Of a stretch of 32,000 nt of DNA, positions 1 to 32,000 are shown piece by piece. This DNA comes from Desulfocapsa sulfexigens DSM 10523 (GTDB lineage Bacteria; Desulfobacterota; Desulfobulbia; Desulfobulbales; Desulfocapsaceae), in contig NC_020304.1 of NCBI RefSeq assembly GCF_000341395.1, forward strand, positions 720,001 through 752,000. Direction: 5' to 3'. Made by a program: the position numbers and the translations under genes. A model generated the notes under the pieces. It did not search any database, had not been told where the DNA came from, and worked only from the letters and a program-made list of their open reading frames with translations. Within the stretch, counting starts at the first letter, position 1, and the number at the start of each line of letters is the position of its first letter.

Positions 1-993
1 ATACGGACAAGCAAAGAGCTCACTGAAATGGCAAATGCGCTCAACACCATGGTTGACCACATTCGGGAACGTGCCAGTCAAGCTGAGGCCATTGCCGGAG
101 GAAACCTTGCAGTAGAGATCAAAGTACACTCCGACAACGATACCCTTGGAAAGTCGCTCACCGCCATCACTGATAATATCAGCGCCATTATCAGTGAAAT
201 AAGTGACAACGCAGATAATCTTTTAAAAACATCCCAGGAAGTAACCGAGCTTTCAGACGACCTGGAGATCACTTCCACCATTATAGAACGTCGTGCCCAG
301 GAAATGGGACACTCCTTTGAATCGGTCACCGACAACCTCCAGGTCGTAACAGATGGAACGGAGAGGATGTCTCTCTCCATCCGGGAGATCAACGAAAACA
401 CAGCAGCCAGTAACCAGACCACCGAAGAGGCAAAACAAGCCGCCCTTGAATCCTCTGCCATCATTCAACAACTTAATGAAGTGGTAATCAGCATCGGTAA
501 GGCGAATCAGGCAATCACAGAATTTGCTGACCAGACCAACCTTCTTGCCCTGAACGCCACCATCGAGGCTGCCCGCGCAGGAGATGCAGGTAAAGGATTT
601 GCCGTGGTTGCCTCGGAGGTAAAAGATCTTGCAAGCCAGAGCATGAGAACGGCAAAAAATATTCATGGAAACGTCAACGATATCCAGAAATTCACAGTAC
701 AGGCAGTAAATTCTGCCGAAAAGATATCAAATGTAATTGCACTCGTTAGAGAATCCTCACTGGTCATCACGAAAGCAGTCAACGAACAGGCCACAGTGGC
801 TGACAATATCACCAACAGCACCAGCAGTGCTTACAAAACAACCACTGGATTTTCTAAAAATATAGAAGATATCAGCAATTCAGCAACGGTTACCAGCGAG
901 ACGATGGTGGCTCTGAACAGTTCCGCACAACAACTGGAATCAGTCGCCACCACACTTCGTAACAGAGTGGAATCATTCACCTTAAAAGGATGA
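1..993 (+). CDS. Methyl-accepting chemotaxis protein, C-terminal portion (5' end lies outside the window)
   Basis: Frame 1 is open from nt 1 ([17 protein letters not shown], end of a HAMP linker), so the ATG at 28 is internal. Canonical MCP signalling hairpin [34 protein letters not shown]. Stop at 991-993. Confidence 0.9.
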
Positions 994-1019
994 TAAACAA
1001 TTAATTCAAGGAGATCTCT

Positions 1020-1592
1020 ATGACCAGGACACTATGTAGACCCGTATTCATCTTAGCTTTGACATTCTTCTGCTTCTCACTTGCCACACCTCTCATTGCT
1101 GCAGAAGTAGGCAAAGGGAAAATACCTGAAGATCAACTTGCAAAATCCTATAAGAAACTTGACTGGGGTGTTGCTATCTGGGACACCGACGAAGCTGTGG
1201 CCAATCTGCAAAAGGGAGAAAATACACTCTGGGTGGATACACGTCCGGAAAGCTTCTTTAAAAAAGGTACTGTAAATGATGCCGTTTTACTCATTTACAA
1301 CAAAAAAGGAATGGAAGAAAATACACTCACCCCGGAATCACTGGAAAAGGCTCTTGCCGATAAGGGGCTTGCCAAGGATCAGGCAACCATCGTGTTTTTC
1401 TGTCAGGGACCTAAATGTCACCGCAGCTATAACGCCAGTTTTGCTGCTGTTACCGAATGGGGTTATTCTCCCGAGCAGATTGTATGGAACCGCGAAGGCT
1501 ATCCCTTCCTCTTCAAAAAAGTACAGGAAGATGCCAAACTGAAGCGTAAAGCAAAACGCTATATCAGTGACGCCGGTGTGAAGCAACTGTAA
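1020..1592 (+). CDS. Secreted rhodanese-like (sulfurtransferase fold) domain protein
   Basis: AAGGAG lies 6 nt upstream of the ATG. N-terminal signal peptide (MTRTLCRPVFILALTFFCFSLATPLIAAEV). Rhodanese-type core WVDTRPESFFKKGTV...IVFFCQGPKCHRS with a Cys-containing active-site loop. Confidence 0.7.
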   Translation: MTRTLCRPVFILALTFFCFSLATPLIAAEVGKGKIPEDQLAKSYKKLDWGVAIWDTDEAVANLQKGENTLWVDTRPESFFKKGTVNDAVLLIYNKKGMEENTLTPESLEKALADKGLAKDQATIVFFCQGPKCHRSYNASFAAVTEWGYSPEQIVWNREGYPFLFKKVQEDAKLKRKAKRYISDAGVKQL

Positions 1593-1620
1593 AATTCAAT
1601 CCTCTCAAAAGAAAAAACCA

Positions 1621-1657
1621 AAACGGCGCTCTCATCTATCTGATGAGAACGCCGTTT
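1621..1657 (+). terminator. Rho-independent terminator after the rhodanese gene
   Basis: AAACGGCGCTCTCATC / GATGAGAACGCCGTTT forms a 16-bp stem with one mismatch and a 5-nt loop, running into TTTT. It begins 29 nt after the stop codon. Confidence 0.75.
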
Positions 1658-1770
1658 TACTGTCCGGTTCAAAGAGCAAATTTTTCCAAAATCGAGTATC
1701 GTTTCGGAAAATTAAAACGTATCCGGCATGCCGGGTCACATACAGAAGTACTCTTTCTTCCGGACAGCCT

Positions 1771-2829
1771 GTGGCCGATATTCCTTACAAAAACAACTTT
1801 GATCTTTTGCGTCTGATACTGGCCTTTAGTGTTTGTCTGGCCCATATTGGAGCGGTAAGTGGCATCCAGGCTTTTTTCCCGCTGGGGGATTTTTTCAATT
1901 CTTCAATTGCGGTGGATTGTTTTTTTGTGGTCAGTGGTTTTCTTATCTTCAGAAGCTATAATCGTTCTTCACGCCTTCTTTCCTACTTCAACAAACGTCT
2001 TCGCCGTATTTATCCAGCATACCTGACAGTTGTTCTCCTTGCGGCCATTTTCCTGCCGCTGCTTATACGTCCAGATACAAACCTGATATTTTCTACCGAA
2101 TGGTTCCGTTATCTTTTTTCCAATCTGATTTTTTTAAATTTTCTGCAACCCCATCTCAGTGGAATCTTTTCAGCCAACCCTCTCTCTGTTATCAATGCTC
2201 CGCTCTGGACAATTAAAATTGAGGTACTATTTTATCTCTCTGTGCCACTCATCTTTTTTCTTTTCCGGGACAAAAAGAAATGGCTGATTCTCGTGTTACT
2301 CTATGGTGCTTCAGTCTCGTATTCACTCTTTTTAATACACCTCTACCTCAACACTGGAACCGATCTCTATCTCAGACTTGAAAAACAACTTCCAGGGCAA
2401 CTTGCATTCTTTCTAAGTGGCGGTGGACTCTACATCTACTTCTCCTTTTTTAGAAACCATTACTTGAAACTACTGCTGCCTTCTCTGCTCTTTCTCACTT
2501 TCAAGGGCAGCACCTTTATTCCTGGGATTTACCCTTTTTACCCTCTTGCACTAGCGGTCACAGTGATATCTTTTGCTCTCATCTTTCCATATCTGGGCAA
2601 CTGGGGAAAGTATGGAGATATTTCCTATGGTGTATATATATATCACTTTCCCATCCTGCAGATTTTCACTTTTTTTGGGCTCCTCAGAGAACATCCCTGG
2701 ATCGGCTTCACTTTTTTTATCCTCTCCGTTCTTATGACTTCGGCGTGTTCCTATCACTTTATCGAGCGCCCTTTTCTCCGTAAAAGCTCGCACTACAGAA
2801 AGGCAGCTGAGGAGAGCTCCCCCCAATGA
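1771..2829 (+). CDS. Acyltransferase family 3 (OafA/YrhL-like membrane O-acyltransferase)
   Basis: Polytopic, F/L-rich 352-aa protein. N-terminus NNFDLLRLILAFSVCLAHI and the VDCFFVVSGFLI motif are typical of acyltransferase_3. GTG start. The stop overlaps the next start (ATGA). Confidence 0.8.
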   Translation: MADIPYKNNFDLLRLILAFSVCLAHIGAVSGIQAFFPLGDFFNSSIAVDCFFVVSGFLIFRSYNRSSRLLSYFNKRLRRIYPAYLTVVLLAAIFLPLLIRPDTNLIFSTEWFRYLFSNLIFLNFLQPHLSGIFSANPLSVINAPLWTIKIEVLFYLSVPLIFFLFRDKKKWLILVLLYGASVSYSLFLIHLYLNTGTDLYLRLEKQLPGQLAFFLSGGGLYIYFSFFRNHYLKLLLPSLLFLTFKGSTFIPGIYPFYPLALAVTVISFALIFPYLGNWGKYGDISYGVYIYHFPILQIFTFFGLLREHPWIGFTFFILSVLMTSACSYHFIERPFLRKSSHYRKAAEESSPQ

Positions 2830-3908
2830 GTGTTCTGAAACCACCCGAAAATATCATCAGACGCTTCTGTTCTCACGCAGAGAGTGCCGAGATAACCACT
2901 CTTGGCCAGGGAAATATTAACGATACTTTTTTGGTACATGCAAAAGAGAAATCCTTTGTCCTGCAGCGAATCAACACTCAAGTCTTCCCTGATCCTCAGA
3001 TCCTGATCGACAATCTTCACCATTTGAGTCAACACCTGTCTTCACTCAAGGCCACGACGAAACAGCGCTGGGAAGATGCCACGCTTATTCCTGCACTGGA
3101 TGGCTCCTCCTCTGTCTGTGACCGAGAAGGATCAATATGGCGTGCCCTTACCTACGTTGAAGGCAGTATCTGTTTTTCCCATGCAACAACACTGCTCCAG
3201 GCAGAACAGACAGGGTGGGCCCTTGGACATTTCCACAAACGACTTATTGGGCTTGATGCTGAGAAAATGAAGATTCCATTACCGGGATTCCACTGTCTTG
3301 GAAACTATCTGGAACAGTACGAAAGACTCAAAGGAGAAAGGAGAGAGGGCAACTCTCCAGAAATAGCATTTTGCCAACAGATCATACAAGATCAACGGGA
3401 AGGTGCACTGATTCTGGAAAAAACAGTTTCCAAAAAGAAATACCCAGCCAGACTCAGCCATGGTGATCCTAAAATTGCCAATGTTCTTTTCGACAAACAA
3501 AATAGTCTTGCAATCAGTCTTATCGATCTGGATACCGTGGGCCCTGGACTTCTGCAGCATGATATTGGAGATTGCCTCCGTTCCGTCTGCAACAGGGGTG
3601 GAGAAGAGAGTAGTGACAAAGCTACCTTTGATCTAACGTTCTGTGAAGCAACCCTGAGTGGATATTTCAAAGCGGCCGAAGCGTTTCTGTTGTCGGGCGA
3701 AAGTGAATTGATCTACAACGGGATACAGGCCATCACCTACGAACTGGGACTGCGGTTCTTTACGGACTATTTACGGGGAGGCCTCTATTTTAAGAGTAAC
3801 ACCCCGGAAGATACTCTTCGTAAAGCCCAAGTACAGTTCACTCTACTGCTGGACATTATTGCCAAAGAGGACACCATCCGAAAACTGACCCTGCAACTCA
3901 GCAAATAA
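2826..3908 (+). CDS. Phosphotransferase family protein (APH/choline-kinase-like small-molecule kinase fold)
   Basis: Catalytic loop HGDPKIANVLFD and metal-binding LIDLDTVG motifs. N-terminal nucleotide-binding lobe (GQGNINDTFLV...FVLQRIN). 4-nt ATGA overlap with the upstream acyltransferase. Confidence 0.75.
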   Translation: MSVLKPPENIIRRFCSHAESAEITTLGQGNINDTFLVHAKEKSFVLQRINTQVFPDPQILIDNLHHLSQHLSSLKATTKQRWEDATLIPALDGSSSVCDREGSIWRALTYVEGSICFSHATTLLQAEQTGWALGHFHKRLIGLDAEKMKIPLPGFHCLGNYLEQYERLKGERREGNSPEIAFCQQIIQDQREGALILEKTVSKKKYPARLSHGDPKIANVLFDKQNSLAISLIDLDTVGPGLLQHDIGDCLRSVCNRGGEESSDKATFDLTFCEATLSGYFKAAEAFLLSGESELIYNGIQAITYELGLRFFTDYLRGGLYFKSNTPEDTLRKAQVQFTLLLDIIAKEDTIRKLTLQLSK

Positions 3909-3919
3909 CAATAGCTTTT

Positions 3920-5332
3920 CTATTGAAAGAGTAGCATGACATTAAGACTGGGGATATGCCACCCTGTTGACATTAAATAAATATAGATTCCAAACAGAAA
4001 AAAATACCCCACCTGAATAAAACGATACTGCCACCAGGCAATAACCCCCTCGAATTCCTCCTCATAAAACTTATCGAGTATGTACAATCCGGCAAGTTCA
4101 CTTACAAACATAATGGCAAGACCATAGGCAGGGTACACCCATTCCGGGACAGCGACTGTCAACGATTCCAATGCTTTTACTCCGAATTGCCTTCCAAAGG
4201 TCGGGAGAAAATCCGTAAAATTTCTGACCGTAAAGTTCAGTCTGCTTACCAATTCACCTCCAAAGGCAAGGGGCAGCAGAATTGGTACCATGGGAGAAAA
4301 ACGTCCCATTATTTCATCATTAAACACCCCGAACATGAGGTCACCATAGATGATAACAACATAAAGAATACTGAATCCGAGAAATAGTGGAACTGCGTAC
4401 AACCCCATCTGACAAACCCAACCATTCATGCAGGCTGATTGGATATTTTCCATTAAATTAAAAATATTCTGATCCAGCAAACGGGCAAGCTGAGATCCCA
4501 TAAGAAAAGGGATCATCAGGGTACAGCTTATAAGTCTTCCTTTTCGTATGATAAGTTCGGACAGTGGATGACGTATATTCAATTGCGGGGAGTTATGGTC
4601 ACAGAGGTGCATACAACGTCCACAGACAAGACATTCCAAATTATTAGTCACTTTATACGCGCCCAAAGAAACCGGGCAGCCAGGTTCCATCTCTGTTCCC
4701 CTGTTACAGGCAAATGTTGTACATTGTCTGCATGCACTGTGATCTGGCCTGAATTCAATCAACGAAATTGACGCCCCTATCCCCATTAACCGTCCCAGCG
4801 GACAGAAATATTGGCACCAGGCCTGTTTTGAGAACAGCATTGCACAGAAGGTTGCTCCGCCCAATATAATGAGAAGCAGCCAGGTGGTTTCTTTTGGGCT
4901 GTCCTTCATTCCAGTGGCCTCTTCCACCCAGATAATCGCCATAAAGAAACAAACTGAAATGGTGACACTGTTTTTTATCAGTATCTTTGGAACTTTTTTT
5001 TCAAGAGAAAGATGCCAGGTCTGAAGAAATTTACCGGCCACTGGAAAAGGGCAAACCCCACACCACAATCTGCCGACAAAAAAGAGGCTCAATATGACTG
5101 ATGGCCACCACACCCCCCAGCAAAGATACAGTATGATGTTGCTTCCGGGTGCTTGAGGTCCAAAAAGCCCGGAAAGAATCAAAACAAGAAAAAGTACAAC
5201 AAGGAATGTCTGCCAGATATGATGGAACCGCTGATTATAAAAGAGTCTCTGTAACCAGGGGAAAGTCTTGAAAAGATCGCATTTTTGTCCAGGGTCAGAG
5301 AACAACTTTGAGCACAAATTGAAAATATTCAA
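3920..5332 (-). CDS. NapH/MauN/CcoG-like polytopic membrane 4Fe-4S protein
   Basis: Two membrane-proximal CxxCP motifs (WCGVCPFP, WCQYFCPLG). They are followed by two ferredoxin-type Cys clusters (CRQCTTFAC..CP and CLVCGRCMHLC) and further C-terminal TM helices. The only start for the full ORF is TTG at 5332, 2 nt after the upstream stop. Confidence 0.75.
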   Translation of the reverse strand: MNIFNLCSKLFSDPGQKCDLFKTFPWLQRLFYNQRFHHIWQTFLVVLFLVLILSGLFGPQAPGSNIILYLCWGVWWPSVILSLFFVGRLWCGVCPFPVAGKFLQTWHLSLEKKVPKILIKNSVTISVCFFMAIIWVEEATGMKDSPKETTWLLLIILGGATFCAMLFSKQAWCQYFCPLGRLMGIGASISLIEFRPDHSACRQCTTFACNRGTEMEPGCPVSLGAYKVTNNLECLVCGRCMHLCDHNSPQLNIRHPLSELIIRKGRLISCTLMIPFLMGSQLARLLDQNIFNLMENIQSACMNGWVCQMGLYAVPLFLGFSILYVVIIYGDLMFGVFNDEIMGRFSPMVPILLPLAFGGELVSRLNFTVRNFTDFLPTFGRQFGVKALESLTVAVPEWVYPAYGLAIMFVSELAGLYILDKFYEEEFEGVIAWWQYRFIQVGYFFLFGIYIYLMSTGWHIPSLNVMLLFQ

Positions 5333-5334
5333 TT

Positions 5335-5937
5335 TTATTTCGCCTTACTTCTCACCGAAAGACAGCGCTTTTTAATCTGAAAACCGACTATCAAAGAAGC
5401 AATATAACTCAACAAAAAGAGCAGAGTGACAGAAACACCCTCCATACCAAATGGTTTGGAAGGAAGAAGAAAGAGATAGGCTTGTCCAGAAACTACGGGC
5501 AACACGTGTTCGTCCAGACTGCTGTTAAGCCAGGCCATAACCAGAAAAAGAGGCAAGAGATAAATCAGGACGTAGCGGAAGTAATGCTGAGCGAGATAGG
5601 TATTAAAATCTTCATCAATGGATTGATCGGCAGAGGTGTAAAGGGCATCTCTACTTCTTGGGTCCGGAATAATGGCGATGGTATCCCTTTCCGCCTTCTG
5701 GACAGTAAATTTCTCACGAAATGCTTTCTCCCTGACCTCGACTTTCAGCCACCTTCGGAGACAAAAGGCAAAGCCAACCGTGCAGATTGCAACAATAACA
5801 ACTTGCCCACTCGGAGGCAAAGAGAGAGCAGACAAACTATCCAGGAAAAAGAAATCGAAGACGTCCCTGACGCCAAGAAACAGCGGTTGCAGCATTCCAT
5901 AATAAATGAAATCAAGAATGGTGTTTACTACCTGCAT
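5335..5937 (-). CDS. Hypothetical integral membrane protein (about 3-4 TM helices with a charged helical segment after TM1)
   Basis: Hydrophobic segments VVIVAICTVGFAFCL, YVLIYLLPLFLVMAWL and VTLLFLLSYIASLIVGF. Same strand as, and 2 nt from, the downstream gene. No recognisable family. No obvious SD at the ATG. Confidence 0.5.
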   Translation of the reverse strand: MQVVNTILDFIYYGMLQPLFLGVRDVFDFFFLDSLSALSLPPSGQVVIVAICTVGFAFCLRRWLKVEVREKAFREKFTVQKAERDTIAIIPDPRSRDALYTSADQSIDEDFNTYLAQHYFRYVLIYLLPLFLVMAWLNSSLDEHVLPVVSGQAYLFLLPSKPFGMEGVSVTLLFLLSYIASLIVGFQIKKRCLSVRSKAK

Positions 5938-6029
5938 AGAAGAAAATTACATTTAATACGAAAATTTAAGCGCATGCCATAAACCAATAATGGAGTGAAA
6001 GTTTCCCCACCCCATTATCAGCTCTGTCC

Positions 6030-6058
6030 ATTATACCATTAGCGGCATCTACCACTAA
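6030..6058 (-). promoter_or_regulatory. Possible sigma-70 promoter (TTAGTG-17 nt-TATAAT) inside the 133-nt gap
   Basis: Minus strand reads TTAGTG (6058-6053), a 17-nt spacer, then TATAAT (6035-6030), upstream of the gene starting at 5937. Sequence match only. Confidence 0.3.
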
Positions 6059-6070
6059 GATATCTACATA

Positions 6071-7762
6071 TTAACGCATGAACCAAAGAAGTCCGGTATA
6101 CTGCATGAAGGTTAGAACTAAGGCGCCAGCAAGCAGCCGTTTGAGCAGAATCTCTGGCATTTTTTTCTGCAGTTTCGGACCAACCACACCACCACACATG
6201 GCACCAGCTGCGATAAGGGCTGCCATGATCCAGTCAGGCTGGTAGCCCATCATGACATATTTTGCAATACCACCAACCGAGGTGGAAAAAGCTCCAGCGA
6301 GTGCAATGGGCACTGCCAGATACATTGGATATCCTACCATTGTTGTCATAAAAGGCATAAACATAAAACCACCACCTACACCAAAGGAAGAGGCTATAAT
6401 TCCCATGACAACACCACCTAACAGCATCAACAGTGGCTTGGCCAAAAAGGTTTCACCCCAAAAGCGCATCTCAAATTTAATGGGATGAAACTTATCAAAT
6501 TCAATGGAACCCAGCTGCATGGCTTTGCCGGACTCTTTGGCTTCTTTTACCGCCGCATTAAATTTCTGGACAATGGCCTTCATTGCCTTTTTCTTCTCAA
6601 TGGAACTGGGCAATGACTCAACATATAATTTAATACCTATAACCAGACAGATTAAGCCGAGATAGAATTTAAAAGCAGCAAGATTCAGATATTTTGCTGA
6701 AAGTGGGGGACCAATAAAGAAAGCACCAATCACGATACCAATGGCAAATGGAATAGCCACGGGATAGGCAAACCGTTTTTCTTTGAGATAACTGAGCAAT
6801 CCACTGATGGGAGAACAAAGAGTAAGAAACAGGTTTGTGGGCTTAATGGTATTACCGGCGTTAATACCGATGGGACCATTGGTTCCAATAGCGGTAATCT
6901 GAAATGCCGCAGTAAACAGACCACCGGCTGCTCCCATAATAACAAAAAGAACACCGATAACAAAGGCACCACCAAAAACTACCAGCGGATTCATGTAAAC
7001 ATTACCTGTCTTAAAGAAAAATCCTGATTTCTCAATACTGAATGTATCAACCTTCGTCCCGTTCACATAGACGGCCATCACTGTATCGGGATAGAGATTT
7101 TTGTAGGGAGACATGGAGACGGAAAATTTTCCGGTGGCCTTGTCAAGACTTACCGAAACGCCGGTATTCCAAACCTCAGCCACAGTAGCATAATCACCCA
7201 GAACCATCCGGGCATTCCCACCAGTACTTGGCTTTTCTTTCACGATGGTATTCATCCCAAATCTATCCTCATGGGCGTAGGTCACCATCTTCCATTGCTC
7301 TTCAGTTGTTACAGAACCCAACATAGTCCGTATGGACGGATCAATATCAGTCCATGCTTTAATCTTGTTTACCCTGACATCGTACTTGAATGGTGGAAAA
7401 GCAAATATGCCAGAAGTCTGCCCTTTCGGTGAAACTTTAGGGGTTGCCAATGCTTCGGGATTACTGGTGACAATATAATACGATGGCGGGATAGCAGTTT
7501 CACCAAAAACGTTCTTCCCATCCTTCCCCTCCATCAGACGCTTCCTTTCTTTGGGCCCCGGAGCATCCTTTGCCGAAAACAGCTTATCCGTAGCAATGAC
7601 AACAAAAAGTTCCTGACCCGGATCGATATTTCCGGTAACTCCAATGGCGTCTCCTGCCGTAACCTTTTTCGTGCTTAAGGTGCCATCAACTGCCATGGCA
7701 TTGCCACTCACAAAGGCCATACCTACGACGAGGACAACTAAAAGTAATAAAATTCGCTTCAT
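6071..7762 (-). CDS. TauE/SafE (DUF81) family anion permease with a ~240-aa N-terminal periplasmic domain
   Basis: Strong SD (AAGGAGGGAG) before the ATG. Signal peptide MKRILLLLVVLVVGMAFVSGNAMA, then a hydrophilic beta-rich domain of unknown family. Gly-rich TM repeats (IMGAAGGLFTAAF..., SSFGVGGGFMFMPFM) typical of TauE/SafE, split by a charged cytoplasmic loop. Confidence 0.7.
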   Translation of the reverse strand: MKRILLLLVVLVVGMAFVSGNAMAVDGTLSTKKVTAGDAIGVTGNIDPGQELFVVIATDKLFSAKDAPGPKERKRLMEGKDGKNVFGETAIPPSYYIVTSNPEALATPKVSPKGQTSGIFAFPPFKYDVRVNKIKAWTDIDPSIRTMLGSVTTEEQWKMVTYAHEDRFGMNTIVKEKPSTGGNARMVLGDYATVAEVWNTGVSVSLDKATGKFSVSMSPYKNLYPDTVMAVYVNGTKVDTFSIEKSGFFFKTGNVYMNPLVVFGGAFVIGVLFVIMGAAGGLFTAAFQITAIGTNGPIGINAGNTIKPTNLFLTLCSPISGLLSYLKEKRFAYPVAIPFAIGIVIGAFFIGPPLSAKYLNLAAFKFYLGLICLVIGIKLYVESLPSSIEKKKAMKAIVQKFNAAVKEAKESGKAMQLGSIEFDKFHPIKFEMRFWGETFLAKPLLMLLGGVVMGIIASSFGVGGGFMFMPFMTTMVGYPMYLAVPIALAGAFSTSVGGIAKYVMMGYQPDWIMAALIAAGAMCGGVVGPKLQKKMPEILLKRLLAGALVLTFMQYTGLLWFMR

Positions 7763-7805
7763 ACTCCCTCCTTTTTTTGTTATCGAGCCAACAAACAGTA
7801 ATAAA

Positions 7806-9464
7806 TCATTTTATTTCTACAATTTTTGCATCCCCAACGTACTCTCTACTTTCAAAACCCGTCATACTTGTCATCTTTTGCGTCAGAACACCAATCTCCT
7901 TCAAGTTTCTGACAATCGTTTTTACGTCATCAATCAAATCCTGATTTTCCAGATCTTCTTCGAGGAGCTGCGCTGTTCCCAGAGCAGCAAAAAGTGGTGA
8001 ATTTATCTCATGGGCAACGGTTCCGGCAAGCTCGACGACCCCCTGAAGTTTTACCCGCTCCAGTTGTTCTTCCTCCAGCTGCCTCTTGGCTGTAACATCA
8101 CGTATCACTTCAATGACATACTCCACCCCTCCATCCGGACCCAGCATAGGGGAGGCTGTGCGCTCACACCAATGCACATCAGAACCCTGCAATATCCTGT
8201 GAGTAAAAGTTGCACTTTTTCCTGTCTCCAAAACTCTATCTACAGGGCAATCCTCTCTCATGCAGTCCTGATCCTGCCAGAGGCCATCATAATCACACCC
8301 CAGAAGGTCATTCTCAGAACGATTCATTACTTCCTGGAAAACCTTATTCACCAGGATCAGATGTTTTCCTTTATCGACCACCAATAACTGCGGCCTGATG
8401 CAATCCAAAATATTTGAAAGAAACCGCTCATTCTCCTCTATCTGATTAAACAGCAGCGTGATCTGCTGATACGTTTTAGCGTTGCGAATGGCAACGCCAC
8501 CAACCTCCGCAGCAGTGACTGCAAAATTAATTTCACTACTGGTAAAGCAATGTGAGACATCAGAGAGGATGCGCAACACGCCGATGACATCATTCCCCGC
8601 CTTGATCGGTACGGAAAGAAGTGACTTAATCCCCTCCTCCTCCATGTTTTTTTTGTAAAAAATCCGGTTATCCTGCCTCACGTCAAAGATAGAGACAGGA
8701 GAACCGGACAGAGCAGCCTCCACGTTCTTTTCATTCTCAACATCTCCCCGCTGCAGATATGTCTCAGACAAGCCGTAGGAGGCTACCAGTTCCAGCTGGT
8801 TACTCTGGGATTGAAGGAGACGTATGGAGCAGCCCTTACACCCAAGTGACTGGGGCAAACGTTCGACGATGGTGTCAAGCACTGCCGACAGATCAAGGCT
8901 GGAACTCACAAGAGTGGAAAGTTCCTGGATCTCCTTCATGAAATCCACCTGATTTTCCATCTCTGTAAACATCCTGCTGTTGGAGATCGCAATTCCAACC
9001 TGTTCCGCAAGGGCCATGGAGAATGAGATTTCATCCGCTGTAAAAATCCGCTTGTCTCGAGTAAGAAGACGAAGCATCCCGATAATTCCATCCTGAAAGA
9101 TAATGGGTAGAGTGAGAATTGACTTTACCCCCTCACTCTGCACCAGTTTCTGGTCATTATGACTGAATTCCTGATCCAGATCAGTCTTCGCTACGGGATA
9201 GCCGGAGCGGATCATCTCCATTGTTTCATCCGTGTCAATACTGATACGGGAAAGATACTCCAGCGAAAGACCATGAGCAGCCCCCATGACAAACTGACCG
9301 GTCTCGGCATCAAGCAGGCGGATGGTTGCTGCGTCTACTGCCATAAGGTCAGGCAGACTGCGGACGATGGTATCCATCACCTGTTGATGATCAAGAACCA
9401 TTGAGGTCAGCTTGGTCACCTTCTGGAAAACCTTGATGTACTTCTGTTCCTGTAACAGCGTCAT
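7806..9464 (-). CDS. GAF-GAF-PAS-HisKA signalling protein lacking an HATPase_c catalytic domain
   Basis: Two GAF-like repeats (…ILTLPIIFQDGIIGMLRL… and …LLSVPIKAGNDVIGVLRI…), a PAS region, and the H-box VAHEINSPLFAALGTAQLL. The protein ends ~65 aa after the H-box. Only 43 nt remain before the next gene, so no N/G1/G2 boxes are encoded. Confidence 0.8.
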   Translation of the reverse strand: MTLLQEQKYIKVFQKVTKLTSMVLDHQQVMDTIVRSLPDLMAVDAATIRLLDAETGQFVMGAAHGLSLEYLSRISIDTDETMEMIRSGYPVAKTDLDQEFSHNDQKLVQSEGVKSILTLPIIFQDGIIGMLRLLTRDKRIFTADEISFSMALAEQVGIAISNSRMFTEMENQVDFMKEIQELSTLVSSSLDLSAVLDTIVERLPQSLGCKGCSIRLLQSQSNQLELVASYGLSETYLQRGDVENEKNVEAALSGSPVSIFDVRQDNRIFYKKNMEEEGIKSLLSVPIKAGNDVIGVLRILSDVSHCFTSSEINFAVTAAEVGGVAIRNAKTYQQITLLFNQIEENERFLSNILDCIRPQLLVVDKGKHLILVNKVFQEVMNRSENDLLGCDYDGLWQDQDCMREDCPVDRVLETGKSATFTHRILQGSDVHWCERTASPMLGPDGGVEYVIEVIRDVTAKRQLEEEQLERVKLQGVVELAGTVAHEINSPLFAALGTAQLLEEDLENQDLIDDVKTIVRNLKEIGVLTQKMTSMTGFESREYVGDAKIVEIK

Positions 9465-9481
9465 AAAACTGTTATATCCCG

Positions 9482-12331
9482 TCAGATTTTTTCAATCTTT
9501 GTCTTGATATATTTCAAAGGCGGCGTTGCCGTCCATTTACATGTTGTATTCGGCCTCAGTAACATATTGGTATTAAATCCCTTGTACTGCGGGTATTTCG
9601 GATCACCTTCAAGTCCATACTTATGACCGAATCCACCGGCGGCAGCGAGTACACCCTGACGAATTCCCCAGGTAACATTGGCAACAGCCTCCACAGAGGC
9701 CCAGGGTGAAGTGATTTTCACTGCGTCGCCATTGGCAATTCCAAGTTCCTTGGCATCGACGTAATTAATCCACACAGGATTGCTTCCGCAGGCCTTCATC
9801 AGAGAAACGTTCCAGAAGGTGGAAGTGTGTTCATGCTCAAGAACCCGGAAAAAACCAGTGATCATGGGAAACTCCTCATCAGGCTGCAATTCAGGCCAAT
9901 CTTCCCAGGGATCCTTGTAATCAGGAAGTCCATCCACTCCGTTTTCTTCTGCAAGAGGATTCATGAAATTGTACTTTCCTGTTTTAGTGTTACCAGATGA
10001 TCCGTAACCGGCAGGTGGATTCATGGAACCCCATTCCTTATATTTGTAATACTCATGCCCGTCGGTGATGTGATAACCAACCTTGCGCAGCTCTTCCAGA
10101 GTAATTGGCTGATTGGAAAGCTGGTTTTCCAGGAACTCATCCTCGTTCTTCCAGGGGAAATATTCACCGTAGCCCAGGCGTTTGGCAATTTCCTGAAAAA
10201 TGGAGACCACTGATTTTGAATCGTACATCGGTTTGATGGCCCGCTGGAAAAGCGAGATAAAGGATTCATACATCCAGTCAGCAACCACCCGACTCTGTTC
10301 AAGATAGGTGCAGTCTGGCAACACCACATCACAGAGTTCAGTTGTGTTGGACATGTAACAGTCGATGGAACATGAGAATTCCAGTTTTTCAATGGCCCGT
10401 TTGACAGATGGCTCACTTCCGCAGGACATAACAGGATTACCAAAGTAGCAGAGCATGGCTTTGAGTTTTCCTTCATCCACATCCTTTTCAAAATAGGCGG
10501 GGATCCATCCACTCCAGAGATGGCCCTTATCAAGCTTTGTTTTAGGTGCATTGTTTGGTGGTTTAGGCTGATCGTCACTCCAGGCTGAAGCCAGTTTTTT
10601 CTTACGAATAAGAGACGGCCCACCGGGTGCATCAAAGGTACCCATCAGCCCGTTCATGGCAATAAGCGCCTGGGTGGCGTGCAGGGTATTCGGTGCCTGG
10701 GTGACACCGGTCCAGCTGTTGGTTCCAACAGCCGGTGCAGCAATGGCAAACTCATGGGCCAGACGGGTAATAGTTCCCGCTGAGATACCACAGATTTCAG
10801 CAGCCCATTCAGGAGTGCGAACGATACCGTCTTCTTCACCCATAAGACGTTTTCTGAACGCCTCAAAGCCATAGGTCCAGTTTTCAACAAAGTCTTTGTT
10901 GTAAAGATCTTCTTTCACAAGTACATAGCACATTGCCATGGCCATGGCGCCATCGGTTCCCGGCTTGATGGCTATCCATTCCGAAGCAATATTTGCAGTT
11001 TCACTACGCCTTGGATCGACCACCACCAGTTTGGCACCACGCTTGACTGCCTTTTTCAAATCGGCAACCTTACGCTGTCCCGCCGAAGTGGCCAGTTCAT
11101 TGATACCAAAAAGCATGATAAATTCTGAGTTTTCGTAATCTATCCAGGGACGCTTCTCACTGAAGTTTTTCTCGTTAGCCATACGTGCCGGATTATCACA
11201 CATCTGCCTGTGAGTGACTTTGTTCGGAGTACCGTAGGCTGCCATAACGGCTTCATGGCACCAGTTATTAAAATCATTGCCACGGTGAAAACCGACTTCA
11301 GTTGGATCGATCCGTTTCAGATTTTCCACGGTGCGGTCAAGGGCTTCTTCCCAGCTGGCCTTACGGAATCTTCCATTTTCCTTGATCAGTGGACTCTTCA
11401 GTCTGTAGGCAGAATATGTATTGTGGTGTGCATTGGCGCCCTTGATGCAAAGTCTGCCCCCCCCCTTTGGATCCCCAGGAAGTCCCTTACAGCCGGTAAT
11501 GATGTTATCTTTCACCCTCACCTCCTGTCCACAGAGGCCGAGACAGATGAAACAGTGCGATTTGACACTCTTCAACTTCTCCGGTGCAACGGTACCCTCT
11601 TCAAGAGTGACATACTCATCGCCAAGCTCAAGTGCGGCTATGGCCTGACTCATATGTTCCAGGATAAAACCGTAGGATTCATCAGTGGCCTGCTGGGAGA
11701 GCATGGCAAAGCTGAACATCCGCTCGTTGAAAAGAAAACTCATGGTGATCTCAGCAAGCCCCCGATAAAACTCAGTCTTGGCCGCACTGGTAAGCACCGC
11801 TGAGAACTCTACCACCCAACTCATAAGATGATTTCGCAGGAAATCAAATTCAGGCTCCTGTTTCACTCCTTTATAGGCCGCCTGTTCGGCAAAGTGACGC
11901 ATGAATTCAAGCTCGGCTGCGATATGATCATCCAGGTCAAGAAAGTCTTTATTCTTATGCAAGCCTGCGGCATTCAGGGCTTCACGCATCTTCACAACTG
12001 GTTCCTGCATAACAAGAGGTTCCCGGGTGGAATAGCAGGACTCGTAGGGAAAGGCTGGATTGTTACCGGCATTGAGAAAGAGATCCGCATATTCATAGCG
12101 CAGTTCATTGAATACTTCTTCTGCAGATGACGATTCAAGAGTACCGCGCATACGGCCAAGGCCTGAACAGAAATCCTGAATGGTACACACTTCCTGTAAT
12201 TTCTTTATCTGGCCAAGAAAAGCTCCTCCACCCATCTTTTCAATAAGCCACAGAGGCACTTCGTCCCGATAGAGGGTGGAAAGGAACTGGTAAATTTTTG
12301 CCCTGGCCAGATTTGTCGCTTTAATATCCAT
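9482..12331 (-). CDS. Fusion of a TorD/DmsD-like redox-enzyme maturation chaperone domain and a molybdopterin (bis-MGD) oxidoreductase catalytic subunit; no Tat signal
   Basis: aa 1-215 carry TorD-family motifs (YEYADLFL, FPYESCY, DDHIAAELEFM). aa 260-295 carry the MopB N-terminal 4Fe-4S motif CFICLGLC...RLC. Typical MGD-binding blocks follow (KLVVVDPRRSETA, AIKPGTDGAMAMAM), then the C-terminal molydop-binding domain (ANGDAVKITSPWASVEAVANV). SD AAGGAGAG precedes the ATG. Confidence 0.85.
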   Translation of the reverse strand: MDIKATNLARAKIYQFLSTLYRDEVPLWLIEKMGGGAFLGQIKKLQEVCTIQDFCSGLGRMRGTLESSSAEEVFNELRYEYADLFLNAGNNPAFPYESCYSTREPLVMQEPVVKMREALNAAGLHKNKDFLDLDDHIAAELEFMRHFAEQAAYKGVKQEPEFDFLRNHLMSWVVEFSAVLTSAAKTEFYRGLAEITMSFLFNERMFSFAMLSQQATDESYGFILEHMSQAIAALELGDEYVTLEEGTVAPEKLKSVKSHCFICLGLCGQEVRVKDNIITGCKGLPGDPKGGGRLCIKGANAHHNTYSAYRLKSPLIKENGRFRKASWEEALDRTVENLKRIDPTEVGFHRGNDFNNWCHEAVMAAYGTPNKVTHRQMCDNPARMANEKNFSEKRPWIDYENSEFIMLFGINELATSAGQRKVADLKKAVKRGAKLVVVDPRRSETANIASEWIAIKPGTDGAMAMAMCYVLVKEDLYNKDFVENWTYGFEAFRKRLMGEEDGIVRTPEWAAEICGISAGTITRLAHEFAIAAPAVGTNSWTGVTQAPNTLHATQALIAMNGLMGTFDAPGGPSLIRKKKLASAWSDDQPKPPNNAPKTKLDKGHLWSGWIPAYFEKDVDEGKLKAMLCYFGNPVMSCGSEPSVKRAIEKLEFSCSIDCYMSNTTELCDVVLPDCTYLEQSRVVADWMYESFISLFQRAIKPMYDSKSVVSIFQEIAKRLGYGEYFPWKNEDEFLENQLSNQPITLEELRKVGYHITDGHEYYKYKEWGSMNPPAGYGSSGNTKTGKYNFMNPLAEENGVDGLPDYKDPWEDWPELQPDEEFPMITGFFRVLEHEHTSTFWNVSLMKACGSNPVWINYVDAKELGIANGDAVKITSPWASVEAVANVTWGIRQGVLAAAGGFGHKYGLEGDPKYPQYKGFNTNMLLRPNTTCKWTATPPLKYIKTKIEKI
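11457..11465. repeat. C9 (G9 on the coding strand) homopolymer inside the oxidoreductase gene
   Basis: Plus strand is ccccccccc. It encodes K-G-G-G (AAG GGG GGG GGC) between Cys3 and Cys4 of the FeS motif. Confidence 0.95.
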
Positions 12332-12346
12332 AATACTCTCCTTTCC

Positions 12347-12733
12347 TCACACGCTCATAGCGCTTTTATTGCCTCTTGATTTCAGGACTTTCTCAACTTT
12401 TTCTTCGAGCTCATCACGATCAATGGGTTTGACACAATATTCATCGGCGCCAAGGCTTATTGCTTCACGGGCAGTTTCAACCGTTGGGTAGCCGGTGAGC
12501 ATAATGGCTTTTATGGATGGCTGGACCTCTTTAAGAAAACCCAGAACTTCGACCCCACTCATCTTTTCCAGCTTTATATCTAGAATGGCAAGATCCACAG
12601 TGTTCTCCTTGGCATAGGCGATGGCCTTATCCTCTTCGGTAAAGCAGTGTACCTTATGTCCTTTTTTAGAAAGAATTTTTCCTATCAGTACCGTTGCATC
12701 CTGCACATCATCTAGAGTCAGTATCTCAGCCAT
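12347..12733 (-). CDS. Single-domain response regulator (CheY-like receiver)
   Basis: 128 aa. Receiver motifs LAILDIKLEKMSG (phospho-Asp) and IMLTGY...A...GADEYCVKP. SD AAGGAG. Confidence 0.9.
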   Translation of the reverse strand: MAEILTLDDVQDATVLIGKILSKKGHKVHCFTEEDKAIAYAKENTVDLAILDIKLEKMSGVEVLGFLKEVQPSIKAIMLTGYPTVETAREAISLGADEYCVKPIDRDELEEKVEKVLKSRGNKSAMSV

Positions 12734-12761
12734 GATATCTCCTTGGTAGTTTGTTTTAGTA

Positions 12762-14348
12762 TCAAAATTGTTCCAGATTTAAGTCTTCATTTACAGACGG
12801 GGATTCCCGCAGTGTAACCGGTAATTTCACATGGAAAGCAGTGCCCCTTATCTTCTCGCCACCCCTCCCCTTCACAGGACTCTCGACCTCTATTGTCCCA
12901 CCGTGTTCTTGTACAATGCCGTAGGAGACAGATAGTCCCAGACCGGTACCTTTTCCTACGGACTTGGTGGTGAAGAAAGGATCGAAAATCTTTGTCACAA
13001 CATCCTCAGGGATTCCATGCCCCGTATCACGTACCGTGGCCACCACCCGGTTAGATTCCTCTTCATATCGGCTGGAAAGATATATATCACCGCCGCCGTC
13101 TTCTTCCATGGCATGGTGGGCATTGTTGATAAAATTGACAAAAACCTGACGCAATTTTTCGGTATCACCCACAATCGCTGGCAAATTATCACTGAAATCA
13201 CGGTGGGCATGGATATGATCCATATTCAGAGAATGTTCTGTCACAGCCAGGACATCTTCCAGTACCTCGTTTATTTGAATATTTTCACGGGCACTTTCCG
13301 ACTGCCGGGAAAACTTCAGTAAATCGGCTACTATTTTGCGGCAGGCTTTGGCCTGTCGTTCAATAACCTGAAGACTTTGTCCCTCCTCACTGTCAGGACT
13401 GAAATCATCCATCATCAGTTGAGAATACCCAAGAATTACACCAAGAGGAGTATTAATCTCATGGGCAACTCCGGCTGCCATCTGTCCCACCGATGCCATT
13501 TTCTCACTGGATGCAAGCTGTTCCATCATGGTTCTGACCCTGGTAAGATCCTTGGCAATCCCCTCACATCCTATAAAATTCCGTTCCTCATCATAAACCG
13601 CAGTTGCAGAAAGAAGGACATAGATTACACTCCCATCAGCCCGAACAAATTCAACTTCCAGATCCTCAACAAATCCTACGGCAATCAGGGTTTCAAAATA
13701 CTTTTCCAGATCATCTTCATTACAAAAAATATTCTGCAATGTAAGATTCCTCTCGTCTTCCATGGTATATCCAAGCATTTCCAGACCTGCCGTGTTCATA
13801 TTGACCAGCCTGTTCACCGAATCACAAAAATAAACCATATCCTTGGAATTAATAAAAAAGTTCCGGAATTTCTTTTCCGAAGCAGAGAGCTTTTTAGTGC
13901 GCTGTTCCACCATCTCTTCAAGATTTGCGTTCATCTTCAGCAACTTATCGGCAGAGACCTCCAGTTGTTCATTGGCCTCCTTTAAGCTTTTTGCTTTTTG
14001 CTGAATTGCACGAAACCCTTCTATCCCTTTGTGGTAATAGATACTTACTGCCGCAAGAGAGATCATTAACAGGGTGTTGAAGCCACCTGAGTAGGGAGCA
14101 AGAACATGCCACTGTTCCGTATTGTCAGCGATCAGAAGTAATTGTTTAAGAAGGTGCCCAACGGCCCTCGAAACGGAAAAGCAGACCAGAGTCAGGCAAA
14201 AATAGAAGAGAAATCCCCAGAGAAAATTTTCGGGTTGTTTACGAATCAGGAGCCAGGCATAACGCAGCGAGAGAAACGACAGCACAATAATAATAAAAGA
14301 GCCAACCATATCGACAAGAATGGCTGGAAGCATGATAAGACTGGTCAT
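12762..14348 (-). CDS. Membrane-bound PAS sensor histidine kinase (HisKA + HATPase_c)
   Basis: N-terminal multi-TM region, coiled coil and PAS domain. H-box [21 protein letters not shown]-box [10 protein letters not shown]1 DTGHGI, G2 GKGTGLGLS. The start overlaps the upstream stop (ATGA). Confidence 0.9.
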
Positions 14349-14818
14349 TCCTTCTCCTCCTCACAACTGCTGCGATAGATGCCCTTCATAGCAAGATAGA
14401 GAAAATAGAGAGCTGGAACGCTGAAAAGATGGTCAAGCTTAGTGAAATAAAACCAGAGCTTTACATTGGTGAGTGGTCCCTGAAGTCTGGTGGTCAGATA
14501 GCCTCCTTCACGGGTGAAATGGACACTGTCTACAAATGCAGCAAGAGAATGTCCTGTAAAGGCCACAATATTCCAGAGTATCATAAAAACACAACAAATC
14601 TGGAGATAACGCCATCCCTGAGACTTGAAGGCACTCTGGCGAATCCCCCAGATGAGATAACACATAGCAGCAGTATAAAAGATATGGGCCAATTGATGAA
14701 CGTATAAACCCTCCGGAGCACCGTGACTTTGTACAGCCCAGGCGTTCTCAGGAAACACAGTCAGCGTCATTAGGAGGAGAAACGGGGACATTCTGTGCGT
14801 TGTTTTAAGAAAGTTCAT
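14345..14818 (-). CDS. Small membrane protein of unknown function (signal peptide plus ~3 TM), translationally coupled to the kinase
   Basis: N-terminus MNFLKTTHRMSPFLLLMTLTVFPENAWA resembles a signal peptide, followed by hydrophobic helices. First gene after the sigma-54 promoter. 4-nt overlap with the kinase gene. Confidence 0.55.
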   Translation of the reverse strand: MNFLKTTHRMSPFLLLMTLTVFPENAWAVQSHGAPEGLYVHQLAHIFYTAAMCYLIWGIRQSAFKSQGWRYLQICCVFMILWNIVAFTGHSLAAFVDSVHFTREGGYLTTRLQGPLTNVKLWFYFTKLDHLFSVPALYFLYLAMKGIYRSSCEEEKE

Positions 14819-14905
14819 TCCGTACCATCAATGTATTATAGGCTTACCACAGACCTGTAAAAACCTGCCTTCCACAAGAGACAGTGGCCCACATCACACA
14901 TGACA

Positions 14906-14922
14906 TTGCACATACGGTGCCA
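14906..14922 (-). promoter_or_regulatory. Sigma-54 (-24/-12) promoter
   Basis: Minus strand reads TGGCACCGTATGTGCAA, against the consensus TGGCAC-N5-TTGCW. GG and GC have the exact canonical spacing. It lies ~85-100 nt upstream of the ATG at 14818 and directly downstream of a sigma-54 activator gene. Confidence 0.7.
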
Positions 14923-14961
14923 CATTTAGGCACAAATAAATTATTTCACACTAAAACGAAA

Positions 14962-14974
14962 AATCAAAGGGTTA
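14962..14974. promoter_or_regulatory. IHF-binding site candidate between the UAS and the -24/-12 promoter
   Basis: AATCAAAGGGTTA matches WATCAANNNNTTR at every specified position. It sits in an A/T-rich tract about 40 nt upstream of the -24 element. Confidence 0.5.
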
Positions 14975-15029
14975 TTTCATAAAAGATACAACATAGTGAC
15001 AATACAGCTTTTGCTGCACACTGGCAGAA

Positions 15030-15056
15030 ACCGCATCGAAAAAGATGCACCGCATC
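15030..15056. promoter_or_regulatory. Candidate enhancer (UAS): repeated ACCGCATC with interleaved GATGC inverted repeats
   Basis: ACCGCATC occurs at 15030-15037 and 15049-15056. GATGC at 15044-15048 forms GCATC-N6-GATGC and GATGC-N3-GCATC palindromes. GATGCAC recurs at 15171-15177. The site lies 110-135 nt upstream of the -24 element. Confidence 0.4.
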
Positions 15057-15245
15057 AAAAACAGTGCAATGTTGAGTGTTGTGGATACTGCTGTAGGACA
15101 ACTGCTTAACGCAGATTTCACTAACAAACCATGAAAAGGAATACTATCGGAACACTGGTGCCACAAAACAGATGCACTCTTAAATGTAAGGAGGATGACC
15201 TCTCAGGGTACTGCGTGATACCTTAAGGTTCACTGCAGTGCGAAA

Positions 15246-16670
15246 TCAGCCTCTGAATGGCTGGGAACTCACCTTGAAACGCTGCATCAGGCGCTGGAAT
15301 GACTGCCGCCCCAATCCACTTTCACGAGCTGCAGCAGAAACATTCCCATTACTCATAGTCAGAGCTCTTTCCAGATAGGTCGAAGTGAAAGTAACCATCA
15401 CTTCTTCTTTTGCTTCGTTATAGGGAAGCTGATACACACACACAGGAACCTCAACTCCTCTTTTATCTTTCAAACCGTCCTCTTCCAGCTCTTCCGGGCT
15501 AAGAAGATCCTTGGGGGTGATTATATCGCCAGGGGTGAGCAGAACAGCGCGATTGATCCGGTTCTGCAGCTCACGGACATTCCCCTTCCACTCTCTGCGC
15601 TCCAGACATTTCAGTGCCTCCTGAGAAAATTCCATGCCTTCCCGGTGGTACTCCTGCACATAAATATTGAAAAAATGAAGCGCCAGCAGAGGTATATCTT
15701 CCCGTATCTCTTCCAGTGAAGGCATGGTAACCGTCATCACATTTAGACGATAAAAGAGGTCTTCCCGGAATTCTCCTCGCTCCATCTTCGCTTCAAGGTC
15801 CTGGTTGGTTGATGCAAGTACTCTAACGTCAACTTTCACAGTACTGGTCTGCCCCAGAGGCTGTATTTCTTTTTCCTGCAGGACACGCAGCAGTTTGGTC
15901 TGGAGTGAAACGGGAATATCGGCGATTTCATCAAGCAGGATCGTGGAACCCGACGCCTCAAGGAAGAGTCCGTCTTTATCATGATCAGCTCCGGTGAATG
16001 CGCCCTTGGCGTATCCAAAAAGCTCGCTCTCCAGGATCTGTTCGGGCAGAGCTGGACAGTTCACCGTGATCATTCTTTTCTTTCCGCGATTGCTCATTTT
16101 ATGAATGGTCCTGGCTGCGACTTCTTTCCCGGTTCCGGACTCTCCACGAATCAGGACTGTTGCGTCACTCTGCCCCAGTCTGGTCAGAAGATCTATTGCC
16201 CGTTGCAGGGGAACACTCTGACCGATAAACTCAGTGGTTTTGTCACTTTTTTGCAGCTCCTTATGCAATTGCTGATTCTCACGAAGCAGTTGTGTACGCT
16301 CAAATGCACGCAGAATAATCAAACTGATTTTGGAGTTATCAAAAGGTTTTTCAAGAAAATCGTAAGCCCCGTTTTTTAGAGCTGTCACCGCCATTTCTAT
16401 GGTTCCATAGCCCGTCATGATCACGACACTGATGGTTCTGTCTAATTCAGACACCCTGCTCAAGAGCTGCAGACCATCCATGTCAGGCATAACAATATCT
16501 GTCATGATCACATCCGGATGCCAGGATGCGATTTTCTCCAGAGCTTCCTTACCGGACCGGGCAATGGCCACATCGCACCCACATTTTTTTCCTAGAACCT
16601 TGCGCAAAAGAATCAGCAAATCCTTTTCATCATCTACTATCAATAACCGCCTGTTCTTGTCGGCCTCCAT
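15246..16670 (-). CDS. Sigma-54-dependent response regulator (NtrC family: REC - AAA+ - Fis-type HTH)
   Basis: Receiver domain (LLIVDDE..., VIMTDIVMPDMDG). Walker A GESGTGKE. The exact sigma-54 contact motif GAFTGA. C-terminal HTH GNVSAAARESGLGRQSFQRLMQRF. Confidence 0.92.
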   Translation of the reverse strand: MEADKNRRLLIVDDEKDLLILLRKVLGKKCGCDVAIARSGKEALEKIASWHPDVIMTDIVMPDMDGLQLLSRVSELDRTISVVIMTGYGTIEMAVTALKNGAYDFLEKPFDNSKISLIILRAFERTQLLRENQQLHKELQKSDKTTEFIGQSVPLQRAIDLLTRLGQSDATVLIRGESGTGKEVAARTIHKMSNRGKKRMITVNCPALPEQILESELFGYAKGAFTGADHDKDGLFLEASGSTILLDEIADIPVSLQTKLLRVLQEKEIQPLGQTSTVKVDVRVLASTNQDLEAKMERGEFREDLFYRLNVMTVTMPSLEEIREDIPLLALHFFNIYVQEYHREGMEFSQEALKCLERREWKGNVRELQNRINRAVLLTPGDIITPKDLLSPEELEEDGLKDKRGVEVPVCVYQLPYNEAKEEVMVTFTSTYLERALTMSNGNVSAAARESGLGRQSFQRLMQRFKVSSQPFRG

Positions 16671-16675
16671 ACCTT

Positions 16676-17632
16676 CTAGACCTCTCTCGTATCCCGTGTA
16701 GCCTGGAAATATTGCTGTACAAAACGCCCGGATACAGTATCAACAATTGAAAAATGCAGCACATCGCCAGATGGAAATGAATCGGTCAAGGCAAGAAAGA
16801 CATCTCTGGAGATCTTTGTCGATATTGTAGTCAATGTCTTTTTCTTCTCCAAATCTGTAATATTGCGGCAACGCAGAGGACGCCTGTCGCAAATCAGACA
16901 ATTGCCTTCATCTAAAAGAGGGCAAAGATATGTTGAGGCAGATTTTTTCTCAAGCGCTCGTTCAAGAACAGTTTTACGCTTTTCCCGGCTGAGTTGTGAA
17001 TTGATAACATGACTGACATAGACCGCTTCAATCAGTTGCAGATCAAAGGAATGGCTGCAGATCGCCGTGTCAAGCGGAGGGGTGCCAGCCTCGGCAAGCA
17101 ATGCCTCATAATCATGAAAAAATGGCTGCAGATCTATTGTGCTCGGGTTTTCTATAGTTGCCTCCCTTGCATCCAGCTGTCCCTGCTGCTTACTGTATTT
17201 CTTGAGGAGTTTCCACTGACTGTAGTTAGTGGGATTGGCCCTGGTTCCTTTGAGTGTTTTCTCGGTGTACTTAAGAGCCAGCCCCCGTCGTAGAAAATAA
17301 GCGGAGATAAAGGTACCCGTCCGGCCATGCCCGTGACGACAATGAACAAGAACCTTCTTCTTTAAATAAAGAGCTTCATCCAGCCACTCCAATGCCTCTT
17401 TCATTTTCTCCAGATCCGGGGCACACTCATCCGGAGTGGGAAGGAAAAAAACCTCAAAACCAGACTGTTCCTCAATCTCATGCAAATCGGTGAATTCTCC
17501 GCAGAGATTAACTATTGCCCTGACCCCCTGATCCCTGATAGAATCAAGCTCATCGTATGACATGGGTGCATACCCGACTGCCAGCTGGCTGGTTAACCAT
17601 GTAAGTTGATATGACATGTTTTTTTCTTTCAT
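16676..17632 (-). CDS. Dual-specificity (Cys-based, CX5R) phosphatase fused to a Cys-rich YkgJ/UPF0153-like C-terminal module
   Basis: P-loop VHCRHGHGRTGT (HCX5R) in the N-terminal ~150 aa. C-terminal YLCPLLDEGNCLICDRRPLRCR resembles the Zn/Fe-chelating YkgJ-type motif. The ATG lies 1 nt after the upstream stop. Confidence 0.75.
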   Translation of the reverse strand: MKEKNMSYQLTWLTSQLAVGYAPMSYDELDSIRDQGVRAIVNLCGEFTDLHEIEEQSGFEVFFLPTPDECAPDLEKMKEALEWLDEALYLKKKVLVHCRHGHGRTGTFISAYFLRRGLALKYTEKTLKGTRANPTNYSQWKLLKKYSKQQGQLDAREATIENPSTIDLQPFFHDYEALLAEAGTPPLDTAICSHSFDLQLIEAVYVSHVINSQLSREKRKTVLERALEKKSASTYLCPLLDEGNCLICDRRPLRCRNITDLEKKKTLTTISTKISRDVFLALTDSFPSGDVLHFSIVDTVSGRFVQQYFQATRDTREV

Positions 17633-17633
17633 A

Positions 17634-20087
17634 TTAATGAGCAGCCTCCCAAAATAACTTCACTTGTTCCTCAACCATATCCTTGTCTTTCAAGCGCATA
17701 TCCATCAGCTTCGTTACTCCCAGGAGGCGCCCCACAATCTGCAGCTTTTGCTCCATCACCTCTCTAGGTATCTGTTGCAGTCTGGCATCGAGTAAATCGC
17801 CCCTGGGAGTGACCTGAAATCCACTCTCCGACAAAATGGCAGTAACATAGTCTATTCGCAGACTCCGGCCGGAAAAATCTCCACCGCCTCCCGCAAAACG
17901 CAACTGACAATAATTTTTGGCCATATCCTGGTCACACATGGCATCAACAAGGGTAAAATGATACCCAAATCGCATATTGAGGTTCACGTAATTACTTCCC
18001 AGCACCGCAAAACTGGCAAATTCCGATGAATCTTTACTGGCAACACCACCAGCCAGTGCAATTTCATCAAAACTTTTCCAATCAAAATGAGATCTTTCCC
18101 CCCACTCCACACTGGGGTGGGTCAATCCCAGCCACAGGGAAAGAAAAGGGGTTGAGGAAATCTCAGCTACGTGGATATCCTTGCCCCCTCCCTTCTTCTC
18201 CTGTAGCCCGCCCCCCACATCCAGCAAAAAAACATCGAGAGGAAGATCGGTACGTAATCTCCGTTTCCCTTTTGACCTGCCACTCCCTCTGTCCCCAAGA
18301 GAAAACATAGTTCGCACCGCCTGCTCATGAGAAAACCGGATAATATCGTGGAGAGAACGACAGGATTCCGGGACAAAGCTTTTGGCCTCCGGATCAAGTA
18401 GATTCAGAGGAGTTACAAATCCAAGAAGACCGTGGAGTCGCCGAAAATAGGGCAGTGCTGCCTGCGTTTCATGGAGCGGTACGGGCTTTTCTTCCGACAA
18501 ACAGTTTCCCTGCCATAATTCCTGAATATCTGCAAAAAGACTTATCTCATCATCATGCTTGATTTTGTTGATGCTGTCCCCTATAGCCAGAAGCAGAGGA
18601 ACTCCAAACTCCCTGCACACTGTGGAAAAATGACCGGCCACAGAACCCAATTCTGCCACCACACCACCAACTTGTTTCAAAATACGGACAGCAGAGGGCA
18701 GGGTCTCTCGTAACACGAGAATTGCCCCCTGAGGTACATTTTCCAGTGGATGTTCAGAATCAACGACGTATGCCAATCCACAGGCCTGGCCCATTGCTGC
18801 TGTCACCCCAGCCTTAAACAGCAGGCGACCTTTGTGAGCCAATGGTTTCGCTGTATTAGCAACGACCATTGTTTCCTGGATGCCAAGAGGCCTGCTTTGC
18901 AAAAAGATAAGACGTCCTTCCCTGGTGATTGACCATTCCACATCCCTTGGTGATTCAAAATACTCTGCAATGCGCTTTCCCTGTTTCTGCAGGTGAGCCA
19001 GTTCCGAATGTGACAGGATCTGGGTGTTTTTGTATTCATTTTCTTCACTGTCTTTCATTGCATAAGACTCAGGAATCACTCGGCCACTGACAAGGGCATC
19101 TCCCTGGCCACGCACAACATGAACAGAAATATCTTTTTGTTTTTTTCCAGATGGTTCGGCGGTATACAAAACACCACTGGCCTTTGCATCCACCATCTCA
19201 AGAACCAGGACAGCCATGGCCGTCTCCTCATCTCCAAGCCCCGAATGAATACGATAGGCCAGAGCTTCAGGACTATATTTACTGCTGATAACCTTGAGCC
19301 AGGCATCAACGATTGTATCCCCGGCTACATTGAGCAGGGTGAGATACTGTCCCGCAAATGAACAGGCTCCATCCTCACTGAGACAGCTGCTACGCACTGC
19401 TACAAGCGGATCATTTTCAAACTCAGCGGGGAACTTTTTCCAGGACGCAGTAATTGCTTCACTGATTTCAGCAGGAATATCGCCTTCCATAATCAAATCC
19501 ACCAGCTTAGCAGAGGCCTTCACCAGGCTCTGGGGGTTCACACTTTTGATGCTGCAGAGAATGTCATCAACGGGCCTGCGAAGATCATTATAGGCCATAA
19601 AATAGTTGAAGCTATTTGCTGTAATCACAAAGCCCTTAGGCGTAGGGAGGTTAAGTTCTGAACTGAGTGTCGCCAACTGTGAAGCCTTTCCCCCGACAAG
19701 ATCATCCCGTCCGGCTCCTTCCTGTAGAGAACAGACAAAGGGAGGAGAACTGTTCAGTTGGGGGGGGGCCAGCAGAAATTTACTGTAAAAATCAAATTTT
19801 TTATAATAGCTTCTCAGGGTCACATGGGCCCCGGGAGCCATTTTTTCGAGACTGTCCACCATCCCCAGAACATTTGCCGAGAAACTTTCGTAGCGTTTAC
19901 GAATGCTGCTGAAATCTTCTTTAATCCCTAGGTAGTACAAAGCCTCAAGCTCCGCCATCTCCTCATGGGTCCTCCCGTCATACTCGAGAAGTTCCTGAAA
20001 GGACTCATACGTTGAGCGCAATACTGCTCCCGGAGCAAAAACTCTGTATGTCCAATATTTAAACAAATTATTAACCAGCATCAGCAA
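17634..20087 (-). CDS. PEP-utilising-enzyme-like dikinase (ATP-grasp PPDK_N domain + swivelling phosphohistidine domain + unassigned C-terminal domain)
   Basis: GGKASQLATLS...PKGFVITANSF is the nucleotide-binding domain of PEP synthase/PPDK-type enzymes. The central mobile domain carries the catalytic-His motif GSVAGHFSTVCREFGVPLL. I cannot recognise the last ~300 aa as the PEP/pyruvate TIM barrel. Start is TTG 20087 or ATG 20081. Confidence 0.8.
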   Translation of the reverse strand: MLMLVNNLFKYWTYRVFAPGAVLRSTYESFQELLEYDGRTHEEMAELEALYYLGIKEDFSSIRKRYESFSANVLGMVDSLEKMAPGAHVTLRSYYKKFDFYSKFLLAPPQLNSSPPFVCSLQEGAGRDDLVGGKASQLATLSSELNLPTPKGFVITANSFNYFMAYNDLRRPVDDILCSIKSVNPQSLVKASAKLVDLIMEGDIPAEISEAITASWKKFPAEFENDPLVAVRSSCLSEDGACSFAGQYLTLLNVAGDTIVDAWLKVISSKYSPEALAYRIHSGLGDEETAMAVLVLEMVDAKASGVLYTAEPSGKKQKDISVHVVRGQGDALVSGRVIPESYAMKDSEENEYKNTQILSHSELAHLQKQGKRIAEYFESPRDVEWSITREGRLIFLQSRPLGIQETMVVANTAKPLAHKGRLLFKAGVTAAMGQACGLAYVVDSEHPLENVPQGAILVLRETLPSAVRILKQVGGVVAELGSVAGHFSTVCREFGVPLLLAIGDSINKIKHDDEISLFADIQELWQGNCLSEEKPVPLHETQAALPYFRRLHGLLGFVTPLNLLDPEAKSFVPESCRSLHDIIRFSHEQAVRTMFSLGDRGSGRSKGKRRLRTDLPLDVFLLDVGGGLQEKKGGGKDIHVAEISSTPFLSLWLGLTHPSVEWGERSHFDWKSFDEIALAGGVASKDSSEFASFAVLGSNYVNLNMRFGYHFTLVDAMCDQDMAKNYCQLRFAGGGGDFSGRSLRIDYVTAILSESGFQVTPRGDLLDARLQQIPREVMEQKLQIVGRLLGVTKLMDMRLKDKDMVEEQVKLFWEAAH
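19760..19768. repeat. G9 (C9 on the coding strand) homopolymer inside the dikinase-like gene
   Basis: Plus strand is ggggggggg. It encodes A-P-P-Q (GCC CCC CCC CAA) at codons 107-110 of 817. Confidence 0.95.
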
Positions 20088-20359
20088 TCACGCAATAGCT
20101 ACAGGGAGGATACGAAAGGATGCCCTCTCAAAACCTTTTTCAGCTTCTTTGTTGCTCTACATTATTACTATACGAAAACACAGATCAACCCAATAGTTTT
20201 ATGTTTATGCTCACTGATAAATTTACAGTGCCACTCCCACCCAACTCAATCCAGCCCAAAAATACGGTTTTTCTTCGGTTTTAATGGAATCTATTTCTCT
20301 GCCATTGTATGGTAATCTTCATTAACCAGTAAGAGATAACACGGTGGGGTCTTATCTGA

Positions 20360-21517
<1,158 letters not shown>

Positions 21518-21581
21518 TTATCCTGACAAATTCAGAACATAAATTAACACATTTACCTTATCGATATTTGGAGGAACAACC

Positions 21582-21923
21582 ATGACAGGAGTCGCATACG
21601 CAGCAGGTGGTGGAGCAGCTGGTGGAGCCGGAGGCATAGCCTCTTTTATCCCCCTCATTCTTATATTCGGTGTTTTTTACTTTATGCTTATCAGACCTCA
21701 GCAGAGGCAGGCAAAACTGCAGCAGCAGTTTCTCAACGAGCTGAAAAACGGTGCCAAAGTTGTCACCAAGGGTGGAATCCACGGAACCATCACCGGTCTG
21801 ACCGACAGTGTTGTTACACTGGAAATTGCTGACAATGTACGTATCAAAGTTTCCCGTTCATCCATTGGCAGCCCACTTACAAAAGACGGCGCCCCTGCCC
21901 CTATACAAAAAGCGGGTGGTTGA
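21582..21923 (+). CDS. yajC: Preprotein translocase subunit YajC
   Basis: GGAGG SD. One TM helix followed by FMLIRPQQRQAK and the GDxVVT-like segment KVVTKGGIHGTITG. Conserved position directly after tgt. Confidence 0.9.
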   Translation: MTGVAYAAGGGAAGGAGGIASFIPLILIFGVFYFMLIRPQQRQAKLQQQFLNELKNGAKVVTKGGIHGTITGLTDSVVTLEIADNVRIKVSRSSIGSPLTKDGAPAPIQKAGG

Positions 21924-21966
21924 GGGATCGGCGGCTGCTGATTTTCTACAGGCTGTAGAACAGAGT

Positions 21967-22005
21967 AAAAAGGCAGGATTTCCGACAGAAAATCCTGCCT
22001 TTTTT
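21967..22005. terminator. Bidirectional Rho-independent terminator between the convergent yajC and AsmA-like genes
   Basis: AAAAAGGCAGGATTT-ccgacaga-AAATCCTGCCTTTTTT forms an 11-bp perfect stem flanked by an A-run and a T-run. Confidence 0.75.
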
Positions 22006-22019
22006 GAATAACCAAGTTT

Positions 22020-25000
22020 CTACTTATTCGTCTCACCTTCAATCATCAACTCTTCCTCATCAGGCGTCCAGCCATTCTCCTGAAAATCAACCTCATCATC
22101 CACATCAAAAACAGTGGAAACCAAATGGGCCGGCAGGGCCAATGTTCGGTAGAGAATCTGAAAGGGAACAGATGCAACCTCCCGGAAGGTTGAGTACTCT
22201 ACTTTAGGATCAAACAAATCTCCTGATAACTCGACCATAATAGAAGGCTTCTTCTTTTTTCCTACAAGGATGTACCCCACCAGAGGTATCTTGTTCACAT
22301 TCTTTTTCGCCCCCGTAATGAGATTCAAATCCATATCCAGCGACTGCTTCGGTACATCGAGCCAACCGGTCCCCCGAATCGTCATTTCCGGGGAATCGAG
22401 TCCCAGAGTTTCAAATGTTGCCACACCTTCCTTCATCTTTATACCAGCGACAATCCTGTCCACGGCGAGTCCCGTTGTACTGTATGACGGCAGGCTGAAG
22501 GTCACAAGAGCCGGGATAGTGTTTATCATTGAAAGAATATTGTTTAATGATTTAAACTCCTTCAAAACAGTGTTCTTTATCTTGGCAATTGCTGTAAAAT
22601 CATTCCAGGCTCCCTTTGCCACCATACTCATACTTCCACCGTGAAATTCAGAGGCTGGAAACAGACCATTCATAAAAACATCGTTCAACCCCTCTCCTGT
22701 CAGTGAAAAAGTCTTCCCTTCACCCTCCAAAGAAATACGTCCAGTTGCCCCATGGAGCAACTGAAGAGTTCCCTGACCATCACCGTACTGCAAAGTAATT
22801 GTATCGGCCAGAAGCTGTCTTTCCGGTGAGAAAAAAAGACCAGTTTCACTGGAATCAAGAGTGACGGCAATCCTGTTTTGCTCACCGGAATCGGTCTCCA
22901 TGATTCCCGGGATATCTTTCAAGAGCTTTAAAATGGCAGGGACATTAAACGTGAGACCCTTTGAGACAATGTTAATTTTATCATCGTAGACAAGATTCAA
23001 TGTTTCGTTGACTGTTGCCCTTATGCCATTCGCACCCGCTTCTCCCTCTATCTGATATCGATCCACAGGCACTGCATCCTGAGCAAGCAACGCGTAGTCA
23101 TAGGGAATATCAGCAGAAAAACGGTACCCGCCACCATCCTTTGACCCAATTATGAGCATCCCATTTTTCACAAGATACTGTTGTAAAATTGGAGAATGGT
23201 CATACACAGCAGCCAGGTTTCTAAGCTGAAGGGACCACTCTCTCCCTTCTCGAACGCTCACTTCCACTTCCAATTCAGGAACTTTGAGGAGCAGGTTCGC
23301 CTCATTCCCGTCGACCTCGACTGATATGGCCCTGTTCGGGTTGAAAAAACGACCGACACTCTTCTCCTGTATGTTGAACTCTTCGAGGAGAAATTCCCCA
23401 TGTTGACTAAGGTAGTTGAAGCTTCCTGATACGATACCACCGAAGACCTCACCGTAGTCGACTCCAGCTCCTGTTACTGAAAAAAGAGTATCGGAAAATT
23501 TAAATTCGGCAGGAGAAAGGGTGACTGGAACATCATTTAAGAGCCATTGCGACTCCTTCACGCTTCGAACAGTCAAGCCTTTGTCATACTGAATAATGAG
23601 ACCATCAAGCCTGTCCTGGAGTTTCAAATCATTTATACGACAATGGACAACGGTAGAGAGTAAATCCATTCGCTGCTCTTTCAGTGAAAATGTCCCGGAT
23701 ATTTCCGTTGAAATGAACGGAGGAACCGAAAGAGACAGGGCTGAAACACGGCCCGATAGATCATCCGGTGAAAAGGAGGTACTAAAAGAGCCGATGTTCA
23801 AAGGCAGCCCACCTATGTTCCATGAAGATGCCTCGGCGGTAACTGTTGCCATTCCTGGACTCATTGTATAACGAAGCTTTGGTTTTGTTTCTTCTCCATT
23901 AAGAACCAATTGTGACTTCCCGACTGCAACTGCGCATTCCTGCAGACTGATATCCAGATCTCCATTTGCTGTTGAAGCATCATATACTCCTGTGATATCA
24001 ACCACAAACATCTGTTCCAGACTGACCTCCAGCTGCTCAAAAGTGATCCTGTTGGTATCAAGAAGAATCCTGGCGTCCTTCACACCATAATTTGCGCCGG
24101 AATAGTCCACACGACCATCGTTAATCTGGAAAACACCATGAGCTGTTACAAGTTCTGATTTCAGATTTATAGAAAGCGTTAAATCTACGTCTGTTTCTCC
24201 TTCTGTCTGAAGAACCGGTAAGGGAATATTATAATAGTTCAACACGTTTACAATATCCTGATTAGCCCTTGCATGGGTCAGAATATGGGCTGTGAGGAGA
24301 ATATTGTCAGGATCATTAAAATTAATATCCAACCATGATTTTTCGCCATCCTGTCCGTAGAAGCTGGAATTATGGGGGGTTATAATAAGGACACCCTTCT
24401 TGAAAAGCACATCGGCATACTCTGACTGTATTGCATCAAGTCCTGGGGCAAAGCTATACTGACATTCGTCCACCCTGACTTCTGCTACAAAAGTCTCAGC
24501 CAGAACCATGGGGTTCTTCCAGGGAAAACTTCCTGCAAAAGATTTCAGGCTATAACGAGTTCCACTCAGGTAATCGGTGATCCACTTTTGGATGGAAAAT
24601 TCAAGGCCGAAAAGATCAACAAATGGAGTAATATCTGTGATTTTACCAGCCTCTACCCCCTTAAAAGAAAGTTGTTCCTGATCAAAGATAAAGGAAAGAT
24701 TCACTGGCAAAGAGTCGGCAAGATTTACGGTAAATTCACCACTTCCCCATGCAGAATCCAGATCCAGACGTACAACACCGGCTGCCTGAGAGTGAAATTT
24801 GTCACTTTTGATTTTTGGTATATCAGCAATCAGGACGCCCTCTTCCAGCCTGACGATCCCCCTCACATCAACTTCCTGACTGGAAAGAGTAAACTGAGCC
24901 AAAGAGGACTCATACAACAGACTGCCCTCCATACCGCCACCACTGATAGTCGCAATGGAGATCCGTGAGAACAAAAGATCAATACAGCGGACAAGAGGCA

Positions 25001-25256
25001 CGATTGCATTCATAAAGCTGAGATCGTGCGGAGCTCCGTTCCCATCACCATCCTGCAAAGATGCAACAAACAGACGTTCTATATCCAATTCCAGTTTGGC
25101 ATTCCACTGGAGTGACACATTGCTGAATGTCACAGGGCCAGCGCTCAGAGATTTGACATGCATTCCCTTTTTCAGAAACAATCCGCCGGCAATGAGCAAA
25201 ACGCCGCACAGGACAAGGATAGTTAGAAAAAAACGTTTCATTTTTTTTCTTCCCAT
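22020..25256 (-). CDS. AsmA/YhdP-like large envelope protein (N-terminal membrane anchor, long beta-rich periplasmic body)
   Basis: 1078 aa. N-terminal anchor MKRFFLTILVLCGVLLIAGGLF. Repetitive beta-strand-rich sequence. The C-terminal block GTGWLDVPKQSLDMDLNLITGAKKNVNKIPLVGYIL resembles the AsmA-like C-terminal region. The start could be the second ATG (25241). Confidence 0.6.
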   Translation of the reverse strand: MGRKKMKRFFLTILVLCGVLLIAGGLFLKKGMHVKSLSAGPVTFSNVSLQWNAKLELDIERLFVASLQDGDGNGAPHDLSFMNAIVPLVRCIDLLFSRISIATISGGGMEGSLLYESSLAQFTLSSQEVDVRGIVRLEEGVLIADIPKIKSDKFHSQAAGVVRLDLDSAWGSGEFTVNLADSLPVNLSFIFDQEQLSFKGVEAGKITDITPFVDLFGLEFSIQKWITDYLSGTRYSLKSFAGSFPWKNPMVLAETFVAEVRVDECQYSFAPGLDAIQSEYADVLFKKGVLIITPHNSSFYGQDGEKSWLDINFNDPDNILLTAHILTHARANQDIVNVLNYYNIPLPVLQTEGETDVDLTLSINLKSELVTAHGVFQINDGRVDYSGANYGVKDARILLDTNRITFEQLEVSLEQMFVVDITGVYDASTANGDLDISLQECAVAVGKSQLVLNGEETKPKLRYTMSPGMATVTAEASSWNIGGLPLNIGSFSTSFSPDDLSGRVSALSLSVPPFISTEISGTFSLKEQRMDLLSTVVHCRINDLKLQDRLDGLIIQYDKGLTVRSVKESQWLLNDVPVTLSPAEFKFSDTLFSVTGAGVDYGEVFGGIVSGSFNYLSQHGEFLLEEFNIQEKSVGRFFNPNRAISVEVDGNEANLLLKVPELEVEVSVREGREWSLQLRNLAAVYDHSPILQQYLVKNGMLIIGSKDGGGYRFSADIPYDYALLAQDAVPVDRYQIEGEAGANGIRATVNETLNLVYDDKINIVSKGLTFNVPAILKLLKDIPGIMETDSGEQNRIAVTLDSSETGLFFSPERQLLADTITLQYGDGQGTLQLLHGATGRISLEGEGKTFSLTGEGLNDVFMNGLFPASEFHGGSMSMVAKGAWNDFTAIAKIKNTVLKEFKSLNNILSMINTIPALVTFSLPSYSTTGLAVDRIVAGIKMKEGVATFETLGLDSPEMTIRGTGWLDVPKQSLDMDLNLITGAKKNVNKIPLVGYILVGKKKKPSIMVELSGDLFDPKVEYSTFREVASVPFQILYRTLALPAHLVSTVFDVDDEVDFQENGWTPDEEELMIEGETNK

Positions 25257-25398
25257 TGGAGAACAAGCCTGCCTTTATTGAAGGTAATGAGATTGGTAAT
25301 ATACATACTAGAGACCTTGGGTTGACACTCGCTCAAAAAGAAGAGGAACAAAAGACAGTATCCAGATTTTATGATTAAAGGAATCACGAAATGCCTTT

Positions 25399-26286
25399 TT
25401 ACTTACTGGGAAAGGAAAACCAGTCCGATCCCGAGACAGCTTGTGGTGGCTTTTTCAGATGCCTGAATGTGCCATTTTTCAGAAAATAAAGGGTTTCATC
25501 CTGCACATATTCCGAATTCATAATGAATGGATGTGTTTCATGAACTACCAGGAAATCACGCATCCCTTCCAGACGGGCATTCAGTACCGAGACCTTGCCA
25601 TCATCGGGGCCGGGAATAATTGAAGAGAGCCAGAAATCGAAGAAGATATAGCGATCCCCGGCAATAACCCCCACCGGATACTCTACGGGACCAAGCTGAT
25701 TAGGAAAAGACGCACTATCGGTGGTTAACTGCTGACCTGCTGGACCATTGATCCACCTGTAAAACCACCAGTCTTTAAGACTGTCCGCGACTGCACTGCC
25801 GTGATTTGGTGGGCTGAGCATTACGGCCCGTCCCATGTTGGCAGGCCTCTGCTCTTTCAATACAGCACGCAGGATAATACCACCGAGGGAATGGCTGACA
25901 AAGTGAATGGATGACGGCTGGAACTGCTGACACTGTTCCAGAGCTGCTGGAACGTTATCACTTACAATCTCTTCAATTGATAGCCTGGTAGAGGGATAAC
26001 CGAGATTGACGGTGTGATAACCAGCGACAACTAATCGTTCCTGCATCTCAGCCATGGAACGAAAAGTCCGCCCCATACCATGAACCAGAACCACACATTC
26101 ACCAAGGGCTGTAGCAGATGCCGGTTTCTGTATGGAAATGCCGGTCCTGCTGCACCCTGAAGCTATCATTACAGCAAAGAAAATCAGAGTGAGCCACCCT
26201 GACAGACAAGTTACCTGCGTGAAACAGGGATAAGAAAAATATACGTTAGCTGTTTTCATAGGGCTATAAGAGTACAGAACAGCCAT
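25399..26286 (-). CDS. Alpha/beta-fold hydrolase (lipase/esterase-like), probable lipoprotein
   Basis: Nucleophile elbow VSHSLGG (GxSxG) preceded by the VLVHGMG oxyanion block. Lipobox-like MIASGC. The start codon is uncertain (26286 or 26259). Confidence 0.7.
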   Translation of the reverse strand: MAVLYSYSPMKTANVYFSYPCFTQVTCLSGWLTLIFFAVMIASGCSRTGISIQKPASATALGECVVLVHGMGRTFRSMAEMQERLVVAGYHTVNLGYPSTRLSIEEIVSDNVPAALEQCQQFQPSSIHFVSHSLGGIILRAVLKEQRPANMGRAVMLSPPNHGSAVADSLKDWWFYRWINGPAGQQLTTDSASFPNQLGPVEYPVGVIAGDRYIFFDFWLSSIIPGPDDGKVSVLNARLEGMRDFLVVHETHPFIMNSEYVQDETLYFLKNGTFRHLKKPPQAVSGSDWFSFPSK

Positions 26287-26340
26287 TTTACCGTCAACTG
26301 CAATTCTTTTTTGCTTACATTAAAGGCAAGCAGTATTCAA

Positions 26341-27318
26341 TCACTTAGTCGCCTGAAACATATGCACATCCTGCTGTGGATATGGAAAGGAAATACCCTT
26401 TTCGTCAAAAGTCAGTTTTATACTTTCCGTGAGGTCAAAACGCACAGCGCCGTAATCCTCTGTCTTTACCCAGGGACGAACTATAAGGTTGACGCTTGAA
26501 TCCGCAAGTTCGGCCACTGCAACGGCTGGAGCCGGATCGGTAAGGATTCTGGAATCAGCCTTCACTAGATCTTCCAGGGTAGTTTTGGCCAGACGGATAT
26601 CATCATCATAGCCGATTCCCACAACCAGATCGATACGACGGGTATCTTCGGCATTAATATTTGTGATAACGCCGGAGATGATGCCGCTGTTAGGAACAAT
26701 AATCCTCTGATTATCAGGAGTTAAAATGATAGTACTGAAGATGTCAATCTGTTGCACCGTTCCGGTCACACCACCAGCCGTCACAGCATCATTCACCTTA
26801 AAGGGCTTAAACAGTATAAGCATTACCCCGGAAGCGAAATTGGACAGGGAATCTTTCAAAGCCAGACCAATGGCAAGACCCGCTGCACCGACTATGGCAA
26901 GAAAGGATGTTGTTTCTATACCAAGTTCTCCAGCTGCAGCAATAATAACGCCTGCAAGAAGTGCATAATAGATAAGCTTACAGAGAAAACGCCGCAGGGT
27001 TGGTTCAACATTTGCCCTCCTAAAAGCCTGTCTCGCCACATCTGTAATCCACCTGGCAACCCAGCGACCAACAACAAAAATTACCAGAGCCAGAAGGAGG
27101 TGTGGCCCATTTACCATACCCCAGTCTTTTAACATCTGTAAGGCCTGTACATAGGTGTCCGGATTTACGACATCGACTGCTACCTTGGGTGTTACCACAG
27201 CTTCTTTTGCCTGCCCAACTGGTGCTGGATCACCGGCTGCCATACCTGTAATTGACATTGAGAAACTCACTAAAACAAGGAACGCTATAGACACAGATCC
27301 TTTTAATATTTTGTTCAT
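26341..27318 (-). CDS. Small-conductance mechanosensitive channel (MscS family)
   Basis: MscS core: pore helix ...AGLAIGLALKDSLSNFASGVMLILFKPFKVND..., then the beta domain. I place the start at ATG 27318 (GGAGAGG SD 8 nt upstream, then the signal-like MNKILKGSVSIAFLVLV) rather than at the ORF-track start 27426. Confidence 0.85.
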   Translation of the reverse strand: MNKILKGSVSIAFLVLVSFSMSITGMAAGDPAPVGQAKEAVVTPKVAVDVVNPDTYVQALQMLKDWGMVNGPHLLLALVIFVVGRWVARWITDVARQAFRRANVEPTLRRFLCKLIYYALLAGVIIAAAGELGIETTSFLAIVGAAGLAIGLALKDSLSNFASGVMLILFKPFKVNDAVTAGGVTGTVQQIDIFSTIILTPDNQRIIVPNSGIISGVITNINAEDTRRIDLVVGIGYDDDIRLAKTTLEDLVKADSRILTDPAPAVAVAELADSSVNLIVRPWVKTEDYGAVRFDLTESIKLTFDEKGISFPYPQQDVHMFQATK

Positions 27319-27438
27319 TTCAAGAAACCTCTCCGTTGGTGTACAAGACAGTATAGATATTTTCTTATCCGCCATAAACCCATCACTGGGGGCTCTGCCG
27401 CGGCCGTCCAGGCCGCAGATACCCATATAATCAACACG

Positions 27439-27471
27439 AAAAAACTCCTCCTCAGGCGGGTAGGCTGAGGA
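27439..27471 (-). terminator. Probable terminator after the asparaginase-like gene
   Basis: Minus strand reads TCCTCAG-cctacccgc-CTGAGGA followed by GGAGTTTTTT. It lies 29 nt after the stop and inside the rejected N-terminal extension of the MscS ORF. Confidence 0.5.
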
Positions 27472-27499
27472 TTGTGGTAATCAGGTTAACTATTGTCTA

Positions 27500-28000
27500 T
27501 CAACCAGCTTTGTTATCTGTTTGTTCTTCAAACCTGTTCTTTTCTACATTCTTCCTGGCATGATCCGGCATAAATATGCAGCCATTCATTGCTATATACA
27601 CACCGGGTCCAAGCGTCTGAGCCGCAGTTACAGCACACCCTATGTTGAACACTGCATCACTGTCTCGAAATTGAGCCGGATACATCGAGCCAGTCATTAC
27701 GATCGTTTTATCTGAAATACCCTTAAGGACTTTTGCAGTAGCAATCATCGTATCAGTGCCGTGGGTGATAACAATCCTTTCAAATGAAGAAGACTCTACT
27801 TTTCTTCTTATCAGCTCACGATCTTCATCGGTAAAATCAAGACTGTCTTTTTTCATTATTGATTCAACCACGTAGTCCAGAACAACATTAGCTCGCTCCA
27901 AAACACCATTCGCCTGTGGATCTCCAACCTGATACTCTGACTTCTGGTCAAAGTACACCTTGTCGATAGTGCCACCTGTTGTATAAATTATAATTTTCAT
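27500..28000 (-). CDS. Asparaginase-family protein consisting of the N-terminal catalytic domain only
   Basis: Catalytic motifs TTGGTIDK (nucleophile Thr) and ITHGTDTM. The protein is 166 aa, whereas full type I/II enzymes are about twice this length. Confidence 0.75.
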   Translation of the reverse strand: MKIIIYTTGGTIDKVYFDQKSEYQVGDPQANGVLERANVVLDYVVESIMKKDSLDFTDEDRELIRRKVESSSFERIVITHGTDTMIATAKVLKGISDKTIVMTGSMYPAQFRDSDAVFNIGCAVTAAQTLGPGVYIAMNGCIFMPDHARKNVEKNRFEEQTDNKAG

Positions 28001-28153
28001 ATTTCAACTATCCATATTACATATTAATGGTTTTCGAATCATGTCGACTCACTAACACAAAATGTTAATATTGTTCAAGTACAGCTTTCCGCAACACCAA
28101 GACAGGTGCCCTGAAACCCAACGAAACAGAAGCCGTTGCAACGCCTCTTTGTT

Positions 28154-28918
28154 CTATAAACTGAGTAATGCACGAACAGTATTTGAGGTTTTTTCAGCAA
28201 TATGACTCACAGGAACATCACGCAACCGGGCAAGAGACAGGGCCACCTCGGTCAAATATTCAGGGCTGTTTCGTTCACCGTGATGAGAAGCAGGAGGAAT
28301 ATCGGGTGAATCGGTTTCGAGTACCAGAGAGTTCAAAGGAAGGGCTGCCGCAACAGATCGAATCCTGGTGGCACGATCGTAGGTGATGGTCCCACAGATA
28401 CTGACCAGAAAACCAAGTTTTATGTAATGCTCAGCCTGCTGGAGACTGCCGCTGAAGGCATGAACAATCCCGCCCTCCGTAAAATGTAACCGGCGGAGTG
28501 TGGCCTGCACCTGGTCATGGGCCTTACGTACATGAAGCAATACCGGTAGCGCTGCTTTAGAGGCGATGGCAAGCTGCGCTTCAAAAAGCTCCTGCTGCGC
28601 AGAACGATTGCAATCTTTCACAAAATAATCGAGGCCTATTTCACCTATGGCCACGAGATCTCCAGCAGATGCCCTCTGCTGCAACAGCTGCAAATCATCT
28701 CTGCCATGGTCGGACAAATACATGGGATGCAGACCGATGGCCGGGAAAAGATCCTGTTCCTCATCTGATAACTGGAGGATCCTGTTCCACCCACTGCGAG
28801 TGACCCCGGGAAGAACCTGAGCCACCACACCAGCCATGCGGGCACGATGAAGTACTTCCCGGAAATCATTCTTGAAGATGGGAAGGTCGATATGGCTGTG
28901 GGTGTCAATAAGCTCCAT
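28154..28918 (-). CDS. TatD-family metal-dependent hydrolase/DNase
   Basis: N-terminal IDTHSHID metal-binding motif. Further blocks AIGEIGLDY, LPVLLHVRKA, GIVHAFSG, LVLETDSP. 254 aa. Confidence 0.9.
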   Translation of the reverse strand: MELIDTHSHIDLPIFKNDFREVLHRARMAGVVAQVLPGVTRSGWNRILQLSDEEQDLFPAIGLHPMYLSDHGRDDLQLLQQRASAGDLVAIGEIGLDYFVKDCNRSAQQELFEAQLAIASKAALPVLLHVRKAHDQVQATLRRLHFTEGGIVHAFSGSLQQAEHYIKLGFLVSICGTITYDRATRIRSVAAALPLNSLVLETDSPDIPPASHHGERNSPEYLTEVALSLARLRDVPVSHIAEKTSNTVRALLSL

Positions 28919-28924
28919 TGTCTC

Positions 28925-29134
28925 TCAGCTCTGCTCTGCCACCACACTCCCCGGCCCGGCCAGGGGACGGAACATTTTCTTTCCTGCACCACAGCTCGGA
29001 CAATGCCAATCCTCTGGAAGATCGTCAAAGGATGTTCCTGGAGAAATTTTCCTCCTCTTATCCCCCCTGGCGGGATCATATACGTATCCACAATCAACGG
29101 TCTGACATTGATACATTTCTTCCGGTCTGGACAT
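28925..29134 (-). CDS. Rubredoxin (variant with C-x4-C in the first metal-binding knuckle)
   Basis: [14 protein letters not shown]...[20 protein letters not shown] lies 7 nt upstream of ATG 29134, so the ORF-track start at 29200 is probably an over-extension. The stop lies 6 nt before the TatD start. Confidence 0.85.
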
Positions 29135-29279
29135 ACACACACTCCTTTTTCTGTTTTTTAGACAATCACACACCTTCATTGCAAAAGTGTCCCCTGACAT
29201 TTTTCTTCAAACAGGGTATCCTTTACCCTAGCAATTTACCTTATTTTTGAGAATACAAATTTAACCATTGGTGCAAATC

Positions 29280-29762
29280 ATGACTCCAGAAGATATGCGG
29301 CAAAAGGCAATGGACCTTTTCAGAAAACGGTTTCACTGAAGCCAGGCGATTCTGGCCGTGGGCCTGGAAAAAATAAACAAATACGACGAAAATGTGATTG
29401 CAGCCGTTGGTACATTTGGCGGTGGCATTGCCAGTTCCGGCTCTGTCTGCGGAACATTACTTGGTGCAGTAGCAGCAGTCTCTTCGCTTCACAGCAGAGG
29501 CAGCCTTGACGAAAAAGAGAACCCTCGAATGTGGGGTGTAAGCAATAAACTTATAAAACAATTTGATACGTTAACAGAACCCTATGGCGGACGAAATTGC
29601 CGTGATATTGCCCGGATCAACTGGTCAGACCGCGATGCTGTAAAAAACTACTACGGCAACCCGGAATCTACCAGAAAAGATTGTGTGCAACTTGTAGGTG
29701 ATCTTGCCTTTTTTCTTGGTACATTGCTGGAAAAGGAAATGGCACGATTGGAAGAAATATGA
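29280..29762 (+). CDS. C_GCAxxG_C_C family putative redox protein, probable selenoprotein (in-frame UGA at 29337-29339 read as Sec)
   Basis: The ORF track starts at GTG 29358, but the same frame is open from ATG 29280 except for one TGA. Read-through gives ...DLFRKRFH-U-SQAILAVG..., which restores the family's N-terminal xC[AS]Q[AS][IV]L motif. The remaining invariant residues are present (VCGTLLG, NCRDI, DCVQLV). The weakness is that there is no clear SD at 29280. Confidence 0.6.
29342..29367 (+). promoter_or_regulatory. SECIS-like hairpin immediately 3' of the UGA
   Basis: CCAGGC (29342-29347) pairs with GCCUGG (29362-29367). Alternatively GGCC (29354-29357) pairs with GGCC (29361-29364), giving a GUG apical loop that starts 19 nt after the UGA. 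Confidence 0.4.
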
Positions 29763-30259
29763 GTCCTGTTGAGATCATTCGCGGCGATATCACAACCCTT
29801 GAGGTGGATGCCATTGTAAATGCCGCCAACAATTCACTTTTGGGAGGTGGTGGAGTGGATGGCGCAATTCATCTGGCTGCAGGCCCTGAGCTTCTTAAAG
29901 AATGTGAAAAAATAGGTGGATGCCCCACGGGCGAGGCAAGAATTACCAAGGGCTACAACCTGCCAGCTCATTATATAATCCACACAGTCGGCCCGGTTTG
30001 GCAGGGAGGTGGTTATGGTGAATCCGCTTTACTTGCCTCCTGTTACCAGAATTGCTTACATCTTGCAAAAAGTAACAATCTCTCATCCATTGCTTTTCCA
30101 GCAATCAGTTGTGGCGTTTATGGCTATCCCCCTGATCAGGCCTGTGCCATCGCCATAAAAGAGACAAACAGCTTTCTTTCAGCAAGCAATACACCTTTTA
30201 CCATTCTTTTTTGCTGTTATAACGATACAATCGAAAGTGAATTCAACACACTCAGGTGA
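29759..30259 (+). CDS. Macro-domain protein (O-acetyl-ADP-ribose deacetylase / ADP-ribose binding, YmdB-like)
   Basis: DITTLEVDAIVNAANNSLLGGGGVDGAIH and AFPAISCGVYGYP motifs. ATGA overlap with the upstream gene. Confidence 0.9.
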   Translation: MSPVEIIRGDITTLEVDAIVNAANNSLLGGGGVDGAIHLAAGPELLKECEKIGGCPTGEARITKGYNLPAHYIIHTVGPVWQGGGYGESALLASCYQNCLHLAKSNNLSSIAFPAISCGVYGYPPDQACAIAIKETNSFLSASNTPFTILFCCYNDTIESEFNTLR

Positions 30260-30262
30260 CCA

Positions 30263-31765
30263 GTGCAGGAACAACCACAACCACAACAGCATCTAGCCGC
30301 AATCGATCTCGGCTCCAACAGTTTTCATATGGTTGTAGCCCGAATCGAAGACGGCCATATTCACATTCTTGACAACCTCAAGGAAATGGTACGCCTGGGA
30401 GCAGGACTCGACGAAAAGGGATGGTTATCAGAAGAATCCCGCAAGCGTGCCCTCTCCTGCCTTGAACGTTTCAGTGAACGTGTCAACGGTTTTCCCCCGG
30501 GAAGTGTGGCTGCCGTTGGCACAAAAACTCTGCGTCAGGCTAAGAATGCCCGTCTTTTTTTAGAAAGCGCCAATGAGATTTTAGGGCATCCCATCTCTGT
30601 GATTGCTGGAAAAGAAGAAGCCCGCCTCGTCTACCTGGGCGTCTCCCATTCCCTCGTTGCTGAAGATGGCAAACGATTTGTCATGGATATCGGTGGCGGC
30701 AGCACTGAGCTCATTATCGGTGAAGACTTCGAGCCACTTCTCCTGCGCAGCCTTGATATGGGCTGCGTAAGTATGAGCCGCAGATTTTTCGAGAACGGCA
30801 ATCTCAACAAAAAATGCTGGAAAAAAGCCGGGATCAAATCACACCTGTTACTGCGTCCGGTAAGACGCTATTTTCAGAAAGTCGACTGGAAATCTGCCAC
30901 GGGAGCATCTGGAACGATTAAAGCCGTTGCCAAAGTCGTGAATGAACTGGGGCTTGAATCCTATGCCATCACCCTGGACAGTATGTACGCCATACGGGAT
31001 AAAATGATAGAGGCCGGACACCTCGACAATCTGGATCTGCCTGGTTTAAAGAGTGACCGCAAACCTGTTTTTGCGGGAGGCCTTGCTATCCTGATTGCAA
31101 CCTTTGAAGCACTGAAAATTGAAACTATGCAGGTTTCTGATGGTGCCCTGCGTGAAGGCCTGCTGTATGAACGACTGGGTCGCATCCAGAGTGAGGACAC
31201 TCGCCTGAAAACCGTATCTAGTGTGCAACACCGTTTTCAAATCAGTACAAAACATGCAAGAAGAGTGAGCCTGACGGCACACCGTCTCCTGAGTGGCTGT
31301 GAAAAGGAATGGAACCTGAAACTGGAAGATGCCGAATCACTGCACTGGGCAAGCAGTTTACATGAAATCGGCCTCGCCGTTTCACTCAGTGGATATCAGA
31401 AACATGGCGCATACCTGCTGGTCAACGCTGACTTACCGGGGTTTTCTCTTGAAGAACAGGCCTGGATGAGTGTTCTGGTGCGTTGCCATCGAAAAAAAAT
31501 ATCAAAGAAGCTCTTCATGGATTTAGCTCCCGAGACCCAGCGGACAGCATTAAGACTGGTGGTGCTGCTTCGCCTGGCAACACTGCTGCATCGTTCCCGA
31601 AAAGAGAAAACAGCCGTTATTGAAAACATCATCGCAACCAAAAATGGCCTGACCCTTCAATTTGCAAAAAATGAGCTAGTCAAACATCCCCTGCAACTTG
31701 CCAGTCTTAAACAGGAGGCAAAATATCTGCAGAATGTTGATTTTGAACTCAAATTTTCTTCATGA
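30263..31765 (+). CDS. ppx: Exopolyphosphatase / guanosine pentaphosphate phosphohydrolase (Ppx/GppA family)
   Basis: AAIDLGSNSFHMVVAR phosphate-1 motif, DIGGGSTEL, and a C-terminal HD-like region (LHEIGLAVS). GTG start. 500 aa. I cannot separate Ppx from GppA by eye. Confidence 0.88.
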   Translation: MQEQPQPQQHLAAIDLGSNSFHMVVARIEDGHIHILDNLKEMVRLGAGLDEKGWLSEESRKRALSCLERFSERVNGFPPGSVAAVGTKTLRQAKNARLFLESANEILGHPISVIAGKEEARLVYLGVSHSLVAEDGKRFVMDIGGGSTELIIGEDFEPLLLRSLDMGCVSMSRRFFENGNLNKKCWKKAGIKSHLLLRPVRRYFQKVDWKSATGASGTIKAVAKVVNELGLESYAITLDSMYAIRDKMIEAGHLDNLDLPGLKSDRKPVFAGGLAILIATFEALKIETMQVSDGALREGLLYERLGRIQSEDTRLKTVSSVQHRFQISTKHARRVSLTAHRLLSGCEKEWNLKLEDAESLHWASSLHEIGLAVSLSGYQKHGAYLLVNADLPGFSLEEQAWMSVLVRCHRKKISKKLFMDLAPETQRTALRLVVLLRLATLLHRSRKEKTAVIENIIATKNGLTLQFAKNELVKHPLQLASLKQEAKYLQNVDFELKFSS

Positions 31766-31981
31766 AAAAAATCGTCCAAGACGGTTAAGAACAGTACAGG
31801 GCATCTCGAAAATCGTTGTCACTATCCCCCCTTTACCACGCCCCTCGGTGCCACTCAGCTTGAAATCTGAGTGAAACTTTTTGCCACATGAGGGGCAGAC
31901 CATAACCAATCCACCAACATTCGTAGGAAACCTGAGTTTCTGGCCACATCCCGGACATTTTTTTTCAATACAATCGGACAT
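31760..31981 (-). CDS. Small zinc-ribbon protein
   Basis: Two CxxC knuckles (CPGCGQKLRFP ... CPSCGKKF). 73 aa. Its 3' end overlaps the ppx stop by 6 nt in convergent orientation. No family assignment. Confidence 0.45.
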   Translation of the reverse strand: MSDCIEKKCPGCGQKLRFPTNVGGLVMVCPSCGKKFHSDFKLSGTEGRGKGGIVTTIFEMPCTVLNRLGRFFS

Positions 31982-32000
31982 AATTAAACCTGCACCATCC

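Follow-up and report, generated by a model that had tools for sequence, protein, structure and literature searches.

The enzyme considered here has the polysulfide reductase PsrA as its nearest structure (E = 4.5e-70, or 7e-91 with a profile) and PhsA as its nearest curated model. It is encoded by a gene cluster found in a 32-kb window (the whole stretch of DNA that was analysed, 32,000 nucleotides) of the sulfur-disproportionating bacterium Desulfocapsa sulfexigens DSM 10523. As an accessory module, the cluster is conserved in Desulfobulbales and Desulfobacterales, yet it is uncharacterised: neither experiments nor expression data turned up in the literature for any of its members. Our reading, to which we give roughly even odds, is that a cytoplasmic Mo/W enzyme and a TauE-type permease act on a sulfur oxyanion under sigma-54 control, the electron partner being likely soluble.

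Gene layout and extent of the cluster

The features of the cluster, in the order of transcription, are the following (g1–g8 denote the eight genes behind the promoter):

17634–20087, minus strand: PPDK_N + PEP-utilizer (swivel-His) dikinase-like protein, 817 aa (Pfam); first gene of the conserved cluster
16676–17632, minus strand: dual-specificity (Cys-X5-Arg) phosphatase-like protein, 318 aa (Pfam Tc-R-P, PTP-SAK, DSPc)
15246–16670, minus strand: sigma-54 enhancer-binding response regulator with receiver, AAA+ (GAFTGA) and HTH_8 domains (Pfam Sigma54_activat, 220 bits)
15031–15068, minus strand: candidate activator sites, tandem TGCAY...GATGCA palindrome-like repeats (conserved alignment block)
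14907–14922, minus strand: sigma-54 −24/−12 promoter TGGCACcgtatgTGCA (exact consensus match; position kept 5′ of g1 homologues)
14865–14884, minus strand: short 5′-leader hairpin, CTGyC-loop-GGCAG (conserved alignment block; stem-loop flagged by the scan)
14345–14818, minus strand: g1, small membrane protein with signal peptide, 157 aa (ORF and alignment)
12762–14348, minus strand: g2, membrane-anchored PAS histidine kinase (PAS-HisKA-HATPase_c), 528 aa (Pfam)
12347–12733, minus strand: g3, single-domain CheY-like receiver, 128 aa (Pfam Response_reg, 81 bits)
9482–12331, minus strand: g4, TorD-family chaperone domain fused to a Psr/Phs-like Mo-bisPGD catalytic subunit, 949 aa (Pfam)
7806–9464, minus strand: g5, GAF-GAF-PAS-HisKA protein, 552 aa (Pfam)
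6071–7762, minus strand: g6, TauE/SafE-family permease, 563 aa (Pfam TauE, 97 bits)
5981–6024, minus strand: strong terminator- or attenuator-like hairpin in the 133-nt g6-g7 gap (folding z = −3.1 for the region)
5335–5937, minus strand: g7, three-helix membrane protein with coiled-coil hairpin, 200 aa (profile match)
3920–5332, minus strand: g8, polytopic membrane protein, NapH-like by domain only, 470 aa (weak Fer4_5 and NapH matches)

The eight genes all lie on the minus strand, from 14818 to 3920, and the spacings recomputed from the ORF coordinates (−4, 28, 15, 17, 43, 133, and 2 nt) reproduce exactly every gap given in the initial annotation, whose domain assignments are likewise matched by the Pfam and NCBIfam calls. 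On the other hand, the extent it gave to the cluster (3920–14922) has to be enlarged, as the conserved cluster reaches position 20087 and also comprises the enhancer-binding protein, phosphatase and dikinase-like genes. The proposal of an eight-gene operon agrees with the layout and the promoter, the genes from g1 to g6 being closely spaced or overlapping; a single eight-gene transcript is uncertain, however, because transcription may be divided in two at the hairpin between g6 and g7. In most related loci, the long-TauE gene is directly followed by a GC-rich hairpin, which varies in sequence and often has a T-run after it.

The TorD-MopB fusion

In g4 (WP_015402900.1), Pfam places Nitrate_red_del (TorD family, residues 56–176) before Molybdop_Fe4S4, Molybdopterin and Molydop_binding. 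The FS0 cysteines C260, C263, C267, and C295 are invariant in 13 sequences of 53–79% identity, and so is C378, which aligns to the molybdenum ligand Cys173 of PsrA. Neither a twin-arginine motif nor a membrane helix is predicted in g4. Because of these two absences and of the N-terminal chaperone domain, a cytoplasmic location is supported by the sequence, in line with the earlier proposal of a cytoplasmic molybdenum enzyme without Tat leader; the cofactor-binding features of the chaperone-fused enzyme are intact. Nearly every one of the 120 best homologues has the same fused architecture, and the few exceptions are mostly truncated.

The lack of a canonical counterpart, also claimed initially, is borne out by the searches. 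Among the characterised equivalogs of NCBIfam no model reached its cut-off: PhsA scored 310 bits versus a cut-off of 694, and ArrA, YnfE/F and the other curated models were far under their own cut-offs and under the PhsA score. When 1.84 billion representatives were searched, the score fell from 962 bits within the clade to 313 bits at the next protein, and the next relatives of this isolated clade are at most 36% identical. Catalysis would belong to a soluble molybdenum (or tungsten) bis-PGD enzyme from a polysulfide/thiosulfate-reductase-like radiation, carrying its own TorD-type chaperone at the N-terminus. However, the pocket residues His145 and Arg332 of PsrA both align to glycine in g4 and are not conserved; therefore, the specificity differs from that of polysulfide reductase. 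As the initial annotation also states, the sequence does not reveal the substrate.

The permease and the nature of the substrate

In the permease g6, the TauE domain is preceded by a signal/anchor helix and then by 237 hydrophilic residues. Its N-terminal, periplasmic, beta-rich domain (~237 aa) corresponds to DUF8269 in precomputed Pfam data; it is the only part modelled with confidence by AF2, and fold comparison of this model returned no informative match. As to g7, the D. sulfexigens protein alone matches no Pfam family, while a profile of 14 relatives matches MJ0480 (PDB 5c8j; E = 5.3e-7) and 3 of these 14 match Pfam EMC3_TMCO1 (best E = 2.5e-9). By profile comparison, g7 belongs to the Oxa1/DUF106 (EMC3/TMCO1/MJ0480) superfamily, as a divergent member from bacteria. 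It is always found with the long TauE, and the pair accompanies the enzyme both at 52–54% and at 87–94% enzyme identity.

Of the related loci, 33 extend for 6 kb or more to either side of the enzyme gene. As a raw count, 18 of these have a TauE gene within 6 kb; it is absent within this distance in the other 15, including many cable bacteria and a Desulfocapsaceae group of 78% identity. The proposed association of enzyme and TauE recurs nonetheless in distant lineages, in which two distinct TauE subtypes occupy the permease slot. In our reading, the permease, with its periplasmic domain and its Oxa1/DUF106-like partner, would work alongside the enzyme and carry across the membrane the small anion that the enzyme uses or forms.

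TauE/SafE transporters are associated with sulfite and sulfonates, and the carriers of the fusion (Desulfocapsa, Desulfofustis, Desulforhopalus, cable bacteria) are sulfur-cycling bacteria. Our best guess for the substrate is a sulfur oxyanion, which may be thiosulfate, sulfite or a polysulfide-type species. In other lineages, the enzyme gene is adjoined by genes for a PhnD/AioX-family binding protein, a kinase and a sigma-54 activator, and by analogy with AioXSR-type systems, where such a context is known to indicate one, these neighbours point to a periplasmic oxyanion signal. The same architecture could instead serve detoxification or scavenging of a non-sulfur oxyanion (arsenic, selenium or tellurium species, or phosphite), and not sulfur energy metabolism. 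PhnD/PtxB/AioX-family genes recur next to the enzyme gene, and in Ca. Electronema aureum one lies 40 nt 5′ of the enzyme gene, beside genes for PstS-like, porin and PhoB-type regulator proteins; moreover, the phosphatase and dikinase-like genes of the cluster suggest phosphoryl chemistry, and the active-site pocket of g4 is unlike that of PsrA. Nevertheless, we consider a non-sulfur substrate unlikely, given the low scores to ArrA, YnfE/F and the other curated models, the established ties of TauE/SafE transporters and the sulfur specialism of the carriers. Furthermore, the Pho-like context is confined to Electronema: Ca. Electronema aureum and the closely related L046 have it in full, and L037 has the PstS-like gene alone.

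The NapH-like protein and the electron partner

The initial annotation placed the electron link to quinol in g8. This would make the system a quinol-coupled, cytoplasm-facing respiratory complex, and some features of g8 are those expected: CxxCP and CxxxCP motifs, a predicted cytoplasmic, cysteine-rich loop of 142 aa with two ferredoxin-type motifs, like NapH, and a position 2 nt after g7, with tight coupling to g7 in all five loci having g8. However, these five (L006, L008, L014, L048, and L049) are close relatives, with enzymes 80–94% identical. In loci with otherwise complete operons, e.g., in Desulforhopalus vacuolatus DSM 9700, g8 is missing despite available room, and four complete operons (L009, L012, L013, and L028) end at g7. 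Homologues of g8 (41–54% identity) in Dissulfurirhabdus, Dissulfurispiraceae, Thermodesulfatator and others stand beside unrelated housekeeping genes, with no MopB neighbour. In addition, g8 scores below the cut-off of the NapH family (32.6 bits versus 213; Fer4_5, 24.6 bits), and no NapG-like partner is present. Therefore, g8 is not a general electron link, and we regard the quinol-coupled complex as quite improbable; judging from its distribution, g8 is a recent lineage-specific addition in the D. sulfexigens clade, where it could link the enzyme to the quinone pool without necessarily doing so. Of the trio formed by TorD-MopB, NapH-like and TauE-like proteins, TorD-MopB with TauE recurs; the NapH-like gene follows the cluster in the five loci only.

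Neither a PsrB-type ferredoxin gene nor an NrfD-type anchor gene occurs anywhere in the 32-kb window. The missing B subunit described earlier therefore holds for the D. sulfexigens locus but not for a sister locus, in which the regulatory and permease scaffold is kept whole and the fusion is replaced by a different, cytoplasmic, unfused MopB with a ferredoxin subunit. This arrangement fits a scaffold serving a Mo enzyme. Since the fusion is not accompanied by any conserved subunit dedicated to electron transfer, its general redox partner would probably be a soluble carrier such as ferredoxin.

Conservation of the gene neighbourhood

The TorD-MopB fusion is found in Desulfocapsaceae, cable bacteria and Desulfobacteraceae. 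The neighbourhood, tested in relatives as initially proposed, is conserved, and the enzyme does not fall in a characterised clade. The genes could still be neighbours without shared function, with the regulatory cassette, the enzyme gene and a transporter unit (g6, or g7-g8) each standing alone, as the terminator-like hairpin between g6 and g7, the reshuffling of parts between lineages and the clearly independent origin of g8 might suggest. This is highly unlikely, as the linkage of the genes for enzyme, TauE, g1, kinase, activator, dikinase-like protein and phosphatase recurs in varied orders and orientations in lineages with enzymes only 52–54% identical, which chance adjacency fails to explain, and the g1–g6 gaps are short or overlapping.

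Promoter, activator sites and signalling genes

The promoter TGGCACcgtatgTGCA, located ~89 nt 5′ of the g1 start, is the sole exact TGGCAC-N6-TGCW match in the window, in which ~0.1 matches are expected by our own base-frequency arithmetic. A matching element lies 75–190 nt 5′ of the g1 homologue in ~25 related loci. The gene of the enhancer-binding protein, whose sequence contains the GAFTGA and Walker A motifs, is kept directly 5′ of g1 in related loci. Hence, the sigma-54 promoter with a dedicated activator, as annotated, is supported by the exact match, the adjoining activator gene and the conservation of both. The tandem repeats, ~110–150 nt 5′ of the promoter, belong to a block kept across nine aligned orthologous intergenic regions; another similar site is at 15158–15177, and in L013 the site is a perfect palindrome (TGCATCA-N4-TGATGCA). 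From this alignment they are probable activator binding sites, through which the adjacent regulator would activate the promoter. Folding of the whole 5′ leader is not unusual (z = −1.2).

The g1 protein matches no Pfam family, and its profile gives only a weak match to SdhC cytochrome b556 (E = 0.011); its invariant residues are Q30, H32, E36, H41, H45, H90, D129, and H130 (alignment A3). Its gene always immediately precedes that of a HisKA protein, overlapping g2 by 4 nt in D. sulfexigens, and g1 is likely the sensing partner of this kinase, which has a complete HisKA and ATPase core and N-terminal membrane helices and lacks a periplasmic domain. Even where loci are only 54% identical (L005, L052–L060), the CheY-like gene g3 is directly 5′ of the gene for TorD-MopB. 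In Desulfocapsaceae, g5 is kept 3′ of the latter gene. The H-box of g5 is intact (AHEINSPL), and the protein terminates 20 residues past HisKA, leaving no space for an ATPase domain; g5 may act as a phosphotransferase or as a phosphatase. At the membrane, the small His-rich g1 and the kinase g2 would detect the activating signal, which may then pass via g3 and g5 as a phosphorelay.

The tight sandwich of g4 between g3 and the ATPase-less g5 is unexplained by a purely catalytic role. That TorD-MopB is chiefly sensory or regulatory, giving redox or ligand input to the flanking CheY/HisKA phosphorelay, has nevertheless a very slight probability: this sandwich is seen in Desulfocapsaceae and at 54% identity there is still a CheY gene upstream, with g1-like and HisKA genes downstream, but cable bacteria have the enzyme gene without any of these signalling genes, locus L092 keeps all of them without the fusion, and the catalytic and cofactor motifs are all invariant.

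Upstream dikinase-like and phosphatase genes

The dikinase-like protein remains under every NCBIfam equivalog cut-off; in the PDB it matches PEP synthases best, in the ATP-grasp part only, and its C-terminal ~300 aa have no domain assignment. Its gene is kept 5′ of the regulator gene in Desulfocapsaceae; in four distant loci (L075, L077, L080, and L084) it is next to the gene for TorD-MopB. The phosphatase gene follows 1 nt 3′, and both co-occur in the same loci. Though conserved, the two genes have no role in the proposed enzyme-permease model. In L048, the phosphatase gene is placed between g7 and g8.

Gene organization and transcript structure

The window is chromosomal DNA of D. sulfexigens DSM 10523, whose annotated permease is 100% identical to that encoded here. 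The initial annotation had described eight co-oriented genes, here called g1 to g8 and all found on the minus strand, separated by gaps of -4, 28, 15, 17, 43, 133 and 2 nt. Both coordinates and spacing were reproduced, and its domain call for every gene was upheld by Pfam and NCBIfam. According to these scans, g2 is a PAS-HisKA-HATPase kinase, g3 a receiver domain on its own, g4 a TorD-family domain followed by three MopB domains, and g5 a GAF-GAF-PAS-HisKA protein with an intact H-box and no space for an ATPase domain. A 237-aa periplasmic stretch precedes the TauE permease g6, g1 and g7 are small membrane proteins without family assignment, and g8 is polytopic, with weak Fer4_5 and NapH similarity. 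Even at permissive Pfam thresholds, g1, g7 and the N-terminal domain of g6 matched no family, the Pfam copy scanned for the latter lacking DUF8269. The features considered in this work are the following:

17634-20087 (-), dikinase-like gene (817 aa, PPDK_N/PEP-utilizer)
16676-17632 (-), Cys-X5-Arg dual-specificity phosphatase gene
15246-16670, activator gene (receiver-AAA+-HTH enhancer-binding protein)
14907-14922 (-), candidate sigma-54 promoter
14865-14884 (-), short hairpin in the 5′ leader
14818 to 3920 (-), genes g1 to g8
9482-12331 (-), g4, TorD-MopB fusion (949 aa)
5981-6024 (-), hairpin between g6 and g7
5335-5937 (-), g7
2826-3908 (+), APH-family phosphotransferase gene
1020-1592 (+), rhodanese-like gene (190 aa)
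28-993 (+), methyl-accepting chemotaxis protein gene

The 133-nt gap between g6 and g7 contains a strong hairpin (fold z = -3.1). In most related loci (numbered L0xx here) a GC-rich hairpin directly follows the gene for the long TauE permease, its sequence varying by lineage and a T-run often coming next; it was recorded in L006, L008, L009, L012-L014, L044, L048, L049, L061, L066, L069, L070, L074 and L077. This element looks like a conserved internal terminator or attenuator. Since g7 and g8 are, moreover, tightly coupled in every locus bearing g8, read-through into g7-g8 is perhaps partial. Thus, the eight co-oriented genes stand, whereas the single eight-gene operon proposed for them is probably g1-g6 plus g7-g8. 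No known RNA element (e.g., no Moco riboswitch) was detected when the entire window was searched with Rfam at gathering thresholds.

A self-chaperoned molybdoenzyme outside the characterized families

The product of g4 corresponds exactly to AGF77202.1/WP_015402900.1. Its catalytic part contains the FS0 cluster motif (Pfam Molybdop_Fe4S4, 32 bits vs a cut-off of 22.7) and the Molybdopterin (125 bits) and Molydop_binding (57 bits) domains. In an alignment of fused homologues with 53-79% identity, the FS0 cysteines C260, C263, C267 and C295 are invariant, as is Cys378, whose counterpart in the alignment with Thermus PsrA is the Mo ligand Cys173. With these domains and cofactor motifs, g4 belongs to the Mo/W-bisPGD (DMSO reductase, MopB) superfamily. 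The N-terminal domain scores 90.9 bits against Pfam Nitrate_red_del (cut-off 22.2) and matches the TorA-specific chaperone 1n1c in the PDB (E = 2.4e-15); its NCBIfam score of 93.9 lies below the TorD equivalog cut-off of 132 and, therefore, this domain is a member of the family and not TorD itself. The lack of a Tat leader noted in the initial annotation was borne out: residues 1-255 contain no twin-arginine motif, the N-terminus is the TorD domain, and there is no membrane helix. This arrangement excludes Tat export and places the enzyme in the cytoplasm.

The closest solved structure is PsrA (E = 4.5e-70, or 7e-91 with a profile), while the closest curated model is PhsA, for which g4 reaches 310.6 bits vs a cut-off of 694 (NCBIfam). 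Among 1.84 billion cluster representatives, the fused clade has a single full-length representative (962 bits), and the next protein falls to 313 bits and 35% identity. The nearest unfused relatives (33-36% identity) are also under the PhsA cut-off and are unassigned Phs-like proteins. These results set the fusion apart as an isolated clade of the Psr/Phs-like radiation; judged by these models, it belongs to no characterized enzyme family at the equivalog level. Its distribution is wide and takes in Desulfocapsa, Desulforhopalus vacuolatus (87%), Desulfofustis glycolicus (71%), cable bacteria (62-68%) and Desulfobacteraceae (about 54%). Formate dehydrogenase was discarded as an assignment on account of the Asp, rather than His, that follows the Cys ligand and of low model scores; ArrA/ArxA was discarded as well (134 bits vs a cut-off of 1600), and so was assimilatory nitrate reductase.

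The resemblance to PsrABC/PhsABC (Thermus thermophilus PsrA, 2vpw; Salmonella PhsA) thus consists of the best structural and curated-model matches to the catalytic domain, the FS0 motif and the cysteine Mo ligand at the aligned position. However, identity does not exceed the low thirties per cent, g4 begins with a fused TorD domain, and PsrA/PhsA are periplasmic proteins with a Tat signal. Furthermore, g4 has neither the PsrB ferredoxin subunit nor the PsrC/NrfD anchor; in agreement with the initial annotation, no PsrB-type or NrfD-type gene was identified in the whole window among the ORFs of at least 100 aa that were scanned against Pfam. Finally, in a profile alignment with 2vpw, glycines of g4 (G351 and about G542) stand opposite His145 and Arg332 of the PsrA pocket; both glycines lie within motifs that are invariant in the fused clade.

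An active site that faces the cytoplasm without being exported is also found in NarGHI/NarJ and in the sulfite-oxidizing SoeABC, and Nar maturation requires a TorD-family chaperone. Nar and Soe each possess a B subunit with four clusters and a second, membrane-bound subunit that binds quinone, and their chaperone, where present, is separate. In these respects g4 shares with NarGHI and SoeABC the cytoplasm-facing, unexported active site, and with Nar also the TorD-family chaperone, but it lacks their B and membrane quinone-binding subunits and its chaperone is fused. The score of g4 against the NarG model is very low (78 bits, NCBIfam).

The MOLY cluster (MolyA, MolyB, MolyC) has been proposed as a marker of sulfur disproportionation in Desulfobacterota; it comprises a separate chaperone gene (MolyC), an iron-sulfur subunit (MolyB) and an enzyme predicted to be extracellular (PMC12998232). 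Like g4, it combines a Psr/Phs-like MopB protein with a TorD/DmsD-family chaperone, not with a membrane anchor, and occurs in sulfur-disproportionating Desulfobacterota. Membership of g4 in this cluster was nevertheless rejected, given that its chaperone is fused, the B subunit and signal peptide are absent, and the enzyme is cytoplasmic; the accession of the D. sulfexigens enzyme was not found in the supplements of PMC12998232. Neither the fusion nor the operon was described in any paper found by the full-text literature search, nor were the accessions WP_015402900, AGF77202 and TAA74988, and the D. sulfexigens genome paper lists generic molybdopterin oxidoreductases and no more. Published gene inventories appear to have overlooked this enzyme clade. 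It widens the range of MopB architectures by one in which the catalytic subunit has its chaperone fused to it and lacks B and C partners.

Predicted sigma-54 promoter, activator and signaling proteins

The sequence TGGCACcgtatgTGCA at the candidate promoter, about 89 nt upstream of g1, is the sole exact match to the sigma-54 consensus within 32 kb, and in about 25 related loci a TGGYRY-N5-KTGCW element precedes the g1 homologue by 75-190 nt. When nine orthologous intergenic regions were aligned, they showed conserved TGCAY...GATGCA palindrome-like blocks located 110-150 nt further upstream of the promoter, as expected for sigma-54 control, and we regard them as putative activator sites. The activator encoded immediately upstream contains the GAFTGA motif. 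A GG-N10-GC promoter at a suitable distance, an adjacent GAFTGA activator and upstream sites are thus all found, and the sigma-54 control put forward in the initial annotation is, as a prediction, well supported by the consensus promoter, its conserved position and the neighboring activator. Downstream of the promoter, the 5′ leader contains a short hairpin (CTGyC-loop-GGCAG) conserved in nine related loci.

In the compared loci g1 always lies upstream of a gene for a HisKA protein. It has a signal peptide and three hydrophobic segments; Q30, H32, E36, H41, H45, H90, D129 and H130 are invariant in the alignment, and the motif Q-x-H-x3-E-G-x3-H-Q-x2-H, directly after the signal peptide, is almost so. 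Together with H90 and D129-H130, this motif points to a sensor subunit of the kinase that would bind a metal or haem. The weak profile match to SdhC cytochrome b556 (E = 0.011) does no more than hint that g1 binds haem or quinone.

The closest regulatory parallel is with AioXSR/ArxXSR, in which a MopB operon with a -24/-12 promoter is likewise driven by a sensor kinase and a sigma-54 enhancer-binding response regulator; the triad is completed by a PhnD-like binding protein in distant relatives of our locus. Here, on the other hand, the small His-rich membrane protein g1 takes the place of the binding protein, the system further includes a CheY-like and an ATPase-less HisKA protein, and the enzyme regulated is not an arsenite oxidase.

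Conservation of the neighborhood

The gene neighborhood was compared across 80 genome loci and additional loci looked up individually; percentages of identity given for a locus refer to its enzyme versus g4. The conserved cluster extends upstream to position 20087. The dikinase-like gene, whose product ends in about 300 aa without assignment, and the phosphatase gene lie upstream of the activator gene, with 1 nt between the two and 5 nt before the activator, and accompany the TorD-MopB gene even in loci with enzymes 52-54% identical; their pairing resembles that of plant glucan water dikinase and its phosphatase. The order in Desulfocapsaceae is dikinase-like gene, phosphatase, activator, g1, kinase, CheY, TorD-MopB and GAF/HisKA. 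In the closest clade, the long TauE gene and its g7 partner follow the GAF/HisKA gene; in L033 and L044 they are upstream of the enzyme gene, and in Desulfobacteraceae with enzymes just 52-54% identical they adjoin it, often divergently. In Desulfofustis, Desulfaltia, Desulfovermiculus and some cable bacteria, this position is filled by a TauE of another, shorter subtype (51-68% identity among them).

Gene families found within 6 kb of the enzyme gene, scored in the 33 loci where that gene is flanked on either side by 6 kb or more
Family: loci
g1: 20/33
Any TauE: 18/33
Phosphatase: 13/33
Dikinase-like: 13/33
Long TauE: 9/33
g7: 8/33
g8: 3/33

These TauE counts and the presence of two subtypes across lineages indicate that the link between enzyme and TauE, as drawn in the initial annotation, is real and old, but not universal, being seen within 6 kb at 18 of the 33 loci.

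A different setting is found in Ca. Electronema aureum (L003:3171-12763), where the TorD-MopB gene lies 40 nt downstream of a PhnD-like binding-protein gene, with a PstS-like/OmpA gene, two porin genes and a PhoB-type regulator gene in the vicinity. These surroundings look like a phosphate-starvation context.

The permease g6 and its partner g7

The C-terminal 300 aa of g6 resemble the TauE/SafE (TSUP) sulfite/sulfonate exporters, well above the family threshold (PF01925, 97.4 bits vs 32.6, residues 263-553). Characterized members, however, lack the 237-aa periplasmic beta-rich DUF8269 domain of g6 and its pairing with an Oxa1/DUF106-like protein. An NCBIfam match to MamO was set aside, since it stems from the common TauE domain alone. 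The structure model of g6, built on a 27-sequence alignment, has some confidence for the periplasmic domain only; a Foldseek search of the PDB with it gave nothing below E = 0.02 and generic immunoglobulin-like sandwiches only, and therefore no clue to a ligand.

In the compared loci the g7 gene is always beside that of the long (DUF8269) TauE. A profile of g7 relatives matched MJ0480 (5c8j), an archaeal DUF106 YidC-like protein, with E = 5.3e-7, and 3 of 14 relatives matched Pfam EMC3_TMCO1 (PF01956; best E-value 2.5e-9), while the window g7 alone had no Pfam match. The single-sequence AF2 model (mean pLDDT 57) was too poor for a fold search. From the profile matches, g7 is identified as a probable, though divergent, Oxa1-superfamily protein that falls in the DUF106/EMC3/TMCO1/MJ0480 branch. 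To our knowledge this branch is known from archaea and eukaryotes, so that g7 would be a bacterial member of an otherwise archaeal/eukaryotic group of Oxa1 insertases.

The NapH-like protein g8 and the source of electrons

The membrane-embedded CxxxCP motifs and cytoplasmic ferredoxin-type clusters of g8 recall NapH (NapGH), NosR, CcoG/FixG and RdxA: the protein carries CGVCP, CQYFCP, CRQC...C...CP and CLVCGRCMHLC, comprising CxxxCP and two 4Fe-4S motifs, and its Cys-rich loop (168-309) is predicted to be cytoplasmic. However, it fails the NapH thresholds widely (TIGR02163, 32.6 bits vs 213; PRK09477, 29.9 vs 234), has an additional C-terminal region of about 160 aa with further helices, and lacks a NapG partner, none being detected in the window by the Pfam scan of ORFs. 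Of its 118 homologues (450-470 aa), found notably in sulfur-disproportionating genera, those outside this setting stand alone among unrelated housekeeping genes with no MopB nearby. The family forms a compact group of membrane polyferredoxins, present as lone genes in varied contexts (L089-L091, L093 and L094); named members come from Dissulfurirhabdus, Dissulfurimicrobium, Dissulfurispiraceae, Thermosulfuriphilus and Thermodesulfatator, which are sulfur-disproportionating or related thermophilic organisms.

Downstream of g7, g8 is present in five loci only, all close relatives (enzyme 80-94% identical), and the complete operons of L009, L012, L013 and L028 end with g7. Judging from this distribution and from its scores, g8 cannot be the general electron link of the enzyme, and the quinol coupling through a NapH-type protein put forward in the initial annotation does not hold as a general route; in D. 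sulfexigens itself, g8 may serve the enzyme. No other redox partner is conserved with the enzyme in the compared loci either, and a soluble electron donor is the simplest inference.

Proposed substrate and function

We favor a sulfur oxyanion as the likely substrate on four grounds: the Psr/Phs-like nature of the enzyme's nearest relatives, the association of TauE transporters with sulfite and sulfonates, the specialization of the carriers on sulfur, and the PhnD/AioX-type oxyanion-binding proteins that adjoin the enzyme gene in other lineages. The main competing explanation, a non-sulfur oxyanion, draws on the altered active-site pocket and on the phosphate-starvation-like context in Ca. Electronema aureum.

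Further indications come from L092 (L092:261-17789), an aquatic metagenome contig with the same eleven-gene scaffold from which the TorD-MopB fusion is missing. The dikinase-like, phosphatase, activator, g1, kinase, CheY and GAF/HisKA genes are retained, together with the long TauE (74% identical) and a g7 homologue, and after the long TauE come an unfused MopB of 703 aa (27% identical to g4) and a 150-aa ferredoxin. Such a MopB-ferredoxin pair, followed by a GltD-like flavoprotein, is also found downstream of the fusion in L005:15174-19753. The replacement of the fusion by an unfused MopB and a ferredoxin implies that one scaffold for sensing and transport serves different cytoplasmic Mo enzymes, which are interchangeable; it argues for a substrate shared by them, and against a purely sensory role for g4.

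Taken with the sulfur oxyanion as the favored substrate, g1 and g2 would sense a membrane signal and pass it to the sigma-54 activator, perhaps along a His-Asp-His-Asp relay in which g3 and the ATPase-less g5 are the intermediates. The activator would then turn on a cytoplasmic, self-maturing Mo enzyme and the TauE permease that moves its anionic substrate or product. We give this scheme, as a whole, roughly even chances.

D. sulfexigens is a model organism for sulfur and thiosulfate disproportionation, the enzymology of which, like that of sulfide oxidation by cable bacteria, is still incomplete. A bolder and rather unlikely proposal is that the TorD-fused enzyme and TauE would catalyze an unrecognized cytoplasmic step of inorganic sulfur disproportionation or oxidation in Desulfocapsaceae and cable bacteria (e.g., as the thiosulfate- or sulfite-converting molybdoenzyme long looked for in the cytoplasm), without a dedicated electron-transfer subunit, controlled by a phosphorelay of four steps with a new His-rich membrane sensor as its gate, and aided by a bacterial Oxa1/DUF106-type insertase. 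With its isolated clade of self-chaperoned molybdoenzymes of the cytoplasm, and the TauE permeases and elaborate sigma-54 signaling cassette linked to them, the locus is a concrete candidate within this part of sulfur metabolism and is testable in cultured organisms, the available carriers being D. sulfexigens DSM 10523, Desulforhopalus vacuolatus DSM 9700 and Desulfofustis glycolicus DSM 9705. If the enzyme uses an ordinary substrate and a soluble donor, the result would be a useful annotation and not a conceptual advance.

Flanking genes

The APH-family phosphotransferase gene is convergent with g8, 11 nt separating the stop codons, and keeps the same position in L006 and L014. Past the end of the cluster and on the opposite strand lie the rhodanese-like and methyl-accepting chemotaxis protein genes; a rhodanese gene is near the enzyme gene in the Desulfaltia locus (L087) as well.

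Follow-up and report, generated by a model that had tools for sequence, protein, structure and literature searches.

Introduction

PEP synthase and PPDK carry an ATP-grasp nucleotide-binding domain, a central swivelling phospho-His domain, and a PEP/pyruvate TIM barrel. PPDK-family members that have lost the barrel, such as rifampin phosphotransferase and the flavonoid/phenylphosphate synthase group, phosphorylate a hydroxyl on a new acceptor. Glucan water dikinase (GWD), in which the His domain precedes the nucleotide-binding domain, works with the DSP-fold phosphatases SEX4, LSF2, or laforin in the phosphorylation cycle of starch or glycogen. In PTS Enzyme I and EI-Ntr, the swivel-His (PEP-utilizers) domain is a mobile phospho-carrier in a regulatory relay, and EIIB provides examples of Cys-phosphate carriers built on a PTP-like P-loop. 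NtrB/NtrC combines a HisKA/HATPase kinase with a REC-AAA+-HTH activator, and CheY- or Spo0F-like single-domain receivers can form a branch of such a pathway.

In the genome paper of Desulfocapsa sulfexigens DSM 10523, three PEP synthases were counted towards gluconeogenesis (PMC3739170). Here we describe a gene of this strain annotated as PEP synthase that encodes a dikinase with a new domain; together with a Cys-based dual-specificity phosphatase (DSP) and a two-component link, it points to an undescribed phospho-signalling branch. Linkage of dikinase and DSP genes with two-component genes occurs in many sulfur-cycling bacteria, and no description of the module was found in the searchable literature.

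Results

The window is the 32,000-nt stretch at positions 720,001–752,000 of the forward strand of NC_020304.1 (GCF_000341395.1), and all coordinates refer to it; how the genes form operons, which promoters are used, and what the enzymes do were all deduced from the sequence. Three minus-strand ORFs encode the dikinase-like protein (20087..17634; 817 aa counted from a TTG), the DSP (17632..16676; 318 aa), and a sigma-54 activator (16670..15246; 474 aa), with spacers of 1 nt between the dikinase and DSP genes and 5 nt between the DSP and activator genes. The ORF coordinates therefore bear out the tight packing reported in a sequence-only reading of this DNA. The database protein for the dikinase has 815 aa and starts at an ATG two codons inside the TTG-started ORF (codon 3). 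A sigma-70-like promoter candidate (TTGATC-16-AATAAT, a consensus match only) lies 5′ of the dikinase gene at 20161..20188 on the minus strand.

The dikinase matched PPDK_N (2e-67; 18828..19712) and PEP-utilizers (3.5e-13; 18537..18734), in agreement with its earlier assignment as an ATP-grasp and swivel-His protein. In an alignment of 24 sequences (A1), the ATP-grasp motifs GGK134, R232-S-S, E238-D239, FAGQ247, E384-W, and Q397-x-R399 were invariant, as was the phospho-carrier His486 (codon 18632..18630; motif GSxAGH). BLAST aligned His486 with the catalytic His of a true PEP synthase, and this alignment ended after the His domain. By analogy with known PPDK-family chemistry, the β-phosphate of ATP would be loaded onto His486. 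The core is preceded by an all-helical domain of ca. 125 aa (19713..20087), which is specific to this dikinase family, had no Pfam match, and was modelled by AF2 as four helices (pLDDT 89); Foldseek found nothing significant for it in the PDB.

The core is followed by an α/β domain of ca. 280 aa (17637..18485), presumed to be the acceptor-binding domain. The last ca. 300 aa of the protein had no Pfam or PDB-sequence match, and the AF2 model of the domain (pLDDT 84.7) contained no TIM barrel. The best Foldseek match in the PDB had E = 0.025 and a TM score of 0.2, and PEP synthase and PPDK were not matched. H580, D581, R584, H587, H710, G733, G734, R744, and D796 were invariant among 87 diverse sequences. 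The domain was found in 1142 representatives of 50%-identity clusters, and in complete genes among the best 150 of these it was always C-terminal to the dikinase core. The protein scored 234 bits, far short of the NCBIfam PEP-synthase cut-off of 598 bits, and lay below every equivalog cut-off. An ordinary PEP synthase/PPDK with a normal C-terminal domain, an outcome that the sequence-only reading had allowed for, was not what we found: judged from the alignments and the predicted model, the TIM barrel is replaced by this new domain. A gluconeogenic PEP synthase/PPDK identity was rejected on the missing PEP-utilizers_C barrel and the equivalog scores.

The second protein matched DSP-type PTP families and contains the HC98RHGHGR104 signature, so that its description as a CX5R dual-specificity phosphatase stands. 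Sequence conservation shows that none of the catalytic residues expected of a Cys-based phosphatase has been lost (D68 and HC98X5R104); among 65 orthologues, D68, C98, and R104 were conserved in 100%, and four Cys residues of the Cys-rich C-terminal half (C192, C237, C245, and C255; nt 17152..16679) in at least 98%. A weak CxxCxxCC/YkgJ match (E = 0.072) was also obtained, and JGI labels relatives 'protein-tyrosine phosphatase/Fe-S-cluster containing protein'.

The adjacency of the two genes proved to be conserved outside this genome, a point on which the sequence-only reading had depended. Of 71 Desulfobulbales loci, 60 have the DSP gene directly 3′ of the dikinase gene. A distant metagenomic clade, only ca. 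40% identical, shows this order at no fewer than 65 of its 68 loci. Additionally, dikinase and DSP are fused in six proteins (P0167, P0206, and P0270–P0273), and the relative P0238 has an LMW-PTP fused to the dikinase in place of the DSP, an analogous replacement. The adjacency is not due to chance, for dozens of species-level genomes share this gene order. The maintenance of this adjacency in two diverged clades and the occurrence of at least six fusion proteins support the view that dikinase and DSP are a true functional pair, inherited together. The DSP gene is missing at L009, L010, L042, L064, and L067, and some Desulfobulbaceae (L001, L033, L036, and L043) have the pair with no two-component genes within 10 kb.

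The third protein is of the NtrC type, as had been proposed, with Response_reg, Sigma54_activat (GAFTGA motif), AAA_lid_14, and HTH_8 matches. A −24/−12 promoter element (TGGCACcgtatGTGCA; TGGCAC-N5-GTGCA) on the minus strand at 14922..14907 bears out the predicted sigma-54 promoter immediately downstream of the activator gene, and an equivalent element lies 5′ of the orthologous gene at 35 of 42 related loci. Ca. 125–145 nt upstream of the −24 element lie two tandem GCATC-N6-GATGC palindromes (15033..15067, minus strand), to which the activator probably binds, judged from their sequence and position; a sequence scan also scored them as a terminator-like hairpin. In the nine closest loci, the half-sites kept their position and the spacers varied. 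A third, weaker site of the GCATC-N6 type was matched at 15160..15175 on the same strand. The coupling of the pair to a sigma-54 activator, which the sequence-only reading had singled out, is kept at 50 of 62 loci in Desulfobulbales but is not specific, as operons of histidine kinase, receiver, dikinase, and DSP genes without an activator exist in Desulfobaculum (Desulfovibrionales) and also in a fused form. The activator is thus a frequent but optional partner.

The sigma-54-dependent operon, on the minus strand, begins with a gene for a 157-aa membrane protein of no Pfam family (14345..14818), kept in 50 loci, which overlaps by 4 nt the start of a membrane PAS-HisKA-HATPase_c histidine kinase gene (14348..12762). 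The earlier statement that a histidine kinase is lacking holds for the three-gene operon only, since this kinase, conserved beside the cassette and presumed to be cognate to both receivers, is encoded in the adjacent operon; with its HisKA and HATPase_c matches, it was confirmed as the only complete one. A 128-aa single-domain receiver (12347..12733; D8/D9, D52, T80, and K102) follows. The regulated cargo, likewise on the minus strand, comprises a PhsA/Psr-like molybdopterin oxidoreductase with a TorD-like chaperone domain fused to its N-terminus (9482..12331), molybdoenzyme genes being linked in 47 loci, and an N-terminally extended membrane protein of the TauE/SafE family (6071..7762), whose presence nearby is conserved at 44 loci from both clades. 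At an Acidithiobacillales homologue, the adjoining TauE-family gene is shorter and has no extension.

In other lineages a receiver gene directly adjoins the dikinase gene, and sequence similarity identifies the single-domain receiver of the window as its orthologue: 40 of 40 dikinase-adjacent receivers were closer to it (median 148 bits) than to the activator receiver (48 bits). Among 32 Desulfobulbales loci with full flanks, the activator was found in 26, the kinase in 25, the receiver in 26, and the 157-aa protein in 25. In the distant clade, a single-domain receiver adjoins the dikinase at 34 of 47 loci, and none is adjacent at the other 13. Desulforhabdus has a receiver–dikinase–DSP arrangement, and MAGs of Acidithiobacillales and Sumerlaeia have receiver and kinase genes with the dikinase and no DSP. 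The sensors vary, from an sCache protein with a periplasmic binding protein to the 157-aa protein with the membrane kinase, while receiver, dikinase, and DSP stay constant. Judged from these neighbourhoods, the pair is most steadily accompanied by a histidine kinase and by one single-domain receiver that is highly conserved.

Discussion

Together with the adjacent operon for the 157-aa protein, kinase, receiver, and cargo, which forms its second half, the three genes make up a conserved signalling cassette. We propose, with moderate confidence, that the dikinase and DSP are a receiver-coupled write/erase output branch of the two-component pathway, which here sits beside a transcription arm driving the molybdoenzyme/TauE operon. 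The kinase would sense a membrane signal, probably sulfur- or oxyanion-related in view of the cargo genes, and phosphorylate both receivers. The phosphorylated activator would bind the palindromes and open the sigma-54 promoter, raising kinase and receiver levels and turning on the cargo genes; since its receiver is canonical, it would need no non-canonical phosphodonor. The phosphorylated single-domain receiver would dock on the dikinase or DSP and set the write/erase balance. His486~P would swing to the new C-terminal domain and phosphorylate a hydroxyl-type acceptor held there, the DSP would remove this phosphate, and its 4-Cys metal site may confer redox or sulfur sensitivity. The constancy of receiver, dikinase, and DSP under varying sensors argues for this direction, although in reverse the dikinase could feed phosphate to the receiver or the pair could make a ligand sensed by the kinase. 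Pairs without two-component genes, loci without a DSP, and the 13 of 47 loci without an adjacent receiver count against receiver coupling, as does a sister branch with a lectin-like domain, which had no two-component neighbours at the three loci examined.

A direct action of the pair on the two-component proteins seems rather unlikely. The dikinase would be a non-canonical phosphodonor or relay partner, passing phosphate between His486 (or a His of the invariant LHD helix in the C-terminal domain) and Asp52 of the receiver. Alternatively, it would O-phosphorylate the receiver, activator, or kinase, a mark that the DSP would then erase; in both versions the pathway would take in a second input such as adenylate energy charge. 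No gene accompanies the dikinase more constantly than that of the receiver, even at loci without a DSP, the receiver and dikinase genes overlap at one locus (L169), and the extraordinary conservation of the receiver across 89 sequences, over much of its length, suggests several partners. The invariant H580-D581 lies on a long helix of the C-terminal domain, and the nearest solved-structure relatives of the DSP are protein phosphatases. However, a canonical kinase is always present, so that a second donor is not needed, and we know of no DSP-type enzyme that hydrolyses acyl-phosphate or phospho-His. The candidate His41 of the N-terminal domain is not conserved in the kinase–receiver–dikinase–DSP modules, Foldseek found no DHp, HPt, or GHKL similarity in either novel domain, and the pair also occurs away from two-component genes.

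Such isolated pairs speak for a metabolic reading, the first hypothesis of the sequence-only reading or a variant of it, which we consider improbable: the enzymes would phosphorylate and dephosphorylate a small molecule or polymer of the regulated pathway (such as a glycan or a sulfur/oxyanion compound) and simply lie beside its regulators, much as GWD and SEX4 act on starch. To our knowledge, all characterised barrel-less PPDK relatives act on small molecules or glucans, the sister branch has a ConA-like lectin domain (Pfam matches below threshold), and TauE, a Psr/Phs-like molybdoenzyme with an FeS subunit, YeeE/TusA, and chromate or TerC-type transporters are recurrent neighbours. This cargo, however, differs by lineage while kinase, receiver, dikinase, and DSP are constant; operons of only a binding protein and these four hold no pathway enzyme, a carbohydrate-binding module is lacking from both window proteins, and the opposed action of a kinase and a phosphatase on the same metabolite is futile cycling if it does not serve signalling. 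That the locus is an ordinary PEP synthase/PPDK beside an unrelated phosphatase and regulator, their adjacency meaningless, is hardly credible. The NCBI and JGI names (PEP synthase or pyruvate, water dikinase) and the published tally of three PEP synthases (PMC3739170) speak for it, but the absent barrel, the sub-cut-off scores, and the conserved gene order and fusions mean that, at the sequence level, it is already refuted.

For the receiver-coupled write/erase branch that we prefer, each described system offers a partial parallel. The dikinase shares with PEP synthase/PPDK the homologous core in the same order, with conserved catalytic His and nucleotide-binding motifs, but has the α/β domain instead of the barrel, the extra helical domain, no regulatory Thr before the His (A-G-H), and a gene context of signalling rather than central metabolism. 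In rifampin phosphotransferase and its group, likewise barrel-less, the substrate domain is inserted ahead of a C-terminal His domain, and there is no phosphatase or two-component partner; the NCBIfam RPH score of the window protein was 170 against 999 bits. GWD with SEX4, LSF2, or laforin suggests a write/erase cycle by a swivel-His dikinase and a DSP-fold phosphatase, and the lectin-like domain of the sister branch, with its below-threshold matches, adds to the likeness. This parallel is an analogy only, as the domain order differs, a carbohydrate-binding module is absent, and the pair here comes hard-wired to two-component partners, namely kinase and receiver.

The kinase, activator, sigma-54 promoter with upstream palindromes, and auto-amplified kinase operon resemble NtrB/NtrC with a branched receiver, which must act by protein contact or phosphotransfer. 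Here, however, the stand-alone receiver has a dikinase and a Cys-phosphatase as genetically linked partners, a kind of partner for which no description was found in the searchable literature. Enzyme I and EI-Ntr likewise use the swivel-His domain in regulation, but here an ATP-grasp domain takes the donor side in place of a PEP barrel, and there is no HPr-binding domain. The DSP keeps the general-acid Asp and therefore resembles a hydrolase more than a carrier.

Gene organization and domain composition of the operon

The first protein of the window was a 100% match to Desulfocapsa sulfexigens DSM 10523. On the minus strand, ORF analysis gave an 817-aa dikinase (20087..17634; from a TTG start, the deposited protein being 815 aa from an ATG at codon 3), a 318-aa HCX5R dual-specificity phosphatase (DSP; 17632..16676), and a 474-aa sigma-54 activator (16670..15246), with spacers of 1 nt and 5 nt. 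The sequence-only reading had described three tightly packed genes forming an operon of dikinase, DSP, and activator, and this observation was confirmed as written; its domain calls for all three proteins were upheld by Pfam. The third protein matched Response_reg, Sigma54_activat, AAA_lid_14, and HTH_8, and its translation shows D58, T86, K108, and a GAFTGA motif.

The dikinase lacks the PEP barrel and carries two novel domains

The donor side of the dikinase was readily recognized. It comprises PPDK_N, the N-terminal ATP-grasp nucleotide-binding domain (PF01326, 2e-67), with invariant motifs, and a central PEP-utilizers swivel domain (PF00391, 3.5e-13; residues 452–517 of 817), in which the phospho-carrier His486 is invariant and aligned with the catalytic His of a true PEP synthase. 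The PEP-utilizers_C TIM barrel (PF02896) gave no Pfam match even at E ≤ 10, and the last ~300 residues matched no Pfam family at E ≤ 10 and no PDB sequence. When compared by BLAST with a true PEP synthase bearing PF02896, only residues 122–548 aligned, catalytic His included. The NCBIfam equivalogs for PEP synthase were not reached (234 bits vs 598 for NF005057; 230 vs 740 for TIGR01418), and the scores were 48 bits against a cut-off of 843 for the PPDK equivalog and 170 bits against 999 for rifampin phosphotransferase (NF041857). The outcome that the sequence-only reading had named as telling against it, an ordinary PEP synthase/PPDK with a normal C-terminal domain, does not agree with the missing barrel and the equivalog scores below cut-offs. 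The dikinase is neither a PEP synthase nor a PPDK, and an ordinary PEP synthase standing beside unrelated genes is effectively excluded.

In place of the barrel, a ~280-aa C-terminal domain (C-domain; 17637–18485, minus strand) was found. AlphaFold2 modeled residues 520–817 from 87 sequences with a mean pLDDT of 84.7, as antiparallel sheets packed against helices and preceded by a helical segment; the modeled C-domain is not a (beta/alpha)8 barrel. A Foldseek search of the C-domain against PDB returned nothing significant (best E = 0.025, TM about 0.2), and there was no PPS/PPDK among the matches. An arginine kinase or a T3SS-chaperone/YbjN-like fold was rejected because the Foldseek matches were insignificant (E of at least 0.025, TM about 0.2–0.38). 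A degenerate HisKA_3/GHKL module, considered on account of LHD, DxGGG, and GGGG motifs, found no support from Pfam, PDB sequences, or Foldseek. In the same 87 sequences, which extend down to ~32% identity, the residues H580, D581, R584, H587, P616, G654, Y700, H710, G733, G734, R744, G786, and D796 are invariant, a pattern that suggests a binding or catalytic site rather than a spacer. By exhaustive HMMER search, 1142 representatives of 50%-identity clusters carry the C-domain; in the top 150 of these, it was always C-terminal to the dikinase core where the gene was complete.

The N-terminal 125 residues were predicted as a confident four-helix domain (pLDDT 89) with no Foldseek match, HPt/DHp included. 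His41 was considered as an HPt/DHp-like relay residue and rejected: this position holds Leu or a different residue in 14 of 79 family members, and Desulfobaculum, with its full HK-REC-dikinase-DSP operon, is among the 14.

The DSP is probably active and has a Cys-containing C-terminal half

The DSP has the P-loop HC98RHGHGR104T and the general acid D68; D68, C98, and R104 were 100% conserved in 65 orthologues, and the DSPc score was 40.9 bits against a threshold of 33.5. Judged by sequence, the DSP looks catalytically competent. Its closest solved relatives in PDB are small protein phosphatases, the archaeal PTPs (Tk-PTP) and DUSP23. The C-terminal half keeps C192, C237, C245, and C255 at ≥98% in the same orthologues. 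Its match to YkgJ/CxxCxxCC (UPF0153; PF03692) was weak (14.2 bits vs 23, E = 0.072), and only the C-terminal half-motif C-P-L-x5-C-x5-R-P-x2-C-R plus C192 is kept from the Cys pattern; JGI independently labels DSP relatives 'protein-tyrosine phosphatase/Fe-S-cluster containing protein'. An anti-phage defence or polymorphic toxin reading, prompted by the Pfam names of the DSP matches, was abandoned after PADLOC gave no match for the dikinase, the DSP, or the 157-aa membrane protein described below.

Sigma-54 promoter and the downstream operon

The intergenic region after the activator gene holds a sigma-54 -24/-12 element, TGGCACcgtatGTGCA (TGGCAC-N5-GTGCA; 14922..14907, minus strand), and such an element lies upstream of the gene for the 157-aa protein in 35/42 loci. 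GCATC-N6-GATGC palindromes occur at a constant distance upstream in the nine closest loci; their half-sites are kept and their spacers vary, as expected for the predicted activator sites. A terminator-like hairpin at 15046–15068 was recast as tandem predicted activator sites, since the half-sites and not the stem are conserved in relatives; the element might serve as both terminator and activator sites. A 15-nt inverted repeat (TTTAGGCACAAATAA / TTATTTCACACTAAA; 14925–14955) abuts the -24 element and might be bound by IHF or a repressor. As a whole, the transcription arm follows the textbook NtrC-type pattern.

The operon downstream of this promoter, also on the minus strand, begins with a 157-aa multi-pass membrane protein (14345–14818), which has no match in Pfam or NCBIfam, is conserved in 50 loci, and overlaps by 4 nt the start of a PAS-HisKA-HATPase kinase (12762–14348), of which it is probably a sensor partner. 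A 128-aa single-domain receiver (12347–12733) follows, and then a PhsA/Psr-like molybdopterin oxidoreductase (9482–12331) with a TorD/DmsD-type chaperone domain fused at its N-terminus; no separate chaperone gene for it was obvious. This enzyme recalls, by likeness, the MOLY cluster (MolyA + MolyC), a proposed marker of sulfur disproportionation (PMC12998232). The next gene encodes a GAF-GAF-PAS-HisKA protein (7806–9464) that ends about 20 aa past HisKA; it lacks HATPase_c and hence the usual means of autophosphorylating from ATP. In 32 related loci, the molybdoenzyme gene is likewise followed by the gene for this protein. Next, before further genes, comes a TauE/SafE-family membrane protein whose N-terminus is extended by ~260 aa (6071–7762; counterpart in locus L067 at 7494–9209), a recurrent neighbour of the cassette in 44 loci of both clades described below. 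The far end of the locus holds, on the plus strand, a rhodanese-domain protein (1020–1592) and an APH-family phosphotransferase (2826–3908).

Conservation of the gene neighbourhood in Desulfobulbales

With each GTDB species represented by a single genome, a scan yielded 222 relatives, of which the best 80 loci, all from Desulfobulbales, were analysed. Among these, the DSP gene directly follows the dikinase gene in 60 of the 71 loci whose downstream sequence was long enough, the activator follows in 50/62, and both are present in 48/62. When the 32 loci with full 10-kb flanks were counted, the DSP was found in 30, the activator in 26, the orthologous kinase in 25, the 157-aa protein in 25, the single-domain receiver in 26, and the molybdoenzyme in 21. 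The kinase-receiver-molybdoenzyme block is found upstream rather than downstream in several genomes, where it is still linked. Two MAGs carry two complete paralogous cassettes each (L011/L040 and L047/L049); the paralogous set (~49% identical) consists of dikinase, DSP, activator, 157-aa protein, kinase, and receiver, with a different molybdoenzyme beside each. D. sulfexigens itself has a dikinase paralogue (P0110, 49% identical). The sequence-only reading had allowed for an adjacency unique to the D. sulfexigens genome; since the dikinase-DSP-activator order is kept across Desulfobulbales loci, this is not the case.

The receiver, kinase, and DSP accompany the dikinase beyond Desulfobulbales

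A metagenome scan seeded with a diverged clade, about 40% identical to the window dikinase, gave 80 loci, which were 38–47% identical to the scan's own seed except for one at 66%. In this clade the DSP gene follows the dikinase gene in at least 65/68 loci, and a single-domain receiver is directly adjacent in 34/47, lying upstream in the same orientation or downstream and convergent, in most cases accompanied by a kinase; in a few loci, activator, kinase, and 157-aa protein form a convergent block instead. All 40 of 40 dikinase-adjacent receivers resembled the window's 128-aa receiver (median 148 bits) far more than the activator REC (48 bits). Across 89 sequences, the receiver keeps the canonical D8/D9, D52, T80, and K102, and much of its length is strongly conserved.

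Dikinase, DSP, and Cys domain are joined in one chain in six proteins (P0167, P0206, and P0270–P0273). One locus (L086) has an operon of a periplasmic binding protein, an sCache kinase, a single-domain receiver, and a fused dikinase-DSP, adjoining YeeE/TusA sulfur-transport genes. Desulfobaculum xiamenense has a binding protein, kinase, receiver, dikinase, and DSP, and Desulforhabdus amnigena has a receiver, dikinase, and DSP. Two MAGs from outside Desulfobacterota have no DSP: in Sumerlaeia, the dikinase is found with a convergent receiver and a dCache kinase, and in Acidithiobacillales (L169), the receiver gene overlaps the dikinase start and a 319-aa TauE-family gene without the extension adjoins (L169 8486–9445). 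In the latter, a 511-aa protein whose sole recorded Pfam match is PEP-utilizers (L169 4078–5613) is encoded immediately upstream of the receiver and dikinase, and it may be a second swivel-His relay component.

A sister branch has a ~200-aa C-terminal extension with sub-threshold Pfam matches to ConA-like lectin/glucanase in 14/149 representatives (P0225, P0226, P0233, P0242, and others). Its member P0238 bears, instead of a DSP, an N-terminal LMW-PTP, a different Cys-phosphatase fold, and three of its loci (L083–L085) have transporter neighbours (GDT1, TerC, MFS, and chromate) and no two-component genes.

In this wider survey, the most constant companions of the dikinase are the receiver and kinase, followed by the phosphatase. 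The tight tie to a sigma-54 activator, which had been singled out as unusual, holds within Desulfobulbales, but the coupling of the pair is wider and not activator-specific; the activator is a frequent, lineage-specific addition.

Discussion

The catalytic residues are present, the dikinase and DSP are linked or fused, and their linkage to a histidine kinase and receiver is constant with varying sensors; the sigma-54 promoter and its upstream sites are conserved as well. By established PPDK-family chemistry, ATP would load the swivel His with its beta-phosphate and the His domain would swing to the C-domain. The C-domain would hold an acceptor, which would be phosphorylated there, and the DSP would strip that phosphate. 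The adjacent kinase would phosphorylate the single-domain receiver, which would gate this write/erase cycle through contact. In D. sulfexigens, the activator would also be phosphorylated by this kinase, and the opened sigma-54 promoter would amplify the kinase and receiver and express the molybdoenzyme/TauE cargo. Since the sensor parts differ among lineages while the receiver, dikinase, and DSP are constant, the receiver-gated cycle may be an output rather than an input of the two-component pathway, a proposal to which we give an even chance. The earlier interpretation, a possible non-canonical phospho-control module, is partly supported and sharpened.

The constancy of the receiver and the overlap of its gene with the dikinase gene are also what would be seen if the dikinase acted directly on two-component proteins as a phosphodonor, relay partner, or O-kinase. 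However, a canonical kinase is ever-present, the N-terminal His41 is not conserved, and Foldseek gave no HPt/DHp/GHKL fold signal, and we regard direct action as rather unlikely. A bolder form would make the dikinase a signalling kinase of a new class, whose ATP-grasp/swivel-His engine replaces the GHKL ATPase and swaps phosphoryl groups with the receiver, or O-phosphorylates a two-component protein, with the Cys-phosphatase as eraser. This is improbable in our estimation; if true, it would open a third way into two-component signalling and could read the adenylate charge (ATP vs AMP + Pi). It is likewise doubtful that the substrate of the dikinase and DSP is a small molecule or polymer from the regulated pathway. 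Other barrel-less dikinases offer a precedent for this, and the sub-threshold lectin-like domain of the sister branch and the recurrent TauE, molybdoenzyme, FeS-subunit, and sulfur-transport neighbours point the same way, but some operons hold only a sensor, receiver, dikinase, and DSP.

The cassette of dikinase and DSP with kinase and receiver, with or without the activator, is real and widespread and is built from known superfamilies and two novel domains. It is apparently undescribed; in our full-text literature search, no module combining kinase, receiver, dikinase, and phosphatase came up. Many receivers stand alone, often with no known target. In the present case, a single receiver orthogroup shows a genetic tie to a dikinase and a Cys-phosphatase, and the association of receiver and dikinase extends over Desulfobacterota as well as one Acidithiobacillales and one Sumerlaeia genome. 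If functional, this association would represent a new kind of two-component output or input, together with a new branch of the PPDK family (1142 clusters at 50% identity) having an acceptor domain without known fold relatives. The location of the cassette on a molybdoenzyme/TauE operon in sulfur disproportionators gives a handle on the regulation of a poorly understood sulfur metabolism.

Metabolic reconstructions from genomes, that of D. sulfexigens included, currently list the dikinase genes of the cassette as PEP synthases. The D. sulfexigens genome paper assigned three 'phosphoenolpyruvate synthases' (UWK_00627, UWK_02176, and UWK_02650) towards glycolysis/gluconeogenesis (PMC3739170), and the window dikinase is probably among them. 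NCBI also annotates it as PEP synthase; this annotation is probably wrong.

PEP synthase and PPDK have the donor side of ATP-grasp and swivel His in common with the window dikinase, which lacks their defining C-terminal barrel. Enzymes of the rifampin-phosphotransferase type are arranged as ATP-grasp, substrate domain, and C-terminal His domain, whereas the His domain is central here. PTS Enzyme I has an HPr-binding N-domain and a PEP barrel, while the window dikinase matched neither PEP-utilizers_N nor PEP-utilizers_C. Pfam detected no carbohydrate-binding module or lectin domain in the window dikinase or DSP. The write/erase logic is like that of glucan water dikinase and SEX4, which have one common non-protein substrate; here the kinase/phosphatase partnership shows in genetic pairing and fusions, and the pair is tied to two-component genes.

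Follow-up and report, generated by a model that had tools for sequence, protein, structure and literature searches.

The window, by which the whole 32-kb stretch of DNA analysed is meant, contained on its forward strand a reading frame that ran from ATG 29280 to a TGA stop and was interrupted once, by a TGA at 29337-29339 (Table 1). Frame translation showed that this was the only internal stop, and the read-through translation consisted of MTPEDMRQKAMDLFRKRFH, the UGA, and SQAILAVGLEK... downstream of it. In the CGAxxG-type motif around Cys57, Ala was replaced by Thr (VCGTLLG). The automatic ORF list gave only the part from GTG 29358 to 29762 (134 aa), and a product identical to these 134 aa was present in public collections (P0001, 100% identity). 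The sequence-only reading of this DNA had described a frame open from ATG 29280 except for TGA 29337-29339, an automatic ORF that began at GTG 29358 and lacked the N-terminal conserved Cys, an x-C-[AS]-Q context with UGA in place of Cys, and the signature residues VCGTLLG, NCRDI and DCVQLV further downstream. Translation agreed with all of this, and the Cys codons of the three motifs could be located. Of the 25 genes in the window, 15 ended with UGA as their ordinary stop, this gene among them; decoding at 29337 would therefore need a local signal and not a reassigned code.

Table 1. Features of the putative selenoprotein gene and its surroundings, in window coordinates.
Feature	Coordinates	Strand	Remarks
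CDS of predicted C-GCAxxG-C-C family selenoprotein	29280..29762	+	160 codons including putative Sec20, then TGA stop 29760-29762
In-frame UGA, probable Sec codon	29337..29339	+	Residue 20; at first conserved Cys of the family
Alternative stem CCAGGC/GCCUGG	29342..29367	+	Arms 29342-29347 and 29362-29367; closes 14-nt loop
SECIS-like hairpin	29350..29368	+	5' arm 29350-29357, apical loop GUG 29358-29360, 3' arm 29361-29368
GTG taken as start by ORF callers	29358..29360	+	Val27 codon; hairpin apical loop GUG
Cys57 codon	29448..29450	+	VCGTLLG; invariant column C57
Cys107 codon	29598..29600	+	NCRDI; invariant column C107
Cys135 codon	29682..29684	+	DCVQLV; invariant column C135
ATGA overlap	29759..29762	+	Own UGA stop and ATG of downstream macro-domain gene

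For profile scoring, the UGA was replaced by Cys in the 160-residue product. The substituted product matched the Pfam family PF09719 (C_GCAxxG_C_C) with 66.1 bits (cutoff 27), with profile position 1 at residue 18, and the 134-aa ORF matched it with 51.9 bits in an alignment that began at profile position 13. Since the match was complete from position 1 when the upstream segment was included, this segment forms part of the domain. The NCBIfam model TIGR01909, named 'C-GCAxxG-C-C family (seleno)protein', was matched with 48.8 bits (cutoff 47.4). All four conserved Cys positions of the family were found in the product, at UGA20 (Cys in homologs), C57, C107 and C135. The best-scoring NCBIfam model was that of the DVU_1555 family (NF045669; 69.2 bits over residues 8-139), and membership in this family was rejected at its cutoff of 103.

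The protein search returned 384 relatives, and the lengths of the best 120 were tallied. Eighty of these were about 134 aa long and covered about 83% of the query, while 40 had 155-192 aa and a query coverage of 90-100%. Together with P0001, the 80 short matches bear out the statement of the sequence-only reading that standard callers mis-annotate the gene. It had also proposed an alignment of the UGA with the first conserved Cys; the full-length aligned relatives read KRFH-C-SQA throughout, with Cys at the UGA column of the window. Three of the entries from MAGs that carry the NCBI name 'C-GCAxxG-C-C family protein' (P0011, P0092 and P0116) had the short form of 132-136 aa. Two ENA entries (P0002 and P0063), both on contigs shorter than 1 kb, had Trp at the UGA column (KRFH-W-SQ), which is most simply a gene-caller artefact in which TGA was read as Trp after a wrong genetic-code call on tiny contigs.

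A nucleotide scan of one genome per species gave 80 loci, from Desulfocapsa, Desulfobulbaceae, Desulfobacteraceae, Syntrophobacteraceae and Desulfarculales MAGs and from the isolate Desulfogranum mediterraneum DSM 13871. The closest locus belonged to an uncultured Desulfocapsa (90% identity). The critical codon was TGA in 58 of the 80 genomes and TGC or TGT in 22 (below, Sec forms and Cys forms), so that the two kinds of orthologue which the sequence-only reading had suggested looking for were both present. Three relatives read H-U-G-Q. A conserved leader of 19 residues was found at 80/80 loci, contrary to a pattern in which orthologues begin at the downstream GTG, which had been named as evidence against a selenoprotein; a start codon (ATG, GTG or TTG) headed the leader at every locus except L077 (ATC). 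The pN/pS of the leader was 0.22 in Sec forms and 0.30 in Cys forms, compared with 0.26-0.30 in the protein body, and its two other reading frames contained stops. Purifying selection on the leader, with the other frames stopped, indicates that the segment upstream of the UGA is translated in frame with the downstream part. In 40 of the 58 Sec forms, the first start candidate downstream of the UGA was a GTG at codon 27, and the commonest length of the short database entries was about 134 aa; the uniform truncation in databases is thus explained by this GTG being the usual first in-frame start candidate after the UGA.

Comparison of the Sec forms revealed a SECIS-like hairpin directly after the UGA. 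With the U of UGA numbered as position 1, the stem was formed by positions 14-21 and 25-32 and the loop by positions 22-24, the usual sequence being (U/C)CUGGCC-GUG-GGCCAGGA. The loop was GUG in 46/58 Sec forms, and its first base was the 19th nucleotide after the UGA (18 nt spacing). Because the hairpin overlaps the conserved peptide ILAVGQEK, nucleotide conservation alone is no proof of it, and the synonymous sites are the informative ones. Position 21, the third base of the Ala codon, was C in 54/58 Sec forms, whereas all four bases occurred among Cys forms. Position 27, the third base of the Gly codon, was C or U in 58/58 Sec forms and G or A in 16/22 Cys forms. The pair 19-27 was formed in 57/58 Sec forms (GC 39, GU 14, AU 4) and in 2/22 Cys forms; the four A-U cases were compensatory, with Thr or Ile at that residue and not Ala or Val. 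The inner four pairs were intact in 46/58 Sec forms compared with 2/22 Cys forms. When only loci with the peptide LAVG were considered, the inner pairs were intact in 38/45 Sec forms and 1/8 Cys forms, and the Gly codon was GGC or GGU in 45/45 Sec forms but GGG in 7/8 Cys forms.

Over the eight pairs, 91.3% of cells were paired in the 58 Sec forms and 68.2% in the 22 Cys forms. Sliding the structure register lowered the pairing of Sec forms to 28-69%, and the pairing of Cys forms was no better than that at a slide of +1 (67%). The mean hairpin MFE (positions 13-33) was -10.0 kcal/mol for Sec forms and -6.0 kcal/mol for Cys forms. When each Cys form was matched to its nearest Sec relative, the hairpin of the Sec partner was more stable in 21 of 22 pairs, with one tie and a mean difference of -4.4 kcal/mol; only 7 distinct Sec partners were involved, so these pairs are partly dependent and shared ancestry is only partly corrected. 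Formal covariation was weak: both partners had changed in a single pair, and the observed values were reached by 18-20 of 500 shuffles. The putative hairpin is supported by Sec-specific constraint and not by covariation. No Rfam family was matched by the window at gathering thresholds, and Rfam contains no curated bacterial SECIS model. In the bSECISearch consensus, the apical loop lies 16-37 nt from the UGA, has 3-14 nt and carries a G at one of its first two positions. With its GUG loop and its spacing of 18 nt, the inner hairpin agrees with this consensus.

The sequence-only reading had pointed to two hairpins with SECIS geometry, GGCC-GUG-GGCC, with its apical loop 19 nt after the UGA, and CCAGGC/GCCUGG. 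The former was found at 29354-29364 and is conserved by the family in Sec forms, whereas the latter was possible only in the clade with a Leu codon at position 29 of the protein. In this clade, to which the window belongs and which comprised 19/58 Sec forms, codon 29 was Leu CUG and not Gln CAG. Within the Desulfocapsa clade, the single A-to-U change from CAG to CUG broke one pair of the ancestral hairpin and also gave rise to a 6-bp stem, formed with the Ser-Gln-Ala codons, that competes with this hairpin. Because of the Leu CUG codon, the window stem contained a U·U mismatch (29353/29365) and the hairpin was weakened, to -7.3 kcal/mol. The alternative stem was the MFE structure of the window, with -11.0 kcal/mol and a pair probability of about 94%, and it excludes the conserved hairpin because the 3' arm is common to both. 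As the SECIS of the family, CCAGGC/GCCUGG was rejected, being possible in 19/58 Sec forms only and having a loop that starts 9 nt after the UGA; with its 8 nt spacing it did not fit the bSECISearch consensus.

Both hairpins were present at the coordinates given by the sequence-only reading. When 29337-29400 was folded alone, as that reading had proposed, its stability was no better than that of shuffles (MFE -11.1 kcal/mol, z = -0.45, 63/200 shuffles at least as stable). On single-sequence thermodynamics the window hairpin is within chance, and its support comes from the comparison of homologs. In the clade of the window, four-fold sites outside the hairpin were near saturation (mean entropy 1.44 bits), and position 12, just 5' of the hairpin, had 1.82 bits; positions 18, 30, 24 and 27 had 0, 0.30, 0.59 and 0.83 bits, respectively. 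Neither position 18 nor position 24 is paired in the alternative stem, so that their low entropy indicates continuing selection on the inner hairpin or on its loop. G22-U23 are unpaired in both the conserved hairpin and the alternative stem.

L024 (L024:10058-10099), from a Desulfocapsaceae MAG, was the only Cys form near the clade of the window; it kept the peptide ILTVGLEK, and its hairpin was decayed (CUCACCGUGGGACUUGAA; 4/8 pairs, -2.4 kcal/mol). These features suggest that Sec was recently replaced by Cys at this locus and that the SECIS was lost afterwards. L069 (L069:10058-10099) was a TGA-bearing Sec form nested among Cys forms, with the peptide VLLAGQEK and without the family hairpin. 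Its fold was CC.GGCC/GGCC.GG, in which the 5' arm is formed by the Ser-Gln-Ala codons, and it resembles the alternative stem of the window.

Neither the 32-kb window nor the homologous flanks, about 1.1 Mb in total, contained selA, selB, selD or tRNA-Sec. The sel genes usually lie elsewhere in the genome, so that their absence from window and flanks is uninformative. ARAGORN analysis of the window and all 80 loci gave 15 tRNAs, none of them tRNA-Sec, and Pfam annotation of the 24 other window ORFs gave no sel gene and no second selenoprotein. In a scan of the window for other TGA-split ORFs, all candidates were adjacent same-frame genes or non-coding upstream sequence; 14875-14345 was rejected as a second TGA-split gene, being an ordinary protein with its own ATG start. 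In BSepDB, a Desulfocapsaceae bacterium with 56 selenoprotein genes ranks fourth highest among bacteria (PMC13326102).

These results are best explained if 29280-29762 encodes a 160-residue C-GCAxxG-C-C protein whose UGA at 29337-29339 is, very probably, decoded as selenocysteine at the first conserved Cys. Translation would start at ATG 29280. At the UGA, the ribosome would meet the mRNA hairpin at 29350-29368, which would present a G-U-containing apical loop 19 nt past the UGA and, by the established bacterial pathway, recruit SelB·GTP·Sec-tRNASec, whereby Sec would be inserted without termination. The predicted hairpin is embedded in the codons of I-L-A-V-G-L-E, so that RNA signal and protein would use the same bases. 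We infer the dependence on SelB, the incorporation of selenium and the chemistry of the protein.

Gene callers all give the short form, as in P0001 and the 80 short database matches, and the 134-aa ORF with its 51.9 bits is still above the Pfam threshold; both facts would agree with a UGA that is a real stop, a 134-residue protein made from GTG 29358 or nearby, and 19 upstream codons that are untranslated or encode a micropeptide. Such a short protein would, however, be missing one Cys position out of four that are otherwise invariant, and its presumed start is a conserved Val codon as well as the loop of the hairpin, with 18/58 Sec forms having no start candidate at codon 27. The leader is protein-conserved in the same frame across the 58 TGA genomes (pN/pS 0.22) and contiguous with the PF09719 domain model, and the Cys homologs all start at the upstream ATG. 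A real stop is therefore very improbable. Little more can be said for read-through without Sec, either by near-cognate insertion of Trp or Cys or by local reassignment of the code, with neither SelB nor SECIS. The Trp at the UGA column in P0002 and P0063 would suit it, but these calls from contigs below 1 kb are most simply artefacts, and UGA terminates 15/25 window genes, this one included. The UGA is aligned to a conserved Cys, and constraint on the hairpin is seen in UGA forms alone, which together are a signature of Sec, and few known lineages are as rich in selenoproteins as this one; we regard this explanation as highly unlikely. TGA is one base from TGC or TGT, as a sequencing or assembly error would have it, yet the same TGA at the same codon recurred in 58 genomes that had been assembled independently, and purifying selection acts on both of its flanks; the chance of such an error, or of a pseudogene, is close to negligible.

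The preferred reading, Sec decoding at residue 20, was compared with known systems. In the SECIS of E. coli fdhF, as in the window, the hairpin lies within the CDS directly after the UGA, with a G-U apical loop about 20 nt downstream. The loop bases G23-U24 of fdhF correspond to G22-U23 in the window, where the loop of the candidate SECIS has 3 nt, begins with G and is 18 nt from the UGA. The stem, unlike that of fdhF, is short, with 8 bp in the family and, in the window, 4+3 bp on the two sides of the U·U mismatch, and the window contains a competing stem.

Sec forms of the C-GCAxxG-C-C family are already catalogued, which answers a question that the sequence-only reading had left open. A 'C-GCAxxG-C-C family protein (pfam09719)' is listed among prokaryotic selenoproteins in a 2022 review (PMC9312934), and a 2026 review gives two Sec forms of the family, 'form 1' and 'form 2' (PMC13188914). 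The family appeared in the study of Zhang and Gladyshev (2007) as a 'putative redox protein' of the Olavius algarvensis δ1 symbiont (PMC1976440), and its listing in both reviews (PMC9312934, PMC13188914) traces to that study. The window gene is likely the catalogued 'form 1', judging from the host group and the 'H-U' context, the Sec position of the catalogued forms being given by a figure alone and not in the text of the 2007 and 2008 papers. It has in common with the catalogued (seleno)proteins a domain above the cutoffs, four Cys/Sec positions, both Sec and Cys homologs and a hairpin after the UGA, and the hosts are anaerobic, selenoprotein-rich Desulfobacterota; nothing essential is different, the window protein having CGTxxG instead of CGAxxG. 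The HUGP/GUXX-star fusion selenoprotein (NF045501), which appears as NF041212 in the 2026 review (PMC13188914), aligned through its N-terminal part with residues 4-138 (40.8 bits), and the 'H-U' of its motif name matches H19-U20 of the window protein. However, the score was far under the cutoff of 325, and the window protein has only one Sec and is without the C-terminal GUXX-star module.

Family annotation of the protein is limited to 'putative redox-active protein'. The structure was modelled with AlphaFold on the Cys homolog P0027, which is 70% identical to the window product; the model was confident and all-helical (pLDDT 91.3, pTM 0.88), and Foldseek comparison with the PDB brought no meaningful match (best E = 0.43, TM <=0.34). 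The only solved sequence relative was the N-terminal non-haem domain of split-Soret cytochrome c (1H21; E = 0.009), with a GGI..CGAL..GA motif, and NCBIfam also gave a weak match to split-Soret cytochrome c. This similarity extended over about 40 residues only and was not recovered by Foldseek, and the window protein has no haem-binding part. The related split-Soret domain presumably holds a non-haem iron centre. The most likely role of Sec20 and the three conserved Cys would be either thiol/selenol redox chemistry or the binding of a metal or Fe-S centre. Should all four positions bind such a centre in the manner of split-Soret cytochrome c, the Sec would be a cluster ligand and not a catalytic redox residue. 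We consider it possible, if rather doubtful, that the window SECIS is a remodelled or two-state element or, separately, that the Sec is such a ligand. If the SECIS is indeed remodelled, the Sec-majority subfamily (58/80) together with L024 and L069 would be a natural series for the gain, reshaping and loss of coding-embedded SECIS elements.

The upstream neighbours of the gene were a divergent rubredoxin gene and TatD, and downstream followed the macro-domain gene with the ATGA overlap and then Ppx/GppA. The overlap suggests co-transcription and translational coupling with the macro-domain gene. The linkage to TatD and the macro-domain gene was conserved only within the Desulfocapsa clade, with the macro-domain pairing in about 13 loci. 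The neighbourhood was rejected as a clue to function, the arrangement being limited to this clade and indicating no pathway.

On strong comparative support, the window gene is a mis-annotated further member of a catalogued selenoprotein family, and it involves no new biological principle. The deposited product is short by 26 residues and lacks the residue that is most likely catalytic. Among the best 120 database matches, 80 have the same annotation error, which affects about two thirds of the closest relatives, NCBI-annotated MAG entries included. Correction adds one selenoprotein to a Desulfocapsaceae selenoproteome, and the 58 Sec and 22 Cys aligned sequences could be used for training predictors of bacterial SECIS elements and selenoproteins. 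Knowledge of selenocysteine biology and of the C-GCAxxG-C-C family is unchanged by the finding.

Several other features of the window were recorded. A 166-aa ORF on the reverse strand (27500-28000) had a match to the asparaginase N-terminal domain only and no counterpart in the 80 related loci. Also on the reverse strand (6071-7762 and 3920-5937), a 563-aa protein of the TauE/SafE sulfite-exporter family had an N-terminal extension of about 260 residues without assignment; for an adjoining 470-aa protein, Pfam gave no more than a weak match to Fer4_5, and for an adjoining 200-aa protein it gave none. TorD/NarJ-type chaperones and catalytic subunits are normally separate proteins. A 949-aa ORF on the reverse strand (9482-12331) had an N-terminal Nitrate_red_del (TorD/NarJ-type chaperone) domain (residues 56-176) fused to a molybdopterin oxidoreductase, the oxidoreductase part being complete (Fe4S4, Molybdopterin and Molydop_binding domains). 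A response regulator in the same frame immediately preceded this ORF, with a TGA and 15 nt between them. A rhodanese-like domain protein was encoded on the forward strand (1020-1592) by an uninterrupted ORF; rhodanese-like families include known selenoprotein forms, according to the 2026 review (PMC13188914).
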